From Terriglobia bacterium (GTDB taxonomy: Bacteria; Acidobacteriota; Terriglobia; 2-12-FULL-54-10), in contig CAXVYQ010000002.1 in NCBI GenBank assembly GCA_963662495.2, forward strand, positions 390,355-454,354: a DNA stretch of 64,000 nt, in the 5' to 3' direction. Below are positions 1 to 64,000 of this stretch, piece by piece. Numbering within the stretch: position 1 is the first letter of the stretch; the number at the start of each line of letters is the position of its first letter. Below the pieces are notes generated by a model. It saw only the letters and a list, made by a program, of their open reading frames with translations. It was not told the origin of the DNA and did not search any database. The position numbers were made by a program, and so were the translations under genes.

Positions 1-366
1 ACGTCCAACAATATTCTTTGCCGTTTTATACTGCACCTCCAACGGCTGCCGCAATTGATTCACCGACAATGCGCCGCCCGCGTTCGAGACCAGATCGATC
101 GCCGTAAACCATTTCTTCAGAGGAAGATGGCTGTCATGAAAGATCGTTCCCGTGGTGGGGGAGAACTGGTGCCGGCACTCCTTTTCCAGGCACTGGAACA
201 GATGCCGTACCTTCCCGGTTTTTCCCTTCGTCTGAAACCGTGAAATCCGGTCATGTCCGCAAACCGGGCAGCGCACTCCGCCGGGCCACCGAAGGTTTTC
301 CAGATAGGCGATACACTCTTGTTCGGTCTGTAAACCGGCTGCCTGCTTCAAATCAATCAGGGTCAT
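1..366 (-). CDS. IS1595-family transposase, N-terminal zinc-ribbon part (gene continues past the left edge of the window)
   Basis: My own translation of the minus strand from the ATG at 366-364 gives MTLIDLKQAAGLQTEQECIAYLENLRWPGGVRCPVCGHDRISRFQTKGKTGKVRHLFQCLEKECRHQFSPTTGTIFHDSHLPLKKWFTAIDLV... The CPxCG ... QC..C pair plus the GTIF..S.LPL.KWF block is the typical IS1595 transposase N-terminus. It is missing from the ORF track because no stop codon lies inside the window. Confidence 0.7.
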   Translation of the reverse strand, partial: MTLIDLKQAAGLQTEQECIAYLENLRWPGGVRCPVCGHDRISRFQTKGKTGKVRHLFQCLEKECRHQFSPTTGTIFHDSHLPLKKWFTAIDLVSNAGGALSVNQLRQPLEVQYKTAKNIVGR

Positions 367-479
367 TCCAGCCTCCTGTCTGCCCGCGATTATACAAGCA
401 GTTACGACGGTTATCCACAACGCATTTGAATGAATCCCAAAAGTGAATCCACCTCCGGTCCCAATCCGGTTACCGCATG

Positions 480-1605
480 CTACGGATTCTTCGAGCCGGC
501 TTTGATCTGATCCCATGCCCAGCTGGCGTGTTCCTGAATCAGGGGGTCTTCGTGCTGGGCAAGTTGCTCCAGGATGGGCAGGAAATCCCGATTGCCGGAG
601 TTGCCCATCGCCACGGCCACGTTCCGTAAAAAACCTCTGTATTTCGCTCGTTTCATGGGACTTGCCCGAAACGCCTCCCGGAACCCGGCTTCGGTCATCG
701 CCGCCAGCTTTTCCAGTGGCGGATTAAATGCGGTAGTGCCATCGATTTCCTCGATGGTCGATTTTCCGGAGCTTTCATGATCGCCGGAGTTTGCAGGAAA
801 GAATGGTCCGGGGTTGAAAGGGTTCCAGTTGCGTCATTAACGGTTTGTTATTCCAGGGGCATACATCCTGGCAGATGTCGCAGCCAAACACGTGGTTGCC
901 GATCCGGTCCCGGTATTGATCCGGAATCGCGCCCTTCAACTCAATGTTGAAATAGGAGATGCATTTCGTGGCATCTAGCTGGTAAGGCGCAACGATTGCG
1001 TCCGTGGGGCAAGCATCCAGACACCGCGTGCAGCTGCCGCAGCGGTCCACCGCGGGCGCATCCGGTTCCAGGTCCAGGCTGGTGAGGATCTCTGCCAGAA
1101 AGAACCAGGAGTCGACCCCCTCATGAATCAAGCAGGTGTTCTTCGCCATCCAGCCCAGGCCTGCCGACCATGCGAGGGCACGTTCCAGCAGCGGTCCCGT
1201 GTCGACGTAAACCTTGGCATCGAAAGGTTCGGGTACCTGTTGACGCAGCTCCGTCAGCAGCAGTTCCAGACGCTCCCGCACCACGTCATGGTAATCGGTT
1301 CCCCAGGCGTAACGGGATATCCCGCCCCTCTCCGGGTCCGGGCAATCGATAGAGCGGGGAAGGTCTACATGATAGACCATGCCGACGCAGATGACCGAGC
1401 GGACGGTGGGCAGGACCAGGGCCGGATCGCGGCGTTGGAACCTTTTCATGTACTCCATCTCGCCCTGGAAGTCCTTTTCGATCCAGGTAATGTAGCGGTC
1501 GCGATTCGCCGGGTCGAGCTTGGCGGGTGCGATGCCACACAGGTCGAAGCCGAGCCGTTCGGCCGCCGAGACGATGAAGGTTTTCAGTCGCTGATTGTTC
1601 ATCAC
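480..1605 (-). pseudogene. queG: epoxyqueuosine reductase QueG, split into two ORFs by a frameshift around 700-790
   Basis: ORF 775-1605 carries the QueG hallmarks: the N-terminal DUF1730-like region, CGSCTRCLDACPTDAI and FGCDICQDVCPWNNK 4Fe-4S motifs, and CISYFNIELKG. ORF 480-698 encodes the C-terminal HEAT-like tail (FRASPMKRAKYRGFLRNVAVAMGN). The tail frame stays open upstream through ...AFNPPLEKLAAMTEAGF but is offset by one nucleotide from the body frame, which stops at 775-777. Confidence 0.75.
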
Positions 1606-1829
1606 AGGCTTGATTTTATTGACGAAGATGCATTTCGATTTGATGAAAATTCTTACAGGGAATCAGGACCCGGACACACGAATTCACGCTATGATCATCA
1701 CGAATACAAATCCGCGAATTTCTATGAAGTATGCAATTCGCATGATGCGGCCAGTTTTGAGTTCCCCCCATTCAACAGCGTATTTTCCCCGAATAGCCTT
1801 AAAAAATCACATTTTAGACGAATTAGCTT

Positions 1830-1858
1830 CAGGAATCTTTCCATGAGTCGCCTATAAT
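1830..1858 (+). promoter_or_regulatory. candidate sigma70-type promoter upstream of the radical SAM gene (TATAAT at 1853-1858, weak -35)
   Basis: A perfect TATAAT hexamer lies in an AT-rich 400-nt intergenic region about 155 nt upstream of the ATG at 2013. The -35 (ttcagg) is only weak. Confidence 0.25.
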
Positions 1859-2012
1859 AGCCCAGTTTACGGATACAGGCGTATCAGTCCATCCGGTCGC
1901 TGCGACCGGACAACAGACGGGCTAAATAACGGTAAACCATGAGTCGGCGAAACAGCGGACTGTAAGGGAATGAGCAATCGAGACAGCATATTTCGAGGAG
2001 AAACGCACACCG

Positions 2013-4046
2013 ATGCATAAACCAACAAAGTATCTGGATAAAGGGATCACTGTGGCCGCCAATGCGGCTTGGAACACCATTCAGTTTTTCAATCAATACA
2101 AGCCGAACAAGACCTTTACGCCAAAATGGTCGGAAAAGCCGCTGTTGAAGTCCTACCAGAAAACGAAGCCGACGCTCGGCTGGCCGCGCCAGACCGACTC
2201 GCTCTGCCCGGTGTGCGTGCGGGAAGCCCGCAAACGCATTTTGGATGGCGACCAGGAAGTCTCCACGCTCGTAAACGAGAAGGTGGGTGAAATCAAAGCG
2301 ACGATTCTGGAGCGCGACGGCAAGATCATGATCGAGAAGGATTGCCCGGAGCACGGGCATTTCGAGGACGTCATGTCCATTGACCCGGAATTCCTGACGC
2401 ACATTGAAGCCATGTTCCCGGGCCGCGACATCCAGGCGCACAATGACAAGGACCTCCACAACCATGGCACCAGCACGATCAAGCATGGCCGCGGAGCCGT
2501 GCTGACGATCGATCTGACGAACCGCTGCAACATGATGTGCGACCCCTGTTTCATGGATGCCAATCAGGTCGGGTTCGTTCATGAGCTGACCTGGGATGAT
2601 GTGAAACAGTTGCTCGACAATGCCATCAAGATCAAGCCGCGCCGGCAGATGTCCGTGCAGTTTTCCGGCGGCGAGCCGACCATCTCGCCCTACTTCCTGG
2701 ATGCCTGCGCCTATGCCCGCAAAGTCGGCTACAACAGCGTGCAGACGGCGACGAACGGGATCGAGTTTGCGCAGAGTCCTGAGTTTGCGAAGAAGGCATA
2801 TGAAGCAGGATTGCGGTATGTCTACCTGCAGTTTGACGGCATCGGAAACGCCGCGAACGATCATCGCAGAGTCGGGAACCTGTTCGATGTGAAGCTGAAA
2901 GCGATTGAAAACTGCCACACCGCGGGAATCGAGATCATTCTGGTTACCACGCTGGTAAATGAAGTGAACAACGAGCAAGTGGGGCCGATCATTCAGTTCG
3001 CGCTGGACAACCCGGATAAGATCGCCTTCATCTCCTTCCAGCCGGTTTCCTTCACTGGACGGGACGAGGAGATCACCGATGAGCGCCGCTTGCGCCAGCG
3101 CTACACGCTTTCGCACATGGCGCACGATGTGAAGCGGCAGACCGGCATGACGGAGCCGACCCGGGATTGGTTCCCGCTATCGTCGATGGGTAGTTTTGCG
3201 GATCTGGCCGACCTGATTCATGGTCCCGAGGAGCAGTGGGGGCAGGTGAGTTGCAGTTGCCACCCGAACTGCGGCGTGGGCACGGCGGTCATGGTGAACA
3301 AGAAGAACAAGGAGTGGGCTCCGGTACCGCAGTTCCTGAACGTCCCGCAGTTGTTCGATGACATGCGGACGATCACCGACTCCGCGCGCGGGAAGTTCTT
3401 CTCCAACCTGCAGATGGGTCTGGCGATGTGCAGGAACTTCGATCCCTATCAGGCGCCACCCAGCCTCGGGCTGGCCGACATCTGGAAGAAGATCGATAAG
3501 TCGCTCGGGCTGACCGGCTCGGATTATGGCGTGGGCCTGGAGCGCCGGAAGGATCCGTGGAACTTCCTGTTCATCGCGGGAATGTGGTTCCAGGATCTGT
3601 GGACCTATGACTTCCGCCGGACGGAAATGTGCGTAATCCCCTACGCCACGCAGGAAGGTGAGATCTCCTTCTGCGCCTACAACACCGGTGTGGGCTGGAG
3701 AAATATCATCGAAAAAATGCACATGACGGCGACGCTGACCAAGTGGTATGAGGACAAGGGACGGCATGCCATCTATGCCGGAGGCAAGGCGGTTCCGCTG
3801 GCCGACGAGGAGCACTCACTGAGGTTGAACACCGAGCACGTCGAGCGGGGGCCGCAGATCTCGGAAGGTCCGCAGAATGCGCGTCAGGAAAAGATGGCGT
3901 CAACCGAAGAGCTTCAGAATCGAGAGATGATGAAGCTCTATCGTCAGCATGTGTTGAAAGAAGAGACAGTGAATCTGGTCCAGATCGGATCTGCGCCCAA
4001 GCCGAAGGTCGATGTAACGGAAGACGAGTTGGTAGCAGGCGACTAG
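2013..4046 (+). CDS. radical SAM enzyme with an N-terminal Cys-knuckle domain (MJ0619 / tetraether-lipid-synthase-like architecture)
   Basis: 677-aa ORF. It has the CX3CX2C motif NRCNMMCDPC, preceded by SLCPVC ... DCPEHGHF knuckles and followed by GGEPT and further Cys clusters (CSCHPNCG, CVIPY..ISFCAYN). The antisense ORF 1884-3125 is Arg/Gly-rich noise. Confidence 0.7.
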   Translation: MHKPTKYLDKGITVAANAAWNTIQFFNQYKPNKTFTPKWSEKPLLKSYQKTKPTLGWPRQTDSLCPVCVREARKRILDGDQEVSTLVNEKVGEIKATILERDGKIMIEKDCPEHGHFEDVMSIDPEFLTHIEAMFPGRDIQAHNDKDLHNHGTSTIKHGRGAVLTIDLTNRCNMMCDPCFMDANQVGFVHELTWDDVKQLLDNAIKIKPRRQMSVQFSGGEPTISPYFLDACAYARKVGYNSVQTATNGIEFAQSPEFAKKAYEAGLRYVYLQFDGIGNAANDHRRVGNLFDVKLKAIENCHTAGIEIILVTTLVNEVNNEQVGPIIQFALDNPDKIAFISFQPVSFTGRDEEITDERRLRQRYTLSHMAHDVKRQTGMTEPTRDWFPLSSMGSFADLADLIHGPEEQWGQVSCSCHPNCGVGTAVMVNKKNKEWAPVPQFLNVPQLFDDMRTITDSARGKFFSNLQMGLAMCRNFDPYQAPPSLGLADIWKKIDKSLGLTGSDYGVGLERRKDPWNFLFIAGMWFQDLWTYDFRRTEMCVIPYATQEGEISFCAYNTGVGWRNIIEKMHMTATLTKWYEDKGRHAIYAGGKAVPLADEEHSLRLNTEHVERGPQISEGPQNARQEKMASTEELQNREMMKLYRQHVLKEETVNLVQIGSAPKPKVDVTEDELVAGD

Positions 4047-4215
4047 GACCCGACACCATCCGGGGTAAGAGTTTTCGGGCAATGGTTCTGGTAGAATATC
4101 CAGGGCCGTTGCCCGAAAGCCATTTCAGGGGACAGGAAGGGCAGTTTTCCGGGTTCACAGCCAGTGCCCGCGTTGCATCACGGTATGGTTGCATTACGGA
4201 TGGAAGGGTCAGAAG

Positions 4216-4473
4216 ATGCCGATCTACGAATATATCTGCGAGGATTGTCGCAAACCATTTGAGAAGCTGGTGATGCGTGCCAGCGAAAAGATCAGTTGCC
4301 CGGATTGCGGGGGCAAGCGGAATGCGATGCAGTATTCGGTGGTAGCTGCGCCGGGCCGCCGCGGCGATGGCGGGTACTGCGAAACCGGTGGCTCCACCGG
4401 TGGCGCCACGGGTGGCGACACTAGTGTTGGTGGATGCGGCGGTTGCTCTCCATCGGGCTGCGGTTGCCACTGA
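4216..4473 (+). CDS. FmdB-family zinc-ribbon protein with a Gly/Cys-rich tail
   Basis: MPIYEYICEDCRKPFEKLV...SCPDCGG is the CxxC-x-CxxC FmdB signature. The C-terminus is GGCGGCSPSGCGCH. A GGAAGGG Shine-Dalgarno-like run precedes the ATG at 4216. Confidence 0.7.
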   Translation: MPIYEYICEDCRKPFEKLVMRASEKISCPDCGGKRNAMQYSVVAAPGRRGDGGYCETGGSTGGATGGDTSVGGCGGCSPSGCGCH

Positions 4474-4564
4474 GATTTGGACGGGGTCCCGGGATGGCGC
4501 GAAATGAGTTTCCTCCGAAAATTGATAGTCGTAATCCTCATCCCAATTTCCGAGAGAACCCATC

Positions 4565-4641
4565 GGGCGGTTAGCTCAGTTGGTTAGAGCACCTGCCTTA
4601 CAAGCAGGGGGTCGCAGGTTCGAGTCCCGCACCGCCCACCA
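4565..4641 (+). tRNA. tRNA-Val (anticodon TAC), CCA encoded
   Basis: Hand-folded cloverleaf: acceptor GGGCGGT/ACCGCCC, D arm GCTC/GAGC, anticodon stem CCTGC/GCAGG with loop CTTACAA, T arm GCAGG-TTCGAGT-CCCGC (one A-C mismatch), then discriminator A plus CCA. Confidence 0.9.
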
Positions 4642-4668
4642 TTCATAATAAAAGACTTAATTGAAAAT

Positions 4669-4696
4669 AAACGGCCCTGAGAATGGCCCGTTTTTG
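4669..4696 (+). terminator. possible intrinsic terminator after tRNA-Val
   Basis: aaacggcc-ctgagaat-ggcccgttttt forms a GC stem (one bulged C) followed by a T run. Confidence 0.4.
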
Positions 4697-4760
4697 CTTT
4701 GGGGTAACGCCAGGGGTAACAAATCTGGGTTGCTAGGAACAAATTGCACACCGCCGCGGC

Positions 4761-5870
4761 GCTGTTGCATGATTCAACCTTGGCGCGAGTCAGGCCGTTT
4801 TCCCAACCGCTCATTCATGACACCACGGCGTAGGACTTAGGACTCCCGAGCTCGGCCATCCGGTTGAGGATGTGACACCCAATCGTGGCTTCTCTCCTTT
4901 GCGCGTTGCTGTTCCTCGCCTTCAGGCTTCCTCCGAGCACTGCCTTGTATCGGAAGAACGCGTTCTCAACGCGCGCCTGCTGACGGTAGCCCGACTCCTT
5001 CTGCCACTCTCGTCGTCCGATCTTACGAATCCTCTGAAGAGCCGCTTCTCGTTGCGCCCACGGGCCGTCCGTGGGCCCCGCATCCACCGCACAGCGACGA
5101 GGGGGGATCACGATCACGACGTCCTTTGTACCGGCCGCGCCGACCCGATCGTAGATCGACCTGTGGTCGTAGGCCCCGTCCGCCGTGAAACGCCGGATGG
5201 GAACCTCGATCTGGTCGAGCAGATCCGGCAGGGCGGAGGCGTCGTCCCCGCTGCTCGTCGTGAGTTCGGCCGCCACAATGAACCCCTCGTCATCCACTCC
5301 GATGTGCAGCTTTCGCCAGTCCCGGCGTTTCTTGGATACCTTGTACTTGTGCGCGTTCCACTCGCTGCAACCCAGGATCTTGAGCCCCGTGGAATCTACG
5401 ATCAGGTGGATCGGGCCGTCGTGGGCTCGGGTTAGGGGCGGCACATCAACTATTTGGTTCCGGCGCGAGAGTGTGGTGTGGTCCGGAGCCTTGAGGTCGA
5501 GGTCCATCAAGCTGAGCAGAGAGTCCAGGAAACCCTCGGTCTGGCGAAGTGGCAGGCGGAAGACGACCCGCAGCGTCAACGCGGTCAAGATCGCGAGGTT
5601 TGAATACCGCCGCTGGCCTCCCCGGAGACCGTTCTTCGCCGGTATCCACGCGGCAATCGCCTCCTCGCTCAGCCAGATCGTGACGTCGCCGCGGCTCCTG
5701 AGGCCACGTTCGTATTCCCTCCAGTTCCGGATTCTGTACTTCGTCTTGTACTTGCGGTTGACTCGGCTCGACTTCCCTGCGGCCATGACGTTGCCCCCCT
5801 TGATCTCCATGATGGATCGGGACACCCAGCCATTGCTAGCGTGGGAGCCGAGGCTGATTCATGCACCAAC
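4761..5870 (-). mobile_element. IS5-family insertion sequence (about 1.1 kb)
   Basis: Imperfect terminal inverted repeats are gctgttgcatgattcaaccttggc (4761-4784) and the reverse complement of 5847-5870, gttggtgcatgaatcagcctcggc (19/24 identical). They bracket a single DDE transposase gene. Confidence 0.75.
4815..5825 (-). CDS. IS5-family DDE transposase
   Basis: The 336-aa ORF has the YKTKYRIRNWREYERGLRSRGDVTIWL N-terminus and the DSTGLKI ... ADGAYD ... RQQARVENAFFRYK (DDE) blocks typical of IS5. The true start may be the MAAGKS Met at 5786. Confidence 0.85.
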   Translation of the reverse strand: MSRSIMEIKGGNVMAAGKSSRVNRKYKTKYRIRNWREYERGLRSRGDVTIWLSEEAIAAWIPAKNGLRGGQRRYSNLAILTALTLRVVFRLPLRQTEGFLDSLLSLMDLDLKAPDHTTLSRRNQIVDVPPLTRAHDGPIHLIVDSTGLKILGCSEWNAHKYKVSKKRRDWRKLHIGVDDEGFIVAAELTTSSGDDASALPDLLDQIEVPIRRFTADGAYDHRSIYDRVGAAGTKDVVIVIPPRRCAVDAGPTDGPWAQREAALQRIRKIGRREWQKESGYRQQARVENAFFRYKAVLGGSLKARNSNAQRREATIGCHILNRMAELGSPKSYAVVS

Positions 5871-6927
5871 GCAGTTTCAGATGTTCGGCGTCGAAACGTG
5901 CTCCTTTCTTCCAGACGATCCAAGTGATCGTCGCAATCTTGCGTGCCACGGTGAGTCGAGCCAGCGCAGGCTTCATCCCCTTGGCCAGTAACCCTTCGTA
6001 ATACTCATGCAACAATCCAGTCGAACCGCTGGCCTGCATGGCCGCGCTCTTGAAGATCCATTTCAGATCATGGTTGTGGTTCTTATTCAGACCCCGCAGC
6101 GCCACCGGTTTCTGGGAACGGCGCAGTTGCCCATCCACGTAACGGTATTCCCGACTACCACGTGTCTCGATCGCCAGGCCGCTGTAGGCCCATAGTTGCC
6201 GCTTCGTCCGGAACCGGTGTGGGGTCTGTAGCAGCGCGATCAACACCGCCGCACGGATCGGACCGATTGACGGAATCTGGCGCAGCAATTTCGTCGCTCC
6301 ATGCTTGCGGCTCTCCGCCAGTAGATCCCGGCGCACCGCCTGGCGTAATGCTTGCAGCCCGTCCAGTTGCTGATAGAGGAACTCAGCCCGACAGCGCACA
6401 CCGGCTTCCGTGATCTTGCTCAACCATTCCGAACGATGTCGCGGTGCGTAGACTTGCGTGCCCGCGCAGGCAATACCCCAGCTTCGGTACAATGCCTTCA
6501 GCCGATTCATCACTCGCGTGAGATCTTTGCTCACCGTCAGATAACTCCGCGACAGCTCCTGCAACGTGCGTAGACCCTTTTCCCCATGGTAGACCGCCGA
6601 GAGCGATCCATTCCGCAGCAGTTCGGCCAGCTTCCTCGCATCGATCCGGTCGCTCTTGTTGCCCGATTTCAGCAACGCATTCTTTCGCGGATCGCACACG
6701 ATCAGCTGCGACACGTGAGGCCGCAGCAAGTCATACAGCCAGGCAGCCCAGGTCCCCTCTTCCAACGTGACCTGCAAATCCCCCTGCAGTCCTTGGAGGA
6801 ACTGCACAATCGTGGCTGCCTTCGTTTCTACGATCGTCTCCATCACCAGCTTGCCCGAAGAGTTCATGACCGCAATCGTTATCGCTTCTTGGTGCACGTC
6901 CATCCCGATATACTTTGTTCTATCCAT
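5836..6927 (-). CDS. IS110-family recombinase/transposase, copy 1 (C-terminus reads into the IS5 inverted repeat)
   Basis: It has the IGMDVH, LEEG, CDP and KSDRIDA DEDD/RuvC-like motifs, then QIPSIGPIRAA and YSGLAIETRGS in the C-terminal domain. The last residues RWCMNQPRLPR replace the QAA of copy 3. Confidence 0.9.
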   Translation of the reverse strand: MDRTKYIGMDVHQEAITIAVMNSSGKLVMETIVETKAATIVQFLQGLQGDLQVTLEEGTWAAWLYDLLRPHVSQLIVCDPRKNALLKSGNKSDRIDARKLAELLRNGSLSAVYHGEKGLRTLQELSRSYLTVSKDLTRVMNRLKALYRSWGIACAGTQVYAPRHRSEWLSKITEAGVRCRAEFLYQQLDGLQALRQAVRRDLLAESRKHGATKLLRQIPSIGPIRAAVLIALLQTPHRFRTKRQLWAYSGLAIETRGSREYRYVDGQLRRSQKPVALRGLNKNHNHDLKWIFKSAAMQASGSTGLLHEYYEGLLAKGMKPALARLTVARKIATITWIVWKKGARFDAEHLKLRWCMNQPRLPR

Positions 6928-7006
6928 TCAGGCTGCTCCTTTCGATAGGCGTTAAGGTTAACGCTCGAAACCTATCGCACTAGGGGCGCCCTTTTATAAT
7001 GCGTGT
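5871..7006 (-). mobile_element. IS110-family element, copy 1 (3'-truncated: lacks the roughly 435-nt tail present in copies 2 and 3)
   Basis: Near-identical to 58232-59367 and to most of 10398-11488. Identity starts exactly at the IS5 terminal repeat (5870/5871) and ends after ...ataatgcgtgt (7006). Confidence 0.8.
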
Positions 7007-7312
7007 AGACCTATCCGCCTCGCAGGATTACTCTATACTTCGCCGTTACTCAGGAGTAATCGCCGAGGACGGGTCCGATGGGGGTGCCTCTGCTGGGGGA
7101 GCTCTTACGGAAGCGGGGGAGAATCATCTGGGCTTTTTTGCCTGGAGCTTCGGTCTCCAAACCCCTGGCTCTTCCGGGCGGCGGCGAGCAGTTCTCAGGC
7201 GATCGCTTGCCTTGAAACTGCCTTCGTCCTTATCGCGGTACAATTTCCCCCGGCCGGGTCAATTCGCAGTTTTTTATGGGAATCTGCCACAGATATGGGT
7301 TGATACTGTCGA

Positions 7313-9526
7313 CTAAGGCTCTCCGGGCAAGGCCCCAAAACTCTGAGGTGGATGGCGGTGCCGCGTCCCGCCTTCATAGGCGGCTGCAATCCTAATAAGC
7401 ACTGGTTCGCCGAAGGCCCGACCCAAGAAGTCAATCGATACAGGGAGAGCAATGGGCTTAGCTCCAACGAGATCGCCTGCCTTCTTGCTCCCATCCTCGT
7501 CTACAATTGCAGCTCGATCATAAACCTCCTTGGTAAAACCGGCAGGAACCGAAATCGCGGGCAGTCCAGCGGTGGCACTCAAACGCCAGGCCAGGGGCTC
7601 CCTAAAGTCAAGTACTCTTTCGACTGTTCTGATATATTCCACGCCATCAATGGTTACGGTGGAAGTGTCAGAGACGGCCTCCAGAACTCTAGGCTCAACC
7701 GGAGCCGCCAGGATCGGCGCAGGGACGGTTTTCGTCGGGTAGACTAGAGCATCTAAGTTATGGTCTGCCATCACTTTCAAAACTAGAGCTTGCAGGACAA
7801 CCCGCCGAGCGATGCTCCCCCTAATGTCCAGTTTCGTAATCGGAGTCTTCAGGATGAATGGCGAGTTGTCTTGCTTCTTTTTCAGCCTCTCGGAGCGTAC
7901 CATTCTCGCCTCTAACCTGGACTTCGACGAGAGTGTTACACCATCAATAGGAGGGTGGTTGTAAAAAGTGGAGTTCTCGATAAGGCTCTTAATGTCCTGA
8001 ATGGCACTGTCGCCTCGAGCCTGCAGATAGTCGTTCATCGCGTATTGTGATTCGCCACTGGCGGAAGTATCAGCCTGAACAAGCCAGCGTAATGTGGCAT
8101 TCGGAGGCATCAATTCTCTATTCCGAGAAATCGCAAGAAGTTTTTCGATGTGACCGGTCCCTGGAATAAGCTCTTCGAATGTAGACACCAAAGGTTTGGC
8201 GTCAAGCGAGGGAAGCAACTCAGCAATTGCATCTTTAAATAATTGACCATCGGGACCGGGGTCAACCAGCACAGCGCCTAGACGCACCAAATCGGCAAGG
8301 GCCTCATTGGCGATTCGAACCGAGTCTTCATCAGCCTTAGTGAAGGGTTGCATAAATTCACGAATGACTCCGATTTTAAGACCCTCGAGGCTCTGTCGCT
8401 CAGCGAAGCTAGGATACGGCTCTCGCGGCATCTGCCCCACACTAGCTGCCGTTATTGGGTCTTTGGGATCGAACCCAGCGATCACGCCCAGAACGACCGC
8501 TGCGTCCCCAACCGTGCGACAGAGCACTCCCGGTCGGTCCCGGGTCAGAGATGCGGGGATCAGTCCATGCCGGCTGACCAGACTGTGCGTCGCCACAATC
8601 CCGACAAGGCTGTTGTTCGCGGCGGGGTTGCGAGCTGAAGGGCCAGTTTCTTCCGCAATGGCGCACATGACCAGATTGGCGGCCACGGCTGCGCCGGAGC
8701 CTCCACTCGATCGGCCTGCACTGCGGGTCGTATCGTAGGGATTGCAGGTCGTTCCACCGAGGGTACTGCGGTCTCCTGAGGCGTATTCACCCATGTTTGC
8801 TTTGGCCAGAATAATAGCTCCGGCTGCGCGAAGACGGGCAACCACTTCTGAATCCTGAGGTGGCCTGTCATTGGCATAATTGGCAGCGGCACCGCTCGTT
8901 GTGCGCATATTGCGGGTATCGAACTGATCCTTAACCGCAAACGGGATGCCATGAAGTGGCCCGCTCAGCCGGCCGGTCCTGGCGAATTGAGTATCCAGAG
9001 CGAGTGCCACCTCCAGCGCATCCGGCATGGTTGGGTCGATATCAACAGGATCGGTGGTAGAGCGCTTGCCTCTTAGATTCAAGGTCATGAGGGCATTAAT
9101 CTGTCCTGCATTTGCAACCGGTTGGATATCCCCCAGTTGAAACCCGGTGGGGGGGTCGACGGCACCTTGGACGCAGGTCTGGTTATACGCTTCGATTCGC
9201 TTCAGGTAGAATTCAACGAGTTGGGTCGCCGTGAGCCGCTTTTCCTGAAAAGCCCGGTGGACATCTTTGATGGTAGCCTCCAGAAGAGTGGTAGTCTCCT
9301 GCGGGTTGAGAAGCGAACTCGCCGCCGCATTCTGATAGGAGAGTATGAAAACGACCGGAATGACCCAGCACCACGACGATAGGGCATGGACCAGAGCACA
9401 GAGAGAGACGTGATTCCTCGACATGACCACGAACGATCGCTTCAACGTTTTCAAACCCATCCCGAATTTCTCGCCGGCCATTTTCCTACCCTCCAATCTG
9501 GCAGATCCCTTCATTTTCTGTTGCAC
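7313..9526 (-). CDS. amidase-signature family protein (long form with an N-terminal hydrophobic segment)
   Basis: The motifs GPLHGIPFAVKDQFD and GRSSGGSGAAVAANLVMCAIAEETGPSARNPA are the amidase-signature Ser-Ser-Lys region. The protein is 737 aa. GC content is visibly lower than in the core of the window. Confidence 0.8.
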   Translation of the reverse strand: MQQKMKGSARLEGRKMAGEKFGMGLKTLKRSFVVMSRNHVSLCALVHALSSWCWVIPVVFILSYQNAAASSLLNPQETTTLLEATIKDVHRAFQEKRLTATQLVEFYLKRIEAYNQTCVQGAVDPPTGFQLGDIQPVANAGQINALMTLNLRGKRSTTDPVDIDPTMPDALEVALALDTQFARTGRLSGPLHGIPFAVKDQFDTRNMRTTSGAAANYANDRPPQDSEVVARLRAAGAIILAKANMGEYASGDRSTLGGTTCNPYDTTRSAGRSSGGSGAAVAANLVMCAIAEETGPSARNPAANNSLVGIVATHSLVSRHGLIPASLTRDRPGVLCRTVGDAAVVLGVIAGFDPKDPITAASVGQMPREPYPSFAERQSLEGLKIGVIREFMQPFTKADEDSVRIANEALADLVRLGAVLVDPGPDGQLFKDAIAELLPSLDAKPLVSTFEELIPGTGHIEKLLAISRNRELMPPNATLRWLVQADTSASGESQYAMNDYLQARGDSAIQDIKSLIENSTFYNHPPIDGVTLSSKSRLEARMVRSERLKKKQDNSPFILKTPITKLDIRGSIARRVVLQALVLKVMADHNLDALVYPTKTVPAPILAAPVEPRVLEAVSDTSTVTIDGVEYIRTVERVLDFREPLAWRLSATAGLPAISVPAGFTKEVYDRAAIVDEDGSKKAGDLVGAKPIALPVSIDFLGRAFGEPVLIRIAAAYEGGTRHRHPPQSFGALPGEP

Positions 9527-9560
9527 GTGTGCTTCTTGCCGATACTCTAATGACGAAGCC

Positions 9561-9630
9561 GATATTTTGTACCAGTCGTTGTGAGAGAGTTTACATCACA
9601 ACCTGGGACTGTGAAACTGGTTTCCAGGGC
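9561..9630 (+). repeat. solo terminal relic of the IS3-family element that is intact at 53664-54890
   Basis: gatattttgtaccagtcgttgtgagagagtttacatcaca matches 53666-53705 at 34/40 positions. Similarity continues through ..gaaactggtttcc. No intact ORF follows. Confidence 0.55.
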
Positions 9631-9998
9631 TTTGTCAAGTTAAGGCAGATTCAGACAGAATTGCCAGATGAAATCATCAGTCACATCGTCTGGCCGTATT
9701 CGGCCGACCATTCTCACCATGAGATAACCGATAAACAGCCACTCTTAGGGTCCAAGACGACGCATTTTTCCTGCGGCGGGTAGACAGACGTACCTAACCA
9801 ATGGGGGGAGGGGGTCGGAGGGCAAACAGGACACCCCCGGTGGGGGTCTCGCAGGGCTGTGCTGCCTGGCTTAATCGAATTCATACTCCAATCCCCGACC
9901 AATCAATGGCAAGACCTACAAACCAGCACCTGCCAGAATCACTAGATTTCATAAGGGCTTGTTTGCCTTTCCCCGGATAGGTCCTCACTAGTCGCGAA

Positions 9999-10397
9999 GT
10001 CCTATAAAAGGGGATGTCAAGAAAAAAGACCTCCCCGGCCACCGGAGAACACGGAAGTTCTCGTGCATCCAGCCCCCCCCGGTACGTTCGGCTCGTGGTC
10101 CTGACCGTTCTGGCCTTTCGTGTTGCGACCAGCCGGCATGCTTCCTCCATCCCAGCAGTTTCATCTTTGCGGTTACGACGACGCCCTTGGTTTCCCGAAA
10201 CCGGCAAGCGGGGTGGTTGCAGAGTTGGCAACCATGGTCCTATCGGAGACTCGTGGCCTATAGCTTTCTTGGGTTATCCGAGGGGGCATAGAGTGTTTAT
10301 AGAGACTCGGTGCCGGTGGCACACAGGGCCTAACTACGCGATGGATGCTCTCCCTCGAACCCGAGCGTCTCAAGAACCCATTGGGCACCGCCGGAGA
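9999..10397 (-). repeat. copy of the IS110-associated non-coding tail (second copy at 57785-58183)
   Basis: A line-by-line comparison of the two copies shows a single mismatch over about 399 nt. Confidence 0.9.
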
Positions 10398-11409
10398 CGA
10401 TCCAAGTGATCGTCGCAATCTTGCGTGCCACGGTGAGTCGAGCCAGCACAGGCTTCATCCCCTTGGCCAGTAACCCTTCGTAATACTCATGCAACAATCC
10501 AGTCGAACCGCTGGCCTGCATGGCCGCGCTCTTGAAGATCCATTTCAGATCATGGTTGTGGTTCTTATTCAGACCCCGCAGCGCCACCGGTTTCTGGGAA
10601 CGGCGCAGTTGTCCATCCACGTAACGGTATTCCCCACTACCACGTGTCTCGATCGCCAGGCCGCTGTAGGCCCATAGTTGCCGCTTCGTCCGGAACCGGT
10701 GTGGGGTCTGTAGCAGCGCGATCAACACCGCCGCACGGATCGGACCGATTGACGGAATCTGGCGCAGCAATTTCGTCGCTCCATGCTTGCGGCTCTCCGC
10801 CAGTAGATCCCGGCGCACCGCCTGGCGTAATGCTTGCAGCCCGTCCAGTTGCTGATAGAGGAACTCAGCCCGACAGCGCACACCGGCTTCCGTGATCTTG
10901 CTCAACCATTCCGAACGATGTCGCGGTGCGTAGACTTGCGTGCCCGCGCAGGCAATACCCCAGCTTCGGTACAATGCCTTCAGCCGATTCATCACTCGCG
11001 TGAGATCTTTGCTCACCGTCAGATAACTCCGCGACAGCTCCTGCAACGTGCGTAGACCCTTTTCCCCATGGTAGACCGCCGAGAGCGATCCATTCCGCAG
11101 CAGTTCGGCCAGCTTCCTCGCATCGATCCGGTCGCTCTTGTTGCCCGATTTCAGCAACGCATTCTTTCGCGGATCGCACACGATCAGCTGCGACACGTGA
11201 GGCCGCAGCAAGTCATACAGCCAGGCAGCCCAGGTCCCCTCTTCCAACGTGACCTGCAAATCCCCCTGCAGTCCTTGGAGGAACTGCACAATCGTGGCTG
11301 CCTTCGTTTCTACGATCGACTCCATCACCAGCTTGCCCGAAGAGTTCATGACCGCAATCGTTATCGCTTCTTGGTGCACGTCCATCCCGATATACTTTGT
11401 TCTATCCAT
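10330..11409 (-). CDS. IS110-family recombinase, copy 2 (C-terminus altered by the 93-bp deletion)
   Basis: The 359-aa ORF is identical to copies 1 and 3 apart from a few substitutions up to ...ATITWIV. It then reads SGGAQWVLETLGFEGEHPSRS out of the non-coding tail. Confidence 0.85.
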   Translation of the reverse strand: MDRTKYIGMDVHQEAITIAVMNSSGKLVMESIVETKAATIVQFLQGLQGDLQVTLEEGTWAAWLYDLLRPHVSQLIVCDPRKNALLKSGNKSDRIDARKLAELLRNGSLSAVYHGEKGLRTLQELSRSYLTVSKDLTRVMNRLKALYRSWGIACAGTQVYAPRHRSEWLSKITEAGVRCRAEFLYQQLDGLQALRQAVRRDLLAESRKHGATKLLRQIPSIGPIRAAVLIALLQTPHRFRTKRQLWAYSGLAIETRGSGEYRYVDGQLRRSQKPVALRGLNKNHNHDLKWIFKSAAMQASGSTGLLHEYYEGLLAKGMKPVLARLTVARKIATITWIVSGGAQWVLETLGFEGEHPSRS

Positions 11410-11614
11410 TCAGGCTGCTCCTTTCGATAGGCGTTACCTTCGATACTGAAAACCTATCGCACTAGGGGCGCCCTTTTATAATGCGTGTAGACCTATCCGG
11501 CAGGCAGGATGACTCGCCACTACGCCGTCAGGATCTATGTTGCCTGATCGCGTGGCGGTCAAATTCCGAGATGCCGATCAAGATGTAAAAAAGTGGTGGT
11601 CCGCTCGTGGGCAG

Positions 11615-12553
11615 CTAGGGGCTGCTTTTTGCACTGATGAGCCTGGCGAGGTTCTCTCCTAGCACGTCTGCTGCCTCCCCAGCTGACAAGCCGAGCTTTT
11701 GCATGGCCATAATCTGCTCCTCGAAAACATCGCTTCTCCACCCTCGCGGAAACACGCTCGAGTCTGTGCCGAAGAGCACTCTCTTGGAACCATAGATGTC
11801 CAGGGCGCGTGCAAACACATCTCGGAGTGTGATTCGAAGGGCCTGCGTCTTGATCCAGCTATTAGAGGAAGAGGTATCAAGGACTACATTGGATACTTGA
11901 GCACCGAGGAGCAGAACCTCTCGAAAGAAGCCACAGCCAAAATGGGGTATCTGGAAGGTGATCTCAGGATACCTCAGTGCGACGCCATGGAGGTCTATCG
12001 GGTTTGCGAAACGGAGGTCGAAAGGGTTGCCAACCCCCAGCCGATCACGAAGGCCCAACCGCAAGAGACCGAAGTGAACGAAAGCTAAAAGACCCGAATC
12101 CCGCACGGATTCAAGGGCGGGGCGGATGACCTCGTCAGAGATTCGGTAACCATGCATTGCAGGGAAAAAGGCTGCGCCACGGAGGCCTTTATCTCTCATC
12201 TGTGTGATGATCGCACTACAGTTTGGTTTGGTGGGGTCTACCATGGCGTAACCAATACCGCTACCACCGAGAAACTTTACTGCATCTGCAACCTCATCGC
12301 TCTCGCCGGGGATGGATCCCATGAGAACTGTGGACGCTATGCCACGCTTTACGATTTCCCGTCCCCACTGTTTCGCAGCAGCATCGCGCTTTTCAGGGAT
12401 CTCCAGACTCGTCTCCCGAGCCAAGCTCGATACCAAATCTGGGCCGGCCAACCGCCCAGGTGGGGCCAACCCCGCCATGGTCTCGAAAAATCTGCGAGTA
12501 AACAGGTGAGCGTGTGCGTCGCGAACCGTTAGTTCACCCCACGGGGTTCGCAT
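11615..12553 (-). CDS. amidohydrolase-2 (TIM-barrel metal-dependent hydrolase) family protein
   Basis: The 312-aa ORF has an N-terminal DAHAHLF metal-binding motif, later HFG and D..SS motifs, and a coding-like composition. Confidence 0.65.
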   Translation of the reverse strand: MRTPWGELTVRDAHAHLFTRRFFETMAGLAPPGRLAGPDLVSSLARETSLEIPEKRDAAAKQWGREIVKRGIASTVLMGSIPGESDEVADAVKFLGGSGIGYAMVDPTKPNCSAIITQMRDKGLRGAAFFPAMHGYRISDEVIRPALESVRDSGLLAFVHFGLLRLGLRDRLGVGNPFDLRFANPIDLHGVALRYPEITFQIPHFGCGFFREVLLLGAQVSNVVLDTSSSNSWIKTQALRITLRDVFARALDIYGSKRVLFGTDSSVFPRGWRSDVFEEQIMAMQKLGLSAGEAADVLGENLARLISAKSSP

Positions 12554-12666
12554 ACTGTCCTTTCTCTTGGGTGCCTCCCGTCGATTTTCGCAATAACTTG
12601 TAACGGTGACTCACCCCACGAAAAGGTCTTTCCCGCGGCCGAGCATGAGGTCGCGGAATTAGTTCG

Positions 12667-13110
12667 TCAATTCGCATAAGGCCGGCTGATCGGCGTTGGC
12701 GGTATCCTGGCGCGGTAGGCAGGTTGGCCTTGCGAGTCTTTGAACAAGAACACCCCTCCGATGCTTGGTGAACTGCCTTGCCCACCCAAAAATGTAAGTG
12801 ATTCACTATCTACCGTCCCCTCGGTTGAGTTTCCTCCGACGGACGCTCGATAGGTTCCAGACATAAATTCAGCCTGCGGTGTCAAACGTAGTGCGATACT
12901 CATTTGTGCTGAGTCGTGCCCGTCCGTGAACTCGATTTCAGCTTTTACGGAGTCACCCTCGCGCACTCCGTAAACGTGCCCCAACTTCAGTGGAAGCGAA
13001 ACCGATCGCTCGTTCTCAATGCGCTCGAATTGATATTGAGAATTAGTACAACCTGCACCTATCAGATAAATGAATGCACCTAACAAATATTTCATCGTTC
13101 TCAACGGCAT
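12667..13110 (-). CDS. hypothetical lipoprotein
   Basis: MKYLLGAFIYLIGAGC is a signal peptide with a lipobox (L-I-G-A-G-C). No other motif was recognised. Confidence 0.5.
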   Translation of the reverse strand: MPLRTMKYLLGAFIYLIGAGCTNSQYQFERIENERSVSLPLKLGHVYGVREGDSVKAEIEFTDGHDSAQMSIALRLTPQAEFMSGTYRASVGGNSTEGTVDSESLTFLGGQGSSPSIGGVFLFKDSQGQPAYRARIPPTPISRPYAN

Positions 13111-13150
13111 TTCGAGAGACTACATTACTGAACCGCTCTTGTACAGACCC

Positions 13151-13525
13151 TGTACCCGGTCAGGCCAAGTTGGACAGGAAGGGTGGAATTGATAAGGTGG
13201 AGTTTTTGGCTCATCGTAGAGACTGAAAGGAACGAAGATGAGACAAAAACAAGACGACCAGAGGGCGGTCGAGAAGACCGTCCGGGAGATCAAGCGCAGG
13301 ACGCGGCGCAGGTTCAGCCCGGAAGAGAAGATCCGCATCGTATTGCAGGGACTTCGCGGCGAGGACAGCATCGCGGAGCTGTGCCGCCGCGAGGGGCTAC
13401 ACCAGAACCAGTATTACCGCTGGAGCAAGGAGTTTCTGGAGGCGGGCCGCAAGCGGCTGGCGGGCGACACAGAACGCGAGGCGACCAGTGGCGAGGTTCA
13501 GACCCTGCGGGAGCAGGCCGTGCAG
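13151..13525 (+). mobile_element. truncated IS3-family copy (left inverted repeat plus the first ~96 codons of orfA), inverted relative to the complete copy
   Basis: It starts with tgtacccggtcaggccaagttggacagg, the same terminus as 15037-15010 read on the minus strand. ORF 13238-13561 matches the orfA protein at 14579-14950 through ...REQAVQ and then diverges. Confidence 0.85.
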
Positions 13526-13598
13526 TGTACGTGGTCAGATGATTTGGGACAGAGGGCGTAAAAAAATAAGGTAGCGATCTGGCTCCTCTGGGTTGATG

Positions 13599-14617
13599 TT
13601 AGGCTGCCCTTGTTTGGAAGTGCAACCGTTTTCTTAAAGCCAAGGTTTTCTCTTTGATGCGATTGCGTTTTTGCAGGATGGCACTGCCTTGTCCTGTAAA
13701 AACGTCGTAGGGTGTCAGGTTGTTCAGGCTTTCATGGTATCGGTTTGTGTTGTAGTGGCGGACGAAGGCGTCGATCTGCCGCTCCAGGTCTTCCGGCAGG
13801 TAATAGTTGTTGAGCAGGATGCGGTCTTTCAGAGTCCGGTGCCAGCGTTCGATCTTGCCCTGCGTCATGGGGTGATAGGGTTTGCCGCGGGTATGCGGGA
13901 CGCCGTTTTCTGCCAGCCAGGACCGCAACTCGGATGAGACGTAGCACGGTCCATTGTCGCTCAGGAGGCGAGGTCGGTGCCGGACGCCTACGCGGTTGAG
14001 GCCAGTGGCCGTCAGCGCATCCTGCAGCGTGGCCGAGACATCCCTGGCGCCCATGGTGTTGCACAGCCTCCAGGCAATGATATAGCGCGAGAAGTCATCC
14101 AGCACCGTGGACAGATACAACCAGCCCCAGCCCATAACTTTCAGGTAAGTGAAGTCTGTCTGCCAGAGCTGGTGGACCGCTGTGGTTGGGTTGGCGAACC
14201 GTTCCGCCGCTTTCAGAACAATAAAGGCTGGTGCGGTGATCAGGTCATAGCGTTTCAGGATGCGATAAACTGTCGATTCCGAAAGGTAATACTGCTTCTG
14301 CTCCGTAAACTGCACCGCCAGCTCGCGGGCCGACAGGTCGGGCTCGGCCAGTGCTAACTTCACCAACTGATCGGTGATCTCCTCCGACACCTTGTTCCAG
14401 ACCGGGCCGGGATCGGGCTTTTTATCTTCCAGACCATCAAAGCCTTCCGACACATAGCGGTCGTACCAGTTGTAAAACGTCGATCGGGGAATGCCAACCT
14501 GCTGCAACGTCCGGCGTACCCCCAGGGAAGATTGCTCCACCGTGCGGATGATCTCCAGCTTCTCCGAGGCAGGGTGTCTCATATACCGTCCTCCCCATCC
14601 CCGATCACACTTTTTTT
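13599..14617 (-). CDS. IS3-family transposase OrfB (rve integrase core), expressed as OrfAB by a -1 frameshift
   Basis: It carries LWQTDFTYL, LDDFSRYIIAW, SDNGPCY and the PYHPMTQGKIERWHRTLK DDE(35)E motifs. The first ~150 aa of the 479-aa track ORF are an out-of-frame read across orfA, not real protein. Confidence 0.8.
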
Positions 14618-14950
14618 CAGCAGACGGTTTTCCAGCATGGCTTCGGCCAGGGCCTCTTTCAGCTGCACGGCCTGCTCCCGCAGGGTCTGAACCTCGCCAC
14701 TGGTCGCCTCGCGTTCTGTGTCGCCCGCCAGCCGCTTGCGGCCCGCCTCCAGAAACTCCTTGCTCCAGCGGTAATACTGGTTCTGGTGTAGCCCCTCGCG
14801 GCGGCACAGCTCCGCGATGCTGTCCTCGCCGCGAAGTCCCTGCAATACGATGCGGATCTTCTCTTCCGGGCTGAACCTGCGCCGCGTCCTGCGCTTGATC
14901 TCCCGGACGGTCTTCTCGACCGCCCTCTGGTCGTCTTGTTTTTGTCTCAT
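14579..14950 (-). CDS. IS3-family transposase OrfA (HTH)
   Basis: 123 aa: RRRFSPEEKIRIVLQGLRGEDSIAELCRREGLHQNQYYRWSKEFLEAG followed by a leucine-zipper-like tail. Confidence 0.85.
   Translation of the reverse strand: MRQKQDDQRAVEKTVREIKRRTRRRFSPEEKIRIVLQGLRGEDSIAELCRREGLHQNQYYRWSKEFLEAGRKRLAGDTEREATSGEVQTLREQAVQLKEALAEAMLENRLLKKSVIGDGEDGI
14611..14617 (-). promoter_or_regulatory. A7 slippery run, probable programmed -1 frameshift site of the IS3 element
   Basis: In sense orientation the sequence is ctg AAA AAA Agt near the end of orfA. The -1 frame continues as KCDRGWGGRYMRHPASEKLEII into OrfB. Confidence 0.5.
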
Positions 14951-15117
14951 CTTCGTTCCTTTCAGTCTCTACGATGAGCCAAAAACTCCACCTTATCAAT
15001 TCCACCCTTCCTGTCCAACTTGGCCTGACCGGGTACAATTTTCTCCTGGAAGAAAAATGGTTTAGGTATTGCTAAAAAACTCAAATCCGCTGGGAAGCAA
15101 TTCCACCGGTTCTGCTG

Positions 15118-15684
15118 CTACTGCGGCAGGAACTTCGAGACGTACGGAGAATTGCGTCCGACGCCGGTTCCCTGCCGGCGGAAATGCCCGGATGGGCCTT
15201 CGCCGAGGAACTCGGAAAACCAGGCTTCATGCTCGATCTCTTCATGAAGGATGGCGAGGGCCAGGTCGTAAGTGCGATGATCCTTGCCAGCGGTCATATT
15301 ACAGACGGCGGTGTAACCCGCGACGGCGCAGCGCTCGGCCTTTACCAGGATGTTCAGCATGGCTTTGACGTCAGTGGGGTCGGGAGGAAGGGATGCCGGG
15401 GGGCAGGCGGAGATGTTATGAAAGTCCACCATGTCAGGCGGCAGCTGGCCGCCGAGCTCGTAGATGCGGGGAACCAGGGCTTCAAAATGATTGCGGTCCT
15501 CAATCCGGGCGTCTTCGGTGATCTCTTTCAAGCCCTCGCCGTCCAGGCCGATGAGGTTGACGCGAAGGATTGTGTAGTAGTAGAAAGTGGTGAGTTCGGC
15601 CGCGGCATTGGCGACCAGCAGTTCGAGCAACTTGTCCACATCGACTCCGGCTTTTTCTACCATCTGTCTCGCTACGATTGCCAT
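15118..15684 (-). CDS. ferritin-like / Dps-like (DPSL-type) protein
   Basis: The 188-aa protein looks like a four-helix-bundle with ELTTFYYYT, EDRNHFEALV and ILHEEIEHEAWF di-iron-type E/H motifs. Confidence 0.7.
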   Translation of the reverse strand: MAIVARQMVEKAGVDVDKLLELLVANAAAELTTFYYYTILRVNLIGLDGEGLKEITEDARIEDRNHFEALVPRIYELGGQLPPDMVDFHNISACPPASLPPDPTDVKAMLNILVKAERCAVAGYTAVCNMTAGKDHRTYDLALAILHEEIEHEAWFSEFLGEGPSGHFRRQGTGVGRNSPYVSKFLPQ

Positions 15685-15760
15685 TTTGTGATCTCCTTTC
15701 TCCCGCTAGGGAGAGGGTTGATAGGTGGTGTGGAAGGATAGTTGACTTCTCCCAGGATTA

Positions 15761-15778
15761 CAGGTTGGTCGCAACCTG
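15761..15778. promoter_or_regulatory. perfect 7-4-7 palindrome between the Fur-family gene and the Dps-like gene (candidate operator or RNA hairpin)
   Basis: The sequence caggttg-gtcg-caacctg was read directly. Confidence 0.25.
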
Positions 15779-15785
15779 ATTCGAG

Positions 15786-16202
15786 TTAACTGTTCGCCGC
15801 GGCGGATTTCCGTGCGGGCAAACGGTTGCGTTGCTTCTTCTGGCAGCCGGGGCAGACGCCTAGAAATTCCATGCGGTGTTCCTGCAACCGGCAGGACATC
15901 TCTCTGGCCACCTTGCGATCCAGCTCCTGCTGATAGGGAACGGCAACGTCTTCCAGAGCGCCGCAGACCGTGCAGGTGATGTGGTAGTGGCGATGATGCC
16001 GCGTCTCATAGCGCGCGGGCTTGCGGCCGATCTTGCTTTCAATCAGCAGGTTCTGGGAGAGTAGTATCTGGAGGTTGCGATAGACGGTGCCCAGGCTGAT
16101 GGACGGCATGCGCCGCCGCGCCGATCGGGACGGTAAAAGGCACAAAGGGAGTTTCCTGTACCCGGCAGAGGACGGGTCCGAGTCTAATAAAAAATCTGAC
16201 AA
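15786..16202 (-). CDS. Fur-family (PerR/Fur-like) transcriptional regulator with an atypically short N-terminus
   Basis: ISLGTVYRNL recognition helix, HHRHYHITCTVCG and GVCPGCQ metal sites. It starts at TTG. Only ~35 aa precede the recognition helix, and they do not resemble the usual Fur helices. Confidence 0.7.
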   Translation of the reverse strand: MSDFLLDSDPSSAGYRKLPLCLLPSRSARRRMPSISLGTVYRNLQILLSQNLLIESKIGRKPARYETRHHRHYHITCTVCGALEDVAVPYQQELDRKVAREMSCRLQEHRMEFLGVCPGCQKKQRNRLPARKSAAANS

Positions 16203-16212
16203 AAATGATGGG

Positions 16213-18417
16213 ATGAAACAAGTGCGATCTTATTTTTTAATGGGAATAGTACTGCTGTTGGCGGCTGCGCGGTTAACGGCGCAGGAGACCGGCGTGCAGG
16301 AGCGGCGCGTGATGCGGGCGCTGCGAATGGAAGCGGAGGACCGGATCGAGCTGGATGGCGTGCTGGACGAGGCAGTCTGGGAGAGGGCCGAGCCGGCCAC
16401 CGATTTCATCCAGCAGGACCCGGATTTCGGCGTGCCGGCGACAGAGAGGACGGAAGTACGGATCGTCTTCGGCAGGGAAAACCTCTACATGGGCGTGATC
16501 TGTTTTGATTCCAAACCGGAGGAGTTGCATGGATACCAGAGAAGGCGCGATGAGTTTCTCTCGGCCGACGACCGGTTCATGTGGGCGATGGACCCTTACC
16601 TGGATGGCCGGAGCGGGTATTTCTTCGAGATCAATCCGTCGGGGCTGATGGGTGATTCGTTGCTGGGCGGGGCGGGGCAGAACAACCGCCAGTGGGACGG
16701 GATCTGGACGGCGAACGTGCGCAAGACGGATTTCGGCTGGGTGGCCGAGATTGAGATTCCGTTCCGGACGCTGAACTTCGACCCGCAGGCGCCGGCCTGG
16801 GGCGTGAACTTCCAGCGGACGGTGCGGCGCAAGAGTGAAGAGAGCCTCTGGACGGGCCACGCGCGGAACCAGGGGTTGCGGCGGATGTCGAACGCGGGGT
16901 TGCTGGAGGGGATCAGCGGCGTAACGCAGGGCAGGGGGATCGAGCTGAAACCCTACGCCCTGGGGACAGCGTTTTCGGCGCCGGGCCGGAACCAGGAGGG
17001 AACAACGTATCAGGGAGACGTGGGGCTCGACATCTTCTATTCACCGACTCCGCGGCTGCGGACCAACTTCACCCTGAACACGGATTTCGCGCAGACCGAG
17101 GTGGATGACCAGCAGGTGAACCTGACGCGGTTTTCCCTGTTTTTCGACGAAAAGAGGGATTTCTTCCTGGAGGGGCAGAGCTTCTTCGGATTCCATTCGC
17201 TGGCCGAGGGTGATCCGGACACGCGGGTGATTCCGTTCTTCAGCCGCCGGATCGGGCTGAGCGAGAACCGCGAGCCGCAGAAGATCGATTACGGCACCAG
17301 GCTGACCGGGCAGGTGGGCAAGCAGGATATCGGGATCATGCATGTGCGGACGGGGCCGCTGGATGAGGATGCCGGGGATGAGTTTACGGTGGCGCGCGTG
17401 CGGAGGAGATTGCTCTCCCAATCCTATGTGGGCGGGCTGATGACGCGGCGCGACCCGCGGGGCGAGGGCCCGGCGGCCTACACGCTGGGGCTGGATGCAT
17501 TGTTTGCCACGCGGACGTTTCTGGGCTCCGAGAATCTGGAGTTGGGAGCCTACGTGCTGGGCGCCTCGAACAAAGCAGAGACGACGGGAGACAACTACGC
17601 CTACGGGGTGGACCTGTCGTTTCCCAACGACCTGTGGTCGGGGGCGTTCAGCTTCAAGCAGGTGGAGAGGAACTTCGACCCGGATGCGGGATTCGTTACG
17701 CGGCGGGGTTTCCGGCGCTACAACCCGGAACTGTTTTATTCTCCGCGCCCGGAGAACCACCCCTGGATCCGGCGGTTCTCCTTCGGCGTTCTGCTGGATT
17801 TCCAGACGGATCAGGAGAACCGGCTACTGACGCGGAAACTGGAGTTCAAGACCTTTGAAATGAACACGCACGCCGACGACAGCTTCTTCAGTCTGATCAT
17901 TCCGACCTTCGAGCGGCTGGAGGAGGATTTCGAGATCAGCGAGGGCATTACGCTTCCGGCCGGGGCGGAGTACAACTTTACGCGGATGCAGATCCAAGGG
18001 CGAACCGCGAACCGGCGCAAGGTGGCGGTGCAGGGAACTGTCGAGTTCGGCGACTTTTTCTCCGGCACCCGGCAGGACTACTCCTTCGGCCTGACGCTGC
18101 GGGCGCGTCCCGGGGTGATCGTCTACAGCGAGGCGGAGTGGAACCGCGTGCAACTGGCCGAGGGAAACTTCCAGACGCGGACCTATCGGCTGACCCCGGA
18201 ATGGCAGTTCTCTCCGTGGAGTTCCTTGGTAAACATCTTCCAGTATGACAATAAGAGCCGCGTTCTGGGATGGCAGTCCCGCTTCCGGTGGATCATGAAG
18301 CCGGGCGACGATCTCTATTTCGTCTACACGCAGAATTGGATGGACGATCCGGCGCTGGGCCTGGAGACGCTGGAGCGGCGGGCAGCCACAAAGTTCATCT
18401 ATACGCACCGCTTTTAG
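16213..18417 (+). CDS. outer-membrane protein of the CBM9-like/DUF5916 type
   Basis: Signal peptide MKQVRSYFLMGIVLLLAAARLTAQ. The ELDGVLDEAVWERAEPATDFIQQDP...TEVRIVFGRENLYMGV block is typical of CBM9-like N-domains. Long beta-rich body ending ...KFIYTHRF (terminal aromatic residue). Confidence 0.65.
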   Translation: MKQVRSYFLMGIVLLLAAARLTAQETGVQERRVMRALRMEAEDRIELDGVLDEAVWERAEPATDFIQQDPDFGVPATERTEVRIVFGRENLYMGVICFDSKPEELHGYQRRRDEFLSADDRFMWAMDPYLDGRSGYFFEINPSGLMGDSLLGGAGQNNRQWDGIWTANVRKTDFGWVAEIEIPFRTLNFDPQAPAWGVNFQRTVRRKSEESLWTGHARNQGLRRMSNAGLLEGISGVTQGRGIELKPYALGTAFSAPGRNQEGTTYQGDVGLDIFYSPTPRLRTNFTLNTDFAQTEVDDQQVNLTRFSLFFDEKRDFFLEGQSFFGFHSLAEGDPDTRVIPFFSRRIGLSENREPQKIDYGTRLTGQVGKQDIGIMHVRTGPLDEDAGDEFTVARVRRRLLSQSYVGGLMTRRDPRGEGPAAYTLGLDALFATRTFLGSENLELGAYVLGASNKAETTGDNYAYGVDLSFPNDLWSGAFSFKQVERNFDPDAGFVTRRGFRRYNPELFYSPRPENHPWIRRFSFGVLLDFQTDQENRLLTRKLEFKTFEMNTHADDSFFSLIIPTFERLEEDFEISEGITLPAGAEYNFTRMQIQGRTANRRKVAVQGTVEFGDFFSGTRQDYSFGLTLRARPGVIVYSEAEWNRVQLAEGNFQTRTYRLTPEWQFSPWSSLVNIFQYDNKSRVLGWQSRFRWIMKPGDDLYFVYTQNWMDDPALGLETLERRAATKFIYTHRF

Positions 18418-18485
18418 GCAGACGGGCGCCTGGGTGGGTGCCGAGGTTGGTGCCAATGTTGGTGGAAGCAAAAGCCGCCGGGAGG

Positions 18486-19505
18486 TTACTCGCCACCGTC
18501 TGGAGAGGCAAACAGGGGGCGAGCCTCGAAGACCATTGTTCCGTAGGCTTCCCCCGCCTGATAGGACAGCGAGAGCCTTCCCATCAGGAAGCTGAAGCTG
18601 TTGACCCCGGCCATCTGCTCCAGAAACCTTTCTTCCACGAACATCGCGTCTCCCAGGCAGAGGTTGTCCGTTGTCTCCGGCGGGGAGACCCGGATTTGGC
18701 CCGGAAGCGGGCCGCGAGCCTGGAGGCTGGCGCGATATTGATTGCAGCCGGCCGATCCGGATGCGGTGCCCTCATCGAAGGTCAGCGTAACAGGAGGGGT
18801 TGCCGGGGCGGACTCGGAAAGATAGTCCCACTCGCTCAGGACCCACTGTCGGCCAGTGATGGATTCGGGTGTGAGACGGCCGAAGTCGGTCGGGGGACGC
18901 GATTCCCGCAGTATGCCGCCGTCGAGTTCCCAACTGCGCCGGACCAACTCGCCGGGGCAGCACAAGCTGTCCTCCGGACCGGCCTGAACGAGGTCGAGGA
19001 GGATCTGCCGGTCTTCGATCCTCATGTCGCGAATCTGCGTACGGTCGCCGATCAGGGCCGTTCCCGTATTCCGCAGAGCCCCATCCACCCTTTCGATCAC
19101 TGCAAGCGACAGCAGTTCACCGGTTCCGGCGCCGCGGCCGGCCAGGATGGCCACCCCCTCCTGAGAATCGGAGGCGTTGAGCTGTCCCACAACCCGGGAA
19201 TTCGGGACGAGAAAGACCACGTTGCGAATCCAATCTCCTGCCCGGAAAGTTTCCCGCTCCCATTTGCCGTTCTCCAGGATGATCTCCCCGGCGGTGTTCG
19301 GCAGGCCTTTGTAGGTGGCGTTTTCCATCTCCTCCTTTGAGGGTGGCGGCGGTGTGGGCGTAACCGTTGCGAGGGGTGGAGATGGTTCGGGCTCGGAGGC
19401 GGTATCGCGGCAGGCGGTGGAAACCAGAGCAAGAACCAATAGCGGCAGACAGAGGCCGGCAGTGCGGATGGAGTTCATAGGCGGCTCGTGGAGACCGGAT
19501 GGCAA
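18486..19505 (-). CDS. lipoprotein with a META (HslJ-like) domain
   Basis: Lipobox LVSTAC. The C-terminal half has TGRQWVL..W, GSAGCNQYRA and FLEQMAGVNSF motifs like META/DUF306. Confidence 0.6.
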   Translation of the reverse strand: MPSGLHEPPMNSIRTAGLCLPLLVLALVSTACRDTASEPEPSPPLATVTPTPPPPSKEEMENATYKGLPNTAGEIILENGKWERETFRAGDWIRNVVFLVPNSRVVGQLNASDSQEGVAILAGRGAGTGELLSLAVIERVDGALRNTGTALIGDRTQIRDMRIEDRQILLDLVQAGPEDSLCCPGELVRRSWELDGGILRESRPPTDFGRLTPESITGRQWVLSEWDYLSESAPATPPVTLTFDEGTASGSAGCNQYRASLQARGPLPGQIRVSPPETTDNLCLGDAMFVEERFLEQMAGVNSFSFLMGRLSLSYQAGEAYGTMVFEARPLFASPDGGE

Positions 19506-19856
19506 TCACCGGATGACAAGGCGGAATGCCAATCGATCTCCGGTTCAGAATGACTGCAACCGCCCGGCCCGCGCGATGGAACCGGCCCTGCGGAGACGGG
19601 CGGAAAAAAGTCTTCGATTCGGCGACCATTCTACAGGAAAAAGTGAAAAATGGAGGGAAGAGGGCGGGGAGCCGGACCGGTCACAGTTTTGTAAACAAGA
19701 TGAATGATCCCGGAATCCGCATTGCCGCGTGCCGATGGCAGGGTTAGGCTGATAAAGGGTTTGTATTCTAATTTTGCCGAATCTCAGGGGGCCTTCTGGT
19801 CCCGGGAGAGGCCGGCTGGGCCGGGAAGAGTCGAAACACGACCAGGGGAGGAATTC

Positions 19857-22800
19857 ATGAAATCTCAAGCAATTGGCGAGCTGCAGCTCCGGACAGACTC
19901 ACGGATGCACGGCCGCGTGCCTGTTGACAGCAGGCGGGTGGCAGGGATCGCGATGAGCCAGGGGCGCGGGGCGGTCCTATGTCTGCTGGGCCTTCTTGCC
20001 ATTGTGGCCGGGATGGCACTGAATCCGCAGTCTGTAATCGCTGGTGCGGTGCGCTCGAATCCCGGTTTTGAGAGCAACCTGATTCCCCGCAACGACGATG
20101 GCTCCACGAATTCGGCGGTGCCGCTGGGCTTTACGGTGAATTTCTTCGGGTTGGAATTCAGCGAGGCGTTCATCAACAACAACGGAAACATCACTTTCGG
20201 CGATTCGCTGGCCACTTTCACTCCCGAAGGCCTGGTGGCCTCTCCGCTGCGGATCATCGCTCCGTTCTGGGGGGATGTGGACACGCGGGCCTCAGGCTCA
20301 GAGCTTGTGAAATACGGCCAGGACGTGGTCGATGGCCGACCGGCGTTCGGAGTGAACTGGGTGAACGTGGGCTACTTCGGCAATCATGACGACAAACTGA
20401 ACAGCTTTCAGCTCGTGCTGATCGAGCGCTCCGATATCGGGCCGGGAAATTTCGACATCGAATTTAATTACGACCGGATCGAGTGGGAGACCGGCGATGC
20501 CAGCGGCGGCAGCGGCGGGCTGGGCGGGACCTCGGCCTCGGCGGGCTACTCCAACGGCAGCGGCAAGCCGGAAGATTCCTTCGAGATTCTGGGTTCCCGG
20601 CAGAATGGCGTATTCCTGGACTCCAGCCGGTTCGGGCTGATTCGGCGGAGACTGAACAGCGAGGTCCGGGGTCGGCTGGTATTTTTTGTTCGCGACGGGG
20701 CGGTGGAGTGTACGTTTTCCGTGTTGTCCATCGATGAGCCGTTCCCGTGGCAGGGTGGAGAAGGAGCTGTGCAGGTGGCGGCGCCGTTCGACTGCGAATG
20801 GACCATCACCAATAACTCCACCTTCGTGGCGATCGAAGGGGAATCGACGCGCAACGGAAGCGCCAACGTTCTTTACACGGTGGCGGAAAACCGGGGGCCG
20901 GCGCGGAGTGCGACGATAACGGTTGCCGGAGAAGTGATTCTTGTGCTGCAGGACGGACTGCAGACGATACGCGCCAACCCGGTTGTGGTCAATCTGTCGA
21001 CGCTGGACGGCGTGTTTCCCTCCCGGGCGGTTCTGCGCGTAGAGGCCATCGAGGAGCCAGTGACATGGGTGGCGAGCATCCGCATGACCGATGGCAGTTC
21101 GGCCTATGACCTGCGGTTGTCGCCGAACTCCGGGGTTGCGACACTGCTCGATCCATCCTTGCTCACGATTGATCTGGACACGGGAATCCGTCCTCCGACC
21201 CCAGCAGTGGCGGAGATCACGTTGACCGATGTTCAATTCAATCTCTCGATCAAGGTCCCGGTCATCCTGGGCTGGAGCGAAGTGGGTCCCCGGCTCCGGG
21301 TGAGCCAGAGTTCCGTAGTCTTCCAGGCCGTGCAGGGCGGCGGTACGCCTTCCCCGCAGACATTGAGCGTGATGAACGCAGGCGAGGGAGCGCTGGGATG
21401 GTCGATTCCGGCCGAAGCAGTGAACGCGGCGACGTGGCTGAATGTGTCCGCCCTGTCGGGCACCGCCCTCGCGGGACCGTTCGGTATCTCGACGACGCAG
21501 CTTTCGGTGAATCCCTCCGGATTGGGCTCGGGGACGTACCAGACCCTGCTGCCGATCCATTCGGCCGAGCCATTGGATCAGCCGCAACTGGTGTCGGTTA
21601 CGCTGCAGGTGGCCGAGTCGGACAGCGAGGCCTTCGCGGCCCTCTCGCCCCGGGGTATGGTCTTCCAGGGTTTGCCCGGCGGTTTGCTCCCGGTGGCATC
21701 GCAGCGGTTGGAGGTGAACAATCTCGGCGCGGCTCCGCTGACCTACCAGATTACTCCGGGCACCGCCGACGGGGTGGACTGGCTGCAGGTGTCTTCCCGA
21801 GGGGGCGTCGCGAATGCCGGAACCACCGGGGTGGATGTGTCCGTGGATACGGAAAACCTGAGCCCAGGCATCTTTCGCGGCGGACTCGACGTAACGTTTT
21901 CCGACGACGAAGTGCAGCATGTACAGGTCCTGCTGGTGGTGGAGTCCGAGAGCGGGAATGCCTTCCGCCAGACCAGTCCCTGTGTTGCCTCCGGACTGGA
22001 GATGGTTCCCACCACAATGGGCAACGGCGCGGTCTTTACGTCCTCCTATCCGGTACCATTGCTGACGCGGCTGGTGGATACCTGCGGAGATGCAATCAAT
22101 GACGCAACGGTGCTGGTGGACATCGACTCCGACACGATTCGGCTGGAGGCGTTGGGGAGCGGGCTTTACAGTGCGATGTGGACGCCGGGGCTTTCCATCA
22201 CCTCGCTCGAGGTCACCTATTCGGCGCTGCATCCTGCATACGGTTTGAATCAGAGCACCTTCGACATCTCCATTACCGATCCCGCGGGGCCGCTGACGCT
22301 GCCGGGCGTGCGGACCGATGGCGTGCTGGAGGCCGCAGGATTCAGCCCGGGCTGGCCGCTCGCGCCAGGCGGAATCGTCTCCATCTTCGGGTCCGGGCTG
22401 GCCGCGGAGGACAACGTTGCGACCACGCTGCCGCTGCCCAGAGAGCTGGGCGGCGTCCGGGTACGGGTTGGAGACGAATATGCCCCGCTGTTCTACGCCG
22501 GTCCAACACAGATCAACGCGCAGGTGCCCTATTCCGCCCGGCCGGGCGAAAGCATTTCGATCGTGGTGGAAGCCAACGGGCAATTCAGCGCGCCGCAAAG
22601 CTTCCTGGTTCTTCCCGTTCGGCCGGGCATCTTCCTGGCCAATGGAACGATAGCGGCTCTGGATGGAGAATCGAGAGTGATTACCTCGGCGAATCCGGCT
22701 CGCATCGGCGGAGTGCTGCAGATCTTTGCCGCGGGGCTGGAACAGACCTCGCCCCCGGCCGAGACCGGAGCGGCAGCGCCGGCATCCTCGACTCTCGGCT

Positions 22801-22997
22801 TTCCGCTGGAGGTTTCTATCGGAGGCGAGAACGTGCCGGTAACCTATCAGGGGCTGGCGCCGGGGCTGGTGGGCGTCTACCAGATCAATGTGCTGCTGCC
22901 GGGATCGATCCCGGTCGGCGATGAAGTGCCGGTGGTGATTACGCAAAACGGTATGACCAGTAACCCGAATTCCAGGGTGATCATCCCGGTGCGCTAG
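19857..22997 (+). CDS. large secreted protein: NIDO-like domain, Ig/BACON-like repeats and a Solibacter-type C-terminal domain (TIGR03437-like)
   Basis: GGAGG precedes the ATG at 19857. FTVNFFGLEFSEAFINNNGNITFG...IIAPFWGDVDTR is NIDO-like. The C-terminal GGIVSIFGSGLA...GGVRVRVGDEYAPLFYAGPTQINAQVPY...YQGLAPGLVGVYQINVLLP matches my recollection of the Soli_cterm domain. Confidence 0.75.
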   Translation: MKSQAIGELQLRTDSRMHGRVPVDSRRVAGIAMSQGRGAVLCLLGLLAIVAGMALNPQSVIAGAVRSNPGFESNLIPRNDDGSTNSAVPLGFTVNFFGLEFSEAFINNNGNITFGDSLATFTPEGLVASPLRIIAPFWGDVDTRASGSELVKYGQDVVDGRPAFGVNWVNVGYFGNHDDKLNSFQLVLIERSDIGPGNFDIEFNYDRIEWETGDASGGSGGLGGTSASAGYSNGSGKPEDSFEILGSRQNGVFLDSSRFGLIRRRLNSEVRGRLVFFVRDGAVECTFSVLSIDEPFPWQGGEGAVQVAAPFDCEWTITNNSTFVAIEGESTRNGSANVLYTVAENRGPARSATITVAGEVILVLQDGLQTIRANPVVVNLSTLDGVFPSRAVLRVEAIEEPVTWVASIRMTDGSSAYDLRLSPNSGVATLLDPSLLTIDLDTGIRPPTPAVAEITLTDVQFNLSIKVPVILGWSEVGPRLRVSQSSVVFQAVQGGGTPSPQTLSVMNAGEGALGWSIPAEAVNAATWLNVSALSGTALAGPFGISTTQLSVNPSGLGSGTYQTLLPIHSAEPLDQPQLVSVTLQVAESDSEAFAALSPRGMVFQGLPGGLLPVASQRLEVNNLGAAPLTYQITPGTADGVDWLQVSSRGGVANAGTTGVDVSVDTENLSPGIFRGGLDVTFSDDEVQHVQVLLVVESESGNAFRQTSPCVASGLEMVPTTMGNGAVFTSSYPVPLLTRLVDTCGDAINDATVLVDIDSDTIRLEALGSGLYSAMWTPGLSITSLEVTYSALHPAYGLNQSTFDISITDPAGPLTLPGVRTDGVLEAAGFSPGWPLAPGGIVSIFGSGLAAEDNVATTLPLPRELGGVRVRVGDEYAPLFYAGPTQINAQVPYSARPGESISIVVEANGQFSAPQSFLVLPVRPGIFLANGTIAALDGESRVITSANPARIGGVLQIFAAGLEQTSPPAETGAAAPASSTLGFPLEVSIGGENVPVTYQGLAPGLVGVYQINVLLPGSIPVGDEVPVVITQNGMTSNPNSRVIIPVR

Positions 22998-22999
22998 TC

Positions 23000-25306
23000 C
23001 GGGAGCGGCTCGGCCGGACGCTGACCTTCCAGGTTCCGGGAGTCGCCGCCCGGAACGGCATTATCGATGGCCAGGAGATCGGTGTGGACCCGGAGACCAA
23101 GCCCTATCTGGACGCCTTCTGGCTGCCCAACACACCGGATCGGGCGGATGGGTCTGCTCAGTTCATCTCTGGTTTCTCTCAGCCCACCAACCAGGATTTT
23201 GTGATGGGCAGGGTCGATCACCAGCTTTCCGATTCCGACACGCTGTTCGTCCGGTTCAACTTCGACAGCGCGGACCGGTTCGTTCCAGGTTTTAGCGGAA
23301 TGAATACGGGGGAGCTTTCGACGACGGAAAGCCGCTTTAGCACGGTTGAGCACACGCGCATCTACTCGCCGCAGTTGATCGGCAAATCCCACATCTCCTT
23401 CAATCGCACGTTGATTACAGCCACCGATCCGGTTCTTGAGGGGTTTGGCTCGATCCCGCAGTTCACCTTCAGTGCAGCGGACGATGTGATCGGCCACATC
23501 GATATTGGCGGCGGGTATAAAGATTGGGGTGGAAGAACCTTCAACCCCAAGAAGCATGCCCAGAACCTGTGGGAGTTCAAGGAAGATTTCTACTACAGCG
23601 CGGGAAATCATTCCTTCAAGTTCGGCGGAATGTTCGAGCGGTTCCAGGCCAATGTGCGCTCGGACTTCAACGTCAGCGGCACCTTTAATTTCAGCAGCCT
23701 GGAAGATTTTATGCTCAATGATGTGGCCGGCTTTACGGTTACCGAGCCCGGTTCGGATAACATTCGCGGCTGGCGGCAGAACCTGTTCAGCTTCTACTTG
23801 CAGGACGATTTCAATGTGAGGCCGGGCCTCACGCTGAATCTGGGCCTGCGGTACGAAGCGGTCTCGTCACCGACGGAGGTGAACGGCAAGGTGGCGAGCA
23901 TTCGCGACTGGAGCCGTGCGCAGGAGGGATTCGGACCGTCCTCGGGTCACTTCTACACCGTCAAGAACACGGAAACCGACATCGGAGACCCGTATTTTGA
24001 CAACCCCTCTCTGGCGAACTTCGCTCCCCGGGTGGGATTCGCATGGGACCCGTTCCAGGACGGTAAGACCGCCGTCCGTGGCGGCGTGGGAATGTTCCAT
24101 GATCAGATTCTGCCTCACGTCCACATCTTCCTGGGAGCCCGTGTCGCGCCTTTCTTCTCCGTTTCGGATCTTAGCTCCGGGGACGCCCTTGTCCGGGAGG
24201 CTGGTGGAATTGACTTCCCCAACGCCTTCACCACACAGACGCAATTGCTGGGGGGCGTCACGCCGCAAGTCGATCTGGTGCAGCACTTTGTCGATCAGCC
24301 CACCGTCTATAAGTGGAGCATGGATGTGCAGCATGAGGTCGCCCGGGATACCACGGTGGATCTCGGCTACTCTGGAACCCGCGGGACGAATCTGTGGCGT
24401 GGCGCTCTCCAGTTCAACACCCGTCCGGCGATTCAGAAGGATGGCAGACGGTTTGTCCTGATCCAGGAGCCGTTCCCCAATCCGAACTGGGGCCGGATGA
24501 GGGTGACCAAGACCGATGGCACCTCTATTTACCATGGATTGCGGGCCAGCCTGACCAAGCGCTTCAGCCGTGGCTTCCAGGTACAGACCTCCTACACTTG
24601 GTCCAAAGTAATGGATGACAGCACCAGCACGTTCGGTAGCACTGATTTCGGCGCTGCCGATCGTCGTGGGTACCGGGGCGAGAAAGAGTATGTGCTTTCC
24701 AGCCTCGACCTCCGCCACAGTTTCTACACGAATTTTGTGGTGGACATTCCCAGCGGAAACCTCACCGGGGGCGCGCAGAAGGTGCTGGGCGGCTGGAGCA
24801 TCAGCAGCATCGTCCGGCTGAATAGCGGACTCCCCTTTAACCTTGCAGGAGACACGCCGAGGGATGGGGCTTTCCGCGAGCGCTATGTGGATGGGCCCTC
24901 ATTGAACCTGATCTCTGGGGGCGATCAGAATCCCATTCGGGAGCAGAATCCGGATGAGTACTTCGATGTGGAACAGTTCACCTGGCCGGGCGCCGTAGTA
25001 GGTACGGTTGGTTCGCAGTCCGACCCCAGGGGGTTAGCTATGGGTACAGTCGAGCGGAATACCACGATTACCCCTGGAGTCGCCAACGTGGACCTCACCT
25101 TCCTGAAGGACACACCTCTGTGGGGTGAGAGCAATGCGCTGGAATTTCGGTTTGAGCTCTTCAATCTGTTCAACCGTCCGAATTTTGGGACTCCTGCCAG
25201 CAACCTGTTTACTAACAGAGGGGGGCGGCGGAGCAACGCGGGACAGATTACCCGCACCAGAACGACGTCGCGGCAGATCCAGCTGGCTCTTCGCTTCGTG
25301 TTTTAG
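23000..25306 (+). pseudogene. TonB-dependent receptor, 5'-truncated (lacks the CarboxypepD_reg and plug regions)
   Basis: The ORF aligns by eye to residues ~345-1043 of the intact paralog at 32835-35966 (VRFNFDSADRFVPG versus RYSFNDQRLFEPF, and a C-terminal ...QIQLALRFVF versus ...CQFGVRLIF). Its reading frame is open back to the stop codon of the preceding gene, with no N-terminal domains and no start context. Confidence 0.7.
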
Positions 25307-25366
25307 GGAAATAGGAGATACGGTGGGCCTCGGCGTGAAAGGGGCCACTGCTAGATAACCAACACT

Positions 25367-25408
25367 GCGGGATGAATGGGGTTCCCCTCGTTCATCCCGC
25401 ATTTTTTT
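25367..25408 (+). terminator. intrinsic terminator after the TBDR fragment
   Basis: gcgggatgaa-(14 nt)-ttcatcccgc is a 10-bp perfect stem followed by attttttt. Confidence 0.6.
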
Positions 25409-25469
25409 GCAGGAAAATGTCGATTCGAGAAGCTGGCTCCGGTAAACTTTCACCGTGCCGGGAGGGTAA

Positions 25470-25913
25470 ATGACGCACGATCATGAAGGGGAAACGTGTC
25501 TGGAGTGTGCCTTATCCACCGCACGCTTGCAGTCGGTCTACGACCGGCTCCCGGAGGGGCTGCAGCGGAAAGTCCGCTCCGCGTTCTGGTTGAACCAGGT
25601 GAACCAGCCGGCTGCGGCCGCCTATTTTATGGGACTGACATTGCTCACGGACTGGCGGCTGGGCGCATTGAACTTTTTCTCCTGGAGCGATTGTGAACTG
25701 CATATGAAGCGGTTCGATCAGACTCACCGCGCCTGGCTGACGCGCACCGAGATGATGATGGGCCAGGGCCCCGAGAGGGTATTATCCCCGATGTTGTCAC
25801 GTTCGCTTCCCGAATACGGTGTGCGGATTGATTCCCTGCTCTGCGCGGTGGAGCGATGCCTTTCCAGCAGGGTTCCCTCACCGGTTGCCTGTTTTCGTAT
25901 TCGCGTCCCTTGA
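25470..25913 (+). CDS. hypothetical protein
   Basis: A 147-aa ORF in a lower-GC spacer. No recognisable motif. Its composition looks coding-like, unlike the overlapping ORFs. Confidence 0.3.
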   Translation: MTHDHEGETCLECALSTARLQSVYDRLPEGLQRKVRSAFWLNQVNQPAAAAYFMGLTLLTDWRLGALNFFSWSDCELHMKRFDQTHRAWLTRTEMMMGQGPERVLSPMLSRSLPEYGVRIDSLLCAVERCLSSRVPSPVACFRIRVP

Positions 25914-26397
25914 CTGGGCGGATGTCCCGTTCAGACTCTTCGAGCATTCCACTGGCGCGGTTCCTCGTGGCAGGCACGTTCTAAACCGCGAGGCATCCCG
26001 TTGGGACCCGTAAGGCCGGGCGATTCGAAGCTGAAATGCGGCAAAAGAGGGAACACCTCGACTGCGTGGAACCATGATATGATTCGTACAACACGCATGT
26101 ATACAGGGAGCTTTGGTTATGGGAATAGTTTCCGAGGAATACCCGAACGACACGATTCTGCAGAAATTGAAGAGATTTGCGGCCCGGCATGGAAGAGAAG
26201 TCAAAGTGGCGGAAACAAATGGCCGGATCGTGGGTGCTCAGGTGTTGGTCGAAGAGGTTTCCACGGAGAAACTTCAGGAAGACTGGCGAGTCTTCGATAG
26301 GGAATAACGCACGGTCTCCGGCACTTTTTCCGGGAAAGCTGTCCGGATTGAATTGCCTGAACCGGGCCCCCTTCATTCCGCGTTGCCGGAACTTTTC

Positions 26398-27525
26398 TTA
26401 TCCGAAACAGTAGAGCATGCCGTCGCGCGATCCGATCACCACTCGGCCGGCGGCGATCCCCGGAGATGCGGTGAAAGGCGCCCCGGCGTCGAATTCCCAT
26501 TGCTTCTTGCCGGTTTCGAGATCCAGCATATAGAACCGTCCGTCGTGGGAGCCGACATACACGTGGCGCCCGGCGACGGCAGGCGAGGAGTCCACCCGCG
26601 CGCGTGTGGCAAACGTCCAGAGGGGGATTCCGGTGGACGCATCGAACGCGCGCACCATCTTATCCCTTCCGCCCACGATGACCAGGCCTCCGCTCAAGGC
26701 GGCGGAGGAATAATACGGGAATTGCCGGTCCGGATCGCTGTAGCGCCAGACCACCTTTTTCTCCCGCAGGTCGAGAGCCAGCACCTCGTAATCGAATGTG
26801 CCGAAGTAGGCCCGGTTGCCATCCAGCGCCGGGGAGGCGGCCGTGTAGGCCCCCGCGTCGATTTCGTATGCCTGCTCGCCGTCGGCGATGCGGATGGCGC
26901 GGAACTTCCCGTCGCATCCGGCGATAAAAACAAGATCGTCCCGCACGGCAGGCGTCGCATGCACTGGACCTTCGGTCGGCAGCTTCCAGCGAAGTTTTCC
27001 GGTTCGCGCCTCCAGCGCATAGAGAAAGTTGTCGTAGGAGCCGATGAGAACCATGCCGTCCGACACGACCGGCGAGGACTTAATCTCCGCTTCGGTTCGG
27101 AACCTCCACAAAGGCTTCCCGTCGCGGGCGTTCACCGCATGGAGCGTGCCATCCAGATCGCCGATGTAAACGGTCCCGGCGCCCACGGTGGGCGAGGATT
27201 CTCCGACGAAGCTTCCCGTTGCGTATCTCCACCGCAGCGCCCCCGAAGCCAGGTCCACGGCGAGAAGATCTCCATTACCCACGCCGACATAGACAACTCC
27301 GTCCACGATGGCAGCCGACGAATCGATGCTATCGCCCGCTTCATAGGTCCAGAGCAGGTTTAGGGAATCCGGTGGCGTGCTGGCCGCGACACCCGTCATC
27401 CGGGGATTACCGCGGAATTGCGGCCACCCGGCGGGTCTCTCATCCGCTGTCGGCTGGCTGGTTCCGGTGCCGGCGGCGCTGGCGACCAGAAGGAATAGAA
27501 GCAGTTTTTTCATCAGACCGCTCAT
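26398..27525 (-). CDS. secreted PQQ-like (BamB-like) beta-propeller repeat protein, paralog A
   Basis: Signal peptide MKKLLLFLLVASAAG, GWPQFRGNPRMTG entry motif, and repeated ...G.VY.G..DG.L.A.D..TG...W blades. Confidence 0.8.
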   Translation of the reverse strand: MSGLMKKLLLFLLVASAAGTGTSQPTADERPAGWPQFRGNPRMTGVAASTPPDSLNLLWTYEAGDSIDSSAAIVDGVVYVGVGNGDLLAVDLASGALRWRYATGSFVGESSPTVGAGTVYIGDLDGTLHAVNARDGKPLWRFRTEAEIKSSPVVSDGMVLIGSYDNFLYALEARTGKLRWKLPTEGPVHATPAVRDDLVFIAGCDGKFRAIRIADGEQAYEIDAGAYTAASPALDGNRAYFGTFDYEVLALDLREKKVVWRYSDPDRQFPYYSSAALSGGLVIVGGRDKMVRAFDASTGIPLWTFATRARVDSSPAVAGRHVYVGSHDGRFYMLDLETGKKQWEFDAGAPFTASPGIAAGRVVIGSRDGMLYCFG

Positions 27526-27558
27526 CGGAACGAGTGGGAACGAGTGGGAACGGGAAGG

Positions 27559-28995
27559 TTACTCCGCTTCCAGTGCGAACAACTCGTTGCGGTTGTTCAA
27601 GAACAAAGTCCCGTTGGCCGGGACCGGAGTGGAGTAGACCGCGCTGCCCATGTTCATCTCCGCCAGAACTTTCTTTTCCTTGCCATGCTGCAGGACGACG
27701 ACATCGCCATCCTCATCGCCCAAGTAGAGCTTGCCGTCCGCCAGGAAGGGGGACCCCCAGATGGCGGCAAAGGTATCGTGCGTCCAATAGGGTTCACCGG
27801 TCTCGGCGTCGAGGCAGTGCAGGTACCCGGCGAAGTCCGCGATGTAGACCAGGCCGTCCGCGATGGCGGCGGTGGAGATGGAGCGGTAAACATCCTGGTA
27901 ATGCCAGATGCGTCCGCTCTCGGTAATGTCGCCCCGTTTCGTGGCGTCGATGGCATAGAAGTGCCCCACGCCGACGCCGTGCTCGGGGTCCTGGCCGTTG
28001 GCGATGTAGACGCGGTCATTGTGAATGACGGGCGTTGCGATTACCTCGTTGCGCGTCCGGGGCCATTCGGAATCCTTCGGATTGGTGTCAAACTCCCACA
28101 GCTTGTTCCCCTCCAGGTCGTAGCCTCGCACCCAGCCGTCGCCTTGTGCCGATACGACCTGAACGGCGCCGCCGATTTCTCCGACCGTCGGTGTCGACCA
28201 CTGGCCGTGCAGGATGCGATCCTCGACCGAATTATCTTCCCAGACCAGCGCGCCCGTGTTCTTGTTGATGGCGATGATCGACGGAGCCAGGGGCGAGGGT
28301 ATGTTGACATGGCTCTCATCCTGGCCGTTGGAGGTGCTCACAAAGATGAGATCGTCCCACATCACGGGCGAGGAGTTCGACAGGTTGTGCGGGTAGGAGC
28401 CGACCTCTTCCATCATGTCGAAGGCCCAAATGACGTCTGCGTCAAACTGCCCCGTCAATTCTTCGTCCTGTACCTCCCCGTCGTTCTCGTTGTCGCGAAA
28501 GCCACGGATATCCAGACACAGCACGACGCCGCGGTTGCTCACATAGTAGAGCCGCTCGCCCTCCACCAGCGGGGACGATGCAACGCCTTGATAGGGCCAG
28601 TCGTTGGCCCGGCCGGCCGGTAGTTTGGTGTGGGTCTGCTGCCAGAGGAACTCGCCGTCGGATTCGCGGAAGGCCATCAGGACACCGCGATCGCCGGGCT
28701 GGTTCTCGTCCCGCACCAACTCGTTGTTGGTGCCGGCGAACACCACTCCGCCAGCCACCACCGGGTTCCCGTAACTCTGTGAACCCAGCTCCGCCACCCA
28801 TTTCACGTTCTTTTTCGTCTTCACGTCCCACGTAACAGGCAACCCCTTCATGTTGGAAACCATGTTGCGGTCCGGCGTGCCGCCCCACATGGGCCAGTCG
28901 CCCGTGCCCGGTTCCGAGGCCGCAAAGTAGCTTGGAATGGCGGCAACGATGCACAGCACACAACTCAGAATCCCTAATTGACGCATGCCCGTCAT
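27559..28995 (-). CDS. secreted PQQ-like beta-propeller repeat protein, paralog B
   Basis: Signal peptide, DWPMWGGTPDRNM motif and repeated propeller blades. Confidence 0.8.
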   Translation of the reverse strand: MTGMRQLGILSCVLCIVAAIPSYFAASEPGTGDWPMWGGTPDRNMVSNMKGLPVTWDVKTKKNVKWVAELGSQSYGNPVVAGGVVFAGTNNELVRDENQPGDRGVLMAFRESDGEFLWQQTHTKLPAGRANDWPYQGVASSPLVEGERLYYVSNRGVVLCLDIRGFRDNENDGEVQDEELTGQFDADVIWAFDMMEEVGSYPHNLSNSSPVMWDDLIFVSTSNGQDESHVNIPSPLAPSIIAINKNTGALVWEDNSVEDRILHGQWSTPTVGEIGGAVQVVSAQGDGWVRGYDLEGNKLWEFDTNPKDSEWPRTRNEVIATPVIHNDRVYIANGQDPEHGVGVGHFYAIDATKRGDITESGRIWHYQDVYRSISTAAIADGLVYIADFAGYLHCLDAETGEPYWTHDTFAAIWGSPFLADGKLYLGDEDGDVVVLQHGKEKKVLAEMNMGSAVYSTPVPANGTLFLNNRNELFALEAE

Positions 28996-29069
28996 GTCTC
29001 GCTATCCTTTCCTCTGACAGGAGAATCCATCACCCCCTGCTTGCCGGGGGAAGAAACCTCCTCTTGCTT

Positions 29070-31298
29070 TTATCTGTTTTCCGTCAACCGCAAGTTATCC
29101 AGAAATGCACCAAACTCCGCGTTGAGGTAGAGTCCCGGGGCCCCCTGGCGATTCCCGATCGGGTCCGCATGGTCGATCATCCAGTCGGGCGGCTCGGCCT
29201 CACCCACTGCCCAGGCCTTGCCTTGCACCCGGACGCTGCCGTCCGTCTGGTTCTGGACGCGCAGTTTCAGCCGGTACCAGGTGTCCGGGCTCCATTTGAA
29301 CGGGAGGGTTACCGTGCGCTCGATCTCCGGCTCCCACGGCTCCAGCTTTAGCTTCTGGGTCGTTCCATAGAGGACCAGTGAATACCGCTGCGCGGTGATG
29401 CCGATGTCGGCCATCTGCCGCCGCTGCATGGTGGCGCGGATGTCTGCTTCAAAGGTGTAGTCGGACCAGTCCGAGGGGCCGACGAATGTCCGAATCCTCT
29501 TGAAGATGTTGCCGAGAGGCTTTTTCTCAAGCACCTTTTCACCGTCCAGGGTCGCAACGGAGACTCCTCCGGCCACAACGTTCACCCAGCCGGGCGGCGC
29601 GTCTCCATCCGTGTAGGAGTCGAAGGTCTCGGTCCAGGGCAGCGGACGCACGACGCGCACGCGGGATTCTCCGCTGAGCCCGCCGGCCGTTGCACGGATC
29701 ACTCCAGCCTGCTCGGCCGGGTCGACAGCCGCCGTGAACGCGCCGTTGTCAAGAGTTCCCTTCAACTCTTCTAATACCCATGTGGCGGCGGCCTCCTCTC
29801 GCAGGAACAGGCCTTTTTCGTCAAACAGCCGGACGCGCAGCTTCGCCTGTTCACCCGGCTCCATCACCATCTCCGCCGGAACCACCTGCAGGTGTGCCGG
29901 AGCGCCTTCCCCGCGCGCGACCGGCTCGTCGACGGCCCAGCCGGTGAATTGTTTCGGTTGCCGCGACCCGATGGCATAGACGGCGTCGCTGGAAACAAAA
30001 AATATCCTGCCGCGCGAGACGGCGGCCCCGCCCAGGATCTCCTCCGGCGTGCCTTCGGAGCCGCAGCAACTGTTCGTGCTGTCGGGCAGTTTCACCGCGC
30101 TCAGGATCTCGCCTCCGCTTGGTTGCGGTCGGATGATGAAGAACGTCCCGCCGTTCGTTCCAACGTAGATCTTCCCGTCGGCCAGCACCAGCGGGGCCCT
30201 CTGCGCCGTGCCGAGCGGCAGCGACCACAGTTCATTCCCGTTCCGGATGTCCATGGCGTGCAGGTGCGAGCCGTTGTCGATCTGATACAGCGTGCTCCCG
30301 TCGGTTACGGGCGAGGAATAGCCGAACTGGACGCCGCGGACGGCCCACTGCGGTTCCCGGATCTCGCCCCGCTTCGATCCGTCGATCGCCGCGGCCATCC
30401 CCAGTTCGTTGCTATTGAAGTTCTCATCGCCGTGCGAGATGAAGACCGAGTTGCCGTGGGCCACCACGCCGGTGTTGATGCCTCGCTTGGCCGCCATGTA
30501 GCTCCAGAGCTTCTGCCCGGTCTGCGGCAGGATGGCGTGGACGCCGCCGTCGCCGAGGCCCGAGATCAGCATCCGCACGCCGTCGATGGTGGTGATCAGA
30601 TGCGAGGGGTATGCGGTGTCGTAGGGCCGGCTTCCCGGGCTGGCAACGTAGACGATCTCGCCGGTGCGCTTGTCGAGCGCGATGAAACGAAAGGTGCGGT
30701 TGGAGTGGGCGCCCCAGTTGGAGACCGGAGAGCAGACGATGACCAGATCGCCATCGATGAGCGGAGACATCGTCCGGCCGCCGTGCGTGGTGAAGGCGGC
30801 GTACTCCTCGCCGAAGGCGTGAGACCAGAGCAACTCGCCGTCCGGGCTCAGCGCGATCATCTCCGCGGCGCCGCTGAAGGCATAGACGTTGCCCGTTTCC
30901 GGGTCCGCCGCCGGTGAGGACCACGCGATGCGGTGAACCGGAACATCGCTCTGATAGAGGTTGTACTTGTATTCCCAGACGACGTTTCCCGTATCCGCGT
31001 CCAGCGCCATCACGCGTTCCTGCATCTCGGGGCCGCGTTCGGATGCGTTCTGCACATAGACGCGGTTGCCCAGCACGATGGGAGCCGAGCGGCCCCCGTA
31101 CGGCGCGCGCCACAGGAAATTCTCCCCGTTCAGCTCCCAGCTCTCGATCAGGCCGGTTTCCTGCGATACGCCGTCCTGGGTGGGTCCGCGCAGCTCGGGC
31201 CAGTCGCCCAGCGCGATCTGCCGTTGTGCCCAGGCGTCCGGCGCGCCGCCGGTTACAAGGAACAGGACAATGAAAAGAACAGTCTTTCTCGGCATCAA
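29070..31298 (-). CDS. secreted PQQ-like beta-propeller protein, paralog C, with a C-terminal jelly-roll (LamG/DUF1080-like) domain
   Basis: Signal peptide MMPRKTVLFIVLFLV, DWPELRGPTQDG motif. The extra ~220-aa C-terminal domain (DWSDYTFEADIRA...WYRLKLRV...GAPGLYLNAEFGAFLDNLRL) resembles concanavalin-like lectin folds. Confidence 0.75.
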   Translation of the reverse strand: MMPRKTVLFIVLFLVTGGAPDAWAQRQIALGDWPELRGPTQDGVSQETGLIESWELNGENFLWRAPYGGRSAPIVLGNRVYVQNASERGPEMQERVMALDADTGNVVWEYKYNLYQSDVPVHRIAWSSPAADPETGNVYAFSGAAEMIALSPDGELLWSHAFGEEYAAFTTHGGRTMSPLIDGDLVIVCSPVSNWGAHSNRTFRFIALDKRTGEIVYVASPGSRPYDTAYPSHLITTIDGVRMLISGLGDGGVHAILPQTGQKLWSYMAAKRGINTGVVAHGNSVFISHGDENFNSNELGMAAAIDGSKRGEIREPQWAVRGVQFGYSSPVTDGSTLYQIDNGSHLHAMDIRNGNELWSLPLGTAQRAPLVLADGKIYVGTNGGTFFIIRPQPSGGEILSAVKLPDSTNSCCGSEGTPEEILGGAAVSRGRIFFVSSDAVYAIGSRQPKQFTGWAVDEPVARGEGAPAHLQVVPAEMVMEPGEQAKLRVRLFDEKGLFLREEAAATWVLEELKGTLDNGAFTAAVDPAEQAGVIRATAGGLSGESRVRVVRPLPWTETFDSYTDGDAPPGWVNVVAGGVSVATLDGEKVLEKKPLGNIFKRIRTFVGPSDWSDYTFEADIRATMQRRQMADIGITAQRYSLVLYGTTQKLKLEPWEPEIERTVTLPFKWSPDTWYRLKLRVQNQTDGSVRVQGKAWAVGEAEPPDWMIDHADPIGNRQGAPGLYLNAEFGAFLDNLRLTENR

Positions 31299-31409
31299 AA
31301 CCTCGTATCTCCTTCCTTCATCACGCCTAATCTAAAGCCTTCCTAGCGCCATTCGAGCGCCATCCAAGCGGAAGTGGGTCAGACATTCATAGCTCTCTTG
31401 CGGGGTGTC

Positions 31410-32654
31410 TCACCGCTCCCCGATGTCGTAGCTGGCCAGCGTGCCCTGGTTACGAAGATAGAGCTTGCCATCACTGACCACCGGGTGCGCATAGCTGGGC
31501 CAGCCCTGATCCTCGATCTCGAACCGGCCTTTTTCGTTATAGCCGGCAGGGGTTGCTTCCACCAGGCCGGCGACATATTTCTCGCTCAAAATATAGAGGT
31601 TGCCATCGGCGTAGGTGATCGACCCTTTCCCCACGCTCCGGTCCCGCCACATCATCTTGCCGGTGGCAAATTCCAGACAGGTCAGGATGGAATTGTTGAA
31701 TCCATACAGGTAACCATCTACCAGCACGACGCCGCCGTGATGATTCTGCATCGAGCGTGTGAAATAGATTTCCCGGGCCTGGACCTTGCCGTCCCGCGCC
31801 GCCAGGTCCAGCAACGCGGCGCCCGTACCGTAGGCCGATGAGTAGAAGGTCTTGTTGTCGTGAAAAACCGGCGTGCTGACGTTGGCGGTGCGGTTGGCCA
31901 CGCGCGGGTAGCTCCACATCAACTGTCCATCGGAGGCGCGAACGCCCACCCCGGCTGCGGCCGTCAGCGTAATGTAGGTTCGGACACCCTGGACGTCGGC
32001 GGCGATGACCGAGGCATAACCAGCCTCATCACTCAATTCATTGCTGGTCCAGATGGTCTCACCCGTCATCTTGTCCAGGGCCACCATGCCCGCGCCCCTG
32101 CCACCCGGCGTTGCTATCACCCGGTCTCCGTCCACCAGGGGGGATTCGCTGATGAGCCACGGGATGTTCCGGCCCCCGAAGTCGTTCAGGATATTGCGCT
32201 GCCAGATCACGTCGCCATCACCGGCCCGGAGCGCGGCCAGTTCCCCGTTCTCGGTCATAACATACAGCCGGTCGCCATCCACAGTCGGCGTGCCTCTCGG
32301 TCCGGGACCCTGACCATTCCTGTGGCCCGGCCCCAGGGCTTGCGACCAGATCATCCCGCCATCGGAACGGTTCAGGCTGGCCACCGTACTCTGGCCGCCG
32401 ATCAGCGACTGGACATAGATGCGATCGCCCTGGATCGCCACTGATCCGTACCCGGCGCCCAGGTTCAAAATCTCCCATACCAGGGGTGGTCCCGAGGCGG
32501 GCCACTGCTTCCTCAGTCCGGACTCTCCCGAAAGTCCGTTGCGTTCCGGCCCCCGCCACTGCGGCCAGTCGTCGCCCCGGATCAGCTGGCCGCCGGCGGC
32601 AAGCGTCATCGCAACGGCGAGCAGGGGGATCAGGATGAAGGGGGTTTTTACCAT
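31410..32654 (-). CDS. secreted PQQ-like beta-propeller repeat protein, paralog D
   Basis: The start is placed at MVKTPFILIPLLAVAMTLAAG (the 46th codon of the track ORF). DWPQWRGPERNG motif and propeller blades. Confidence 0.8.
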   Translation of the reverse strand: MVKTPFILIPLLAVAMTLAAGGQLIRGDDWPQWRGPERNGLSGESGLRKQWPASGPPLVWEILNLGAGYGSVAIQGDRIYVQSLIGGQSTVASLNRSDGGMIWSQALGPGHRNGQGPGPRGTPTVDGDRLYVMTENGELAALRAGDGDVIWQRNILNDFGGRNIPWLISESPLVDGDRVIATPGGRGAGMVALDKMTGETIWTSNELSDEAGYASVIAADVQGVRTYITLTAAAGVGVRASDGQLMWSYPRVANRTANVSTPVFHDNKTFYSSAYGTGAALLDLAARDGKVQAREIYFTRSMQNHHGGVVLVDGYLYGFNNSILTCLEFATGKMMWRDRSVGKGSITYADGNLYILSEKYVAGLVEATPAGYNEKGRFEIEDQGWPSYAHPVVSDGKLYLRNQGTLASYDIGER

Positions 32655-32834
32655 CGAGAAGCTCCGCACAATTCGGGGTCCTGAGGGTCTGCTGTTGGGC
32701 TGTGCAAATGGAATCCCTGTATGCTCCAGCCCCGGTCCGGGGCAACTCCCTCCACGATTGCGGGGCAGGAATACGTTGCCGGTTTTCACTGTCTAGCATA
32801 ACATAGCACTCGTACCATTCTGGAGTGTTCCGAT

Positions 32835-35800
32835 ATGTTGATGCGGGTCCTTGTACTGGCGGTCGTCTGTTCCAGCGCCCTTACCGCCGTGGCGCAATCT
32901 CATCGTGCCTCGGTTCGGGGACAGGTCCTGGACCCGACCGGCGTCGCCATCGAGTCCGTCAAGGTGCTGATTACCCGTGAGGCCACGGGCGAGTCGCGCA
33001 CAGCCATCACGGAGGCCAGCGGCTGGTTCCTCGTGGCGATGCTGCCGCCCGGCGCCTATCGCATCGAGGTGGAACAACCGGGATACAAGAGATTCCTGTC
33101 GCGGGTTGCGCTCCAGGTCCATCAGGACCTCCGGCTCCGCATCCCGTTGGTGCTGGGAGAGATCACCGAAGAGGTCTTCGTCACGGCTCCGCTGATCCCG
33201 CTGGAGACCGGGACGTCGGCGCTCGGCACGGTGATTGATGGCCGCCAGTTGGCGGGCCTTCCGCTGGACGGCCGCAACTTCCTGGAGCTTGCACTGCTCG
33301 CTCCCGGTGCGGCCCCGGCGCCGCAGGGCTCTGCCAGCTCCCAGCGCGGCGACTTCGCCTTCAGCGTCAACGGCGCGCGAGAAGATATGCACAGTTTCCT
33401 GCTCGATGGATTCTATAACATGGACCCGAAGCTCAACACCCCCGGCGTGCGGCCCCCCATCGACGCCATCCGCGAGTTCGCGGTCCTCACCGGAACCTAC
33501 GATGCCTCCTTCGGGCGGAACGCCGCCGGCCAGGTGAATGTTGTGACACAGTCGGGAACGAACGCGATGCACGGCACGCTGTACGGATTCTTCCGGACCA
33601 AGGTTCTCGATGCCCGGAATTTTTTCTCGCCCGATAGCGAGCCTGCGCCCGATTACAGCCGCGCGCAAACGGGGGGCTCTTGGGGCGGTCCCATCGTGCG
33701 CAACCGGACATTCTTTTTCGCCGACTACGAGCATACGCGCTTGCGGGAAGGGATCACCCGCCTCACCAGCGTTCCCACCCTCGCCGAGCGCAACGGCGAT
33801 TTTTCCCGGAGCCTGCTGCCCGCCCCGCTCGATCCCTTCACGCGCCAGCCGTTCCCCGGCAACCGCATCCCGGACCAGTTCATGCATCCCACTGGCCGGG
33901 CCATCGCCGCCCTTTACCCGGAACCGAACCGCCCGGCGCCTCAGGCAAACTTCGTCTCTTCTCCCACGCTGCGCGACGATGGGGACCTGTTCGATCTCCG
34001 GGTGGACCACCATTTCGGCGAGCTTGCCACGCTGACCGCCCGGTACAGCTTCAACGACCAGCGGCTGTTCGAGCCCTTTGCTTCTTCGGTGAGCGTGCCC
34101 GGGTTTGGAACCGATGTGGCGCGGCGCGGCCAGAATTTCGGGTTCAGCATCACGCAGGGATTTGGGTCCACGCTCATCCACGAGGCCCGCCTGGGCTACG
34201 GCCGGGTCGCCATCGGCGTTTTGCAGGAAAACCAGGGCCACAGCCTGAACCAGGAGGTCGGGTTACCGGAGATCTCCTCGAACCCGCGGGATTTCGGCTT
34301 GAGTCAGATCACGGTTACTGGATTCTCCCCGCTCGGCGACGAGTTCACCACGCCACAGGAGAGCGCCATCGACTCGGTGCAGATCGCCGACACGCTCACT
34401 TGGGCGGGAGCGGTCCACCTGCTCAAGGCCGGCGCCGAGTTTCGCTGGAGCGGGCAAACGGCATTCCGCGACGTGCAATCCAGAGGCTTCCTCAACTTCT
34501 CGGACCGCTACGTTACCGGAAACGCGCTGGCCGACCTGCTGCTCGGCTTCCCGCTGGTTACCGGCGGAGCGGTCCTGGACAATCCGCAGCGCCTCCGCGC
34601 GCCGGCCTGGAGTGGCTTTGTTCAGGACAACTGGCGCCTCGGCCCGCAACTGACCCTGACCACCGGATTGCGGTACGAATACGTGGCCCCGGCTTTTGAC
34701 GCCGAGGACCGTGCCAATCTCTACGACCCGTTGACGCAGCAACTGGTGCGCGTTGGGACGGCGGGAATGCCACGTGGCGGATACGAGCCGGACCGCGACA
34801 ACTGGGCCCCTCGCATCGGTCTGGCCTGGACGCCCGACGGGGCCGGCCGAACGGTTCTGCGTGGCGGTTATGGCATCTACTACAACCAGGGCGCCCTGGC
34901 TACCGGCGAGGGTCTCTACTTCAATCCGCCCTTCTTCGACTTCAGCCTCTTCGTCCCGTTTGAAGGCATCCCGCCCGTTACTCTCAACGATCCCTTTCCC
35001 CAGTCCTACCCGGTCTCGTTACCCGTTTCCGCAACCGGATACCAGCCGGACCTGGAGACCGGAATGCTGGAGCACTGGAGCGTGAGCCTCCAGCGGCAAC
35101 TGGGCCGGCGGCGAACCGTGGAAGTCGCCTATGTCGGCACCCGTGGCCATGATCTGATCGCCGCCCGCGACCTGAACCAGCCCCGTCCGAGCGCGGTCTT
35201 TCCCAACCTGCGGCCGAATCCTCTCTTCGACGACATCACCATCATCGAATCCCGAGGCTCGTCCCAATACAACGCTCTCCAGCTCAAGTTGCAGCAGCAG
35301 CTCGACCATGGGCTGTCGCTGCTCGCCGCCTATACGCTCGGCAAATCAACCGACGACGCTTCCGGTTTTTTTTCCAGTTCCGGTGACCCGAACTTTCCCC
35401 AGGACAGCAACAACCTCGCTGCCGAGTACGGACGCTCCGGTTTCGACCTGCGCCACCGATTCTCCGCAAGCTTTGCCTGGGAGCTTCCGTTCAGTTCCAT
35501 TTTGAGCGACACGGAGCTGCACGGGATCCTCACGTTCCAGAGCGGCCCGCCCTTCACGGTCGCGCTGTTGCCCGAGGTCGATAACAGCAACACCGGCCGC
35601 TCCACGCTCGGCTTTGGAGCCAACGACCGCCCCCATCTCGTGGGCGATCCCTCGCTCGGCGATCGGTCTCCCGAGCGATGGTTCGACACCGCGGCCTTCG
35701 CTGTGCCCGCATTCGGGAGCTTCGGCGATGCCTCGCGGAATATTCTGGATGGTCCCGGCCGCCGGAACTTCAACCTGGGGATCCTGAAACATATTCCGAT

Positions 35801-35966
35801 CGGGGTGGGGGAGGCGCGTCTTCAGCTTCGCGCCGAAGCCTTCAATCTGCTGAACCGCACGAACCTGCATCTACCGGACGCCTTTGTCGGCTCTCCCACA
35901 TTTGGGCAGGTCCTGTCTGCCGAGAGCCCCCGGAGATGTCAGTTCGGCGTGCGGCTGATCTTCTGA
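32835..35966 (+). CDS. TonB-dependent receptor with a CarboxypepD_reg-like N-domain (acidobacterial type)
   Basis: Signal peptide MLMRVLVLAVVCSSALTAVAQ, SVRGQVLDPTGVAI...GAYRIEVEQPGYK (carboxypeptidase regulatory fold), plug-like region, and a long beta-barrel ending RLIF. Confidence 0.85.
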   Translation: MLMRVLVLAVVCSSALTAVAQSHRASVRGQVLDPTGVAIESVKVLITREATGESRTAITEASGWFLVAMLPPGAYRIEVEQPGYKRFLSRVALQVHQDLRLRIPLVLGEITEEVFVTAPLIPLETGTSALGTVIDGRQLAGLPLDGRNFLELALLAPGAAPAPQGSASSQRGDFAFSVNGAREDMHSFLLDGFYNMDPKLNTPGVRPPIDAIREFAVLTGTYDASFGRNAAGQVNVVTQSGTNAMHGTLYGFFRTKVLDARNFFSPDSEPAPDYSRAQTGGSWGGPIVRNRTFFFADYEHTRLREGITRLTSVPTLAERNGDFSRSLLPAPLDPFTRQPFPGNRIPDQFMHPTGRAIAALYPEPNRPAPQANFVSSPTLRDDGDLFDLRVDHHFGELATLTARYSFNDQRLFEPFASSVSVPGFGTDVARRGQNFGFSITQGFGSTLIHEARLGYGRVAIGVLQENQGHSLNQEVGLPEISSNPRDFGLSQITVTGFSPLGDEFTTPQESAIDSVQIADTLTWAGAVHLLKAGAEFRWSGQTAFRDVQSRGFLNFSDRYVTGNALADLLLGFPLVTGGAVLDNPQRLRAPAWSGFVQDNWRLGPQLTLTTGLRYEYVAPAFDAEDRANLYDPLTQQLVRVGTAGMPRGGYEPDRDNWAPRIGLAWTPDGAGRTVLRGGYGIYYNQGALATGEGLYFNPPFFDFSLFVPFEGIPPVTLNDPFPQSYPVSLPVSATGYQPDLETGMLEHWSVSLQRQLGRRRTVEVAYVGTRGHDLIAARDLNQPRPSAVFPNLRPNPLFDDITIIESRGSSQYNALQLKLQQQLDHGLSLLAAYTLGKSTDDASGFFSSSGDPNFPQDSNNLAAEYGRSGFDLRHRFSASFAWELPFSSILSDTELHGILTFQSGPPFTVALLPEVDNSNTGRSTLGFGANDRPHLVGDPSLGDRSPERWFDTAAFAVPAFGSFGDASRNILDGPGRRNFNLGILKHIPIGVGEARLQLRAEAFNLLNRTNLHLPDAFVGSPTFGQVLSAESPRRCQFGVRLIF

Positions 35967-36034
35967 TCTGTATTTTTGATTCGTGGGTGATTTCTAATCG
36001 TCGGTTCGCGAACGCCGAACGCGCCGCCGGAGTC

Positions 36035-37366
36035 CTACTCCTCGGCGATGCAATAGAGATACTGTGATCCACGCAGATAGATCTCTTTGTCGATCAATGC
36101 GGGAGAGGCATCGAAGTCATCGTCCAGATGGTTTTCCGCCAGCACCTCGTAGGCCGGGCCGTGGCGGATCACCAGCGTGGTTCCCTCGCGGCCCGTAAGA
36201 TACAATCGTTCCCGGGCGGCCACCGGGGAGGAAAAGACGTTGTGGATTGCCGGGAGGCGTTGGCGCTGGTAGTGCGGCTGGCCCGTTCGGACGTCAAAGG
36301 CCGACAGTATTCCCGAGTTGGTCTTCAGTAAATACAAAATGCCGTCGTAGAGCACCGGGGAGGGCACGTAGGGCGTGTCGCGGTCCAGCGACCAGACGAT
36401 TGCATCGGTATCGGTGATGTCGCCGCGCGCTCCGGCTAGCCGGATGGCCTTGAGGTCGTTGCCCCGGAAGCCGCTGGTGGCGACCAGGATGCCATCGGCG
36501 AACACCGGCGATGGGATCGGGTTCATGGTCAGGCCATCGCTCTCCCAGACGATCTCACCCGTCTCCAGATCGTAGCTCCGCAGCCGTTCCATACCCGGCA
36601 CGATCACCTGCGCCCGCCCGTCCTGCTCCACAACCAGAGGCGTGGCCCAGCTGTCGATCTCGTCCCGCTTCGCCCTCCAGAGTTCCGTGCCCGTCCGCTT
36701 GTCCAGCACCACGATGAAGGACTGCCCGCCTAGGTGATCCCAGACGACGACCAGACGGTCTCCGTAAAGCGCCGGCGTGCTGCCCTCTCCGAACTGGCTG
36801 CGCTGGCGTTTGTCGCCCAGGTCTTTCTCCCAGACCCGGTTGCCCTCCATATCGAATGCGTAGATTCCGAACGATTCGAAATAGGTATAGACATGCTCAC
36901 CGTCGGTCGCTGGCGAGGAGGAGGCCCATGTCCCATTGTCCTGATGCGAGGCCTCGTGCGGCGTGGCCTCGGTTGCGATCCTCTCCCAGAGGACGCTGCC
37001 GTCGCGCCGGTCCAGCGCCATCACCATGAAACGGTGGGGAATGCGCGGCTCCACTCCGCCGCGTGGCTCGTGCGCCTCCGGGCCGGAGACGCCCACCGGC
37101 ACGGCTGTCTGCACGAAGACCCGGTCTCCCCAGACCACCGGCGAGGCCACGCCCCGTCCGGGTATCTCCACCTTCCACCGGATGTTCTTCGACTCGCTCC
37201 ATTCAACCGGAGGATCGGCGGTCTCCGACACACCGGTGGCATAGGGACCCCGCCACTGCCCCCAGTTCCGCTCCTGCTCCGGGGTGGGATCGGGAGGCGA
37301 CGAGAAACCGGCCAGCACTCCCAGGCTGATGGCAATGATCGATGCTCCGAGCATGCTGCTTTTCAT
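36035..37366 (-). CDS. secreted PQQ-like beta-propeller repeat protein, paralog E
   Basis: The start is placed at MKSSMLGASIIAISLGVLAG. NWGQWRGPYATG motif and propeller blades. Confidence 0.8.
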   Translation of the reverse strand: MKSSMLGASIIAISLGVLAGFSSPPDPTPEQERNWGQWRGPYATGVSETADPPVEWSESKNIRWKVEIPGRGVASPVVWGDRVFVQTAVPVGVSGPEAHEPRGGVEPRIPHRFMVMALDRRDGSVLWERIATEATPHEASHQDNGTWASSSPATDGEHVYTYFESFGIYAFDMEGNRVWEKDLGDKRQRSQFGEGSTPALYGDRLVVVWDHLGGQSFIVVLDKRTGTELWRAKRDEIDSWATPLVVEQDGRAQVIVPGMERLRSYDLETGEIVWESDGLTMNPIPSPVFADGILVATSGFRGNDLKAIRLAGARGDITDTDAIVWSLDRDTPYVPSPVLYDGILYLLKTNSGILSAFDVRTGQPHYQRQRLPAIHNVFSSPVAARERLYLTGREGTTLVIRHGPAYEVLAENHLDDDFDASPALIDKEIYLRGSQYLYCIAEE

Positions 37367-37412
37367 CCATTCCTCCCTGTGCATCCATCTCTCCCTGAGC
37401 GAATGATGCTCC

Positions 37413-38807
37413 TTAGTCCGGCAGCTCCTCGTGCTGCGGCTCCGGCAGCCAGAAGGATGCGATAAACCCCACCAGGTAGACGGAAAAAGCGACGCATGCA
37501 GCGACCAGTGCGATTTTGGTGGGCGCAAAGGAGCGGTCGGGGGTGATCGCCAGCGTGGCCGTTACCCATGCGAACGACGTGCCGATCAAGCGACCGCCGA
37601 TGTTGGCGGCGAAACTCTCTCCCGTGCCGCGCAGATGGAGCGGGTAGACGCGCGGAAGATAGTTCCCCCAGAAGCTCAGTTGTCCTATGGTGAGCAGTCC
37701 CGCGAGGAACAGTCCGGGATAGAGCCAGGTGACGCTGTTTGTCGCCAGTACGGCGAACACCACCGGCATCACAATCAGTCCCGGAACCTGGAACAGGCGG
37801 ATCAGTCGCCGGCGGCTGGCGATTCGGACGACCAGCAGCGCCAGCAGTATCCTGCCCAGCATTCCTCCGAACTCCTGGGACTTCGTCAGGTTCGCCGCCA
37901 TCGATTGGATGATTCGTCCTGCCTCCGGCGGCGACATACCCTGAATCATCGCCCGCACCTCGGGTAGTCCGGGAACGATCTGCGGAATCTGCTGCAGCGC
38001 GCCGAACGCAGCACCATAGCCCATCGCAAACATGATCGTGGTTACAATCGTCGTCCGTCGCAGTTCCGGCGCAAACAACGCCCGGATGCTGGGACGTTTC
38101 AATGTTCCGGCCGCCCGTTTCTCCTGCCAGATGGGGGATTCCGGCAGGAACGGACGAATGATGATGAGCGGAATCGCCGGTATGATGCCCGACATCAGCG
38201 TATATCGCCATGCCGCGTGGGAATCGTGAATGCTGTCGCCTATTCCAAACCAGCTGATCTCTGGCAGGCTCGCGGCGTAGGCCACGCACAACCCGTTGAC
38301 TGTAGCCACCATCAGCCCGCCGATGGACGAAAACGCCTGCGTATATCCCAGTACCTTCTCGCGGCGGGCCGGTTGCGGAAACGATTCGGCAAGCCACGCG
38401 ATGGCGGCGACAAACTCCACGCAGACGCCGATGAAAACCAGGCACCGCAGCGCCAGCAGCATCTCCACCGAGGTCGAAAAGCCGGATGCAAACGCCGCAA
38501 CTCCATAAAGAAGGATGCTGTATGTGAGCACCCGCCGCCGCCCGATCCGATCCGTTAAGTAGCCGCCCAACAATCCAAAGATGCCGCCCGCAATCGCCGG
38601 CAGATAGAAGAGCCGGCCCACCCACATCTGGAACTCCGGCGAGCCGGGAGCGGCGCCGATCAGATCCAGCAGCGCCGGCCGCACGATCAGCGGCAGCATG
38701 AGGATTTCGTAGATATCGAAGGAAAAACCGATGACCGCTATGAAGCAGATCAGCCACTGCTGCGCCGTCAGAGGTGATGGGGCGGTGCCTGTGTTGCTGT
38801 TCGTCAT
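37413..38807 (-). CDS. MFS transporter
   Basis: 464 aa with about 12 hydrophobic segments and a GYLTDRIGRRR-type loop 2-3 motif. The overlapping 505-aa ORF in another frame is Arg/Gly-rich noise. Confidence 0.8.
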   Translation of the reverse strand: MTNSNTGTAPSPLTAQQWLICFIAVIGFSFDIYEILMLPLIVRPALLDLIGAAPGSPEFQMWVGRLFYLPAIAGGIFGLLGGYLTDRIGRRRVLTYSILLYGVAAFASGFSTSVEMLLALRCLVFIGVCVEFVAAIAWLAESFPQPARREKVLGYTQAFSSIGGLMVATVNGLCVAYAASLPEISWFGIGDSIHDSHAAWRYTLMSGIIPAIPLIIIRPFLPESPIWQEKRAAGTLKRPSIRALFAPELRRTTIVTTIMFAMGYGAAFGALQQIPQIVPGLPEVRAMIQGMSPPEAGRIIQSMAANLTKSQEFGGMLGRILLALLVVRIASRRRLIRLFQVPGLIVMPVVFAVLATNSVTWLYPGLFLAGLLTIGQLSFWGNYLPRVYPLHLRGTGESFAANIGGRLIGTSFAWVTATLAITPDRSFAPTKIALVAACVAFSVYLVGFIASFWLPEPQHEELPD

Positions 38808-39367
38808 GATTGCTCGATGTTATTCCATTGTCCCGGCGTGCGGGCACAATGAACTCCTTTCCTGCTCGTGTGGAATCCATGGGGTGCTCGGGAAGGCTTC
38901 CACGCCCGGCTATGAACCGGCCGTCCGCAGCGCCCGGAAAATTCTGAACAGCTCAACCTTGAAAAGCTCTGCGGGAATGTTCGTCCGACCCATCGTCCCC
39001 ACTCCGAATACGATCCAAGCGGATGGCGGACACCGGCGTCGGCAGGATCATGGTATCGCGGATGCTCGCGCCACGAAACGTAAAAACAATCGAATCGCGA
39101 ACCAGGGAGCAATGAAATGCATCCGAGCAGTGAACCGCCACGGAGCCGGGAGTGCGTCCGAACAGCGAAACGCGAGGACAGTTGCATTCGATGTCCCTGC
39201 CGGACATCGTGCGCCCCGGGAATGTATGTCCGGCATGGAACTTTCTCTGCTTAGGCCCTGCTTTGGCGGTTGCATTGGCCGGGACGGGGGCCGGGAGGGA
39301 GACGGGACTGCGGGGGAGGGGACGAAATCTCTTTTCGCAACCGGACCCAATTCCTTATACTAAGCAG

Positions 39368-40483
39368 ATGCAAATCGCGGATTCGAATTCACAGGTGGAC
39401 AATAAGGCCCGGGCAGGCGCAGCGGGCGAGGCGCTCGACGCCTGGGTGCGCGAGGTGGTCGATTGGCATTTCGATCCCGCCAGCGGTTGTCCTTTCTGGC
39501 TGAACTACGCCTCGAAACTGGGATGGGACCCCCGGCGCGAGATCAAGGTGTTTCAGGACCTGAAGAGGTTTCCCCCGTTCGAGGATGAGTGGCTGCGCGG
39601 CGGGCCGGTGGAGCGCTGGGTCCCGCGAGGGCTTGCCGGCAAACCCGTCTACGTCTTCGAGACCGGCGGCACCACCGGCATCCCGAAGACGCGCATCAAC
39701 TGCCATGATTTCCGGATCGATTACGAGATGTTCAGCAAGACGTTGCCGGACGAATATTTTCCGAGAGGCTCCAACTGGCTGATGATGGGTCCCACCGGTC
39801 CTCGCCGCCTGCGGCTGGCCGTGGAGCATCTGGCGCAGGTTCGCGGCGGCATCTGCTTTCTTGTGGACCTCGATCCGCGCTGGGTCATCAAGCTGATCCA
39901 GAAGGGGTGGAGCGAGCATCTCCAGGCCTACAAGGATCATGTCATCGATCAGGGTATTACGATCCTTCAGGCCAACCACGACATCCGTTGTCTGTTCACT
40001 ACGCCCAAGCTGCTCGAAGCACTTGCCATGCGGCTGGAGACCATGGGCACCACCATCCGCAAGATGGGCATCACCGGCATCTTTTCCGGCGGCACGGAGT
40101 TCACTCCGCAGTGGAACCGGTTTGCCCGCGAGGAACTGCTGGACGGAGCCTACTTGACCCCCACCTACGGCAATACCATGATGGGTCTGGCGGCCAGCGC
40201 CCCGAGCGGCCCGGAAAACGGCTATAAGATCGCCTATTACCCCCCTCATCCCCGCGCTGCCATCGAAGTCGTGAACTTGGAGGATTCCGCGTCCGTCGTG
40301 AATTACGGAGAAACCGGCCGCATCAGCATTACCACTCTCACCAAGGAATTTTTCATGCCCGGTTTTCTTGAGCGGGATGAAGGCGAGCGGGAGCCGCCTT
40401 GTGATCTCTACCCCTGGGATGGCGTCAGCGGCGTCCGGCCCTACCGGGGACTGGCCGCCACGACCACGGTGGGAGTGTACTGA
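39368..40483 (+). CDS. acyl-adenylate-forming enzyme of the LuxE / CapK / F390-synthetase-like type
   Basis: 371 aa from the ATG at 39368. FETGGTTGIPK phosphate-binding loop, FSGGTEF, and the YGETGRISITTL block. Its size and order (next to a LuxC-like gene) resemble acyl-protein synthetase LuxE. Confidence 0.6.
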   Translation: MQIADSNSQVDNKARAGAAGEALDAWVREVVDWHFDPASGCPFWLNYASKLGWDPRREIKVFQDLKRFPPFEDEWLRGGPVERWVPRGLAGKPVYVFETGGTTGIPKTRINCHDFRIDYEMFSKTLPDEYFPRGSNWLMMGPTGPRRLRLAVEHLAQVRGGICFLVDLDPRWVIKLIQKGWSEHLQAYKDHVIDQGITILQANHDIRCLFTTPKLLEALAMRLETMGTTIRKMGITGIFSGGTEFTPQWNRFAREELLDGAYLTPTYGNTMMGLAASAPSGPENGYKIAYYPPHPRAAIEVVNLEDSASVVNYGETGRISITTLTKEFFMPGFLERDEGEREPPCDLYPWDGVSGVRPYRGLAATTTVGVY

Positions 40484-40515
40484 TCGGGAGTGAATTGAAT
40501 TGGAGTGTATTGAAG

Positions 40516-41946
40516 ATGCTGGAGATTCCCGTACTCCGCTGGGGACAGCCCTACCAAAGCCTTGAGGTGGACGAGGTCGTGCACTTTCTGACCGGCGAGC
40601 CCATCGCAAGGGTCGGCCGGGCCAACAGTGGCCTCATCCATCGGGACATGCGCAAGGCCCAGCGCGCACGAGACGTGCTGGCGGAAATCCCCATCGACGA
40701 GCTGATCGAGAGAGTCGCCCGCGCCGGGGAGCTGTATGCCAGTGGCACGGTTCCCATAGGCGACGGTGCGCAGACGCCGGATGAGTTTGTCCGCGCACAG
40801 TCGGGCAGCACGGGGCTGCCCGAAAATATGTGCCGCGCGAATATGCAGAAAAACGCTTTCGTGCTGGCCGAGATGAAGAACATCCTCGCCGCGCTGACCC
40901 GTGGACTGGACCTGGACGTTCTGACGCGCGGGCACGGGGAGGAGCGCGGCGTTCCCATCAGCTATCAGGCTCAGAGCCCCGTGCTGGGACTCGTCCTGCC
41001 ATCGAACTCGCCCGGCGTGCACACACTGTGGCTGCCGATCATTCCCCTGCAGGCCGGGCTGGTGCTGAAACCCGGGCCGCAGGAGCCCTGGACTCCCTAT
41101 CGCATGGCCGGGGCGTTCTTCGAGGCGGGCATTCCACGCGAGGCCATCTCGATCTATCCCGGAGAGGGCGATGTCGGCGCGGCGGTGCTGGAAAGCTGCG
41201 GCCGCAGTCTCATCTTCGGCGGCACTCCCACCGTCGACCGCTACCGGGGCGATCCCCGCGTGCAGGCGCACGGGCCGGGCTTTTCCAAGATTCTGCTGGG
41301 GGACGACCAGGTCGATCAGTGGGAGAAATATCTGGACGTCATGGTGGAGAGCGTGCTGCTCAACAGCGGCCGCAGTTGCATCAACTGCTCCGGCATCTGG
41401 GTCAGCCGTCACGGCCGCGAGATCGCCGAGGCGATTGCGCAGCGGGTCGCGTCCGTGGAGTCACTGCCCCCGGAGGACCCTCAGGCCGCGCTGGCCGCCT
41501 TTACAGTCCCCGGCGCCGCCGATGCCATCTCGCAGGCGATCGATGCCGATCTTCAGGTGCCCGGCGTTACCGACGTAACCGCCCGGCACCGTGACACCGG
41601 CCGCGTCGTGAAGCAGGGCCGGGCCGACTACCTGCTTCCCACGGTGGTCCATTGCGACTCGCCGGATGCGGCGATCGCTCGGAAGGAATACATGTTTCCG
41701 TTCGCGACGGTCGTGGAGTGCCCCGAGGAACGCATGATCGATGCAATCGGCCCTACGCTGGTCTGCAGCGCAATCACCTGCAACGAGCAGTTTCGCGCCC
41801 GGCTGCTGCGAGCGGTGCATATCGACCGGTTGAATCTGGGTCCCGTCCCGACCACGAAGCTGAACTGGATGCAGCCGCACGAAGGCAACATCGTCGATTT
41901 TCTCTTTCGTGCGAGGGCGTTTCAAACGGCTCCGCTCTCTGCCTGA
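40516..41946 (+). CDS. aldehyde-dehydrogenase-superfamily protein, LuxC-like acyl-CoA/acyl-protein reductase
   Basis: MLEIPVLRWGQ N-terminus, LPSNSPGVH, candidate catalytic Cys in NSGRSCINCSG. The canonical ELGG Glu is replaced (AHGPGFSKI), as in reductase-type members. GGAG lies 10 nt upstream of the ATG at 40516. Confidence 0.55.
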   Translation: MLEIPVLRWGQPYQSLEVDEVVHFLTGEPIARVGRANSGLIHRDMRKAQRARDVLAEIPIDELIERVARAGELYASGTVPIGDGAQTPDEFVRAQSGSTGLPENMCRANMQKNAFVLAEMKNILAALTRGLDLDVLTRGHGEERGVPISYQAQSPVLGLVLPSNSPGVHTLWLPIIPLQAGLVLKPGPQEPWTPYRMAGAFFEAGIPREAISIYPGEGDVGAAVLESCGRSLIFGGTPTVDRYRGDPRVQAHGPGFSKILLGDDQVDQWEKYLDVMVESVLLNSGRSCINCSGIWVSRHGREIAEAIAQRVASVESLPPEDPQAALAAFTVPGAADAISQAIDADLQVPGVTDVTARHRDTGRVVKQGRADYLLPTVVHCDSPDAAIARKEYMFPFATVVECPEERMIDAIGPTLVCSAITCNEQFRARLLRAVHIDRLNLGPVPTTKLNWMQPHEGNIVDFLFRARAFQTAPLSA

Positions 41947-42011
41947 CGGTGCCCGCCCTGGGGTCCTCCAGCGGCGCAACCGATTCGCGCCAGGAAGCGT
42001 AATCAATCTGC

Positions 42012-43334
42012 ATGCGGATACTCTCCATCACGGCCGGGGCTGCGGGGATGTATTGCGGCAGTTGCGTCCGCGACAACGCGCTGGCGGCGGAACTGATTAC
42101 CCAAGGACACGATGTCACGCTGGCGCCCGTCTACACGCCCACCCGCACCGATGAGCCGAACGTCAGCCGCCACCGTGTCCTGTTCGGCGGCATCAGCGTC
42201 TATCTGCAGCAGTATTTTTCCCTGTTCCGGCGCACGCCCGGGTTCCTGGACTGTCTCTGGGACGCGCCCTTCGTCATCGACGCTTTTGCCGGCCGCGCCG
42301 TCTCACACGACCCGCACCTGCTGGGCGGCCTGACGGTCTCCATGCTGCGCGGCGAGCAGGGTGCGCTCGGCAAGGAGTACCGGAAATTGCTCGACTGGGT
42401 GAGCCGGGAGCCGGTTCCCGACATCATCAACCTGCCCAATTCTCTGCTCATCGCGCTGGCGGCACCGTTGGGCAAGGCCTTGCAGCGACCGGTTTGTTGC
42501 ACGCTGCAGGGCGAGGAACTGTTCATTCAGGGGCTGGACGAGCCGTACCGGCAACAGACGATCGATCTGATCCGGGGGCAAGTCCGGCATGTGGACCGCT
42601 TCATCGCCGTGAGCGAGTATTGTGCACGGTTCATGGCGGAGTATCTTGCCATTCCGCACGAGAAGATCGTGGTTGCGCCGCTCGGCATCGATCTGGCGGG
42701 CTACGAGCGCCGTGAGCCTGGAGTGGAGGATGCCGCTGGATTTCGCATCGGCTTTTTCGCGCGCGTTGCGCCGGAGAAGGGACTGCTGGAACTGGCCGAG
42801 GCTTATATCCGGTTCCGCCACCGCCCCGGCGCGGCCCCGGCGCGGCTGGAGGCCGCGGGCTTCCTGGCGGCCCGCCACCGGGAGTATCTTTCCGGGGTCC
42901 GCCGCCTTCTCGATCGGGCGGGGTTCGCAGAGGAGTTTACTTATCACGGAGAACTCGACCGCGCGGGCAAGCTCGCGTTCTTGCGTGGCCTCGACGTTCT
43001 GTCGGTTCCCGCCCCCTGCGACGAGTCCAAGGGCATCTTCCTGCTGGAGGCCATGGCTGCGGGCGTTCCGGTGGTCGAGCCGCGCCGGGGCGCCTTTGTC
43101 GAGATCGTCGAGAAAACGGGTGGCGGTGTTCTGGTGGAACCCGGTGATCCGGACGATCTTGCCGATGCTCTTTTCCATCTCTGGCAGGACCGGAAAGCTC
43201 ATGACAATCTGGCGCAGTGCGCCTTTCAGGGCGTACGGAACCATTACACCGTGGCTCAATCCGCAACACGCTTGCTGGAAATCTACGAGAAAGTGCTGAG
43301 GTCATACGCAGTTGCTGGAAGTATCGGGAATTAG
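42012..43334 (+). CDS. glycosyltransferase family 4 (GT-B fold)
   Basis: MRILSITAGAAGMYCGSCVRDN N-terminus and the ESKGIFLLEAMAAGVPVVEPRRGAFVEIV EX7E region. Confidence 0.8.
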   Translation: MRILSITAGAAGMYCGSCVRDNALAAELITQGHDVTLAPVYTPTRTDEPNVSRHRVLFGGISVYLQQYFSLFRRTPGFLDCLWDAPFVIDAFAGRAVSHDPHLLGGLTVSMLRGEQGALGKEYRKLLDWVSREPVPDIINLPNSLLIALAAPLGKALQRPVCCTLQGEELFIQGLDEPYRQQTIDLIRGQVRHVDRFIAVSEYCARFMAEYLAIPHEKIVVAPLGIDLAGYERREPGVEDAAGFRIGFFARVAPEKGLLELAEAYIRFRHRPGAAPARLEAAGFLAARHREYLSGVRRLLDRAGFAEEFTYHGELDRAGKLAFLRGLDVLSVPAPCDESKGIFLLEAMAAGVPVVEPRRGAFVEIVEKTGGGVLVEPGDPDDLADALFHLWQDRKAHDNLAQCAFQGVRNHYTVAQSATRLLEIYEKVLRSYAVAGSIGN

Positions 43335-43998
43335 CAAACACTACCCGGCGCCGCGGGGGTTGCTCACGGTGCTCTCTGGTGTTACGTTCTCGCTGGAGTC
43401 GGGAAACTCCGCCGCGATGACCGGGCCCTCGGGCAGCGGGAAAAGTTCGCTCCTCTATATCCTGGGCGGACTCGAGCCGCCTTCGGCGGGGACGGTCCGG
43501 CTCGGCGGCCGCAATCCCTATGAGCTGACCCCGCCGGAGCTGGCTGGCTTCCGGAACACCCAGATCGGATTCGTCTTTCAAGATCACTGTCTGTTGCCGC
43601 AGTGCTCGGTGCTGGAGAACGTCCTCGTGCCCACGCTGGTCGCGAATGCCGGCGAGGAGGATCCCGCGCCCGATTTCACCGCCCGAGCACGGTCGCTGAT
43701 CGAGCAAGTGGGGCTGGAGGATCGCATGGAGCATCGCCCGGGGGAACTCTCCGGAGGAGAAAAACAGCGGGTGGCGATTGCGCGGGCGCTGATCCGGGCC
43801 CCCCGGCTGGTGCTGTGCGACGAGCCGACGGGTAATCTTGACCCGGCGACGGCCGGTGCGGTCGCATCGCTGCTGCTCGATCTCCACCGCAGGCAAAACA
43901 ACATTCTGATCGTCGTGACGCATAGCGCGCAGCTCGCCTCCCGGTTTTCCCATCGTTTCGAGGTCGCGGGCGGACGATTGATTCGGGCCGAGTCGTGA
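43312..43998 (+). CDS. ABC transporter ATP-binding protein (MacB/LolD type)
   Basis: Walker A GPSGSGKSS, signature LSGGEKQRVAIARAL, Walker B LVLCDEPTGNLD. The TTG start overlaps the end of the GT4 gene by 23 nt. Confidence 0.85.
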   Translation: MLEVSGISKHYPAPRGLLTVLSGVTFSLESGNSAAMTGPSGSGKSSLLYILGGLEPPSAGTVRLGGRNPYELTPPELAGFRNTQIGFVFQDHCLLPQCSVLENVLVPTLVANAGEEDPAPDFTARARSLIEQVGLEDRMEHRPGELSGGEKQRVAIARALIRAPRLVLCDEPTGNLDPATAGAVASLLLDLHRRQNNILIVVTHSAQLASRFSHRFEVAGGRLIRAES

Positions 43999-44065
43999 GC
44001 AGCGGATTGGAATAACGGTGTTCCCCGCCGAATCCGGGCGGGGGATGCAACAATGTAGAGCTTTT

Positions 44066-47000
44066 ATGAAGCTTCGTCATCTTGTCCTCGGGAGCATGAA
44101 ATACTACTGGCGCACGAACGCCGCCGTCGTGCTGGGCGTGGCGACGGCTGTCGCCGTGCTGTCCGGCGCGCTGCTGGTGGGCGATTCGGTGCGTGGCAGC
44201 TTACGGGATTTGGTCCTGGAGCGGATCGGCAGAACGGATCAGGTTGTCGTATCAGCCGGGTTCTTTCGCGAAAGTCTTGCCGGGGACCTGGGAGGAGATC
44301 CGGAGTTTCCAGCATTCTTCGACGGGATCTGCCCCGTCGTGATGGTGCAGGGTTTTGTCAGCGTGCAGGGCGGCGGCGGTCGTGCCGGCCAGGTGCTGGT
44401 TTACGGGGTGGACGACCGTTTTTGGCGGTTCCACGGCATGGACACGGTCAGCGGACCGCGGGACCGCGACGCGCTGATCAGCCCAGCTCTCGCCCAAGAG
44501 CTGGGCGCGGCGGCGGGAGCCATGATTCTGGTCCGGGTACAGAGTCCGACCGACGCTCCTCTGGAATGGCTGCACGGCCGCAAGGATGATCCTGGCCGGA
44601 CGCTGAGAGCCACGGTCGGGGCCGTGATTCCCCGCCACGAACTCGGCGAGTTTTCCCTGCAAGCGCGGCAAGGTGATATCCGCGCTGTCTTTCTGCCGCT
44701 GCCCCTGCTCCAGCAGAGCCTGGAGGTGGGCAGCCGTGTCAACACTCTGCTGCTCTCCGCCAGCCCGGATAGCACGGCACCTTCTTCCGCGGCCCTGGAG
44801 CGGCTGGTGAGAAGCCAGGCCCGGCTGGAAGACTTCGGCCTGGAGTTGCGAGTTCCCGAGTCCCGGGACGCATTCTTCCTGGAAGCCGAAGGCGGATTGC
44901 TGAATGACGCCCAGGCGAATGCGGCATTGGATGCGGCGCGCGAGGTGGGTTTGGCTGCCCAGCCCGTGTTTACCTACCTGGCCACCGGCCTCGGCAGCGG
45001 GAATCGGGAGATCCCCTATTCGGTTGTAACCGCCATGAATCTCCCCGAGCTCTCCGGTCCCGATTCCATGGTGTTGAACGATTGGGCGGCGCGGGATCTT
45101 CAGGTCGCGGCCGGCGACCTGGTAACGATGGAATACGACGTGTGGGAGGAACCCGGCCGCCTGGTTGCCCGGAGCAAGGAATTCCGCATCAGCGGAGTGG
45201 TCCCCATCGATCCCCGCGACCGCGATCTGGCGCCGGTATATCCGGGCATCACCGATTCGGCGACGCTGTCTGGCTGGGACCCCCCATTTCCCATCGACCT
45301 GCGCCGGATCCGCAGCATCGATGAGGAGTACTGGAAAATCCACCAGGCAACTCCGAAAGCCTTCATCCCCTTTGGAGTGGGCGAGCAGCTCTGGCATTCG
45401 CGATACGGCTCGATGACGGCGATCCGGTTCACCCTGAATCAGGGGCAGGACCAGGGGCAGGATCTGGAGACGATGCGCCGTCTCTATGCCGGGCGTCTGC
45501 GCGGGGAAATCGATCCCCTGGCGATGGGCATCGCCGTGCGCGACGTACGCGCGGAGGGTCTGAGAGTTGCCGGCGGCGCAACCGATTTTGGGGCTTATTT
45601 TCTCTACTTCAGCTTTTTTCTGGTGGTGTCGGCGTTGCTGCTGGCGGCGCTGTTTTTCCGGCTCAGCATGGAGCAGCGCGCTGGCGAAGTGGGGTTACTC
45701 CGTGCCGTGGGATGGAATGTCCCGGCTGTCCGCCGGTTATTCCTGCGGGAAGGGTTTTGGTTGTCCCTCGCGGGCGCGGGCGCTGGCGTGCTGGGAGGAA
45801 TCGGCTACGGCTGGGTAATGATGACCGGGTTGCGCACATGGTGGGTGGGAGCCGTCGGGACGACTGCGCTCACGCTGCACCTCTCGCCGGCGTCGCTTGC
45901 CGGAGGTGCGCTCGGCGGCGTGGCCGCATCGATGGCCTGCATCTGGCTGTCGCTCCGCAGTCTTTCGGCTGTTTCCGAACGCCGCCTGCTGACGGGCCAG
46001 ATTCGTTCCGAAACGGCGGATGTCCTCCGAGGCCGCAGAAAAGGCGGATGGCATTCCATTGCCGCCGCGGGGCTTGCCTTGCTGGGCGCGGTCCTGATCG
46101 CTTCCGCTGCTGCCGGACTGATCGAGCGGGCCAGCGCGTTTTTCAGTGCGGGCATGGCGCTGCTGGCCTCCTGTCTGTTGCTCTCCGCTCTTTGGCTCGC
46201 GCAGCCGGCGAGCAATGGGCTGGGGGGCCGGGGCTGGGCATCCCTGGGCCGGCTGGGTCTGCGCAATGCGATGTACCGTCCGGCCCGGAGCGTGGCATCG
46301 ATGGCCATGATCGCTTCGGCCACCTTCATTCTGATCGCGGTCGACACGTTCCGGAAAGAGGACTCTTCGGTCCCGGCCGGCCGCTCCTCCGGAACCGGCG
46401 GTTACTCGCTGCTCGTCGAATCGCTGCTTCCGCTGGTTCACGATCCCGGCAACCGCGAAGGGCGCGAGATGCTTGGCCTTGCCGGTTTCGATCAGGTAAC
46501 GATCGAGCCATTCCGTGTCCGGCCCGGAGACGATGCCAGTTGTCTGAATCTGTACGTTCCCAGCAATCCCCGCATCCTCGCTCCCCCGGATCGCTTGATC
46601 GAACAGGGGCGCTTTTCGTTCCGTTCCTCGCTGGCTTCCAACGGCGGGGAACGTGCCAATCCCTGGCTGCTTCTCCACCGGGAGGAGGCCGATGGCGCCG
46701 TTCCGGTCATCGCCGATGTGAATTCGATGACCTATGTGCTGCACCGCAAGCTTGGCGAAGACATTGTATTCACGGCCGGGGATCGCGAGGTTCGGCTCCG
46801 TCTGGTGGCGGCGCTGGAGGACAGCATCTTTCAGGGAGAGTTGCTGATGTCGCAGACAAATTTCCTGCGGCTGTTCCCGGAGCGGGAGGGATATCAGTTT
46901 CTGCTCGTCGAGCCCGGTTCGGGTCCTGGCTCAGGCCAAAGTTCAGGCACAGGATCAGGTCCCGACGAGCAGGTCGCGCTGGCCATCGAGGAGGCGCTGG

Positions 47001-47446
47001 CCGACTTTGGCGCCGACGTCCGGTCCACGGCCGGGCGGCTGGCCGAGTTTCACCAGGTCGAAAACACCTACCTCTCCACCTTCCAGATGCTGGGCGGACT
47101 GGGACTGCTGCTGGGAACCTTCGGGTTGGGCGCCGTCCTGTTGCGAAATATAATGGAGCGGCGGCGGGAGCTGGCGTTGTTGCGCGCGCTCGGCTACCGG
47201 CGGGCGCATTTCTTTGCGATGGTGATCGCGGAAAACGGAGTGGTTCTGCTGAGCGGTCTGTTGATGGGAACTGTCTGCGCGATTCTTGCCATCCTGCCGG
47301 CGTTGCTGGAACAGAGCGGACGCCTGCCCGCCCGCTCCCTGGGGTTGCTGCTGGGCAGTGTCCTGGCGGCCGGACTGATCGCATCGTTGGCGGCCACGGT
47401 GGTGGCGCTTCGTTCTCCGCTGCTGCGCGCGCTGCGCTCGGAGTAA
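44066..47446 (+). CDS. duplicated FtsX-domain ABC permease (MacB/ADOP-like) with large extracytoplasmic domains
   Basis: The N-terminal MKLRHLVLGSMKYYWRTNAAVVLGVATAVAVLSGALLVGDSVR is the typical FtsX-family start. There are two FtsX-type TM clusters (about 45.55-46.2 kb and 47.05-47.44 kb), each preceded by a long soluble domain. Confidence 0.8.
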   Translation: MKLRHLVLGSMKYYWRTNAAVVLGVATAVAVLSGALLVGDSVRGSLRDLVLERIGRTDQVVVSAGFFRESLAGDLGGDPEFPAFFDGICPVVMVQGFVSVQGGGGRAGQVLVYGVDDRFWRFHGMDTVSGPRDRDALISPALAQELGAAAGAMILVRVQSPTDAPLEWLHGRKDDPGRTLRATVGAVIPRHELGEFSLQARQGDIRAVFLPLPLLQQSLEVGSRVNTLLLSASPDSTAPSSAALERLVRSQARLEDFGLELRVPESRDAFFLEAEGGLLNDAQANAALDAAREVGLAAQPVFTYLATGLGSGNREIPYSVVTAMNLPELSGPDSMVLNDWAARDLQVAAGDLVTMEYDVWEEPGRLVARSKEFRISGVVPIDPRDRDLAPVYPGITDSATLSGWDPPFPIDLRRIRSIDEEYWKIHQATPKAFIPFGVGEQLWHSRYGSMTAIRFTLNQGQDQGQDLETMRRLYAGRLRGEIDPLAMGIAVRDVRAEGLRVAGGATDFGAYFLYFSFFLVVSALLLAALFFRLSMEQRAGEVGLLRAVGWNVPAVRRLFLREGFWLSLAGAGAGVLGGIGYGWVMMTGLRTWWVGAVGTTALTLHLSPASLAGGALGGVAASMACIWLSLRSLSAVSERRLLTGQIRSETADVLRGRRKGGWHSIAAAGLALLGAVLIASAAAGLIERASAFFSAGMALLASCLLLSALWLAQPASNGLGGRGWASLGRLGLRNAMYRPARSVASMAMIASATFILIAVDTFRKEDSSVPAGRSSGTGGYSLLVESLLPLVHDPGNREGREMLGLAGFDQVTIEPFRVRPGDDASCLNLYVPSNPRILAPPDRLIEQGRFSFRSSLASNGGERANPWLLLHREEADGAVPVIADVNSMTYVLHRKLGEDIVFTAGDREVRLRLVAALEDSIFQGELLMSQTNFLRLFPEREGYQFLLVEPGSGPGSGQSSGTGSGPDEQVALAIEEALADFGADVRSTAGRLAEFHQVENTYLSTFQMLGGLGLLLGTFGLGAVLLRNIMERRRELALLRALGYRRAHFFAMVIAENGVVLLSGLLMGTVCAILAILPALLEQSGRLPARSLGLLLGSVLAAGLIASLAATVVALRSPLLRALRSE

Positions 47447-47452
47447 TCGCTT

Positions 47453-48811
47453 ATGCCTTTTTGGGGAACTGATTCGTTGGAAGTCAAACGGGCCAGGAAG
47501 TTTGCCCGTCCCGTTCTGCCAGCTCTCCTGGCGGGACTGGTCCTGCTGACCACCGTGCCGGCCCTGCTGATCACCGTGCTGTCCGGGCAGGACGCCGCGC
47601 CGCGCAAGGATTCAGGCGGCGTGCGGATGATCGGCGTCGAAGGAGAGGGCGCCCGATATTGGCCGCGCTGGCGTGGTCCTTCCGGTCAGGGACTCGTGAG
47701 CGGCAGCGGCTATCCGGACAGTTGGTCCGGAACCGAGAACGTTCTCTGGAAAAAACCACTTCCAGGTCGCGGAAACTCATCTCCCATTGTCTGGGGCGAT
47801 CGCATTTTGCTCACCACTGCATATGAGGGAGGCAGGCGGGTGTCGCTGCTTGCATTCCGTCGCTCGGACGGCGCGCTGCTCTGGGAGAGTTTCGCTCCCG
47901 AAGGCCGCGCCCTGTCCTCCCATCAAAAGAATGGCCATGCCTCCGCGACGCCCGCCACCGACGGTGAGCGCATCTACGTCTCCTTCGGCAATCGCGGGCT
48001 GGTCGCCTTCGACATGGACGGCAAAATAGTCTGGCAGCAGGACCTCGGATCCATGGAGGCCTATCACGGCACGGCAGGCTCGCCGCTGCTCTACAAGGAC
48101 CGGATCATTCTTTACCAGGATCAGTACCGGGATTCCTTCATCGCGGCATTCGATACCAGCACCGGCCGGCTACTGTGGCGGACCCGGCGGGACGCCCGGG
48201 TGGGATGGGGCACCCCCATTGCGATCCGCGTCGCCGGACATGATGAGATCATCGTCCACGGCCAGCGCAAAGTGCAAGCCTACGACCCGGACACGGGGGA
48301 AGAACTGTGGTCCTGTAACGGGAATCTTACGGAGGTGATCCCCACGCCGGTCGTGGGATACGGGATGGTGTTTTGCCCCTCGGGCCGCGCCGGACCCACG
48401 CTCGCGATCCGGCCCGGCGGCAGTGGCGATGTTACCGAAACGCATCTGGTCTGGTCCAGTCCGCGCGGCTCCCCGTTCGTTCCCTCACCCATTCTCTATG
48501 GGAAATATCTTTTCATGGTGAATGACATGGCGAGCATCGCCACCTGTCTCGATCCGGTTTCGGGGCGCACTCTGTGGCAGGGACGGCTGGGCCGTCCGCG
48601 GCGCGAAGGGTTTTCCGCCTCGCCCGTCGCGGTGGATGGCAAAGTCTTCTTCACGAATGATGCGGGAGAGACGTTCGTGCTCCGCGCCGGCCCGGATTTC
48701 GATCTGCTGCACACGAACCGGCTCGGGGAAACCACGCTTGCATCGCCCGCCCTGGTGGAGGGGCGATGGTATTTCCGGACCGCGCGCAACCTGATCGCCA
48801 TCGGCCGCTGA
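47453..48811 (+). CDS. secreted PQQ-like beta-propeller repeat protein, paralog F (last gene of the plus-strand operon)
   Basis: TM/signal segment PVLPALLAGLVLLTTVPALLI, YWPRWRGPSGQG motif and propeller blades. It starts 7 nt after the permease stop. Confidence 0.8.
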   Translation: MPFWGTDSLEVKRARKFARPVLPALLAGLVLLTTVPALLITVLSGQDAAPRKDSGGVRMIGVEGEGARYWPRWRGPSGQGLVSGSGYPDSWSGTENVLWKKPLPGRGNSSPIVWGDRILLTTAYEGGRRVSLLAFRRSDGALLWESFAPEGRALSSHQKNGHASATPATDGERIYVSFGNRGLVAFDMDGKIVWQQDLGSMEAYHGTAGSPLLYKDRIILYQDQYRDSFIAAFDTSTGRLLWRTRRDARVGWGTPIAIRVAGHDEIIVHGQRKVQAYDPDTGEELWSCNGNLTEVIPTPVVGYGMVFCPSGRAGPTLAIRPGGSGDVTETHLVWSSPRGSPFVPSPILYGKYLFMVNDMASIATCLDPVSGRTLWQGRLGRPRREGFSASPVAVDGKVFFTNDAGETFVLRAGPDFDLLHTNRLGETTLASPALVEGRWYFRTARNLIAIGR

Positions 48812-48894
48812 CCGGACTTCGATATCCGCGCGACCGTAGCGATTCGTCGCCTGACGGCCGGGTCGAGAACCCGCCGCGACCTGCGACGACCCGG

Positions 48895-50160
48895 CTAGTT
48901 CCAGGTCAGTAGCGAAAGCGTTTCGACATCCTTCACCAGGATGCGGTTGCCGGAAAACACCGGCTGCGTCCAGGTGTCCGTGTCGGCGACCTTGTACCGG
49001 CGAATCTCTTCGAAGGCCTCCTGACTGCGCCGGAAGACGATCAGCTCGCCGTCGTCCTCCAGGCTGAGCACCAGATCGCCGGTTCTCAGCCCGACTCTCA
49101 ATAATGATGCGTTCTCGGCCTGGCGCGGCTCGGAGAGCCATACCGTTTCGCCCGTCCGTGGATTCAGGCTGAAGTACTGCCCGCTGTTGCGCGTCGACAA
49201 GCTGAACAATCGGCCTTCCACGATCACGCCGTTGGTCATGCGCATGGTAACCCCTTCGTTCTCCCACACCTGTTCCACGCTCCATCGCTCTGCTTCCTTT
49301 TTGGCGCGGATGGCGGTCACGGGCTTCTCCCGGCTGGAGATGATGAACAGGTCCTCAAAGCGCAGCGGCGTCATGGAGTTCGTGAAATTGGAGCTTACAT
49401 AGGGATACTCCCAGAGCAACTCGCCGGTAGCGACGTCCAGTCCCACGATCTTGCCCTGCGAATTCGTCACGATCTGCCGCGTGCCTTCCAGCTCCACCAC
49501 GATCGGCGACCCGTACCCCGGGGCATCCCCGTCCCAGCGCCACTTCACATCGCCGGTGTTCACGTCGAATGCCGTCAGTGCCCCCACGTTATGCCCGCCC
49601 ACGTGGAATATCACCGCACCTTGTTCTACCACGGGAGAAGAGGAATGCGTCGTATAGTACAGCAGGGGTTTGGATCCCGGTTTCTGCCACAGGATTTTGC
49701 CCGAGGCCGCATCGAAGGCGGTAATAGCGCCGGCCATCCCGATCGTAAACAGTTTGCCGTTGCTGAAAACCGGTGTCGATTTCGGTCCGGGCCCGTGCCC
49801 GGCGGCGGAGCGGTTCATCGTAAACAGGGCCGGATACGTGGTCTCCCACAGAATCTCTCCCGTTGCCAGATCCATCGCCCGCATCACTTCGTCCTCGCCT
49901 TTGCGCGAGAACATGTAGATCCGCTCGCCCACGATCAGCGGCGTGGCATAGCCTGGGCCCACCTCCAGCGTCCAGTGCCGCGTCAGTTGGTCGGGCCACG
50001 TCTGCGGCGGCGTGAAGTTTTCGAGCGTCCCATCGCGGTTCGGACCGCGCCACTCCATCCAGTCCTGCGCCCCGGCCGGCGCGGCCAGCGATGTAGTGGC
50101 AGCCAGCAGGACGATGGCTGTGAGCCGATGATCGATCCATCTCATAGCGTTCCTCTCCAT
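48895..50160 (-). CDS. secreted PQQ-like beta-propeller repeat protein, paralog G
   Basis: Signal peptide ...LTAIVLLAATTSLAAPAGA, DWMEWRGPNRDG motif and propeller blades. Confidence 0.8.
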   Translation of the reverse strand: MERNAMRWIDHRLTAIVLLAATTSLAAPAGAQDWMEWRGPNRDGTLENFTPPQTWPDQLTRHWTLEVGPGYATPLIVGERIYMFSRKGEDEVMRAMDLATGEILWETTYPALFTMNRSAAGHGPGPKSTPVFSNGKLFTIGMAGAITAFDAASGKILWQKPGSKPLLYYTTHSSSPVVEQGAVIFHVGGHNVGALTAFDVNTGDVKWRWDGDAPGYGSPIVVELEGTRQIVTNSQGKIVGLDVATGELLWEYPYVSSNFTNSMTPLRFEDLFIISSREKPVTAIRAKKEAERWSVEQVWENEGVTMRMTNGVIVEGRLFSLSTRNSGQYFSLNPRTGETVWLSEPRQAENASLLRVGLRTGDLVLSLEDDGELIVFRRSQEAFEEIRRYKVADTDTWTQPVFSGNRILVKDVETLSLLTWN

Positions 50161-50220
50161 TCCTTTCCGTTCGCGGCGTTTCGCCCTGCGATCGGGACGG
50201 GCCGTTTCTCGCTGATCTGC

Positions 50221-51567
50221 TTACTCCCCGATTGCGGACAACATGTTATCAGAGCGGATGAACAATCGACCCTGCGAAATCGCGGGTGAGGCCAGTTGCC
50301 GCGCAGTGATCTGGTTGCGGGAGAGGATCTCCGGCGTCCGGCCAGCGGCCAGCACCACCGTCTCACCGCCTTCGCTCAGCAGGTAGACCTTCCCATCGCC
50401 CGCCACCGGCGAGGCGCTGTAGACGCCCCCGATGCGCTTCTGATGGACGCGTTCGCCCGTCTCGGCGTCCACCACCGTCAGCACTCCTACGTCGCCCACC
50501 ATGTAGATCAGTCCGTCGTAATAGACCAGGGAAGAAACATAAGGTGCGCCCGTATCGGCCCTCCACAGAACGTGGCTGTCGGCAATATTTCCCCGGCCTC
50601 CCGGCCGGATCGCCATGTAGGGTCCGCTACGGTACCCGCGGCTGGTGTAGATCACGCCGTTGTGAGAGACCGCCGTGGATATAGGGAACCGGTTCGGGTC
50701 GCCGATATGCCAGAGCAGCTCTCCCGTCGAGGCGTCGTGGCCCCTCATGCCCAGGTTGGAATTCACCACCAGTTCCGCGGGGTCCGTCGTCCCGATCAGT
50801 TTCGGCGTGCTGTAGGAGATGGTTCCTTTCTCCCGGTCCTGCTTCCACCGGACCGCTCCGGTCCGCGCGTCCAGCGCCAGCAGGTAGGACGCCGCCGGGT
50901 GGTAGGAGAGCAGGATCACGGAGTCCTCGTAAACAACCGGCGAGCTTCCGTGCCCGTGATTGATGTTCAGCATTCCGTACTCGTCGCCCAGATGACGCTG
51001 CCATTGGAACTGGCCGTTCATATCGAGAGCGAAGATCTGGCCCGTGCCGAACCATGCATAGACCCGCTCGCCATCGGTAACCGGGCTGGCGGTGGCCAGG
51101 TTGTGCTTCTCGTGAACAACGGGCAGGTCCCCTTCGGCCGCCATTTCGTATTCCCAGAGCTGGCGCCCGCTGGCGCGGTCGAACGCCGTTACCAGGAAGG
51201 AGACTGATTCCTCGTCTGCACTTGGGTTGATCCCGCCCAGCGGCCGCTCGCCCGCGGAAGCCGCGTCGCCTTGCTGAAACAGCCGCGGACCCGTCCTCCA
51301 CGCGCCCCGCCCCGTCTGCGAGGTTACGAACACCTGATCCTTCCAGACGATGGGAGAGGAGATGCCCATGCCGAGGAAGCTGGTCTTCCAGGCGATGTTT
51401 TCCGCATCGCTCCAGCTTGCAGGCAGTCCGCTCTCCGGCGACACGCCGTTTGCGGATTCACCGCGCCAGTTCGGCCAGTCCTCGGCCTGCGCCGCGAAGC
51501 CGAGTGCCAGAAACAGGGCCAGAAACCGGGCAAGAAATAGGGTCTAGAAAAGTGCAGTCCTATGCAT
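50221..51567 (-). pseudogene. PQQ-like beta-propeller paralog H with an in-frame TAG at codon 8 of its signal peptide
   Basis: Minus strand from 51567: ATG CAT AGG ACT GCA CTT TTC TAG ACC CTA TTT CTT GCC ..., giving MHRTALF*TLFLARFLALFLALGFAAQAEDWPNWRGESANG. This is in frame with the track ORF 50221-51444. Confidence 0.6.
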
Positions 51568-51737
51568 CGTTTACCTCCGTGGTACCTCCTGGCAGCACCG
51601 GGCAGCACCAGGAATTTTATTGTAAATTCCGCCCGCCGGATCCGGCAACGCCGAATTGCGGACATCATCGAGGGACCATCTGCGCCTGTCCCGCGCGTTC
51701 ACCCCGATCCCGCCGGCGGCTTTCACGCCGACGGCTT

Positions 51738-52187
51738 TCAGGCCGTTGGACGGAAGTAGAGAACCAGTGCCGCTCCGATCGACGCCAGCACGAAGCCCAA
51801 GTAGAGCATCGGGTGGATGGCCGACTTGGGAGGATGCACCGCCATGGCGAGCGCCACGTTGACGATCGGAGCGCCGCCAAAGACCAAGGGCATTACATAG
51901 ATCGGAAGTCCGCCGGAGCGAAACGCCCAGATGATGCAGGCGGCGCCCGTAGCGCCCAAAGCCCCGGCGGCCAGCGCGATCATCAATCCCTTCTTGCTGA
52001 AACCGGAGAGCCCGCCACTGGCGCCGAGCGTGGTTACCGGCACGATGATGCCGATCAGGAAATACGAGACACCCACGCAGAGCAGCGCCTTCAGCGGATT
52101 GCCGAGCTCGGCTTGGCCTTGATGCAGCAGGACCCCGTAGGATCCCCATGCCAATACCGCTCCCGCCACGAATATCATCCAGACCAT
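51738..52187 (-). CDS. small integral membrane protein (4-5 TM segments), function unknown
   Basis: 149 aa, strongly hydrophobic, with Gly/Ala-rich helices. No motif recognised. Confidence 0.55.
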   Translation of the reverse strand: MVWMIFVAGAVLAWGSYGVLLHQGQAELGNPLKALLCVGVSYFLIGIIVPVTTLGASGGLSGFSKKGLMIALAAGALGATGAACIIWAFRSGGLPIYVMPLVFGGAPIVNVALAMAVHPPKSAIHPMLYLGFVLASIGAALVLYFRPTA

Positions 52188-52510
52188 GTACTTTGGCCTC
52201 CTCTGGTTAAGTTGAACGCAACCTCGTTATGTGGAACGCAACTGTCGATTGGTCGAACCCCACCGGACGTCCATGAAAATCGCCCCTATTATACGGGACC
52301 CCGCCCGCTGGCAATCAAGTGAATTGGATCGATGCCGGGTCGTCCTGCTGCCATGGCGGGTGTTCAACACGACATCTTGGAGGACATTGAGCATCGCAGT
52401 CGAGACGCGGGGGTGCTCCCGCAAACTAGTGTTGTGAATTACCGCTAATCTTTAACTAATAAATGAACTTATTCAATATTTTCCACAGCCCAGAATCTCC
52501 AAGACCGTAT

Positions 52511-52538
52511 TTGTCAGCAACGTGTTGAATAGTATAGA
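52511..52538 (+). promoter_or_regulatory. candidate promoter for dus (TTGTCA - 16 nt - TATAGA)
   Basis: Hexamers were read directly in an AT-rich spacer about 45 nt upstream of the ATG at 52584. Confidence 0.25.
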
Positions 52539-52583
52539 GTTATACTGACTCTACCAACAGTGAATTGCGGAGGCGCCAACACA

Positions 52584-53603
52584 ATGAGTTTTTGGGAAGA
52601 CTTGCCAAAACCAATACTCGTTCTCGCTCCGATGTCTGATGTGACTGATCCAGCTTTTCGACGCATCATTGCGAAGTATGGCAAGCCAGATGTTCTGTGG
52701 ACAGAGTTCGTCTCGGCAGATGGGCTTTTCTTGGGTGGTTATGATGCTCTTGTAAAGGATCTGGACTTTACACAGGCAGAGCGGCCGATTGTAGCGCAAT
52801 TTTTTACTTCTAATCCGGATATGATGCGCAAAGCTGCATCACTTGCAAAAGATCTCGGCTTCGATGGTATAGACATAAACATGGGTTGCCCGGATAGACG
52901 CATTGAAAGGCGAGGTGCGGGGGCAAATTTGATGAAATATACCGAACTGGCACAATCCATCATTTGCGCAGCAAAGGAGGGAGCTGGCGGTGTGCCTGTA
53001 TCTGTAAAAACTCGGCTGGGGTGGAATGATAACGAGCTGGAAACTCTTCTTCCAGCGCTTTTGAAAGTGAAGCCAGCTATGATTACCATACATGCGCGGA
53101 CCCGCAAAGAACTGTCCCTGGCACCCGCTCGATGGGAACTCATAGAGCGTGCCGTGCAGATTCGTAATGAAATGGGGAGCAATACTCTCATCTTTGGAAA
53201 TGGTGATGTTCGTTCAGTCGCTGATGGATTACAGAAAGCAAAGGAGACCGGTTGCGATGGAGTAATGATCGGTCGCGCAATTTTTGGGAATCCGTGGCTG
53301 TTCACAAAACATTCTCCGCAGATTCTTCCCAAGGACAAAATAGAAGTGTTGACAGAACATACGAAACTGTTTGAGCAATTGATGCCACACAAGAACTTTT
53401 CCGTAATGAAGAAGCATTTCAAAGCTTATGTCGCAGGATGGGAAGGGGCAAAGGAACTTCGAATGAAATTAATGGATGCGAGAAACGCAAGCGAGGTAAA
53501 GTCCATTAGCGAGCGATGGCCCTGGACCGACTCGCCGTCAGGTTCGAGGATCCTCAAAGCAGCCGCTTTCGATACCGGCATTGCCTCATCCGACGGCATC
53601 TGA
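52584..53603 (+). CDS. dus: tRNA-dihydrouridine synthase
   Basis: LAPMSDVTDPAFRRI, NMGCPDRRIERRGAGANLM, ITIHARTR and the GNGDV motifs of the Dus family. GC content is markedly lower than in the core region. Confidence 0.85.
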   Translation: MSFWEDLPKPILVLAPMSDVTDPAFRRIIAKYGKPDVLWTEFVSADGLFLGGYDALVKDLDFTQAERPIVAQFFTSNPDMMRKAASLAKDLGFDGIDINMGCPDRRIERRGAGANLMKYTELAQSIICAAKEGAGGVPVSVKTRLGWNDNELETLLPALLKVKPAMITIHARTRKELSLAPARWELIERAVQIRNEMGSNTLIFGNGDVRSVADGLQKAKETGCDGVMIGRAIFGNPWLFTKHSPQILPKDKIEVLTEHTKLFEQLMPHKNFSVMKKHFKAYVAGWEGAKELRMKLMDARNASEVKSISERWPWTDSPSGSRILKAAAFDTGIASSDGI

Positions 53604-53695
53604 TATGCCAAGCGGCACCCTCGGTCAAACAACCCCGATTTGTTACCCCTGCCGTTGACCCGCCAGAGATTTTGTACCAACTGATGTGAGAGAGT

Positions 53696-54568
53696 TTACA
53701 CCACAATCTGAGGCCGAGAAACCGGTTTCCCGACAGGGCTATAGGCCCCCGGCGCCGGGGGCCTATAGCCGAGCGCCGAGTGGGGTCTTCTGGTGTTGTA
53801 CTGCTGCCGCCACTGTTCGACCACCACCTGGGCCTCCTTCAATGAGTAGAAGATCTCTCCATTCAGGCATTCATCTCTTAGCTTCCCATTAAAACTTTCG
53901 CAGTACCCGTTCTCCCACGGGCTGCCAGGCTCGATATACAAGGGCCCTGTCCCCAAGCTGGTCAGCCAGGTGCGCAATTGCTGCGCCACAAACTCCGGAC
54001 CGTTATCCGAACGAATGTGCTCCGGGATGCCCCGCCACAGCATGACATCGGACAGAGTCTCGATCAGATTCTGATGATTCAGCCTCCGCTCCACTCGCAG
54101 GGCCAGACACTCGCGCGTGTACTCGTCAATCAGCGTCAGGATCTTCAGCAGCCGGCCATCATGCGTTCGCGCACTGACGAAGTCGTAGCTCCAGACTTGA
54201 TTCGCCCGCTCGGGCCGCAGCCGGATACAACTCCCATCGTTCAGCCACAGCCGCCTCCGGGGATGCTGTTTCTGCGGCACTTTCAATCCCTCTCGCCGCC
54301 AGATCTGCTCCACCCGGTCGCGCCCCACCGGCCATCCCGCGTTCTGCAGCAGAGCAGTTATCCTGCGGTAGCCATAACGTCCATACTGCTCGGCTAGCAA
54401 AATGACCGCCCGCGTCAGTTCATCCTCATCGGCTCGTGGCGTCGATTGGTATCGTTGCGTTCCTCGCCATTGCCCCAGCAGCCGGCAAGCGTGCCTCTGG
54501 CTGATTCCGTACTGACTTTCAGCCCGCTCTACCGCACAACTCCGCCGCTCAGGGCTTAGAAGTTTCCC
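53696..54568 (-). CDS. IS3-family transposase OrfB (rve), via a -1 frameshift
   Basis: [24 protein letters not shown] and the [20 protein letters not shown] motifs. The frame joins orfA at GGGAAAC. Confidence 0.8.
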
Positions 54569-54840
54569 TCTGCCACGTCCTTTAAGATTTGCTTCTCCAG
54601 ACTCAACTCCGCCACCAGCCGCTTCAGCCGCGTATTCTCCTTCTCCATCGCCTTCAGCCGCTTGGCTTGCTCCACCTTCAGTCCGCCATATTCTTTCCGC
54701 CAACGATAGTACGTTTGCACGGTGATCCCGGCTTCCTTGCACGCTTGCGGTGTCGTCTTCCCGCTTGCCACCGCCACTTCAACCTGTCTTAACACCGTTA
54801 CGATCTGTTCCGGTTTGTACCTCTGCATCGGCATGTTCAA
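54556..54840 (-). CDS. IS3-family transposase OrfA
   Basis: 94 aa: [29 protein letters not shown] followed by a coiled-coil tail. Confidence 0.85.
54562..54568 (-). promoter_or_regulatory. X_XXY_YYZ slippery heptamer G_GGA_AAC (probable -1 frameshift site)
   Basis: The sense sequence is gag GGA AAC ttc taa. After a -1 slip it reads [10 protein letters not shown], which continues into OrfB. Confidence 0.45.
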
Positions 54841-55087
54841 TACCCTCCTCCATGAGATTCTCTCTCACTTCAGCTGGTACTAAAATCCCCGGTCAGGTCA
54901 AGGGAGCCTCGTGGCGCACGATTGCAGCTGAGTTGGGAGTGGGGGTGGGAACTGCAAGGGCGCGAGTCTCAGGCCGTGCGGAAAACCCCTCTGCAACCGT
55001 GGAGACCGGAGGCTGATTCTAATGCGCTGGACCTACCTGTTTCCACTGTGCGAAAAACAAGTGTTTTCAGAACAGCCTGTGGAATAG

Positions 55088-55456
55088 TCAGCCCGCTGCG
55101 TAGACAAGAACCACACCGAACACTGCTGCGGCCAGTGACCATATGCGGATGACGCCAGTCGGCATCCCCAACCACCAGTCAATGAAACTATCGAAACGCC
55201 GCCTCCCGATGAATGGTATAACCACCCCTGCTACCAGTGAGATGATCCCGATTATCCTGACCACCTCGGGCAACCGGCAACTTGGCGCAGCGATGATGAA
55301 TCCTACTCCGAGAGCAATCCGAATCAGCGCGGCAGACCAAAGTCTCGATGCTCCCTGCCAGCGTCCCACCAATGAGATGAATTTACGCGGGTTCACCAGA
55401 CCGATCAGTCCAATCAGAACTATCAAGGCTCCCACAATAGTGACCAAAAGTGTCAT
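55088..55456 (-). CDS. small integral membrane protein, function unknown
   Basis: 122 aa with four hydrophobic helices. Its ATG overlaps the upstream gene stop (ATGA). Confidence 0.5.
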   Translation of the reverse strand: MTLLVTIVGALIVLIGLIGLVNPRKFISLVGRWQGASRLWSAALIRIALGVGFIIAAPSCRLPEVVRIIGIISLVAGVVIPFIGRRRFDSFIDWWLGMPTGVIRIWSLAAAVFGVVLVYAAG

Positions 55457-56001
55457 TCGCTTTCCGCATCCTCCGACACAACCGCTTCGCCTTCGATCGT
55501 GCGCGGATGCTCCTCGGAGCGACCATCAACGTTCAGAATGTTCGCGGTCGCTTTGATTTGGATGCTTTGGGAAACTGTAACGTCGACACCGGTAGATCCC
55601 TCCGGCAGCTGAAACATGGGAACCCGGGGAACCTCCTCGCGTTCCTGGCGGCCCATCAGTCCATCAATTGCGTCAATTCGCTCCAGGGCCTTTAAGCTCA
55701 CCATCTTTTGCTCGTCCTGTTCTGCAAGTTCTCTTAGTCGCCGCGCACGATACTCCAATGGCACTTCCCTCTGAAGCAACGCCCTATACTCCTGTAATTT
55801 ATCCTCAATCTCCGCAAGAGCCGGTTTAATTCTATTTCGAGTCCTCTGCACGCTCTTGGTGGAGCAGCCAACTATCTCTGCGATTTGAATGTCAGTGAGC
55901 TTGTCCGGGGCAGATAAGAGCGACGTAATTTGCATCCCGCGTTTCTCGGCCCTGCTCATAGCCAACCCGGACACTTTTGGACTCGTTTGGACACTCATCA
56001 T
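55453..56001 (-). CDS. HTH-containing protein of a phage/mobile-element flavour (terminase-small-subunit-like or regulator)
   Basis: LTDIQIAEIVGCSTKSVQRTRNRI is a helix-turn-helix. It is followed by a charged coiled-coil region and an acidic tail. Confidence 0.45.
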   Translation of the reverse strand: MMSVQTSPKVSGLAMSRAEKRGMQITSLLSAPDKLTDIQIAEIVGCSTKSVQRTRNRIKPALAEIEDKLQEYRALLQREVPLEYRARRLRELAEQDEQKMVSLKALERIDAIDGLMGRQEREEVPRVPMFQLPEGSTGVDVTVSQSIQIKATANILNVDGRSEEHPRTIEGEAVVSEDAESE

Positions 56002-56350
56002 GATCTACTGAATAATATCTCATAAGCTGCTTTTTTGCAAGGAGTTAGCGGACTCGCGACTGACCACTTTTCGGGGGTGTTCCAATGTCCAGTTCTCTGT
56101 CTCGGGAAATCATGTCGGTGAGTAAGTTATGATCCCGGTATTCTCACTTTTTGGCGCTTGATAAAGACCGTCTGTGAGTTCATATTGGAGGCGAACTCGA
56201 CCGGACAGGAAGACTCGGCGTTTTCAGAGCCTGCTTAACAACACTCGATTGCGGAAGGACTGGATGGCGTGGATGAACCGGCTTTCGGGGTGGATGAAAA
56301 CCTGGGTAAGTCTATAGCCCAACCCGGAGCCTACAACCACTCCCCCAGGT

Positions 56351-56390
56351 GGTAATGTGCCATGTCTCACCTCCACTGGTACAAAATCTC
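56351..56390 (-). repeat. second solo relic of the 53664-54890 IS3 terminus
   Basis: ggtaatgtgccatgtctcacctccactggtacaaaatctc matches the reverse complement of 53666-53705 at 28/40 positions, including 14/14 at the tip. Confidence 0.45.
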
Positions 56391-56413
56391 GGCCTAGTCA
56401 CCCCTTGTTCCCA

Positions 56414-57749
56414 TCATTCAATCTCCTCACCGAAATCATAATCGGCCTCGAACCGGAAGTTCATTTGCGGCCCTACGGCCGGTAAACTCAGTTCGCTTGC
56501 GAATTCCTCTCGCAGGACAATCGTTTTCCCTCCCAATACCGTCATCACAGGGAAGACTGTCGGTATCTCCTCCACGGGCACCGTGAAGTAATCCTTGTTA
56601 AAAACCACAAAATCCGCAAATTTACCTGGTTCCAAAGTCCCTATTTCCTCTTCCTTTAGTACGTAATAGGAAGGCCACACTGTGGACATCTTCAGCAGGG
56701 TAACGCGGTCGATTGCTTCCTCGGGAGCGACCAACTCGCCCCGCACATTCTTCCTGGTTATCAACGGCAGCACCTGGGCATAGAAGGTCGGCCCCTCCCC
56801 GCTTTCAACTCTCAGCTCCGTCTCGGCGGTTGGCATCACACCTCCTTCGATGATGCTCTTGATCGGAGCGATTCGGAGCGATTCGGTTGGCTTTGTCCTT
56901 CCCGTAGATCGCCAGCCATGGCGCGCTTCGATTGATGGTCGTCCCTCCACAACTGAGGATCCAGCCAAAGCTTTTCATCCGCGGAAGCTGATCCTTGCGC
57001 GGATAGAACCCACAATGATCGGATGTCACCCGCAGGGACCGCATAGTATCCAGTGTAATATCCGGGTTTTCCTCAATCACCTGATTCATGATATCCATCA
57101 CGTAATCAACAGCCTTGTCTCCATAGGCGTGGTTCACAACGAACCGATAGCGCGCCCGAAATGCCGTAGCGATTGTCTCCCAGTAGGAATTTCCAGGTTG
57201 GACCCTGCATTTCTCCTGCGCTTTGAATTTTGCCGGCGCCTCCATGGTCGTGCACATCCCTCCACCAGGGGCACCGTCGATCCCTCCCAGCGTCAGACCG
57301 ATATTCCAGAAGTACTTGTCGCCTAGGCCGGACAGGTTACCAACCCGCAGAAAGCAGCCGGTCGTATCTGGTTCCACTTGCTGACATAGGCGATGAGCAA
57401 AGGCATACCGCATCGGCATCCGTTTTTCCCGAACCAGTTTCATGTAGGCTGGCAACATGCGCAGGCCATACAGATGGGAACTGAACGTGGTGAACCCGGC
57501 AGCTGCATGGTGCTTTAGGGCATCTTCAATCACATCCGACAATTCGCCCAGATGGCGATCGAAGTAGCGGTCCGGAATCAGAGAGCGGCCAATCACCGTT
57601 CGGGATCTCATGGCTAGTTCTTCGTTTTCCACCGTGGGTTCAATCGCATAGTATTTGAGAAAATCATTCATTGCTGCCGTATTCCAAATGTCGCTGCCGA
57701 TTGTGACCGGAAAGTCAGGCGCCAGCGCATCCAGTTTTTCCCTCGTCAT
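56414..57749 (-). pseudogene. amidohydrolase-3 (YtcJ-like) gene, frameshifted by a 10-bp tandem duplication and 5'-truncated
   Basis: ORFs 56805-57749 and 56414-56968 are consecutive parts of one amidohydrolase (…VNHAYGD…, …VTSDHCGF…, …PGKFADFVVF…). Removing one copy of cggagcgatt restores ...KANRIAPIKSIIEGGV. The N-terminal ~100+ aa are missing, with a stop at 57759-57761. Confidence 0.75.
56864..56883. repeat. 10-bp perfect tandem duplication (cggagcgatt x2) that breaks the amidohydrolase frame
   Basis: Read directly: gat cggagcgatt cggagcgatt cgg. Confidence 0.9.
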
Positions 57750-57784
57750 AATGCTGTCTCACAGGTATCGATACGCCGATGCCG

Positions 57785-58220
57785 GTCCTATAAAAGGGGA
57801 TGTCAAGAAAAAAGACCTCCCCGGCCACCGGAGAACACGGAAGTTCTCGTGCATCCAGCCCCCCCCGGTACGTTCGGCTCGTGGTCCTGACCGTTCTGGC
57901 CTTTCGTGTTGCGACCAGCCGGCATGCTTCCTCCATCCCAGCAGTTTCATCTTTGCGGTTACGACGACGCCCTTGGTTTCCCGAAACCGGCAAGCGGGGT
58001 GGTTGCAGAGTTGGCAACCATGGTCCTATCGGAGACTCGTGGCCTATAGCTTTCTTAGGTTATCCGAGGGGGCATAGAGTGTTTATAGAGACTCGGTGCC
58101 GGTGGCACACAGGGCCTAACTACGCGATGGATGCTCTCCCTCGAACCCGAGCGTCTCAAGAACCCATTGGGCACCGCCGGAGATGATCCGGGGGATCGAC
58201 GGACTCTTTACCCGAGACGC
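57785..58220 (-). ncRNA. candidate structured non-coding RNA (bridge/seek-RNA-like) in the 3' tail of the IS110-family element
   Basis: This ~435-nt stretch is conserved between two element copies and is dense in hairpins: 57831-57848, 57975-57988, 58001-58019 and 58096-58108, plus a 9-bp long-range pair between 58149-58157 and 58214-58222. It has no convincing ORF. Transcription has not been shown. Confidence 0.3.
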
Positions 58221-59288
58221 TCAAGCTGCTTGCAGTTTCAGATGTTCGGCGTCGAAACGTGCTCCTTTCTTCCAGACGATCCAAGTGATCGTCGCAATCT
58301 TGCGTGCCACGGTGAGTCGAGCCAGCGCAGGCTTCATCCCCTTGGCCAGTAACCCTTCGTAATACTCATGCAACAATCCAGTCGAACCGCTGGCCTGCAT
58401 GGCCGCGCTCTTGAAGATCCATTTCAGATCATGGTTGTGGTTCTTATTCAGACCCCGCAGCGCCACCGGTTTCTGGGAACGGCGCAGTTGCCCATCCACG
58501 TAACGGTATTCCCCACTACCACGTGTCTCGATCGCCAGGCCGCTGTAGGCCCATAGTTGCCGCTTCGTCCGGAACCGGTGTGGGGTCTGTAGCAGCGCGA
58601 TTAACACCGCCGCACGGATCGGGCCGATCGACGGAATCTGGCGCAGCAATTTCGTCGCTCCATGCTTGCGGCTCTCCGCCAGTAGATCCCGGCGCACCGC
58701 CTGGCGTAATGCTTGCAGCCCGTCCAGTTGCTGATAGAGGAACTCAGCCCGACAGCGCACACCGGCTTCCGTGATCTTGCTCAACCATTCCGAACGATGT
58801 CGCGGTGCGTAGACTTGCGTGCCCGCGCAGGCAATACCCCAGCTTCGGTACAATGCCTTCAGCCGATTCATCACTCGCGTGAGATCTTTGCTCACCGTCA
58901 GATAACTCCGCGACAGCTCCTGCAACGTGCGTAGACCCTTTTCCCCATGGTAGACCGCCGAGAGCGATCCATTCCGCAGCAGTTCGGCCAGCTTCCTCGC
59001 ATCGATCCGGTCGCTCTTGTTGCCCGATTTCAGCAACGCATTCTTTCGCGGATCGCACACGATCAGCTGCGACACGTGAGGCCGCAGCAAGTCATACAGC
59101 CAGGCAGCCCAGGTCCCCTCTTCCAACGTGACCTGCAAATCCCCCTGCAGTCCTTGGAGGAACTGCACAATCGTGGCTGCCTTCGTTTCTACGATCGACT
59201 CCATCACCAGCTTGCCCGAAGAGTTCATGACCGCAATCGTTATCGCTTCTTGCTGCACGTCCATCCCGATATACTTTGTTCTATCCAT
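58221..59288 (-). CDS. IS110-family recombinase, copy 3 (355 aa, likely the native form)
   Basis: Same motifs as copy 1. It ends ...AEHLKLQAA with TGA at 58221-58223. AGGAG lies 8 nt upstream of the ATG. Confidence 0.9.
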   Translation of the reverse strand: MDRTKYIGMDVQQEAITIAVMNSSGKLVMESIVETKAATIVQFLQGLQGDLQVTLEEGTWAAWLYDLLRPHVSQLIVCDPRKNALLKSGNKSDRIDARKLAELLRNGSLSAVYHGEKGLRTLQELSRSYLTVSKDLTRVMNRLKALYRSWGIACAGTQVYAPRHRSEWLSKITEAGVRCRAEFLYQQLDGLQALRQAVRRDLLAESRKHGATKLLRQIPSIGPIRAAVLIALLQTPHRFRTKRQLWAYSGLAIETRGSGEYRYVDGQLRRSQKPVALRGLNKNHNHDLKWIFKSAAMQASGSTGLLHEYYEGLLAKGMKPALARLTVARKIATITWIVWKKGARFDAEHLKLQAA

Positions 59289-59606
59289 TCAGGCTGCTCC
59301 TTTCGATAGGCGTTACCTTCGATACTGAAAACCTATCGCACTAGGGGCGCCCTTTTATAATGCGTGTTTAGTAATCTGGAAAATCGCAGGTGTAAACGCG
59401 GTGCGAAAATGCTAGCGAATTACGGGTTTAATCACCTTTCAAAAGGGGTCGGTTGAAAACGATAATTCGGGTATTGAAAAGAAAGGAGTTACCAAGTCCG
59501 AAAACACTCTTGCAAAAGCTAAGGCTTTTGAAAGGAATTGGGATTTCGACTGGACCTCGTGGTCCGGGGAAATCAGATGGCCCGATTTGTGTGCCAGGAT
59601 GCAAGG

Positions 59607-60047
59607 TCATTGCTCGTTTCCTGTGGGCAAGCGTTCTTTCAGTTCCGCGAACCAGTTCAATGCGAAGTTTATTTGGGTTGCACCGGTTTGTGATTCGACC
59701 GGCTCCAGCATCAGGGACCGCAGACCGTCCAGGCTAACATCGTACCAGGGAAAGGTCTTGCGTGTTGGTAAGTACGGTCCTTCAAAGAGCAGCTGCGGCG
59801 TTCCCAACGTGAAACCGGACACTGTGTCCACGGCTATCGCGATCATCCTGTTCCCACTGCAGTAAAACAGTTCGCCTCCTTGCGGGTTCCAGGCCGCCTC
59901 AGTGCCTCCGTAAGCCGAAATCTGCCACTTGCCTCATGGATCCGGATAGGGCTGCATATACCCTCTATCCGGCCTGACTCGGTCGAGACAAAGGCCAGCC
60001 AGCGCCCGTCCGGCGAGAACATTACCGCACTTTCATCAAGCAGTGGG
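59607..60047 (-). pseudogene. C-terminal remnant of a PD40/TolB-like beta-propeller protein (frameshift plus in-frame TGA)
   Basis: My translation gives ...MFSPDGRWLAFVSTESGRIE / (frameshift) YMQPYPDP*GKWQISAYGGTEAAWNPQGGELFYCSGNRMIAIAVDTVSGFTLGTPQLLFEGPY...INFALNWFAELKERLP. The upstream part of the gene is absent. Confidence 0.6.
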
Positions 60048-60129
60048 TCTCAAGAAGCCTGAAACCCGCTATTTCACACGCCAATCTGCGCGGGAGGATC
60101 ACTTGCTAGCACGACTCTCAGAAATAACA

Positions 60130-60158
60130 TTGACATGTGCTACTATCTGTTATATACA
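60130..60158 (+). promoter_or_regulatory. candidate promoter for the DUF1592-type gene (TTGACA then a TATATA/TATACA region)
   Basis: A consensus -35 hexamer sits at 60130-60135. A T/A-rich -10 candidate lies 15-17 nt downstream, about 125 nt before the ATG at 60283. Confidence 0.25.
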
Positions 60159-60282
60159 GCCAATGTAGATAATTGTGGGCATTGCAGTGCTTTATAGGTG
60201 TGAATTTGAGATGGTGATTTTTTGCTCTCATACCCCATCTCGCTACATGTAAGGATGAATATCACTTAGGTTGGTTACCACA

Positions 60283-62715
60283 ATGTTAAGGTTAAAAACG
60301 GTTTTGAGCTGTATTGGAATCGCGTTGGCTGGGGCCGGCTATCTGCAGGCAGCTAGCCAGGCGTCATCGACCGCCGCTTCCTCGTCCCACCGCGCTCTTG
60401 TCAATCGCTACTGCGTGGTCTGCCACAATGAGAAGTTGCGTACGGCGGAACTTTTGTTGGACAAGACAAACGTCGAGAACGTCAGCCAAGACTCGCCGTT
60501 GTGGGAAAAGGTGGTGCGGAAACTGCGAGCCCGTGCGATGCCCCCGGCCGGTATGCCGCAACCGGATAAGCCCACCCTCGACTCCTTCGTCAGATACCTG
60601 GAGACTGAGCTGGACCGCGCGGCTAATGCCAATCTGAACCCCGGCAGGCCAGCCGACCATCGCCTCAACCGCGCCGAATACACCAACGCGATCAGGGACC
60701 TGCTTGCCGTTGAAATTGATGGGGAATCACTTCTTCCCGCCGACATTGCGAGCTATGGCTTTGACAATGTCGGGGATGTTCTCTCGGTATCGCCCTTGCT
60801 GATGGAAAGATACATGTTAGCGGCAGGGAAGATCAGTCGCCTCGCCATTGGAGATCCCACTCTCCGTCCGACCGATGCAACGTACTCAGTGCCCAGGCAG
60901 TTCGTGCAAGACGCCCGCAGTAGCGATGACCTCCCGTTCGGGTCGCGAGGCGGAATTGCGATTCGCCATACGTTCCCGCTCAACGGCGAGTACATCATCA
61001 GGATCCGACTGCAAAGAAACAGCGACGGTTATATCCGCGGCCTCGCCAATCCGCATCTGCTCGACGTCCGCCTGGATGGCGCACGAGTCAAGCTGTTCAC
61101 GATTGGCGGCGAGCGCCACGGCAGGCCGGGGCCGGTCTATACGCGCCAGTCTCCCGCATATAGGGGAGACCCCGAGCAAGTGGGATACGAGTACACCGCG
61201 GATGATGCATTAGAAATCCGTTTATCGGCTAAAGCGGGTCCGCACGTGGTTGGTGTCGCATTTCTGAAGGAAAACTTGAAACCAGAAGGTGTATATATGC
61301 CGCCGCACTTATTGGGTGACATAGAAAAGTATAAAGGTGGTGATCCAGCTTTGGACAGTGTCATCATCAAGGGACCCTACGACGTAACAGGGTTAGGGGA
61401 GACACCCAGCCGCCAAAAGATTTTTGTGTGCAGCCCAACCCGCAGCGAGAACGAGGAGCCCTGCGCCAGGAAGATTCTTTCCACACTCGCACGTCGCGCT
61501 TACCGGCGGCCTGTCACGGATGCCGATCTACAGGCATTGATTAGCCTTTACGAGACCGGCCGGAGCAAAGGCGACTTCGAGGCAGGAATCGAGATGGCGC
61601 TTCAAAGAATCCTGGCAGGACCGGAGTTTCTGTTCCGTGTTGAAAGTGATCCTGAGAACGTCGCGCGGAATACCGCTTATCCCATCAGCGACGTAGACCT
61701 GGCCTCTCGGTTGTCGTTCTTTCTTTGGAGCAGTATCCCCGACGATGAGTTATTAGGCCTGGCCGAAAACGGTCAACTCAAAGATCCGGCGGTGCTGGAA
61801 CGGCAGGTACGCAAAATGCTGGCCGATCCCCGCTCGAACGCTCTAGTGAGCAATTTTGCCGGACAGTGGCTGTACCTGCGAAATTTGCGCCGGGTGTCGC
61901 CGGATACGAGAGAGTTCCCCGATTTCGACGACAACTTGCGTGAGGCCTTTCGGATCGAGACGGAGCTTCTTTTCGAGAGCATGGTGCGGGAGGATCGTAG
62001 CGCGCTGGACTTGCTGAACGCTGACTATACGTTCGTCAACGAGCGTTTGGCTCGGCATTACGGGATTCCGGATATTTTCGGTAGCCGCTTTCGGCGGGTA
62101 GCATTGAATGATGAGAACCGGAGAGGACTGTTGGGCCAGGGCAGCATCCTGACGGTGACTTCGTATGCCACCCGGACCTCGCCGGTTGTCCGTGGCAAGT
62201 GGGTACTGGAAAACTTGCTAGGTATCCCCCCCCCGCCTCCGCCCCCCAATGTTCCGGCCCTGGAAGATAAGAGCAAGCAGGGCAAACCCCTCACGATGCG
62301 CCAGCAAATGGAACAGCACCGTGCGAATCCCGCGTGCGCAGGCTGCCACAAACTGATGGACCCGATCGGCTTCGCGCTGGAAAACTTTGACGCCACCGGC
62401 AAATGGCGAACCATGAATCGGTTTGGCGAGGCAAACACCCCTATCGATCCGTCAGGGATGCTCTACGACGGCAGCAAGTTTCAGAGCATGGTGGAGTTTC
62501 GTCAGATATTGATGAGCCATCCGGACCAATTTGTCCATACAGCCACTGAAAGACTTCTCACCTACGCCCTGGGCCGAGGGGTTGAGTATTACGATGCTCC
62601 GGCCATCCGCAAGATCATGCGGGAGGCCGCTGACAGCGACTACCGCTGGTCGTCGCTGATCTTAGGTATAGTCAAGAGCACTCCATTTCAGATGAGGAGG
62701 TCAAGAGAACTATGA
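60283..62715 (+). CDS. DUF1587/DUF1592/DUF1595/DUF1588/DUF1585-type multi-domain protein with heme-binding-like CxxCH motifs
   Basis: Signal peptide MLRLKTVLSCIGIALAGAG, CVVCHN and CAGCHK motifs. PADHRLNRAEYTNAIRDLL, FLWSSIPDDELL and ERLLTYALGRG blocks are typical of this planctomycete/acidobacterial family. Confidence 0.75.
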   Translation: MLRLKTVLSCIGIALAGAGYLQAASQASSTAASSSHRALVNRYCVVCHNEKLRTAELLLDKTNVENVSQDSPLWEKVVRKLRARAMPPAGMPQPDKPTLDSFVRYLETELDRAANANLNPGRPADHRLNRAEYTNAIRDLLAVEIDGESLLPADIASYGFDNVGDVLSVSPLLMERYMLAAGKISRLAIGDPTLRPTDATYSVPRQFVQDARSSDDLPFGSRGGIAIRHTFPLNGEYIIRIRLQRNSDGYIRGLANPHLLDVRLDGARVKLFTIGGERHGRPGPVYTRQSPAYRGDPEQVGYEYTADDALEIRLSAKAGPHVVGVAFLKENLKPEGVYMPPHLLGDIEKYKGGDPALDSVIIKGPYDVTGLGETPSRQKIFVCSPTRSENEEPCARKILSTLARRAYRRPVTDADLQALISLYETGRSKGDFEAGIEMALQRILAGPEFLFRVESDPENVARNTAYPISDVDLASRLSFFLWSSIPDDELLGLAENGQLKDPAVLERQVRKMLADPRSNALVSNFAGQWLYLRNLRRVSPDTREFPDFDDNLREAFRIETELLFESMVREDRSALDLLNADYTFVNERLARHYGIPDIFGSRFRRVALNDENRRGLLGQGSILTVTSYATRTSPVVRGKWVLENLLGIPPPPPPPNVPALEDKSKQGKPLTMRQQMEQHRANPACAGCHKLMDPIGFALENFDATGKWRTMNRFGEANTPIDPSGMLYDGSKFQSMVEFRQILMSHPDQFVHTATERLLTYALGRGVEYYDAPAIRKIMREAADSDYRWSSLILGIVKSTPFQMRRSREL

Positions 62716-64000
62716 TGATATTCAAGAAGGCCATCCCCCGCCGCACATTTTTGCGCGGGGTCGGGACAACGTTGGCATTGCCGCTGCTGGACTCGATGGT
62801 CCCGGCGTTCGCAGCGACAGGTGACACGGGAGTAAAACCGAAGCTTCGTCTCACAAATGTCTATGTTCCAAACGGGAGAATCATGGGTAGGTGGACACCG
62901 GCAACGGACGGCGCCGCTTACGAACTTACTCCGACTCTGGAACCACTAGCTCAATTTCAGGATCGATTTCTGGTGCTGAGCGGATTGAATATCAAGGCCG
63001 CTGATGCACGGCCCGGTGAAGGCGGGGGAGTCCATGGGCGCCCAGCAGGCGCGTACCTGACGGGCATTCACCCCAAGCCGCAGGGAGTGCTGGGGATCTC
63101 AATGGACCAGGTCGCTGCGAAGGAATTTGGAAAGCACACCCAACTGGGGTCGCTTGAACTAGGCCTGGACTCCAGCGACTATGTAGGCGGCGCTGACGGG
63201 AACTATAGTGCTTTTTACAGCAACACGATCTCATGGCGTAGTGGCACGACACCGCTTCCGATGGAGATTAACCCGCGCGCGGTATTCGAACGCATGTTCG
63301 GGGACAGTGATACCGCTGACCCGGAGGAGCGTCTTCGCCGAATCGAGAAGAACCGCAGCATTCTCGATTCGATTACCGAAGGTGTGAATCTCCTTTTAGG
63401 GGGAGGTGGTACGAGCGACCGCATCAAGCTCACCGAGTATCTCGACGCCATTCGTGATGTTGAGCGGCGCATCCAGGTAACTGAGAAGGTAGGTTCTTCT
63501 CCGGGACAAACCTCCTACGGGGAGCAGCCGGCAATGGAGCGGCCCGCGGGCATCCCCGCAGAGTATGCCGAGCATGCCAAATTAATGTTTGATTTGATGG
63601 TGCTGGCCTACCAGTCCGACATGACTCGCGTTATCACTTTCATGATGGGCCGAGACTCGACCGACCGGTCCCACCGCGAGATCGGAGTTGCTGATGGGCA
63701 CCACGCGCTGTCGCACCATAAAGAAATTCCCGAAACTATGGAGCAGGTGGCGAAGATCGACCTCCATCAAATTGAGCTGTTCGCGGATTTCCTAGAGAAG
63801 ATGCGATCCACGCCAGACGGCGATGGCTCCCTGCTGGATCATTCGATCATTATCTACGGCAGTAGCCTGAGCAACGGAAATTATCATTTTCACAACGATG
63901 TGCCAATCCTGTTAGTGGGTGGGAAAGCGGGCCAGATCAAGGGAGGACGTCACATTCGGTATCCAGGTCTGCCGTTGTCGAATCTGCACTTGGCAGTGCT
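62712..64000 (+). CDS. DUF1552-type protein with a twin-arginine signal (partial, runs off the right edge)
   Basis: My own translation gives MMIFKKAIPRRTFLRGVGTTLALPLLDSM..., then ...ISWRSGTTPLPMEINPRAVFERMFG, DRIKLTEYLDAIRDVERRI, and HHALSHH. The ATG overlaps the upstream stop (ATGA). It is not in the ORF track because no stop lies in the window. Confidence 0.75.
   Translation, partial: MMIFKKAIPRRTFLRGVGTTLALPLLDSMVPAFAATGDTGVKPKLRLTNVYVPNGRIMGRWTPATDGAAYELTPTLEPLAQFQDRFLVLSGLNIKAADARPGEGGGVHGRPAGAYLTGIHPKPQGVLGISMDQVAAKEFGKHTQLGSLELGLDSSDYVGGADGNYSAFYSNTISWRSGTTPLPMEINPRAVFERMFGDSDTADPEERLRRIEKNRSILDSITEGVNLLLGGGGTSDRIKLTEYLDAIRDVERRIQVTEKVGSSPGQTSYGEQPAMERPAGIPAEYAEHAKLMFDLMVLAYQSDMTRVITFMMGRDSTDRSHREIGVADGHHALSHHKEIPETMEQVAKIDLHQIELFADFLEKMRSTPDGDGSLLDHSIIIYGSSLSNGNYHFHNDVPILLVGGKAGQIKGGRHIRYPGLPLSNLHLAV

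Follow-up and report, generated by a model that had tools for sequence, protein, structure and literature searches.

The window, the whole stretch of DNA analysed here, comprises 64,000 nt from a Terriglobia bacterium (Acidobacteriota; assembly GCA_963662495.2, contig CAXVYQ010000002.1, positions 390,355-454,354). It contains three repeats that are copies of one insertion sequence (IS), all on the minus strand (Table 1). The transposase of the complete copy contains a DEDD_Tnp_IS110 domain (PF01548, E = 4e-17) and a Transposase_20 domain (PF02371, E = 5.5e-13). The element has a left end of 77 nt and, in copy 3, a right end of 436 nt, with 10-bp subterminal inverted repeats (CCCTTTTATA/TATAAAAGGG) and an AC dinucleotide core at both junctions. 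Comparison of occupied and empty REP-type sites reveals site-specific insertion with AC as the shared core and no long target duplication. Members of the IS1111 group are recognized by a short left end, a long right end and subterminal inverted repeats of 7-17 bp (PMC11208160). On the basis of its DEDD and Transposase_20 domains, end lengths, subterminal repeats, site-specific insertion with an AC core and the right-end guides predicted below, we assign the element to the IS1111 group of the IS110 family.

An Rfam scan of the full element returned no family at E values up to 1, and the closest relative found by protein-based scans of genome and metagenome collections is 81% identical at the protein level. 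Almost all of the 160 relatives retrieved (70-81% protein identity) come from MAGs of Acidobacteriota or from metagenomes of soil or peat. The element is a previously undescribed IS1111-group member, from an acidobacterial clade with its own REP-like target. Genome-wide (12 contigs, 3.28 Mb) its copies are represented by 13 left ends. Between 34 and 42% of the window's sequence words recur in four sponge-metagenome runs of one study (X1-X4), which suggests that the source organism is sponge-associated. Elsewhere in the window lies a perfect 375-nt inverted repeat (13151-13525 and 14663-15037, arms 1137 nt apart), described in the first-pass annotation as a pair of IS3-type ends.

Table 1. Features of the insertion sequence copies in the window (window coordinates; roles of guides, promoter elements and helices are predictions).
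Feature	Position	Strand	Remarks
Copy 1	5871-7004	-	3' part and whole right end lost to an IS5-type (DDE_Tnp_1) insertion
Copy 2	9999-11486	-	93-bp deletion across the stop codon
Copy 3	57785-59365	-	Complete reference copy; 1581 bp; AC core at both ends
DEDD transposase ORF, copy 3	58221-59288	-	355 aa; PF01548 + PF02371
Left-end segment, copy 1	6983-7004	-	Core-proximal ACGCAT, inverted repeat TATAAAAGGG, then GGGCGCCCC (6983-6991)
Same left-end segment, copies 2 and 3	11465-11486; 59344-59365	-	
Leader hairpin, copy 1 (version B)	6943-6977	-	7-bp outer stem CGATAGG/CCTATCG, 21-nt interior
Block B	6955-6967	-	Minus strand CGAGCGTTAACCT; ancestral-like, as judged from relatives; 11/13 match to relatives
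Leader hairpin, copy 2 (version A)	11425-11459	-	
Block A	11437-11449	-	Minus strand TCAGTATCGAAGG; probably derived; 11 genome loci, no relative
Leader hairpin, copy 3 (version A)	59304-59338	-	Block A at 59316-59328
Shine-Dalgarno AAGGAG to transposase ATG	6925-6941; same at 11407-11423 and 59286-59302	-	3' arm of predicted basal helix
Predicted right-target guide, copy 3	58119-58129	-	CATCGCGTAGT; antisense of core + right flank ACTTCGCGA.., one mismatch
Predicted left-target guide, copy 3	58079-58089	-	TCTATAAACAC; same sense as left flank ..TAAAC + core AC
Predicted left-donor guide, copy 3	58023-58031	-	CGATAGGAC; same sense as right-end tip ATAGG + AC
TTGACA near right-end tip	57801-57806	-	On circle/tandem junction 17 nt upstream of left-end CATTAT

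The left end of each copy carries a hairpin on the minus strand, positioned 3 nt upstream of the transposase AAGGAG Shine-Dalgarno (SD) sequence. Read on the plus strand of copy 1, cgatagg (6943-6949) and cctatcg (6971-6977) enclose a 21-nt loop (6950-6970), in which the 15-mer at 6955-6969 is aggttaacgctcgaa. The equivalent 15-mer of copies 2 and 3 (11437-11451 and 59316-59330) is ccttcgatactgaaa, matching at 6 of 15 positions. Strictly, the differing span is 13 nt long (6955-6967) and includes nine mismatches. In the orientation of the IS, copy 1 has CGAGCGTTAACCT between GGTTT and TAACGCC, where copies 2 and 3 have TCAGTATCGAAGG; these are hereafter called versions B and A, respectively. 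Rechecking in the window upheld all coordinates and letters of the hairpin as first annotated, along with a palindrome in copy 1 (gcgttaa-gg-ttaacgc) and a near-repeat of the neighboring cctttcgata in copies 2 and 3. The latter is a 7-nt exact match, with a chance probability of ~0.04 as a direct repeat and ~0.06 in either orientation.

Alignment of copies 1 and 3 over 1136 positions shows 15 differences, nine in the block and six spread over the other ~1120 nt (0.5%). Since only ~0.07 differences would be expected in 13 nt at the background rate, independent point mutations are excluded and the block behaves as one replaced unit, as the first-pass annotation had argued. Version A is present at 11 of the 13 left ends in the genome, and version B at two, namely copy 1 and a 95-nt relic (C3:253922-254016) severed after codon 6 by an IS3-type element. 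The possibility of an assembly or consensus artefact, raised at the outset as a potential refutation, has some foundation in the presence of at least 11 near-identical IS copies and in Logan contigs from three runs (X9-X11) that collapse the IS interior to version A; these contigs stop at the IS end and neither confirm nor contradict B at copy 1. However, B occurs at two separate assembly loci with different flanks, and a contig from sponge-metagenome run X1 covers 6809-7038, joining the copy-1 block and the IS end to 32 nt of copy-1-specific flank. The only departures of this contig from the window are two private SNPs, at 6837 and 6986, both outside the block. Given the second B locus and the X1 contig, the block is real, and an artefact merits almost no credence.

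The element inserts into REP-like hairpins at their loop, ..CGGATAGGT(CT/AA)AC-AC-TTCGCGAC..GACCTATCCG.. (core between hyphens), and empty sites of both REP subtypes exist in the genome. Guide positions were compared in 10 representative elements with different targets. The core and 7-9 nt of right flank recur antisense at element positions ~1237-1249, where the present element has CATCGCGTAGT, with one mismatch. In most of the 10, the core together with the adjacent 6-8 nt of left flank recurs in sense at ~1280-1288 (ATAAACAC in the present element); the exceptions are L029, with a left-flank match at 1358, and L071 and L043, in which no match reaches 6 nt. A third recurring segment is ATAGGAC, the tip of the right end, at ~1337-1345. 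Among 74 distinct insertions, the longest match within the right-end region averages 5.91 for the left flank in sense and 7.59 for the right flank in antisense, compared with 4.69 and 5.06, respectively, for permuted flanks, and the observed values were reached in 0 of 200 permutations. This covariation with target flanks places the putative guides of the element in the 436-nt right end, which is predicted to encode a bridge/seek RNA that would recognize both target and donor.

Two copies lie head to tail outside the window at C8:609813-612763. The first ends at element position ~1289 (query 1372), exactly where the complete second copy starts, and the breakpoint is within the left-target-guide region of the first copy (..TCTATAAAC-AC-TCTATG..). 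It appears that the guide sequence here served as target, in a case of self-targeting of the bridge-RNA gene. At four loci in two genomes of the same class (L003, L004, L013 and L018; genomes G028 and G036), right-end positions 1179-1405, corresponding to the bridge-RNA region, are 83-89% identical and have no adjacent transposase match. From their sequences, these are putative stand-alone guide-RNA-like copies, comparable to ssr9 of ISPpu9. On the left side of copy 3, 80 nt of flank (window 59366-59450) recur at ~98% identity at C8:~612682-612763 and C12:~433575-433657, adjoining two other copies or fragments; this flank is not a REP-type site but is itself repetitive or belongs to a duplicated segment.

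The first-pass annotation had proposed that the block is itself a guide-like segment. The loop would then be an extra, programmable module of the bridge/seek RNA and its exchange would have reprogrammed copy 1, in keeping with the position of the block in a loop, its replacement as a unit and its occurrence within an RNA-guided IS family. The site of copy 1 was correctly noted to differ from that of copy 3, but it is of the same REP-like repeat type as the site of copy 2. Both B copies are located at GGATAGGTCTAC-AC sites and most A copies at ..TAAAC-AC sites, with TCTAC-AC accounting for 2/2 B copies and 2/11 A copies and TAAAC-AC for 9/11 A copies (Fisher p ~0.08, not significant). This association of B with a site subtype is weak, if still conceivable, and was set aside, being contradicted by the A copies at the same type of site; the two A copies at TCTAC sites have an unchanged right-end guide, identical to that of A copies at the other subtype. 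Both B copies have lost their right ends, which leaves the B guides unreadable. The leader stem CGATAGGT/GCCTATCG (6943-6977), in particular GATAGGT/CCTATC, also resembles the REP target stem GGATAGGTC/GACCTATCC (e.g., 7007-7017 and C4:214717-214790). This resemblance is probably due to chance, since relatives with unrelated targets also conserve TAGGT.

Direct comparisons speak against a guide function of the hairpin. Across the same 74 insertions, for which the right end covaries with the flanks, the mean longest match between left-end hairpin and flanks is 3.6-4.1 nt, versus 3.8-3.9 nt for permuted flanks, so that loop variants do not covary with insertion sites, and version A is present at both site subtypes. 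Local alignments of both loop versions with their own flanks and the empty site are no better than those of shuffled loops, and neither version has complementarity to target or donor sequences above chance. Searches of both hairpin versions against the right end yielded only 7-mers, equal to shuffles. When the leader was folded jointly with the 3' tail, as at a circle junction, pairing between block and tail had a mean probability of 0.01 for A and 0.14 for B, the latter modelled with an A-type tail as the B copies have lost their own. Moreover, the loop varies across the family while the donor ends are invariant. These tests largely refute the guide reading, which we regard as very improbable. 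The comparisons locate the programmable part of this acidobacterial IS1111 clade in the right end rather than in the left-end hairpin, a distinction that should prevent the leader from being mis-annotated as a guide.

All relatives share a left-end plan consisting of the core, (G/A)CATTATAAAAGGG, CGCCCCTTT, a stem-loop of ~35-45 nt, GAAAGGAGCACC and the ATG, and this leader architecture is common to 80 distinct leaders. The hairpin part has a mean folding z-score of -2.2, with 71% of members below -1.5. Its outer stem varies yet stays complementary (GGTAG/CTACC, GGTAA/TTACC, TGGAG/CTCCA, GTAGG/CCTAC and, in the present element, CGATAGG/CCTATCG), and double-sided changes are seen in five of the seven outer-stem pairs. 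RNAalifold found no consensus structure for the 80 leaders, as the stem lies in two different registers among the subfamilies; the analysis relied instead on folds of individual sequences and on named structures. In the named structures, 80-85% of cells are paired, versus at most 55% with slid partners.

Beneath the stem-loop, GGGCGCCCC is predicted to pair with the AAGGAG/GC..CC ribosome-binding region, forming a basal helix that adjoins the left subterminal inverted repeat. Pairing of the GG core of the SD sequence with the initial 12 nt of the leader has a mean calculated probability of 0.98 across the 80 leaders, with values of 0.997 for B and 0.998 for A. The GG core has an unpaired probability of ~0.00, compared with 0.25 when the upstream part is shuffled. 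The basal helix is 95.7% paired and nearly invariant in sequence, and the case for it is therefore thermodynamic rather than one of covariation.

With a probability of roughly 0.75, we interpret the hairpin as belonging to a structured 5' leader on the transposase mRNA, of which it forms the upper part, and the block as two apical alleles of this leader rather than a guide. This estimate applies to the explanation as a whole, comprising a two-tier leader, guides in the right end, an older version B, the origin of A in one event and the subsequent spread of A. In the modelled leader, the basal helix between GGGCGCCCC and the SD region would support a stem-loop with the outer stem CGATAGG/CCTATCG and a variable top. 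Versions A and B share their outer and basal helices and a predicted minimum free energy of -22.9 kcal/mol, and SD accessibility is similar in both when coding context is included. The top of B can form either AGGTT/AACCT, the middle stem of the family, or the GCGTTAA/TTAACGC palindrome, while A has a new short stem, UUUC/GAAG, stacked on the outer stem. By analogy with ISPpu9 and IS10/IS50, the fold most likely keeps transposase translation low.

The first-pass annotation regarded copy 1 as the carrier of a swapped-in cassette; comparison with relatives reverses this polarity, with copy 1 ancestral-like and copies 2 and 3 novel. Of the 13 positions of version B, 11 match TGAGCGTT(G/T)ACCT of the nearest relatives (L104, L114 and L091). 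Overall, B is the closer version for 53 relatives and A for 20. B is joined to the family-consensus CCCCTTTTG in the C3 relic and to CCCCTAGTG in copy 1; at all 11 A loci the sequence is TAGTG. This ordered series indicates that B would be the older state and A a novelty of the lineage that later spread. Judged from these sequences, B is probably ancestral-like and A derived. In one A-type copy outside the window (C12:242530-244061), an element of ~1.5 kb bounded by terminal repeats (CAGGCCGTGGTGG..) interrupts the left end between CCCCTAG and TGCG. Without the lineage-specific TTT-to-TAG change, the leader would lack the CTAG struck by this insertion.

IS paralogues commonly exchange short conversion tracts, and the block could be a patch acquired by recombination or by gene conversion, the latter already suggested in the first-pass annotation, from a diverged member of the same IS family. 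The apical segment differs between subfamilies, and a foreign tract would look alike. However, a 19-nt search of the genome allowing up to three mismatches found block A only in the IS copies, and none of the ~160 relatives at 70-81% protein identity has it. The sole donor candidates in the genome, 12/13 matches of the 13-mer in unrelated genes, occur at chance number and were rejected. A pattern scan of metagenomes for the hairpin with any interior of 11-15 nt gave no hits for either version, and no A-to-B intermediates were found in the protein-based scans. Furthermore, B, as the family-like state, needs no import, and the differences end sharply at the block with no linked changes in its flanks. 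Conversion is thus an unlikely source of the block, albeit one that retains some weight.

It is most likely that A arose in the present lineage by a single complex or clustered, multi-base mutational event. Clustered template-switch mutations occur at quasi-palindromes and short repeats. The event in question may have been templated by TATCGAAAGG, 21 nt downstream, or have followed damage at the B palindrome; a templated origin and palindrome-provoked repair are both put forward tentatively. As in template-switch mutations, many substitutions appear at once in a hairpin-forming region, and TATCGAAGG of block A partly copies TATCGAAAGG. In contrast to such mutations, the exact match extends to only 7 nt (chance 0.04-0.06), the similarity explains nine of the 13 block bases, and no microhomology was found at the block edges or switch points, so that template switching is best described as a candidate mechanism. 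Two other sources were considered and dropped: snap-back at a quasi-palindrome, which explains only TATCG, and inversion of the centre of the B palindrome, which is no more parsimonious. Whichever its mechanism, the event would have disrupted neither the outer stem nor the basal helix, and would not have altered the predicted stability overall. Subsequent spread would have carried the A-bearing element to at least 11 loci, with B surviving only as two dead relics. Apart from the location of the guides, the addition of this clade to those with such a leader, and the use of the A/B pair as a reagent, the block would represent an ordinary clustered mutation in a regulatory hairpin.

Scans for promoters and terminators in the left end found none on either strand of either version, with no sigma-70-like promoter and no internal promoter created by the block change. 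Joining of the element ends produces TTGACA-17-CATTAT, a predicted junction promoter whose spacing is the same in relatives. As TTGACA is thereby placed 17 nt upstream of CATTAT, a junction-driven transcript would be predicted to start near GGGCGCC and to consist almost entirely of the leader fold. One relative (L090:1100-1135) has a natural junction between right and left ends, TTGACT..TATAGA-AC-GCGATATAAAAGGG, indicating a tandem dimer or an assembled circle junction.

The apical loop could alternatively be the specificity determinant for a trans-acting or antisense RNA, engaged through a kissing loop as for Asr9 of ISPpu9 or RNA-OUT of IS10, in which case the swap would have created a new regulatory immunity group. 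An antisense RNA does span the 5'-UTR of ISPpu9 (PMC8450116). A change in a loop shared by sense and antisense RNAs alters both partners together, and A is found at 11 loci whereas B persists only as relics. If this reading were true, the A lineage would have been freed from resident B-type control and undergone a burst to at least 11 loci, an IS counterpart of the switching of plasmid incompatibility by loop changes. However, neither left-end strand of either version has a sigma-70-like promoter or terminator, and there is no complementarity to the right-end RNA. The gap in copy number may simply reflect age, and both B copies were killed by insertions of other IS. An antisense target is accordingly a long shot, and we favor a cis-acting leader with two apical alleles.

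The A/B pair constitutes a natural loop-swap allele in which the rest of the element is constant, and offers a reagent for testing the leader apex. The element also extends the set of IS1111 elements with a predicted ribosome-binding-site (RBS)-hiding leader to a distant, apparently sponge-associated clade of Acidobacteriota, which supports the view that such a brake may be general in the IS1111 group.

Like ISEc11, ISPa11 and ISKpn4 (PMC11208160, PMC11187229), the element combines a DEDD transposase, a short left and long right end, and subterminal repeats with a dinucleotide core and putative right-end guides matching target flanks and donor ends. Unlike them, it belongs to an acidobacterial clade with its own REP-like target and nearest relatives at 70-81% protein identity. 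The left-end leader hairpin is not treated as part of the guide RNA in these studies (PMC11208160, PMC11187229). The closest experimental precedent is ISPpu9, an IS110-family element of Pseudomonas putida KT2440 that inserts into REP hairpins and has a small RNA gene downstream of tnp as well as extra stand-alone copies of it (PMC8450116, PMC12288879). The 5'-UTR of its tnp buries the RBS, and weakening of the fold raised translation 26-fold (PMC8450116). The present element resembles ISPpu9 in its REP-hairpin target and predicted RBS-burying leader, but whereas the 5'-UTR of ISPpu9 is long and covered by the antisense RNA Asr9, the left end here is 77 nt in length and no antisense promoter was found in it.

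In IS10 and IS50, fold-back pairing of end-proximal sequence with the ribosome-binding region of the mRNA leader limits transposase synthesis, the fold being confined to read-through transcripts that start outside the element. In the present element, an end-proximal segment is likewise predicted to pair with the ribosome-binding region in the leader. In contrast to IS10 and IS50, a transcript from the predicted junction promoter would already include the 5' arm of the helix, and the brake on transposase synthesis would be constitutive.

Follow-up and report, generated by a model that had tools for sequence, protein, structure and literature searches.

Six open reading frames, here called g1 to g6, lie on the plus strand within the 64,000-nt stretch of DNA that we analysed (the window). 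A check of the open reading frames recovered all six genes at 39368–48811, where an earlier sequence-only reading had placed them, and the distances it gave as -23 to +67 nt were measured as 32, 65, -23 (an overlap), 67 and 6 nt. The unit is operon-like, as that reading had argued, and close spacing, the g3/g4 overlap and conserved adjacency suggest that g1–g6 are co-transcribed. The sole RNA match was one identical metatranscriptome contig of 164 nt, inside g2. A 560-nt intergenic region (38808..39367) separates g1 from a divergent gene; this candidate promoter region, where the promoters presumably lie, matched no Rfam family, resembled none of the other loci's upstream regions at the DNA level, and held one weak sigma-70-like site (39334–39361) that shuffled sequences equalled in score.

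The divergent gene (37413..38807, minus strand) encodes an MFS transporter (Pfam MFS_1/Sugar_tr). It comes nearest to families of organic-acid/H+ symporters (aromatic acid, sialate, MhpT, PcaK) but falls short of the curated cut-off of each (NCBIfam TIGR00895, 96 bits, below cut-off). For comparison we used 80 loci, each from a different species-level Acidobacteriota genome. In 50 of 73 loci an ortholog of the MFS gene, at a median identity of 59%, was divergent from g1 and at most 4 kb upstream of it. The gene, which the sequence-only reading did not include, is part of the conserved unit. Other importer-type genes recur near the first two genes: 17 acidobacterial loci have an SSS symporter, as does the neighbourhood of the homologous haloarchaeal pair, and one locus (L089) has an ABC importer.

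The first gene, g1 (39368..40483, plus strand), encodes an EhpF-type ANL adenylating enzyme of 371 aa. Its reading frame could open at 39152; its homologs have 371 aa and align from residue 1. Residues 9–360 aligned with residues 10–357 of EhpF in the PDB (3hgu/3l2k; E = 6e-43), with 30% identity between g1 and the EhpF of Pantoea and 38% between g1 and a haloarchaeal homolog, while the score against Pfam AMP-binding (24.5 bits) was below GA. The ANL C-terminal domain is lacking, and more than 8000 homologs or sequence clusters were found at 77–85% identity. Its neighbour g2 (40516..41946, plus strand; 476 aa) has an EhpG-type ALDH fold (Pfam Aldedh, 65.7 bits) and is a putative acyl-thioester reductase. 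In tblastn it matched the ALDH gene that comes right after ehpF in the phenazine clusters of Pantoea, E. coli and Burkholderia, all of which have the order EhpF then EhpG. The motifs FETGGTTGIPK and NSGRSCINCSG, singled out earlier, were present in the translations of g1 and g2, respectively. Cys288, Asn164 and Glu391 are invariant in the alignment of g2 with the EhpG family, and the position equivalent to Glu268 is H, Q, L or Y across that family. As had been read from the letters, the general-base Glu of g2 is replaced (it aligns with His). The catalytic Cys and oxyanion Asn are kept.

Judged by homology, g1 and g2 are members of the EhpF/EhpG family, which is known from the tailoring of phenazines. 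EhpF and EhpG are encoded in the D-alanylgriseoluteic acid phenazine cluster of Pantoea agglomerans and have EsmB1/Lomo15-16 homologs in Streptomyces. g1 aligns with EhpF end to end, shares its GGTTGxPK loop and is similarly short, without the ANL C-terminal domain, and g2 and EhpG are homologous (E = 7e-22), sharing the conserved Cys and Asn as well as the loss of the general-base Glu; the adenylase precedes the ALDH in both. Identity is only 22–30%, however, and the acidobacterial clade differs in being exceptionally conserved (about 79%) and very abundant, in its partners (GT4, type VII ABC system, propeller and MFS), and in the absence of phenazine core genes nearby. The assignment of g1 and g2 to LuxE/LuxC in the sequence-only reading did not stand: neither protein matched PF04443 or PF05893 in Pfam, even at E<=10. 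The pair resembles LuxE/LuxC in size and in the likely route from an acyl-adenylate former through the Cys of an ALDH-clan reductase to an aldehyde, but has no LuxD-type acyltransferase, and EhpG itself scores 18.5 bits on LuxC (cut-off 21).

What survives of that assignment is the activate-then-reduce type of pair, an adenylating enzyme with a Cys-dependent ALDH-fold protein. Because of the EhpF/EhpG homology, the retained Cys and Asn and the lost general-base Glu, activation of a carboxylic acid and its reduction to an aldehyde is still the best reading of what the pair probably does. In the work of Bera et al. of 2010, deletion of ehpF reportedly made a dicarboxylate accumulate, and EhpF/EhpG are said to have been proposed to yield the 6-formyl compound via an adenylate. 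Homologs of the pair also occur in the lomofungin cluster, whose product takes its 6-formyl group from phenazine-1,6-dicarboxylate (PMC4549113). Aldehyde-consuming partners of relatives fit acid-reduction chemistry and so support this reading: L086 has an Fe-ADH (Fe-alcohol dehydrogenase) gene after the pair and 11 acidobacterial loci have one nearby, an SDR adjoins the haloarchaeal pair and is also found in ehp clusters, and in some relatives a class-III aminotransferase (omega-transaminase) is fused to an EhpF-like domain, with an ALDH gene next. The Fe-ADH near the pair is of the small-substrate group and, together with the conserved organic-acid-type MFS and SSS symporters, points to a soluble acid as substrate.

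Ordinary catabolism by a phenylacetate-CoA ligase and an aldehyde dehydrogenase, or a phenazine-tailoring cluster, is a highly improbable explanation of the locus, even though JGI calls g1 homologs 'PaaK-like' and EhpF and EhpG are themselves phenazine-tailoring enzymes. g1 matches no PaaK structure or equivalog and is missing the thioester-forming C-terminal domain, g2 has lost the hydrolytic Glu needed for aldehyde oxidation, and paa genes are absent. Homologs of PhzA/B, D, E, F and G are absent from the 64-kb window and from all 80 loci. These results contradict both versions.

The next two genes encode a glycosyltransferase and an ATPase; for these, as for g5 and g6, Pfam agreed with the functions first proposed. 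The g3 product (42012..43334, plus strand) belongs to GT4 (GT-B, retaining-type family; Pfam Glyco_transf_4 and Glycos_transf_1), with an N-terminal motif, MYCGSCxRDN, that is invariant across loci and a conserved aromatic-rich insert at about residues 43–115. Its AF2 model (pLDDT 84.8, with residues 40–100 at low confidence) had MshA, BshA and GlgM as best fold matches. g4 (43312..43998, plus strand), whose first 23 nt lie within g3, is a type VII ABC ATPase (LolD/YbbA/FtsE/MacB-NBD-like; Pfam ABC_tran) that scored 228 bits against NCBIfam LolD (cut-off 308) and 178 bits against YbbA. The GT4 and ATPase genes are neighbours in 63 of 64 loci, an arrangement that persists in loci without the permease gene, and the two are fused in frame in two independent assemblies (P0398 and P0404).

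The 1126-aa product of g5 (44066..47446, plus strand) is a fused double-FtsX permease with 10 predicted TM segments (Pfam MacB_PCD and two FtsX). Domains and fold matches alike bear out a putative exporter of MacB type (type VII) with a duplicated FtsX permease, and no membrane-fusion-protein gene appeared in any neighbourhood Pfam scan, as had been noted. The claim of two very large periplasmic domains held for the first (about residues 55–505, ~450 aa) and failed for the second, which in the AF2 model (pLDDT 70, pTM 0.62) spans about residues 775–985 and, at ~210 aa, is of ordinary MacB size. E. coli YbbP was the best Foldseek match (9ge6_A, E = 1.2e-14), followed by LolE/C, BceB and MacB. 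g6 (47453..48811, plus strand) encodes a PQQ_2 (BamB-like) beta-propeller (109 bits in Pfam), exported or membrane-anchored. Its N-terminus is hydrophobic, and its scores fall far short of the equivalog cut-offs for BamB and PQQ dehydrogenase. In 31 of 35 loci the gene after the permease encodes a propeller (70–82% identity in about 17 loci, 26–40% in the remainder), and g6 is a candidate periplasmic partner of g4/g5.

Among known type VII systems, g4/g5 resemble YbbAP in that the double-FtsX permease is one polypeptide with 10 TM segments and the LolD-like ATPase is a protein of its own, and in having a genetically linked periplasmic partner instead of a membrane-fusion protein (PMC12646458). 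However, identity is 13–14%, g5 has about 240 aa more than YbbP in its first periplasmic domain, the YbbAP partner is an SGNH hydrolase rather than a beta-propeller, and the genes here are linked, in some lineages fused, with a cytoplasmic GT4. LolCDE and ADOP share the FtsX/MacB_PCD architecture, LolD being the best NCBIfam match of g4 and duplicated permeases of the ADOP type being typical of Acidobacteria, but scores stayed far below cut-offs (LolD 228 vs 308, lolCE 30 vs 362, ADOP 31 vs 622) and g5, unlike ADOP, comes with an ATPase gene next to it. One type VII system, FtsEX-EnvC (named in PMC12646458), is established to act by mechanotransmission and to transport nothing, and g4/g5 could likewise switch the propeller or an enzyme bound to it, with the ATPase-tied GT4 reporting or controlling cytoplasmic status. 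The conserved position of the propeller gene would suit such a switch, as would the first periplasmic domain of g5, whose surplus of about 240 aa holds against MacB as well as YbbP, if it served as a docking platform. We nevertheless consider it improbable, as enzymatic output is not known for PQQ_2 propellers of this size and the reductase pair would be left without a role.

The same gene order was found in about 80 species-level Acidobacteriota genomes; a six-gene arrangement confined to this genome would have spoken against the earlier reading. Counted over all Acidobacteria genomes, carriers of the cluster number in the hundreds. Since these 80 loci come from different species-level genomes, the arrangement is far beyond chance, and the divergent MFS gene with the six-gene operon is a conserved seven-gene unit of Acidobacteriota. 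g1 and g2 are adjacent in 78 of 79 loci. Two functions could still simply lie side by side, the MFS with g1 and g2 carrying out organic-acid reduction or assimilation and the GT4, ABC system and propeller forming an envelope module, their synteny merely shared ancestry within one phylum. One locus (L074) has the pair without GT4 and ABC genes, two (L078 and L080) lack the GT4, and three (L034, L062 and L067) carry inserts between g2 and g3; the second module never lies beside remote g1/g2 homologs (g1 homologs at 40–47% identity are never beside GT4 or FtsX genes), and the pair is far more conserved across loci (g1 about 79%, g2 about 78%) than g3, g4 and g5 (64%, 67% and 55%). Against this, 69 of 75 loci have g2 and g3 side by side on one strand (median gap 45 nt); these loci cover Vicinamibacteria and Terriglobia and otherwise differ in their flanking genes. 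We regard a mere juxtaposition as unlikely.

We read the cluster as known types of parts in a combination that is new and conserved; like the sequence-only reading, we found no name for the system. In the best explanation, g1 would adenylate a carboxylic acid and, having no ANL C-terminal domain with which to handle CoA or phosphopantetheine, would pass the acyl group directly to the catalytic Cys of g2, which, without a hydrolytic general base, would release it reductively as an aldehyde with NAD(P)H, the two together forming a carboxylate reductase that does not depend on CoA. An acid imported by the neighbouring organic-acid-type symporters is more likely than an endogenous fatty acid. The aldehyde, or an alcohol made from it by the Fe-ADH found near the pair in some relatives and missing from the window, would become the aglycone or acceptor for g3, which, from the fusion and the fold, may act at the cytoplasmic face of the YbbAP-like g4/g5 machine. 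That machine would pull the amphiphilic glycoside from the inner membrane by ATP-driven mechanotransmission and hand it to g6, which would do what LolA, TesA, EnvC or MacA does in the four type VII systems of E. coli. The type VII ABC system and the GT4-ATPase fusion do point to an amphiphile. While the component assignments are well supported, the pathway as a whole is tentative, and we would not be surprised to see it fail. Type VII ABC systems are known to work on substrates in the periplasm or the outer leaflet rather than on products of the cytoplasm, which leaves the scheme without a flipping step; no enzyme turning the aldehyde into a glycosyl acceptor is encoded in the window; importing an acid only to export its derivative is not obviously sensible; and, as the fold neighbours MshA and BshA use soluble acceptors, a membrane extractor for the GT4 product fits poorly. 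The about 8–9 Vicinamibacterales loci in which no permease gene follows the ATPase, L074, L078/L080 and the remote g1 homologs also count against it.

A lipid version, essentially that of the sequence-only reading, would supply the flipping step through the MFS protein, as in LtaA: an endogenous fatty or dicarboxylic acyl group would be reduced to a fatty aldehyde or alcohol, glycosylated by the GT4 to an alkyl glycoside or glycolipid, and delivered to the outer envelope by the type VII ABC system and propeller. Besides flipping by LtaA, its precedent is heterocyst glycolipid export by DevBCA-HgdD with HglT, where a glycosyltransferase adds sugar to a reduced acyl chain and a MacB-type ABC system exports the product; g4 scored 146 bits against DevA. 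Type VII ABC systems handle amphiphiles (LolCDE lipoproteins, YbbAP hydrophobic compounds; PMC12646458), and YbbP and LolE/C are among the fold matches of g5; the GT4-ATPase fusion places the GT4 at a membrane machine, and its aromatic-rich, low-confidence insert could be an interfacial segment. Yet the substrate known for the EhpF/EhpG family is no fatty acid but an aromatic dicarboxylate, g1 and g2 fall outside LuxE/LuxC, and the neighbours are organic-acid-type symporters and a small-substrate-group Fe-ADH, with no acyl carrier, acyltransferase or other lipid genes conserved near the loci. The DevC match is negligible (20.6 bits, cut-off 290), a DevB-type membrane-fusion protein is absent, and the heterocyst system obtains its reduced chain from a PKS instead of an EhpF/EhpG pair. 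Nothing in the analysis spoke for the link to ether or membrane-spanning lipids that the sequence-only reading had raised as speculative. On balance we find the lipid version doubtful.

Further PQQ_2 propeller genes flank the unit, their membership in the system being uncertain. One, 37% identical to g6, lies at 36035..37528 on the minus strand, and two more, at 48895–50160 and 50221–51444 (48895..51444, minus strand), are convergent with g6. The same minus-strand pair of PQQ_2 genes occurs downstream of the operon in L001.

The sequence-only reading had called six plus-strand genes between 39368 and 48811, and all six open reading frames were recovered there, with the quoted motifs found in their translations. 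By Pfam, g1 (39368-40483) gave a weak, sub-threshold AMP-binding match and g2 (40516-41946) matched Aldedh, followed by N- and C-terminal GT4 domains in g3 (42012-43334), ABC_tran in g4 (43312-43998), MacB_PCD with two FtsX domains in g5 (44066-47446) and PQQ_2 in g6 (47453-48811). Intergenic gaps from g1 to g6 are 32, 65, -23, 67 and 6 nt, and gene clustering adds to the unit an MFS transporter gene divergent from g1 (37413-38807). The observation itself is thus confirmed, and its interpretation holds in part. Each component protein adds a member to a known family, and we found no described counterpart of the conserved gene combination in the literature. Upstream of g1 there was no Rfam match, the 560-nt region showed no DNA similarity to other loci, so that no conserved leader was found, and promoter and terminator scans gave nothing above shuffled expectation. 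RNA evidence consisted of one metatranscriptome with an identical 164-nt contig within g2, which is sparse for judging a single transcript.

We then examined conservation of the operon. Database homologs of g1 numbered more than 8000 at 77-85% identity, and clustering at 50% identity reduced the EhpF-like family as a whole to ~1500 groups. With each species represented by one genome, a relative was encoded in at least 574 genomes, and synteny was counted by mapping the window's proteins onto the best 80 loci of these genomes, almost all of them Acidobacteriota MAGs (Vicinamibacterales, Terriglobia, gp6 and others). Four loci labelled otherwise ('Acidimicrobiia', 'Bifidobacteriaceae') are probably binning or labelling errors, since their flanking genes match Vicinamibacterales loci. 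Adjacency was found for g1-g2 in 78/79 loci, for g2-g3 in 69/75 and for g3-g4 in 63/64. Where enough downstream DNA was available, g5 lay directly next to g4 in 36/61 loci and farther off within the locus in 17/61, and a propeller gene stood 3' of g5 in 31/35. Median identities from g1 to g5 were 79, 78, 64, 67 and 55%; the ~79% identity of g1/g2 across classes is a level usual for core machinery.

Partial and interrupted arrangements were also recorded. The g1-g2 pair stands alone in L074, and L078 and L080 are without the GT4 gene. In Vicinamibacterales loci L029, L037, L041, L043, L052, L056, L061, L064 and L068 the operon ends at the ABC ATPase (about 8-9 loci without a nearby permease), and the next genes encode a nitronate monooxygenase, a spermidine-synthase-like membrane protein or, in L041, a 1562-aa TIR-CHAT-NB-ARC-TPR protein. 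Six other loci (L017, L022, L053, L055, L058, L076) carry three genes between ATPase and permease, namely a second MFS gene (lactate/oxalate-formate type), a TPR protein gene and one for an acidobacterial VWA-domain protein (TIGR03436). No GT4 or FtsX neighbours were seen for remote g1 homologs (40-47% identity). L074, L078, L080 and the remote homologs are what two unrelated modules lying side by side would look like, a reading that we consider unlikely beside the g2-g3 adjacency.

Assignment of g1 and g2 to LuxE and LuxC was not borne out by Pfam profile searches: LuxE PF04443 did not match g1 at E<=0.01 or E<=10, nor did LuxC PF05893 match g2 at E<=10. Instead, the two belong to the EhpF/EhpG family. 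The single strong PDB sequence match for g1 was EhpF (3hgu/3l2k, E 6e-43), end to end (residues 9-360 against 10-357), and BLASTP against the Pantoea plasmid EhpF copy gave E 5e-46, the alignment of the 371-aa g1 protein reaching both ends of the 366-369-aa EhpF. EhpF, encoded in the phenazine cluster of Pantoea agglomerans for D-alanylgriseoluteic acid, is an ANL adenylating enzyme that has no C-terminal domain. The ANL C-terminal (CoA/Ppant-handling) domain is likewise absent from g1, in which the Pfam AMP-binding match is partial and AMP-binding_C unmatched, and its ATP P-loop TGGTTGIPK aligns to SGGTTGAPK of EhpF. For g2, which scored 65.7 bits on Aldedh PF00171, tblastn of plasmids found an ALDH-family gene that immediately follows the one for EhpF in phenazine clusters of Pantoea, E. 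coli and Burkholderia, as well as the ALDH member of a comparable pair carried by a haloarchaeal plasmid. EhpG itself reached 18.5 bits on the LuxC profile (cut-off 21). EhpF-type and EhpG-type genes are also paired in L081, L082, L083, L084, L087, L090 and L092.

Ordinary PaaK catabolism or phenazine tailoring is a hardly credible alternative. The only NCBIfam match of g1 toward PaaK was a 19.6-bit hit to the DVU_1553 family, the PDB search at E<=10 returned no PaaK chain and the neighbourhood holds no paa genes; against phenazine tailoring, the setting to which the EhpF/EhpG relationship would point, a search of the window and the 80 loci turned up no homolog of the phz core genes. The profile results and the conserved gene order thus place g1 and g2 outside ordinary catabolic families, in an arrangement that recurs in other genomes, the opposite of what would have refuted the sequence-only reading. 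To our knowledge, the EhpF/EhpG pair is known only from phenazine antibiotic tailoring, and our data place it in a quite different, far more widespread setting.

The proposed chemistry, in which the pair would activate an acyl group and reduce it to an aldehyde, was retained. In an alignment of g2, EhpG and relatives, catalytic Cys288, oxyanion Asn164 and a cofactor-binding Glu are invariant, and at the position of Glu268, the hydrolytic general base of classical ALDHs, g2 has His, EhpG has Gln and others have Leu or Tyr. An enzyme of this type could presumably form an acyl-Cys thioester but not hydrolyse it, which fits a reductase. In work by Bera et al. 2010, deletion of ehpF is said to accumulate phenazine-1,6-dicarboxylate, and EhpF/EhpG were reportedly proposed to make a 6-formyl compound through an adenylate. 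Aldehydes are substrates of alcohol dehydrogenases and omega-transaminases. On a Planctomycete-like contig a g1-like gene (45% identity), a g2-like gene (52%) and an Fe-ADH gene follow one another, an Fe-ADH of that type is also found close to the operon in 11 acidobacterial loci, and the haloarchaeal pair is flanked by an SDR gene. Further, L092 (8001-11904) and L093 (4966-8869) encode a class-III aminotransferase fused to an EhpF-like domain (P0223), followed by an ALDH/LuxC-like gene, implying an acid to aldehyde to amine route in another lineage. The lomofungin cluster holds homologs of both pair genes, and lomofungin carries a 6-formyl group (PMC4549113). The lomofungin formyl group and the Fe-ADH, SDR and aminotransferase neighbours independently support the acid-to-aldehyde reading, and the comparative data together give fresh support to the EhpF/EhpG pair as a putative CoA-independent carboxylate reductase. 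A two-protein enzyme of this kind would be of interest for biocatalysis beside the large CAR enzymes.

The divergent MFS gene is present in 50/73 loci by gene clustering, and in 17 loci a sodium:solute symporter (SSS) gene lies between it and g1. Nearest families were aromatic-acid, sialate and MhpT-type H+ symporters for the MFS protein and MctP/ActP/PutP for the SSS protein, with all scores below cut-offs. An SSS symporter also adjoins the haloarchaeal pair, and an ABC importer adjoins one remote homolog.

Turning to the glycosyltransferase, g3 scored above cut-offs on Glyco_transf_4, Glycos_transf_1 and Glyco_trans_1_4 in Pfam and reached no NCBIfam equivalog. The folds nearest its AF2 model (pLDDT 85) were MshA, BshA and GlgM (TM 0.68-0.82 for MshA/BshA). 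Residues 13-22 form an invariant motif, MYCGSCxRDN, and residues 43-115 a strongly conserved aromatic-rich insert of low AF2 confidence; C163 and C204 are further conserved cysteines. Possible roles of these features are metal binding or an interface with a partner or with the membrane. In two independent assemblies (P0398, P0404; L091 1799-3787) the GT4 is fused in frame to the ABC ATPase, with the junction ...PQAKSLEV(S/A)NLSKHY, and the GT4 and ATPase genes remain together where the permease is unlinked. These fusions and this linkage are our strongest evidence that the GT4 works with the ABC machine.

Since PDB sequence searches with g5, as with g6, returned almost nothing, g5 was compared by fold. 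Its AF2 model (pLDDT 70, pTM 0.62) has 10 TM helices and two periplasmic domains, the first of ~450 residues and the second of ~210; internal duplication behind the oversized first domain was unsupported by hhalign. The best PDB fold match was E. coli YbbP (9ge6_A, E 1.2e-14, ~900 aligned columns), with LolE/C, BceB, MacB and HrtB as further matches, and two FtsX domains plus MacB_PCD are the Pfam features of a type VII permease. NCBIfam scores of g4 were 228 bits for LolD, 178 for YbbA, 177 for FtsE and 168 for the MacB NBD. From the YbbP fold match and the LolD/YbbA/FtsE-like ATPase, g4/g5 is a type VII system of YbbAP-like kind rather than a tripartite MacAB pump. The absence of a membrane-fusion protein gene near the operon was also confirmed: no HlyD-type domain occurs in the scanned neighbours, and gene clustering of the 80 loci showed no recurrent adaptor gene of the kind that MacAB-TolC/DevBCA pumps have. 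LolCDE was not matched at equivalog level (LolD 228 bits, cut-off 307.75; lolCE 30.4, cut-off 362), nor was the profile of the ADOP duplicated permease TIGR03434 (31.1, cut-off 622). We regard a non-transporting, FtsEX-like switch as very unlikely.

E. coli has four type VII systems, the last of them characterised as recently as 2025; according to that study, on YbbAP-TesA, each of these systems works with a periplasmic partner, and YbbAP pulls hydrophobic compounds out of the inner membrane (PMC12646458). Compared with YbbAP-TesA, the candidate periplasmic partner of g4/g5, from gene adjacency, is the propeller g6. It is an exported BamB-like PQQ_2 protein that reached the generic PQQ_2 repeat family alone, scoring 54 bits against 285 for BamB (TIGR03300) and 35.5 against 480 for PQQ alcohol dehydrogenase. 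A GT4-ATPase fusion and a propeller partner would add to the variety seen among type VII ABC "mechanotransmission" systems.

Beyond the observed family assignments, active-site pattern, synteny, fusion and fold, we infer a pathway, with its substrate, chemical steps and direction of transport, in which an organic acid, probably imported, would be adenylated by g1, after which its acyl group would move to Cys288 of g2 and leave in the form of an aldehyde. On the cytoplasmic side of the ABC complex, g3 would glycosylate this aldehyde or an alcohol from it, and the amphiphilic product would be extracted by g4/g5 and passed to g6. This sequence, from acid reduction through glycosylation and type VII extraction to the propeller, is possible, though we would not call it probable. 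The window encodes no enzyme converting the aldehyde to a glycosyl acceptor, and we know of no way by which a product made in the cytoplasm could enter a type VII ABC system. A GT4 resembling enzymes with soluble acceptors fits poorly with a membrane extractor. A lipid version of the pathway, close to the lipid or glycolipid export first proposed, would agree with the hydrophobic compounds handled by YbbAP; we regard it as somewhat unlikely. More broadly, the organic-acid pathway may be previously undescribed and phylum-wide in Acidobacteriota, with a CoA-independent EhpF/EhpG-type reductase feeding a GT4 docked on (in some lineages fused to) the ATPase of a YbbAP-like machine and a propeller as periplasmic partner. 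Type VII ABC systems would then gain a fifth functional class, one producing a new glycoside, of the envelope or secreted, and extracting it; we hold this whole reading as tentative and open to doubt. Acidobacteriota rank with the most abundant bacteria of soil and are poorly understood in their biochemistry. If the product were an envelope glycolipid or secreted glycoside, it could serve as a lineage marker or be relevant to the ecology of soil- and sponge-associated Acidobacteria.

Near-identical DNA of 39368-48811 was found at 86-94% of sampled words in several host-labelled sequencing runs and at 6-17% in 'sponge metagenome' runs, which suggests a sponge- or host-associated acidobacterium as the source of the window. 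Nine PQQ_2 (BamB-like) propeller genes, g6 included, lie within 25 kb (26398-51444), among them minus-strand genes at 26398-27525, 27559-28995, 29070-31298, 31410-32789, 36035-37528, 48895-50160 and 50221-51444. Amid them are plus-strand CarboxypepD_reg/OMP_b-brl_4 outer-membrane barrels (23084-25306, 32835-35966), and similar PQQ-PQQ-OMP arrays occur 5' of the operon in L002, L019 and L023. The flanks (4815-15038 and 53696-59288) are rich in insertion sequences, with IS110-family transposase genes at 5836-6927, 10330-11409 and 58221-59288, IS4/5-type DDE at 4815-5825, IS481-like at 13599-15038 and IS3-like at 53696-54742; these elements account for the lower flank GC (0.52-0.57, versus 0.60-0.65 at 16-52 kb). 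The higher-GC block between transposases looked at first like a candidate mobile island, but the flanks are just IS-rich and the operon lies in unrelated chromosomal contexts in other genomes. Other proteins encoded in the window include a radical SAM protein with an HMPTM-type zinc ribbon (2013-4046), a protein with DUF1585/1587/1588/1592/1595 (PSD/PSCyt, typical of Planctomycetes; 60271-62715) and a 1097-aa protein with NIDO (nidogen-like), BACON_2 and TIG domains (19704-22997), NIDO being unusual in a bacterium.

What the first reader, a model, noticed from the sequence alone, without database searches (positions are those of the whole stretch)
57785..58223. IS110-family element carries a ~435-nt hairpin-dense tail downstream of the recombinase gene: candidate 3' bridge/seek RNA
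Two of the three IS110-family copies (9999-11488 and 57785-59367) keep the same long sequence beyond the recombinase stop codon. I found one mismatch over about 399 nt. Both copies end at the same outer nucleotide (gtcctataaaagg) while their flanking DNA differs, so the tail belongs to the element and is not flank. Read in the sense of the recombinase, the tail is packed with perfect helices: GAGAAC/GTTCTC, GGTTTC/GAAACC, GGTTGC/GCAACC, GTGCC/GGCAC, CCGGA/TCCGG, and a 9-bp long-range pair GAGCGTCTC/GAGACGCTC that starts at the stop codon. The 5' leader is only about 80 nt, too short to hold a guide RNA. In published work on IS110/IS1111 elements, the recombinase is programmed by a structured ncRNA (bridge RNA / seekRNA). 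That RNA lies upstream in the IS110 group and downstream of the CDS in the IS1111 group. This element has the IS1111-like layout, but its tail is much longer than I would expect for such an RNA. The tail could therefore hold a guide RNA plus something else.
Basis: partly seen in the sequence, partly recalled or inferred. Interest (0 to 1): 0.7.

Follow-up and report, generated by a model that had tools for sequence, protein, structure and literature searches.

The report
Guide RNA in an insertion sequence tail
The long non-coding tail of this jumping gene encodes the guide ("bridge" or "seek") RNA that tells its recombinase where to insert, a mechanism described in 2024, so this is a clear new example of a known system and not a new kind of element.

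Summary
Copies A (9999-11488) and B (57785-59367) share tail positions 41-439 with one mismatch and end at the same nucleotide. Copy C is cut off by an IS5-like element. The tail as a whole folds no better than shuffled sequence (z -0.36), so "hairpin-dense" is not evidence in itself.

In 66 related elements from Acidobacteriota assemblies the tail is 395-645 nt long. It holds two internal-loop modules of the same design.
- **Target module:** two segments match the flanks of each element's own insertion site and meet at an AC core. Own-guide matches total 303 of 527, against 166±11 after permutation (0 of 10000).
- **Donor module:** a 7-nt segment equals the last 7 nt of the right end in 36 of 38 elements. 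It changes together with that end in two clades.

The target predicted from the window's loops (TATAAACAC|TACGCGATG) matches empty REP-like palindromes found in metagenomes. Five helices show compensatory changes.

The rest of the tail holds a variable spacer, a conserved stem-loop with a terminator-like hairpin, an outward TTGACA and a 10-bp sub-terminal inverted repeat. This is the published IS1111-type layout, so it is a new member of a known kind.

The parts
57785..59365 (-). Intact element copy B. In the recombinase sense it reads: core AC, GCAT, left inverted repeat, tnp, tail, right inverted repeat, GG, core AC.
58221..59288 (-). DEDD recombinase gene (355 aa). The stop codon TGA at 58221-58223 is tail positions 1-3.
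   Evidence: PF01548 4e-17, PF02371 5.5e-13. NF033542 'IS110 family RNA-guided transposase', 133.7 bits against a cut-off of 140.
58148..58223 (-). P1 stem-loop (tail 1-76). The closing helix pairs 1-11 with 66-76 and includes the stop codon.
   Evidence: 91% of cells paired and 4 pairs with compensatory changes; examples in L061, L063 and L027.
58064..58146 (-). Target-binding module (tail 78-160). It has a basal stem (81-86/154-159 and 90-93/149-152), an internal loop, a distal stem AGGC 107-110 / GUCU 132-135, and a capping hairpin 116-128.
   Evidence: basal stem 96-100% paired with compensatory changes; covariance model R1 hits 57997-58146.
58119..58129 (-). Right-target guide CAUCGCGUAGU (tail 95-105). 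It is the reverse complement of core AC plus the right flank.
   Evidence: Copy A flank ACTTCGCGA matches 8 of 9. L088 flank and empty sites ACTACGCGA match 9 of 9.
58079..58087 (-). Left-target guide UAUAAACAC (tail 137-145). It equals the left flank plus core AC and follows the motif GAGUCUC.
   Evidence: Copy B flank ACTAAACAC matches 7 of 9. Empty site L091 GGTAAACAC matches 7 of 9.
57998..58063 (-). Donor-binding module (tail 161-226). It has a distal stem AGGC 179-182 / GUCU 188-191 and a hairpin 205-223.
   Evidence: distal stem 99% paired, with A-U changing to G-C in 8 of 49 distinct rows.
58023..58031 (-). Donor guide CGAUAGGAC (tail 193-201). Its last 7 nt equal the last 7 nt of the right end, ATAGGAC.
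   Evidence: identical in 36 of 38 elements. It changes with the end to GAAC in L063, L069 and L077, and to GGAT in L061 and L067.
57929..57997 (-). Conserved linker (tail 227-295) with GCUUG, GUUUCR, GGCGCCGUC and a near-invariant AUGAAAC. A GUUUCR/UGAAAC helix is possible but only weakly supported.
57864..57928 (-). Poorly conserved spacer rich in insertions and deletions (tail 296-360).
   Evidence: identity 0.22-0.33 and gaps up to 18% over tail 301-360..
57827..57859 (-). Conserved 3' stem-loop (tail 365-397): GCUGGA/UCCGGU plus GCACG/CGUGU. Its 5' strand is the conserved motif GGGCUGGAUGC.
   Evidence: the same fold recurs in most homologs; only 48-78% paired on the sequence-based alignment, so support is moderate.
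57807..57835 (-). Terminator-like hairpin UUCUCCGGUGGCCGGGGAG followed by GUCUUUUUUC. It overlaps the 3' strand of the stem-loop above.
   Evidence: one site found against 1.5±1.1 expected by chance, so it is not significant alone. The T-run is absent in several clades.
57801..57806 (-). Outward-facing TTGACA (-35) in the right end. In a circle or tandem junction it lies 17 nt from CATTAT in the left end.
   Evidence: conserved in nearly all homologs; natural tandem junction in L072. The promoter itself is inferred.
57789..57798 (-). Right sub-terminal inverted repeat CCCTTTTATA, followed by GG and core AC (57785-57786).
59350..59359 (-). Left sub-terminal inverted repeat TATAAAAGGG, preceded by core AC (59364-59365) and GCAT.
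   Evidence: The two repeats co-vary in homologs: TATAAGAGGG with CCCTCTTATA, and TATGAAAGAG with CTCTTTCATA.
9999..11488 (-). Copy A. It is defective because of the 93-bp deletion across the tnp stop, but both guide modules are intact (10211-10360). It sits in a REP-like palindrome.
5871..7006 (-). Copy C. Its tail is lost where an IS5-like element was inserted.

Best explanation
The tail encodes the element's own guide RNA of the IS1111 type, known as bridge RNA or seekRNA. It is read in the same sense as the recombinase gene.

**Target loop.** One internal loop carries two guides.
- The 5' guide (tail 95-105) pairs with the top strand of the target to the right of the insertion point.
- The 3' guide (tail 137-145) pairs with the bottom strand to the left of it.
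- The two guides overlap at an AC core dinucleotide.
- Together they specify TATAAAC-AC-TACGCGATG, which lies in the loop of a REP-like palindrome.

**Donor loop.** A second loop of the same design (AGGC/GUCU distal stem, GAGUCUC, then 9 nt) carries CGAUAGGAC. This segment pairs with the right end of the element plus the core.

**Recombination (inferred).** The DEDD recombinase bound to this RNA would bring the circularised element and the target together and exchange strands at AC. That leaves one AC on each side of the inserted element.

**Rest of the tail.** A stem-loop (P1) closes over the stop codon. After the guide modules come a conserved linker, a poorly conserved spacer, a conserved 3' stem-loop with a terminator-like hairpin, an outward -35 hexamer and the right sub-terminal inverted repeat. 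In the circle the -35 hexamer would face CATTAT in the left end at 17 nt.

**Shown here:** the sequence relations, the covariation and the existence of the predicted target.

**Inferred, not tested:** transcription, RNA processing, protein binding, the promoter and the terminator.
For: 1. **Layout is conserved.** 66 related elements keep a 395-645-nt tail (395-481 in all but L002) with the same ends.
2. **Unbiased scan.** Mutual information between end or flank columns and tail columns gives its top hits at left flank -3 to +2 with tail 139-143, in register. Right flank +1 to +7 pairs with tail 103-97, antiparallel.
3. **Guides match their own sites.** Across 31 distinct guide pairs, 303 of 527 positions match, against 165.8±11.1 after permuting guides among sites (maximum 213, 0 of 10000). 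Many individual sites show contiguous matches of 9-10 nt, for example L003, L031, L062 and L071.
4. **Core covaries in five places.** L061 and L067 have AT in place of AC in both target guides, the donor guide, the left end and the right end.
5. **Donor guide tracks the right end.** It equals the last 7 nt of the right end in 36 of 38 elements and co-varies in two clades.
6. **Other copies of this IS.** Ten further places carrying the identical recombinase, on metagenome contigs, lie mostly in CGGATAGGTCT-ACAC | TTCGCGACTAG...GACCTATCCG. L088 has a perfect right half.
7. **Empty sites exist.** GGATAGGTAAACAC|TACGCGACTAG matches the predicted TAAACAC|TACGCGA at 14 of 14 positions with a single AC at the join.
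8. **Helices.** On a model-fitted alignment of 49 distinct sequences, 92% of cells are paired against 25-55% for slid controls. Seven pairs change on both sides, and the covariation score is 0.133 against 0.073 (0 of 500 shuffles). P1 is 91% paired with 4 compensatory pairs.
9. **Module sizes.** The target module is 83 nt and both modules together are 149 nt. Published short and long seekRNAs are 82-96 nt and 148-172 nt (PMC11187229; Table 1 of PMC13604230).
10. **Guide order.** The guide that pairs with the top strand lies 5' of the one that pairs with the bottom strand, as reported for IS1111 (PMC11187229).
11. **Natural junction.** A tandem right-end|left-end junction in L072 has a single core between the ends.
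Against: - There are no expression data.
- No Rfam family matches the region, even at E<=10.
- The whole-tail folding energy is not better than shuffles.
- I could not find the guide expected for the left end, the reverse complement of AC+GCATTAT. The left end is almost invariant in the family, so covariation cannot reveal it.
- In the window each full-tail copy matches the guides on one side only. Copy B's right flank does not match at all. This is explained by an adjacent deletion that also truncates the neighbouring amidohydrolase gene, but that explanation is an inference. Copy A's left flank matches at 5 of 9 positions.
- The terminator-like site is within chance expectation and is not conserved in all clades.
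- The -10 hexamer of the junction promoter fails the scan criteria in the L072-type left end.
- The related sequences are not independent, so the shuffle statistics overstate significance.
Confidence: 0.88

Rival explanations
1. The tail is only the DNA end of the element, that is, binding sites for the recombinase or host factors. On this reading the helices and flank matches are incidental and no functional RNA is made.
For: - The whole-tail folding energy equals that of shuffles.
- No Rfam family matches.
- The right end does carry DNA-level signals: the inverted repeat and the TTGACA hexamer.
Against: - DNA-binding sites would not change together with the flanking host DNA of each insertion.
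- They would not keep base-pairing through compensatory changes.
- The match to independently found empty sites needs a target-reading component.
Confidence: 0.04
2. The distal part of the tail (about tail 227-417) carries a separate passenger. This could be a small protein gene starting at the near-invariant ATG at tail 274, or an independent small RNA such as Ssr9 of ISPpu9.
For: - ATG 274-276 is nearly invariant, and a stop-free frame of 35 to more than 79 codons follows in all 37 homologs that keep the ATG.
- ISPpu9 is a precedent for an extra RNA module downstream of tnp (PMC12288879).
- A 3' stem-loop is conserved.
Against: - The frame in which that ORF reaches the right end is not conserved: 21, 10 and 7 sequences use the three frames. 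The peptides are therefore unrelated beyond about 7 residues.
- The region between is rich in insertions and deletions and only 22-33% conserved.
- Antisense ORFs of 80 aa or more are absent from most homologs.
- The covariance-model search finds no solitary copies in the window.
- AUGAAAC can pair with the conserved GUUUCR.
Confidence: 0.05
3. The conserved 3' stem-loop and the overlapping terminator-like hairpin form a switch. It would control read-through out of the right end or the stability of the guide RNA, as a regulatory layer on top of the guide function.
For: - In copy B the two hairpins share the strand UCCGGU, so they exclude each other.
- The 5' strand GGGCUGGAUGC is among the best conserved parts of the tail.
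Against: - The T-run is missing in several clades.
- Pairing on the sequence-based alignment is only 48-78%.
- The terminator-like site is within chance expectation.
- There is no functional evidence.
Confidence: 0.15

Closest known systems
IS1111-group elements with a 3' seekRNA (ISEc11, ISPa11, ISKpn4, ISPst6; Siddiquee et al. 2024, PMC11187229)
   Same: - The long non-coding region lies downstream of a DEDD recombinase gene.
- There are sub-terminal inverted repeats with short extensions beyond them.
- Two RNA segments pair with the top and the bottom strand of the target and overlap at the insertion point.
- The top-strand match lies 5' of the bottom-strand match.
- Module sizes fit the short (82-96 nt) and long (148-172 nt) seekRNA.
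- The target is a REP-type repeat, as for ISPa11.
- The right end holds a -35 hexamer suited to a junction promoter.
   Different: - The recombinase is at most about 30% identical to any IS110-family protein in the plasmid collection, and falls just under the NCBIfam cut-off.
- The host is Acidobacteriota.
- The tail is roughly 100 nt longer than my estimate for ISEc11. The excess corresponds to a stop-codon-closing stem-loop P1 and a poorly conserved spacer.
- The extension beyond the left inverted repeat is 4-6 nt, against 7 in ISEc11.
- Nothing here has been tested experimentally.
IS621 bridge RNA (IS110 group; Durrant et al. 2024, PMC11208160; structures 8WT6-8WT9)
   Same: - The RNA has two internal loops of like design, one for the target and one for the donor.
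- Guides read both DNA strands.
- A core dinucleotide is shared by target, donor and guides.
- After insertion the core is present on both sides of the element.
   Different: - The RNA lies 3' of the gene, not 5'.
- The order of the guides is reversed.
- The core is AC, not CT.
- The inverted repeats are 10 bp, against 2-3 bp.
- Only one donor guide is recognisable.
- Protein similarity is limited to the C-terminal domain (E 4e-9).
ISPpu9 with the downstream Ssr9 small-RNA module (PMC12288879)
   Same: It is an IS110-family element inserted in REP sequences, with a structured RNA region downstream of tnp.
   Different: - Ssr9 is dispensable for transposition and moves as a separate module.
- Here the downstream RNA carries the target and donor guides.
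- No separate module is seen here.

Membership tests
IS110 family (DEDD recombinase elements) | Recombinase with an N-terminal DEDD/RuvC-like domain and a C-terminal Transposase_20 domain | tested here: met
   PF01548 4e-17 and PF02371 5.5e-13. NF033542 8.1e-39, but 133.7 bits is below its cut-off of 140. IS621 C-terminal domain, E 4e-9.
IS1111 group | Sub-terminal inverted repeats of 7-17 bp, with short extensions beyond them | tested here: met
   TATAAAAGGG (59350-59359) and CCCTTTTATA (57789-57798) form a perfect 10-bp repeat. The extensions are GCAT and GG, each followed by the core. The two repeats co-vary in homologs.
IS1111 group | The long non-coding region lies downstream of tnp and the left end is short | tested here: met
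   The left end is 79 nt before the ATG and the tail is 436 nt after the stop codon. The tail is 395-645 nt in 66 relatives.
IS1111 group | Recombinase groups with IS1111-type proteins (330-350 aa, GL-P----S/TG motif) | tested here: inconclusive
   The protein is 355 aa. The motif reads GLAIETRGSG, which has the right spacing but I in place of P. No phylogeny with reference IS1111 proteins was possible. The best plasmid hits are 24-30% identical and are annotated only as 'IS110 family'.
Bridge RNA / seekRNA | RNA segments complementary to both strands of the target, overlapping at the insertion point | tested here: met
Bridge RNA / seekRNA | Guide for the donor (the ends of the element) in a second loop, sharing the core | tested here: inconclusive
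   The right-end guide is present and co-varies. A left-end guide was searched for and not found.
Bridge RNA / seekRNA | Conserved secondary structure that places the guides in internal loops | tested here: met
   basal and distal stems are 80-100% paired, and 7 of 22 pairs have changes on both sides.
Bridge RNA / seekRNA | The RNA is transcribed, binds the recombinase and is required for transposition | not testable with these tools
   No expression or biochemical data are available here.
Bridge RNA / seekRNA | Match to a curated RNA family model | tested here: not met
   Rfam 15 gives no match, even at E<=10. Whether Rfam holds any bridge-RNA model is unknown to me. The published covariance models of Durrant et al. 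were not available.

The most novel reading that the evidence does not exclude
This Acidobacteriota clade may recognise its donor asymmetrically. On this reading only the right end is read by RNA. The left end would be read through the 10-bp sub-terminal inverted repeat, by protein or by an RNA contact not yet recognised. In addition, the stem closed over the tnp stop codon, together with the mutually exclusive 3' stem-loop and terminator, would couple translation and read-through to maturation of the guide RNA. That would be a regulatory and architectural variant not described for IS621 or ISEc11.
Probability: 0.12. Interest if true: 0.5.

Novelty: new member of a known kind. Interest (0 to 1): 0.3.

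Why it matters
This gives a fully worked natural example of an IS1111-type guide RNA from a poorly studied phylum. The guides, the core, the donor match, the target repeat and empty target sites are all read directly from sequence. The recombinase is far from the characterised ones (at most about 30% identity). It could therefore be added to the small panel of programmable bridge/seek recombinases under development for genome engineering. The 66 relatives, with 31 distinct guide pairs among the sites scored, form a ready-made natural reprogramming series. The work does not change what is known about how these elements function.

Tried and rejected
- **Rfam:** searches at gathering threshold and at E<=10 found nothing in the element.
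- **Whole-tail folding:** not better than shuffles on either strand, so fold energy is no evidence.
- **Left-end donor guide:**
  - A k-mer scan of the tail against both ends in both orientations found only the palindromic GGCGCC (tail about 253-258, matching the left end's GGGCGCC). It does not co-vary.
  - The mutual-information scan showed no in-register signal for left-end or inverted-repeat columns.
  - Hand comparison of the 5' strand of the donor loop (AAGAAAGCUAU) with the expected UAUAAUGCGU gave 5 of 8 matches. The correlated change was in the wrong sense for pairing, so I rejected it.
- **Small ORF from ATG 274:** rejected because the frame is not conserved.
- **Antisense 128-aa ORF (57800-58186, plus strand):** rejected because it is not conserved.
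- **Conserved GGGCUGGAUGC pairing with the base of the target loop (GCAUCC):** no covariation. It is better explained as the 5' strand of a local stem-loop.
- **GUUUCR/UGAAAC long-range helix:** changes are mostly one-sided and some break the pair, so I leave it as only possible.
- **Target sites in the window:** there is no empty target site and no match to the predicted target.
- **First empty-site pattern:** it assumed a single AC and found nothing. The corrected pattern, allowing ACAC, found four sites.
- **Exact-protein look-up:** it failed with the window reference and worked with P0001.
- **ISSso6 from a Shigella plasmid:** fetched as a possible ISEc11 stand-in. It encodes a 375-aa protein and the covariance model did not hit it, so I did not use it.
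- **Junction promoter:** the scan found none at the natural L072 junction. The promoter claim therefore rests on hexamer spacing in the copy-B type only.
Full report
**1. The observation**

The window holds three copies of one IS110-family element, all on the minus strand.

- **Copy B (57785-59367)** is intact. Its 355-aa ORF (58221-59288) matches DEDD_Tnp_IS110 and Transposase_20.
- **Copy A (9999-11488)** is identical to B over tail positions 41-439 except for one base, and it ends at the same nucleotide. Tail position 1 is the T of the stop codon at 58223, so window coordinate = 58224 minus tail position.
- **A deletion in copy A was missed.** A 93-bp deletion lies between two GGATC(G/A)TCT repeats. 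It removes the last 18 codons, the stop codon and tail 1-40.
- **Copy C (5871-7006)** stops two codons before the stop. An IS5-like element (DDE_Tnp_1_5 and DDE_Tnp_1) is inserted there, and the rest of the tail is gone.

However, the tail as a whole folds no better than dinucleotide shuffles (z -0.36; opposite strand -0.83). Rfam has no match, even at E<=10. The case therefore rests on comparison with relatives.

**2. Relatives**

- The recombinase has thousands of relatives at 69-90% identity.
- A scan of species-representative genomes returned 80 loci, nearly all from Acidobacteriota assemblies and many from genomes with several copies.
- In 66 elements both ends could be placed. The left end starts ...AC(G/A)CATTATAAAAGGGCGCCCC and the right end finishes ...TCTTGACATCCCCTTTTATAGGAC.
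- The tail is 395-481 nt in all but one (L002, 645 nt), so the long tail is a property of the clade.
- Conservation along the tail is uneven. It is high at 61-100, 141-220, 361-380 and 421-439, and very low at 301-360, which is also rich in insertions and deletions.

**3. Two guide modules**

The alignment of 38 distinct tails shows two modules of the same design. Each has a 5' loop strand, then U-AGGC, a distal hairpin or short loop, (GA)GUCU-C, and a 9-nt 3' loop strand.

*Target module*
- The 9 nt after GAGUCUC (copy B: UAUAAACAC, tail 137-145) equal the left flank plus AC of the same element.
- The 5' strand (CAUCGCGUAGU, tail 95-105) is the reverse complement of AC plus the right flank.
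- Matches are long. Examples are L003 AUAAAAACGU (10 nt), L031 UUCAGAAGGU (10 nt), L071 CCGUCAAUGU (10 nt) and L007 CAAGCCGAC (9 nt).

*Unbiased confirmation*
- A mutual-information scan of all end and flank columns against all tail columns put exactly these relations on top.
- Left flank -3 to +2 pairs with tail 139-143 in register. Right flank +1 to +7 pairs with tail 103-97, antiparallel.

*Permutation test*
- Among 31 distinct guide pairs, guides match their own site at 303 of 527 positions.
- After permuting guides among sites the figure is 165.8±11.1 (maximum 213; 0 of 10000).
- This holds even though the alignment is one position out of register for one clade.

*Donor module*
- The 9 nt after GAGUCUC (CGAUAGGAC, tail 193-201) end in the last 7 nt of the right end in 36 of 38 elements.
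- They change together with that end: ATAGAAC in L063, L069 and L077, and CATAGGAT in L061 and L067.

*Core*
- L061 and L067 have AT in place of AC at five places at once: both target guides, the donor guide, left-end positions 3-4 and the last two bases of the right end.
- This is the behaviour expected of a shared core dinucleotide.

**4. The target**

- Ten further places carrying the identical recombinase, on metagenome contigs, sit mostly in a REP-like palindrome: CGGATAGGTCT-ACAC | TTCGCGACTAGTGAGGACCTATCCG.
- The guides of the window element predict TATAAAC-AC-TACGCGATG.
- A pattern search of metagenome contigs found four empty copies, for example GGATAGGTAAACAC|TACGCGACTAGTGCGGACCCATC. 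It agrees with the prediction at 14 of 14 positions across the join and has a single AC at the join.
- This fixes the boundaries. The element proper runs from GCATTA... to ...TATAGGAC. The AC at 59366-59367 is target flank.
- Copy A sits in such a palindrome (right half 8 of 9, left half 5 of 9).
- Copy B has a good left half (7 of 9) but an unrelated right flank. The next gene (56805-57749) starts 35 nt away and matches Amidohydro_3 only from profile position 79. An adjacent deletion is therefore the likely cause. L086 shows the same junction. L090 has a B-like left flank with an intact right half.

**5. Structure**

- RNAalifold recovers the stem closing over the stop codon (P1, 1-11 with 66-76) and the basal stem of the target module, both with compensatory changes.
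- On the sequence-based alignment P1 is 91% paired with four pairs changed on both sides. The basal stem is 98-100% paired and the donor distal stem 99%.
- A covariance model of tail 78-226 finds exactly copies A and B in the window (157 and 156 bits) and 62 sites in the loci searched.
- On the alignment fitted to that model, 92% of cells pair against 25-55% for slid controls. Seven of 22 pairs change on both sides. The covariation score is 0.133 against 0.073 (0 of 500 shuffles).
- That alignment leans towards the model and the sequences are related. The numbers are therefore supportive and not strict probabilities.

**6. The rest of the tail**

- **Tail 227-295** is a conserved linker. Its near-invariant AUGAAAC starts a stop-free frame in the homologs that keep the ATG. 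However, the frame in which it reaches the right end differs among them (21, 10 and 7 sequences), so it is not a conserved gene. It can pair with the conserved GUUUCR, though support is weak.
- **Tail 296-360** is a poorly conserved spacer.
- **Tail 365-397** is a stem-loop whose fold recurs in most homologs. This explains the conserved GGGCUGGAUGC.
- **A terminator-like hairpin with a T-run** (57835-57807) overlaps that stem-loop in copy B. It is within chance expectation and is not conserved everywhere.
- **The right end** then carries an outward TTGACA, the 10-bp inverted repeat and GG-AC.
- **A junction promoter is inferred.** In a circle the TTGACA would lie 17 nt from CATTAT of the left end, giving a junction promoter of the kind described for this family. 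A natural tandem junction in L072 shows the ends joined through one core. The scan calls no promoter there, because that left end reads CGATAT.
- **No antisense ORF is conserved**.

**7. Comparison with what is known**

The layout is the published IS1111-group layout (PMC11187229, PMC11208160).
- The left end is short and the right end long.
- There are sub-terminal inverted repeats.
- The guide RNA lies 3' of the gene.
- The top-strand match lies 5' of the bottom-strand match, and the two overlap at the insertion point.
- The target is a REP-type repeat.
- The target module (83 nt) fits the reported short seekRNA (82-96 nt). Both modules together (149 nt) fit the long form (148-172 nt).

The differences are of degree.
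- The recombinase is distant: at most about 30% identity to IS110-family proteins in the plasmid collection, 133.7 bits against a 140-bit NCBIfam cut-off, and only the C-terminal domain aligns to IS621.
- There is an extra stem-loop over the stop codon.
- The tail is roughly 100 nt longer than my estimate for ISEc11.
- No left-end donor guide is recognisable.

**8. Verdict**

The bridge/seekRNA reading is supported by target-guide and donor-guide covariation, by structure, and by the existence of the predicted empty target. This is a new member of a known kind. It is useful as a well-resolved natural example and as a possible new ortholog for engineering, but it would not surprise a specialist.

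Noticed in passing
window 4808-5870 (ORF 4815-5825, minus strand): An IS5-like element (DDE_Tnp_1_5 and DDE_Tnp_1) with imperfect terminal inverted repeats (GTTGGTGCATGAATCAGCCT / AGGTTGAATCATGCAACAGC) truncates copy C of the IS110-family element. The remaining tail of copy C is missing, and a tRNA gene (4565-4638) follows.
   Followed up: partly
window 10395-10422, corresponding to copy B 58184-58276: The 93-bp deletion in copy A lies between two GGATC(G/A)TCT direct repeats. It fuses the end of tnp into the tail. It removes the 5' strand of stem P1 but leaves both guide modules intact.
   Followed up: yes
window 56805-57784: The right flank of copy B lacks the right half of the REP-like target. 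The gene that begins 35 nt from the right end matches Amidohydro_3 only from profile position 79. An adjacent deletion probably removed the target half and the start of the gene. The outward TTGACA of the element now faces this gene.
   Followed up: partly
flanks at window 9960-9998 and 11489-11515; loci L081-L094: The target is a REP-like palindrome: GGATAGGTC, a loop containing ACAC|TWCGCGACTAG, then GACCTATCC. It is present in several copies in related genomes, both occupied and empty.
   Followed up: yes
L072 1059-1440: Two copies of a related element lie head to tail and are joined as ...TTGACTTCGCCTTTTATAGAAC|GCGATATAAAAGG. This is either a tandem dimer or an insertion into a circle-junction-like site.
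   Followed up: partly
L041 3015-3501: A partial second copy (the 3' part of tnp plus a full guide-module region at 3319-3467) lies directly after the right end of the first copy.
   Followed up: no
L082 and L084, right-end junction: The right end reads ...TATAGGAT-AGGAC-TTCGCGAC in L084 (L082: ...TTTACAGGAT-AGGAC-...). This is a 5-nt near-duplication at the junction between the right end and the target. It may be a footprint of imprecise strand exchange.
   Followed up: no
window 57859-57849 (tail 365-375) and homologs: The motif GGGCUGGAUGC is among the most conserved parts of the tail, although it lies outside the guide modules. It forms the 5' strand of a recurring stem-loop whose function is unknown.
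   Followed up: partly
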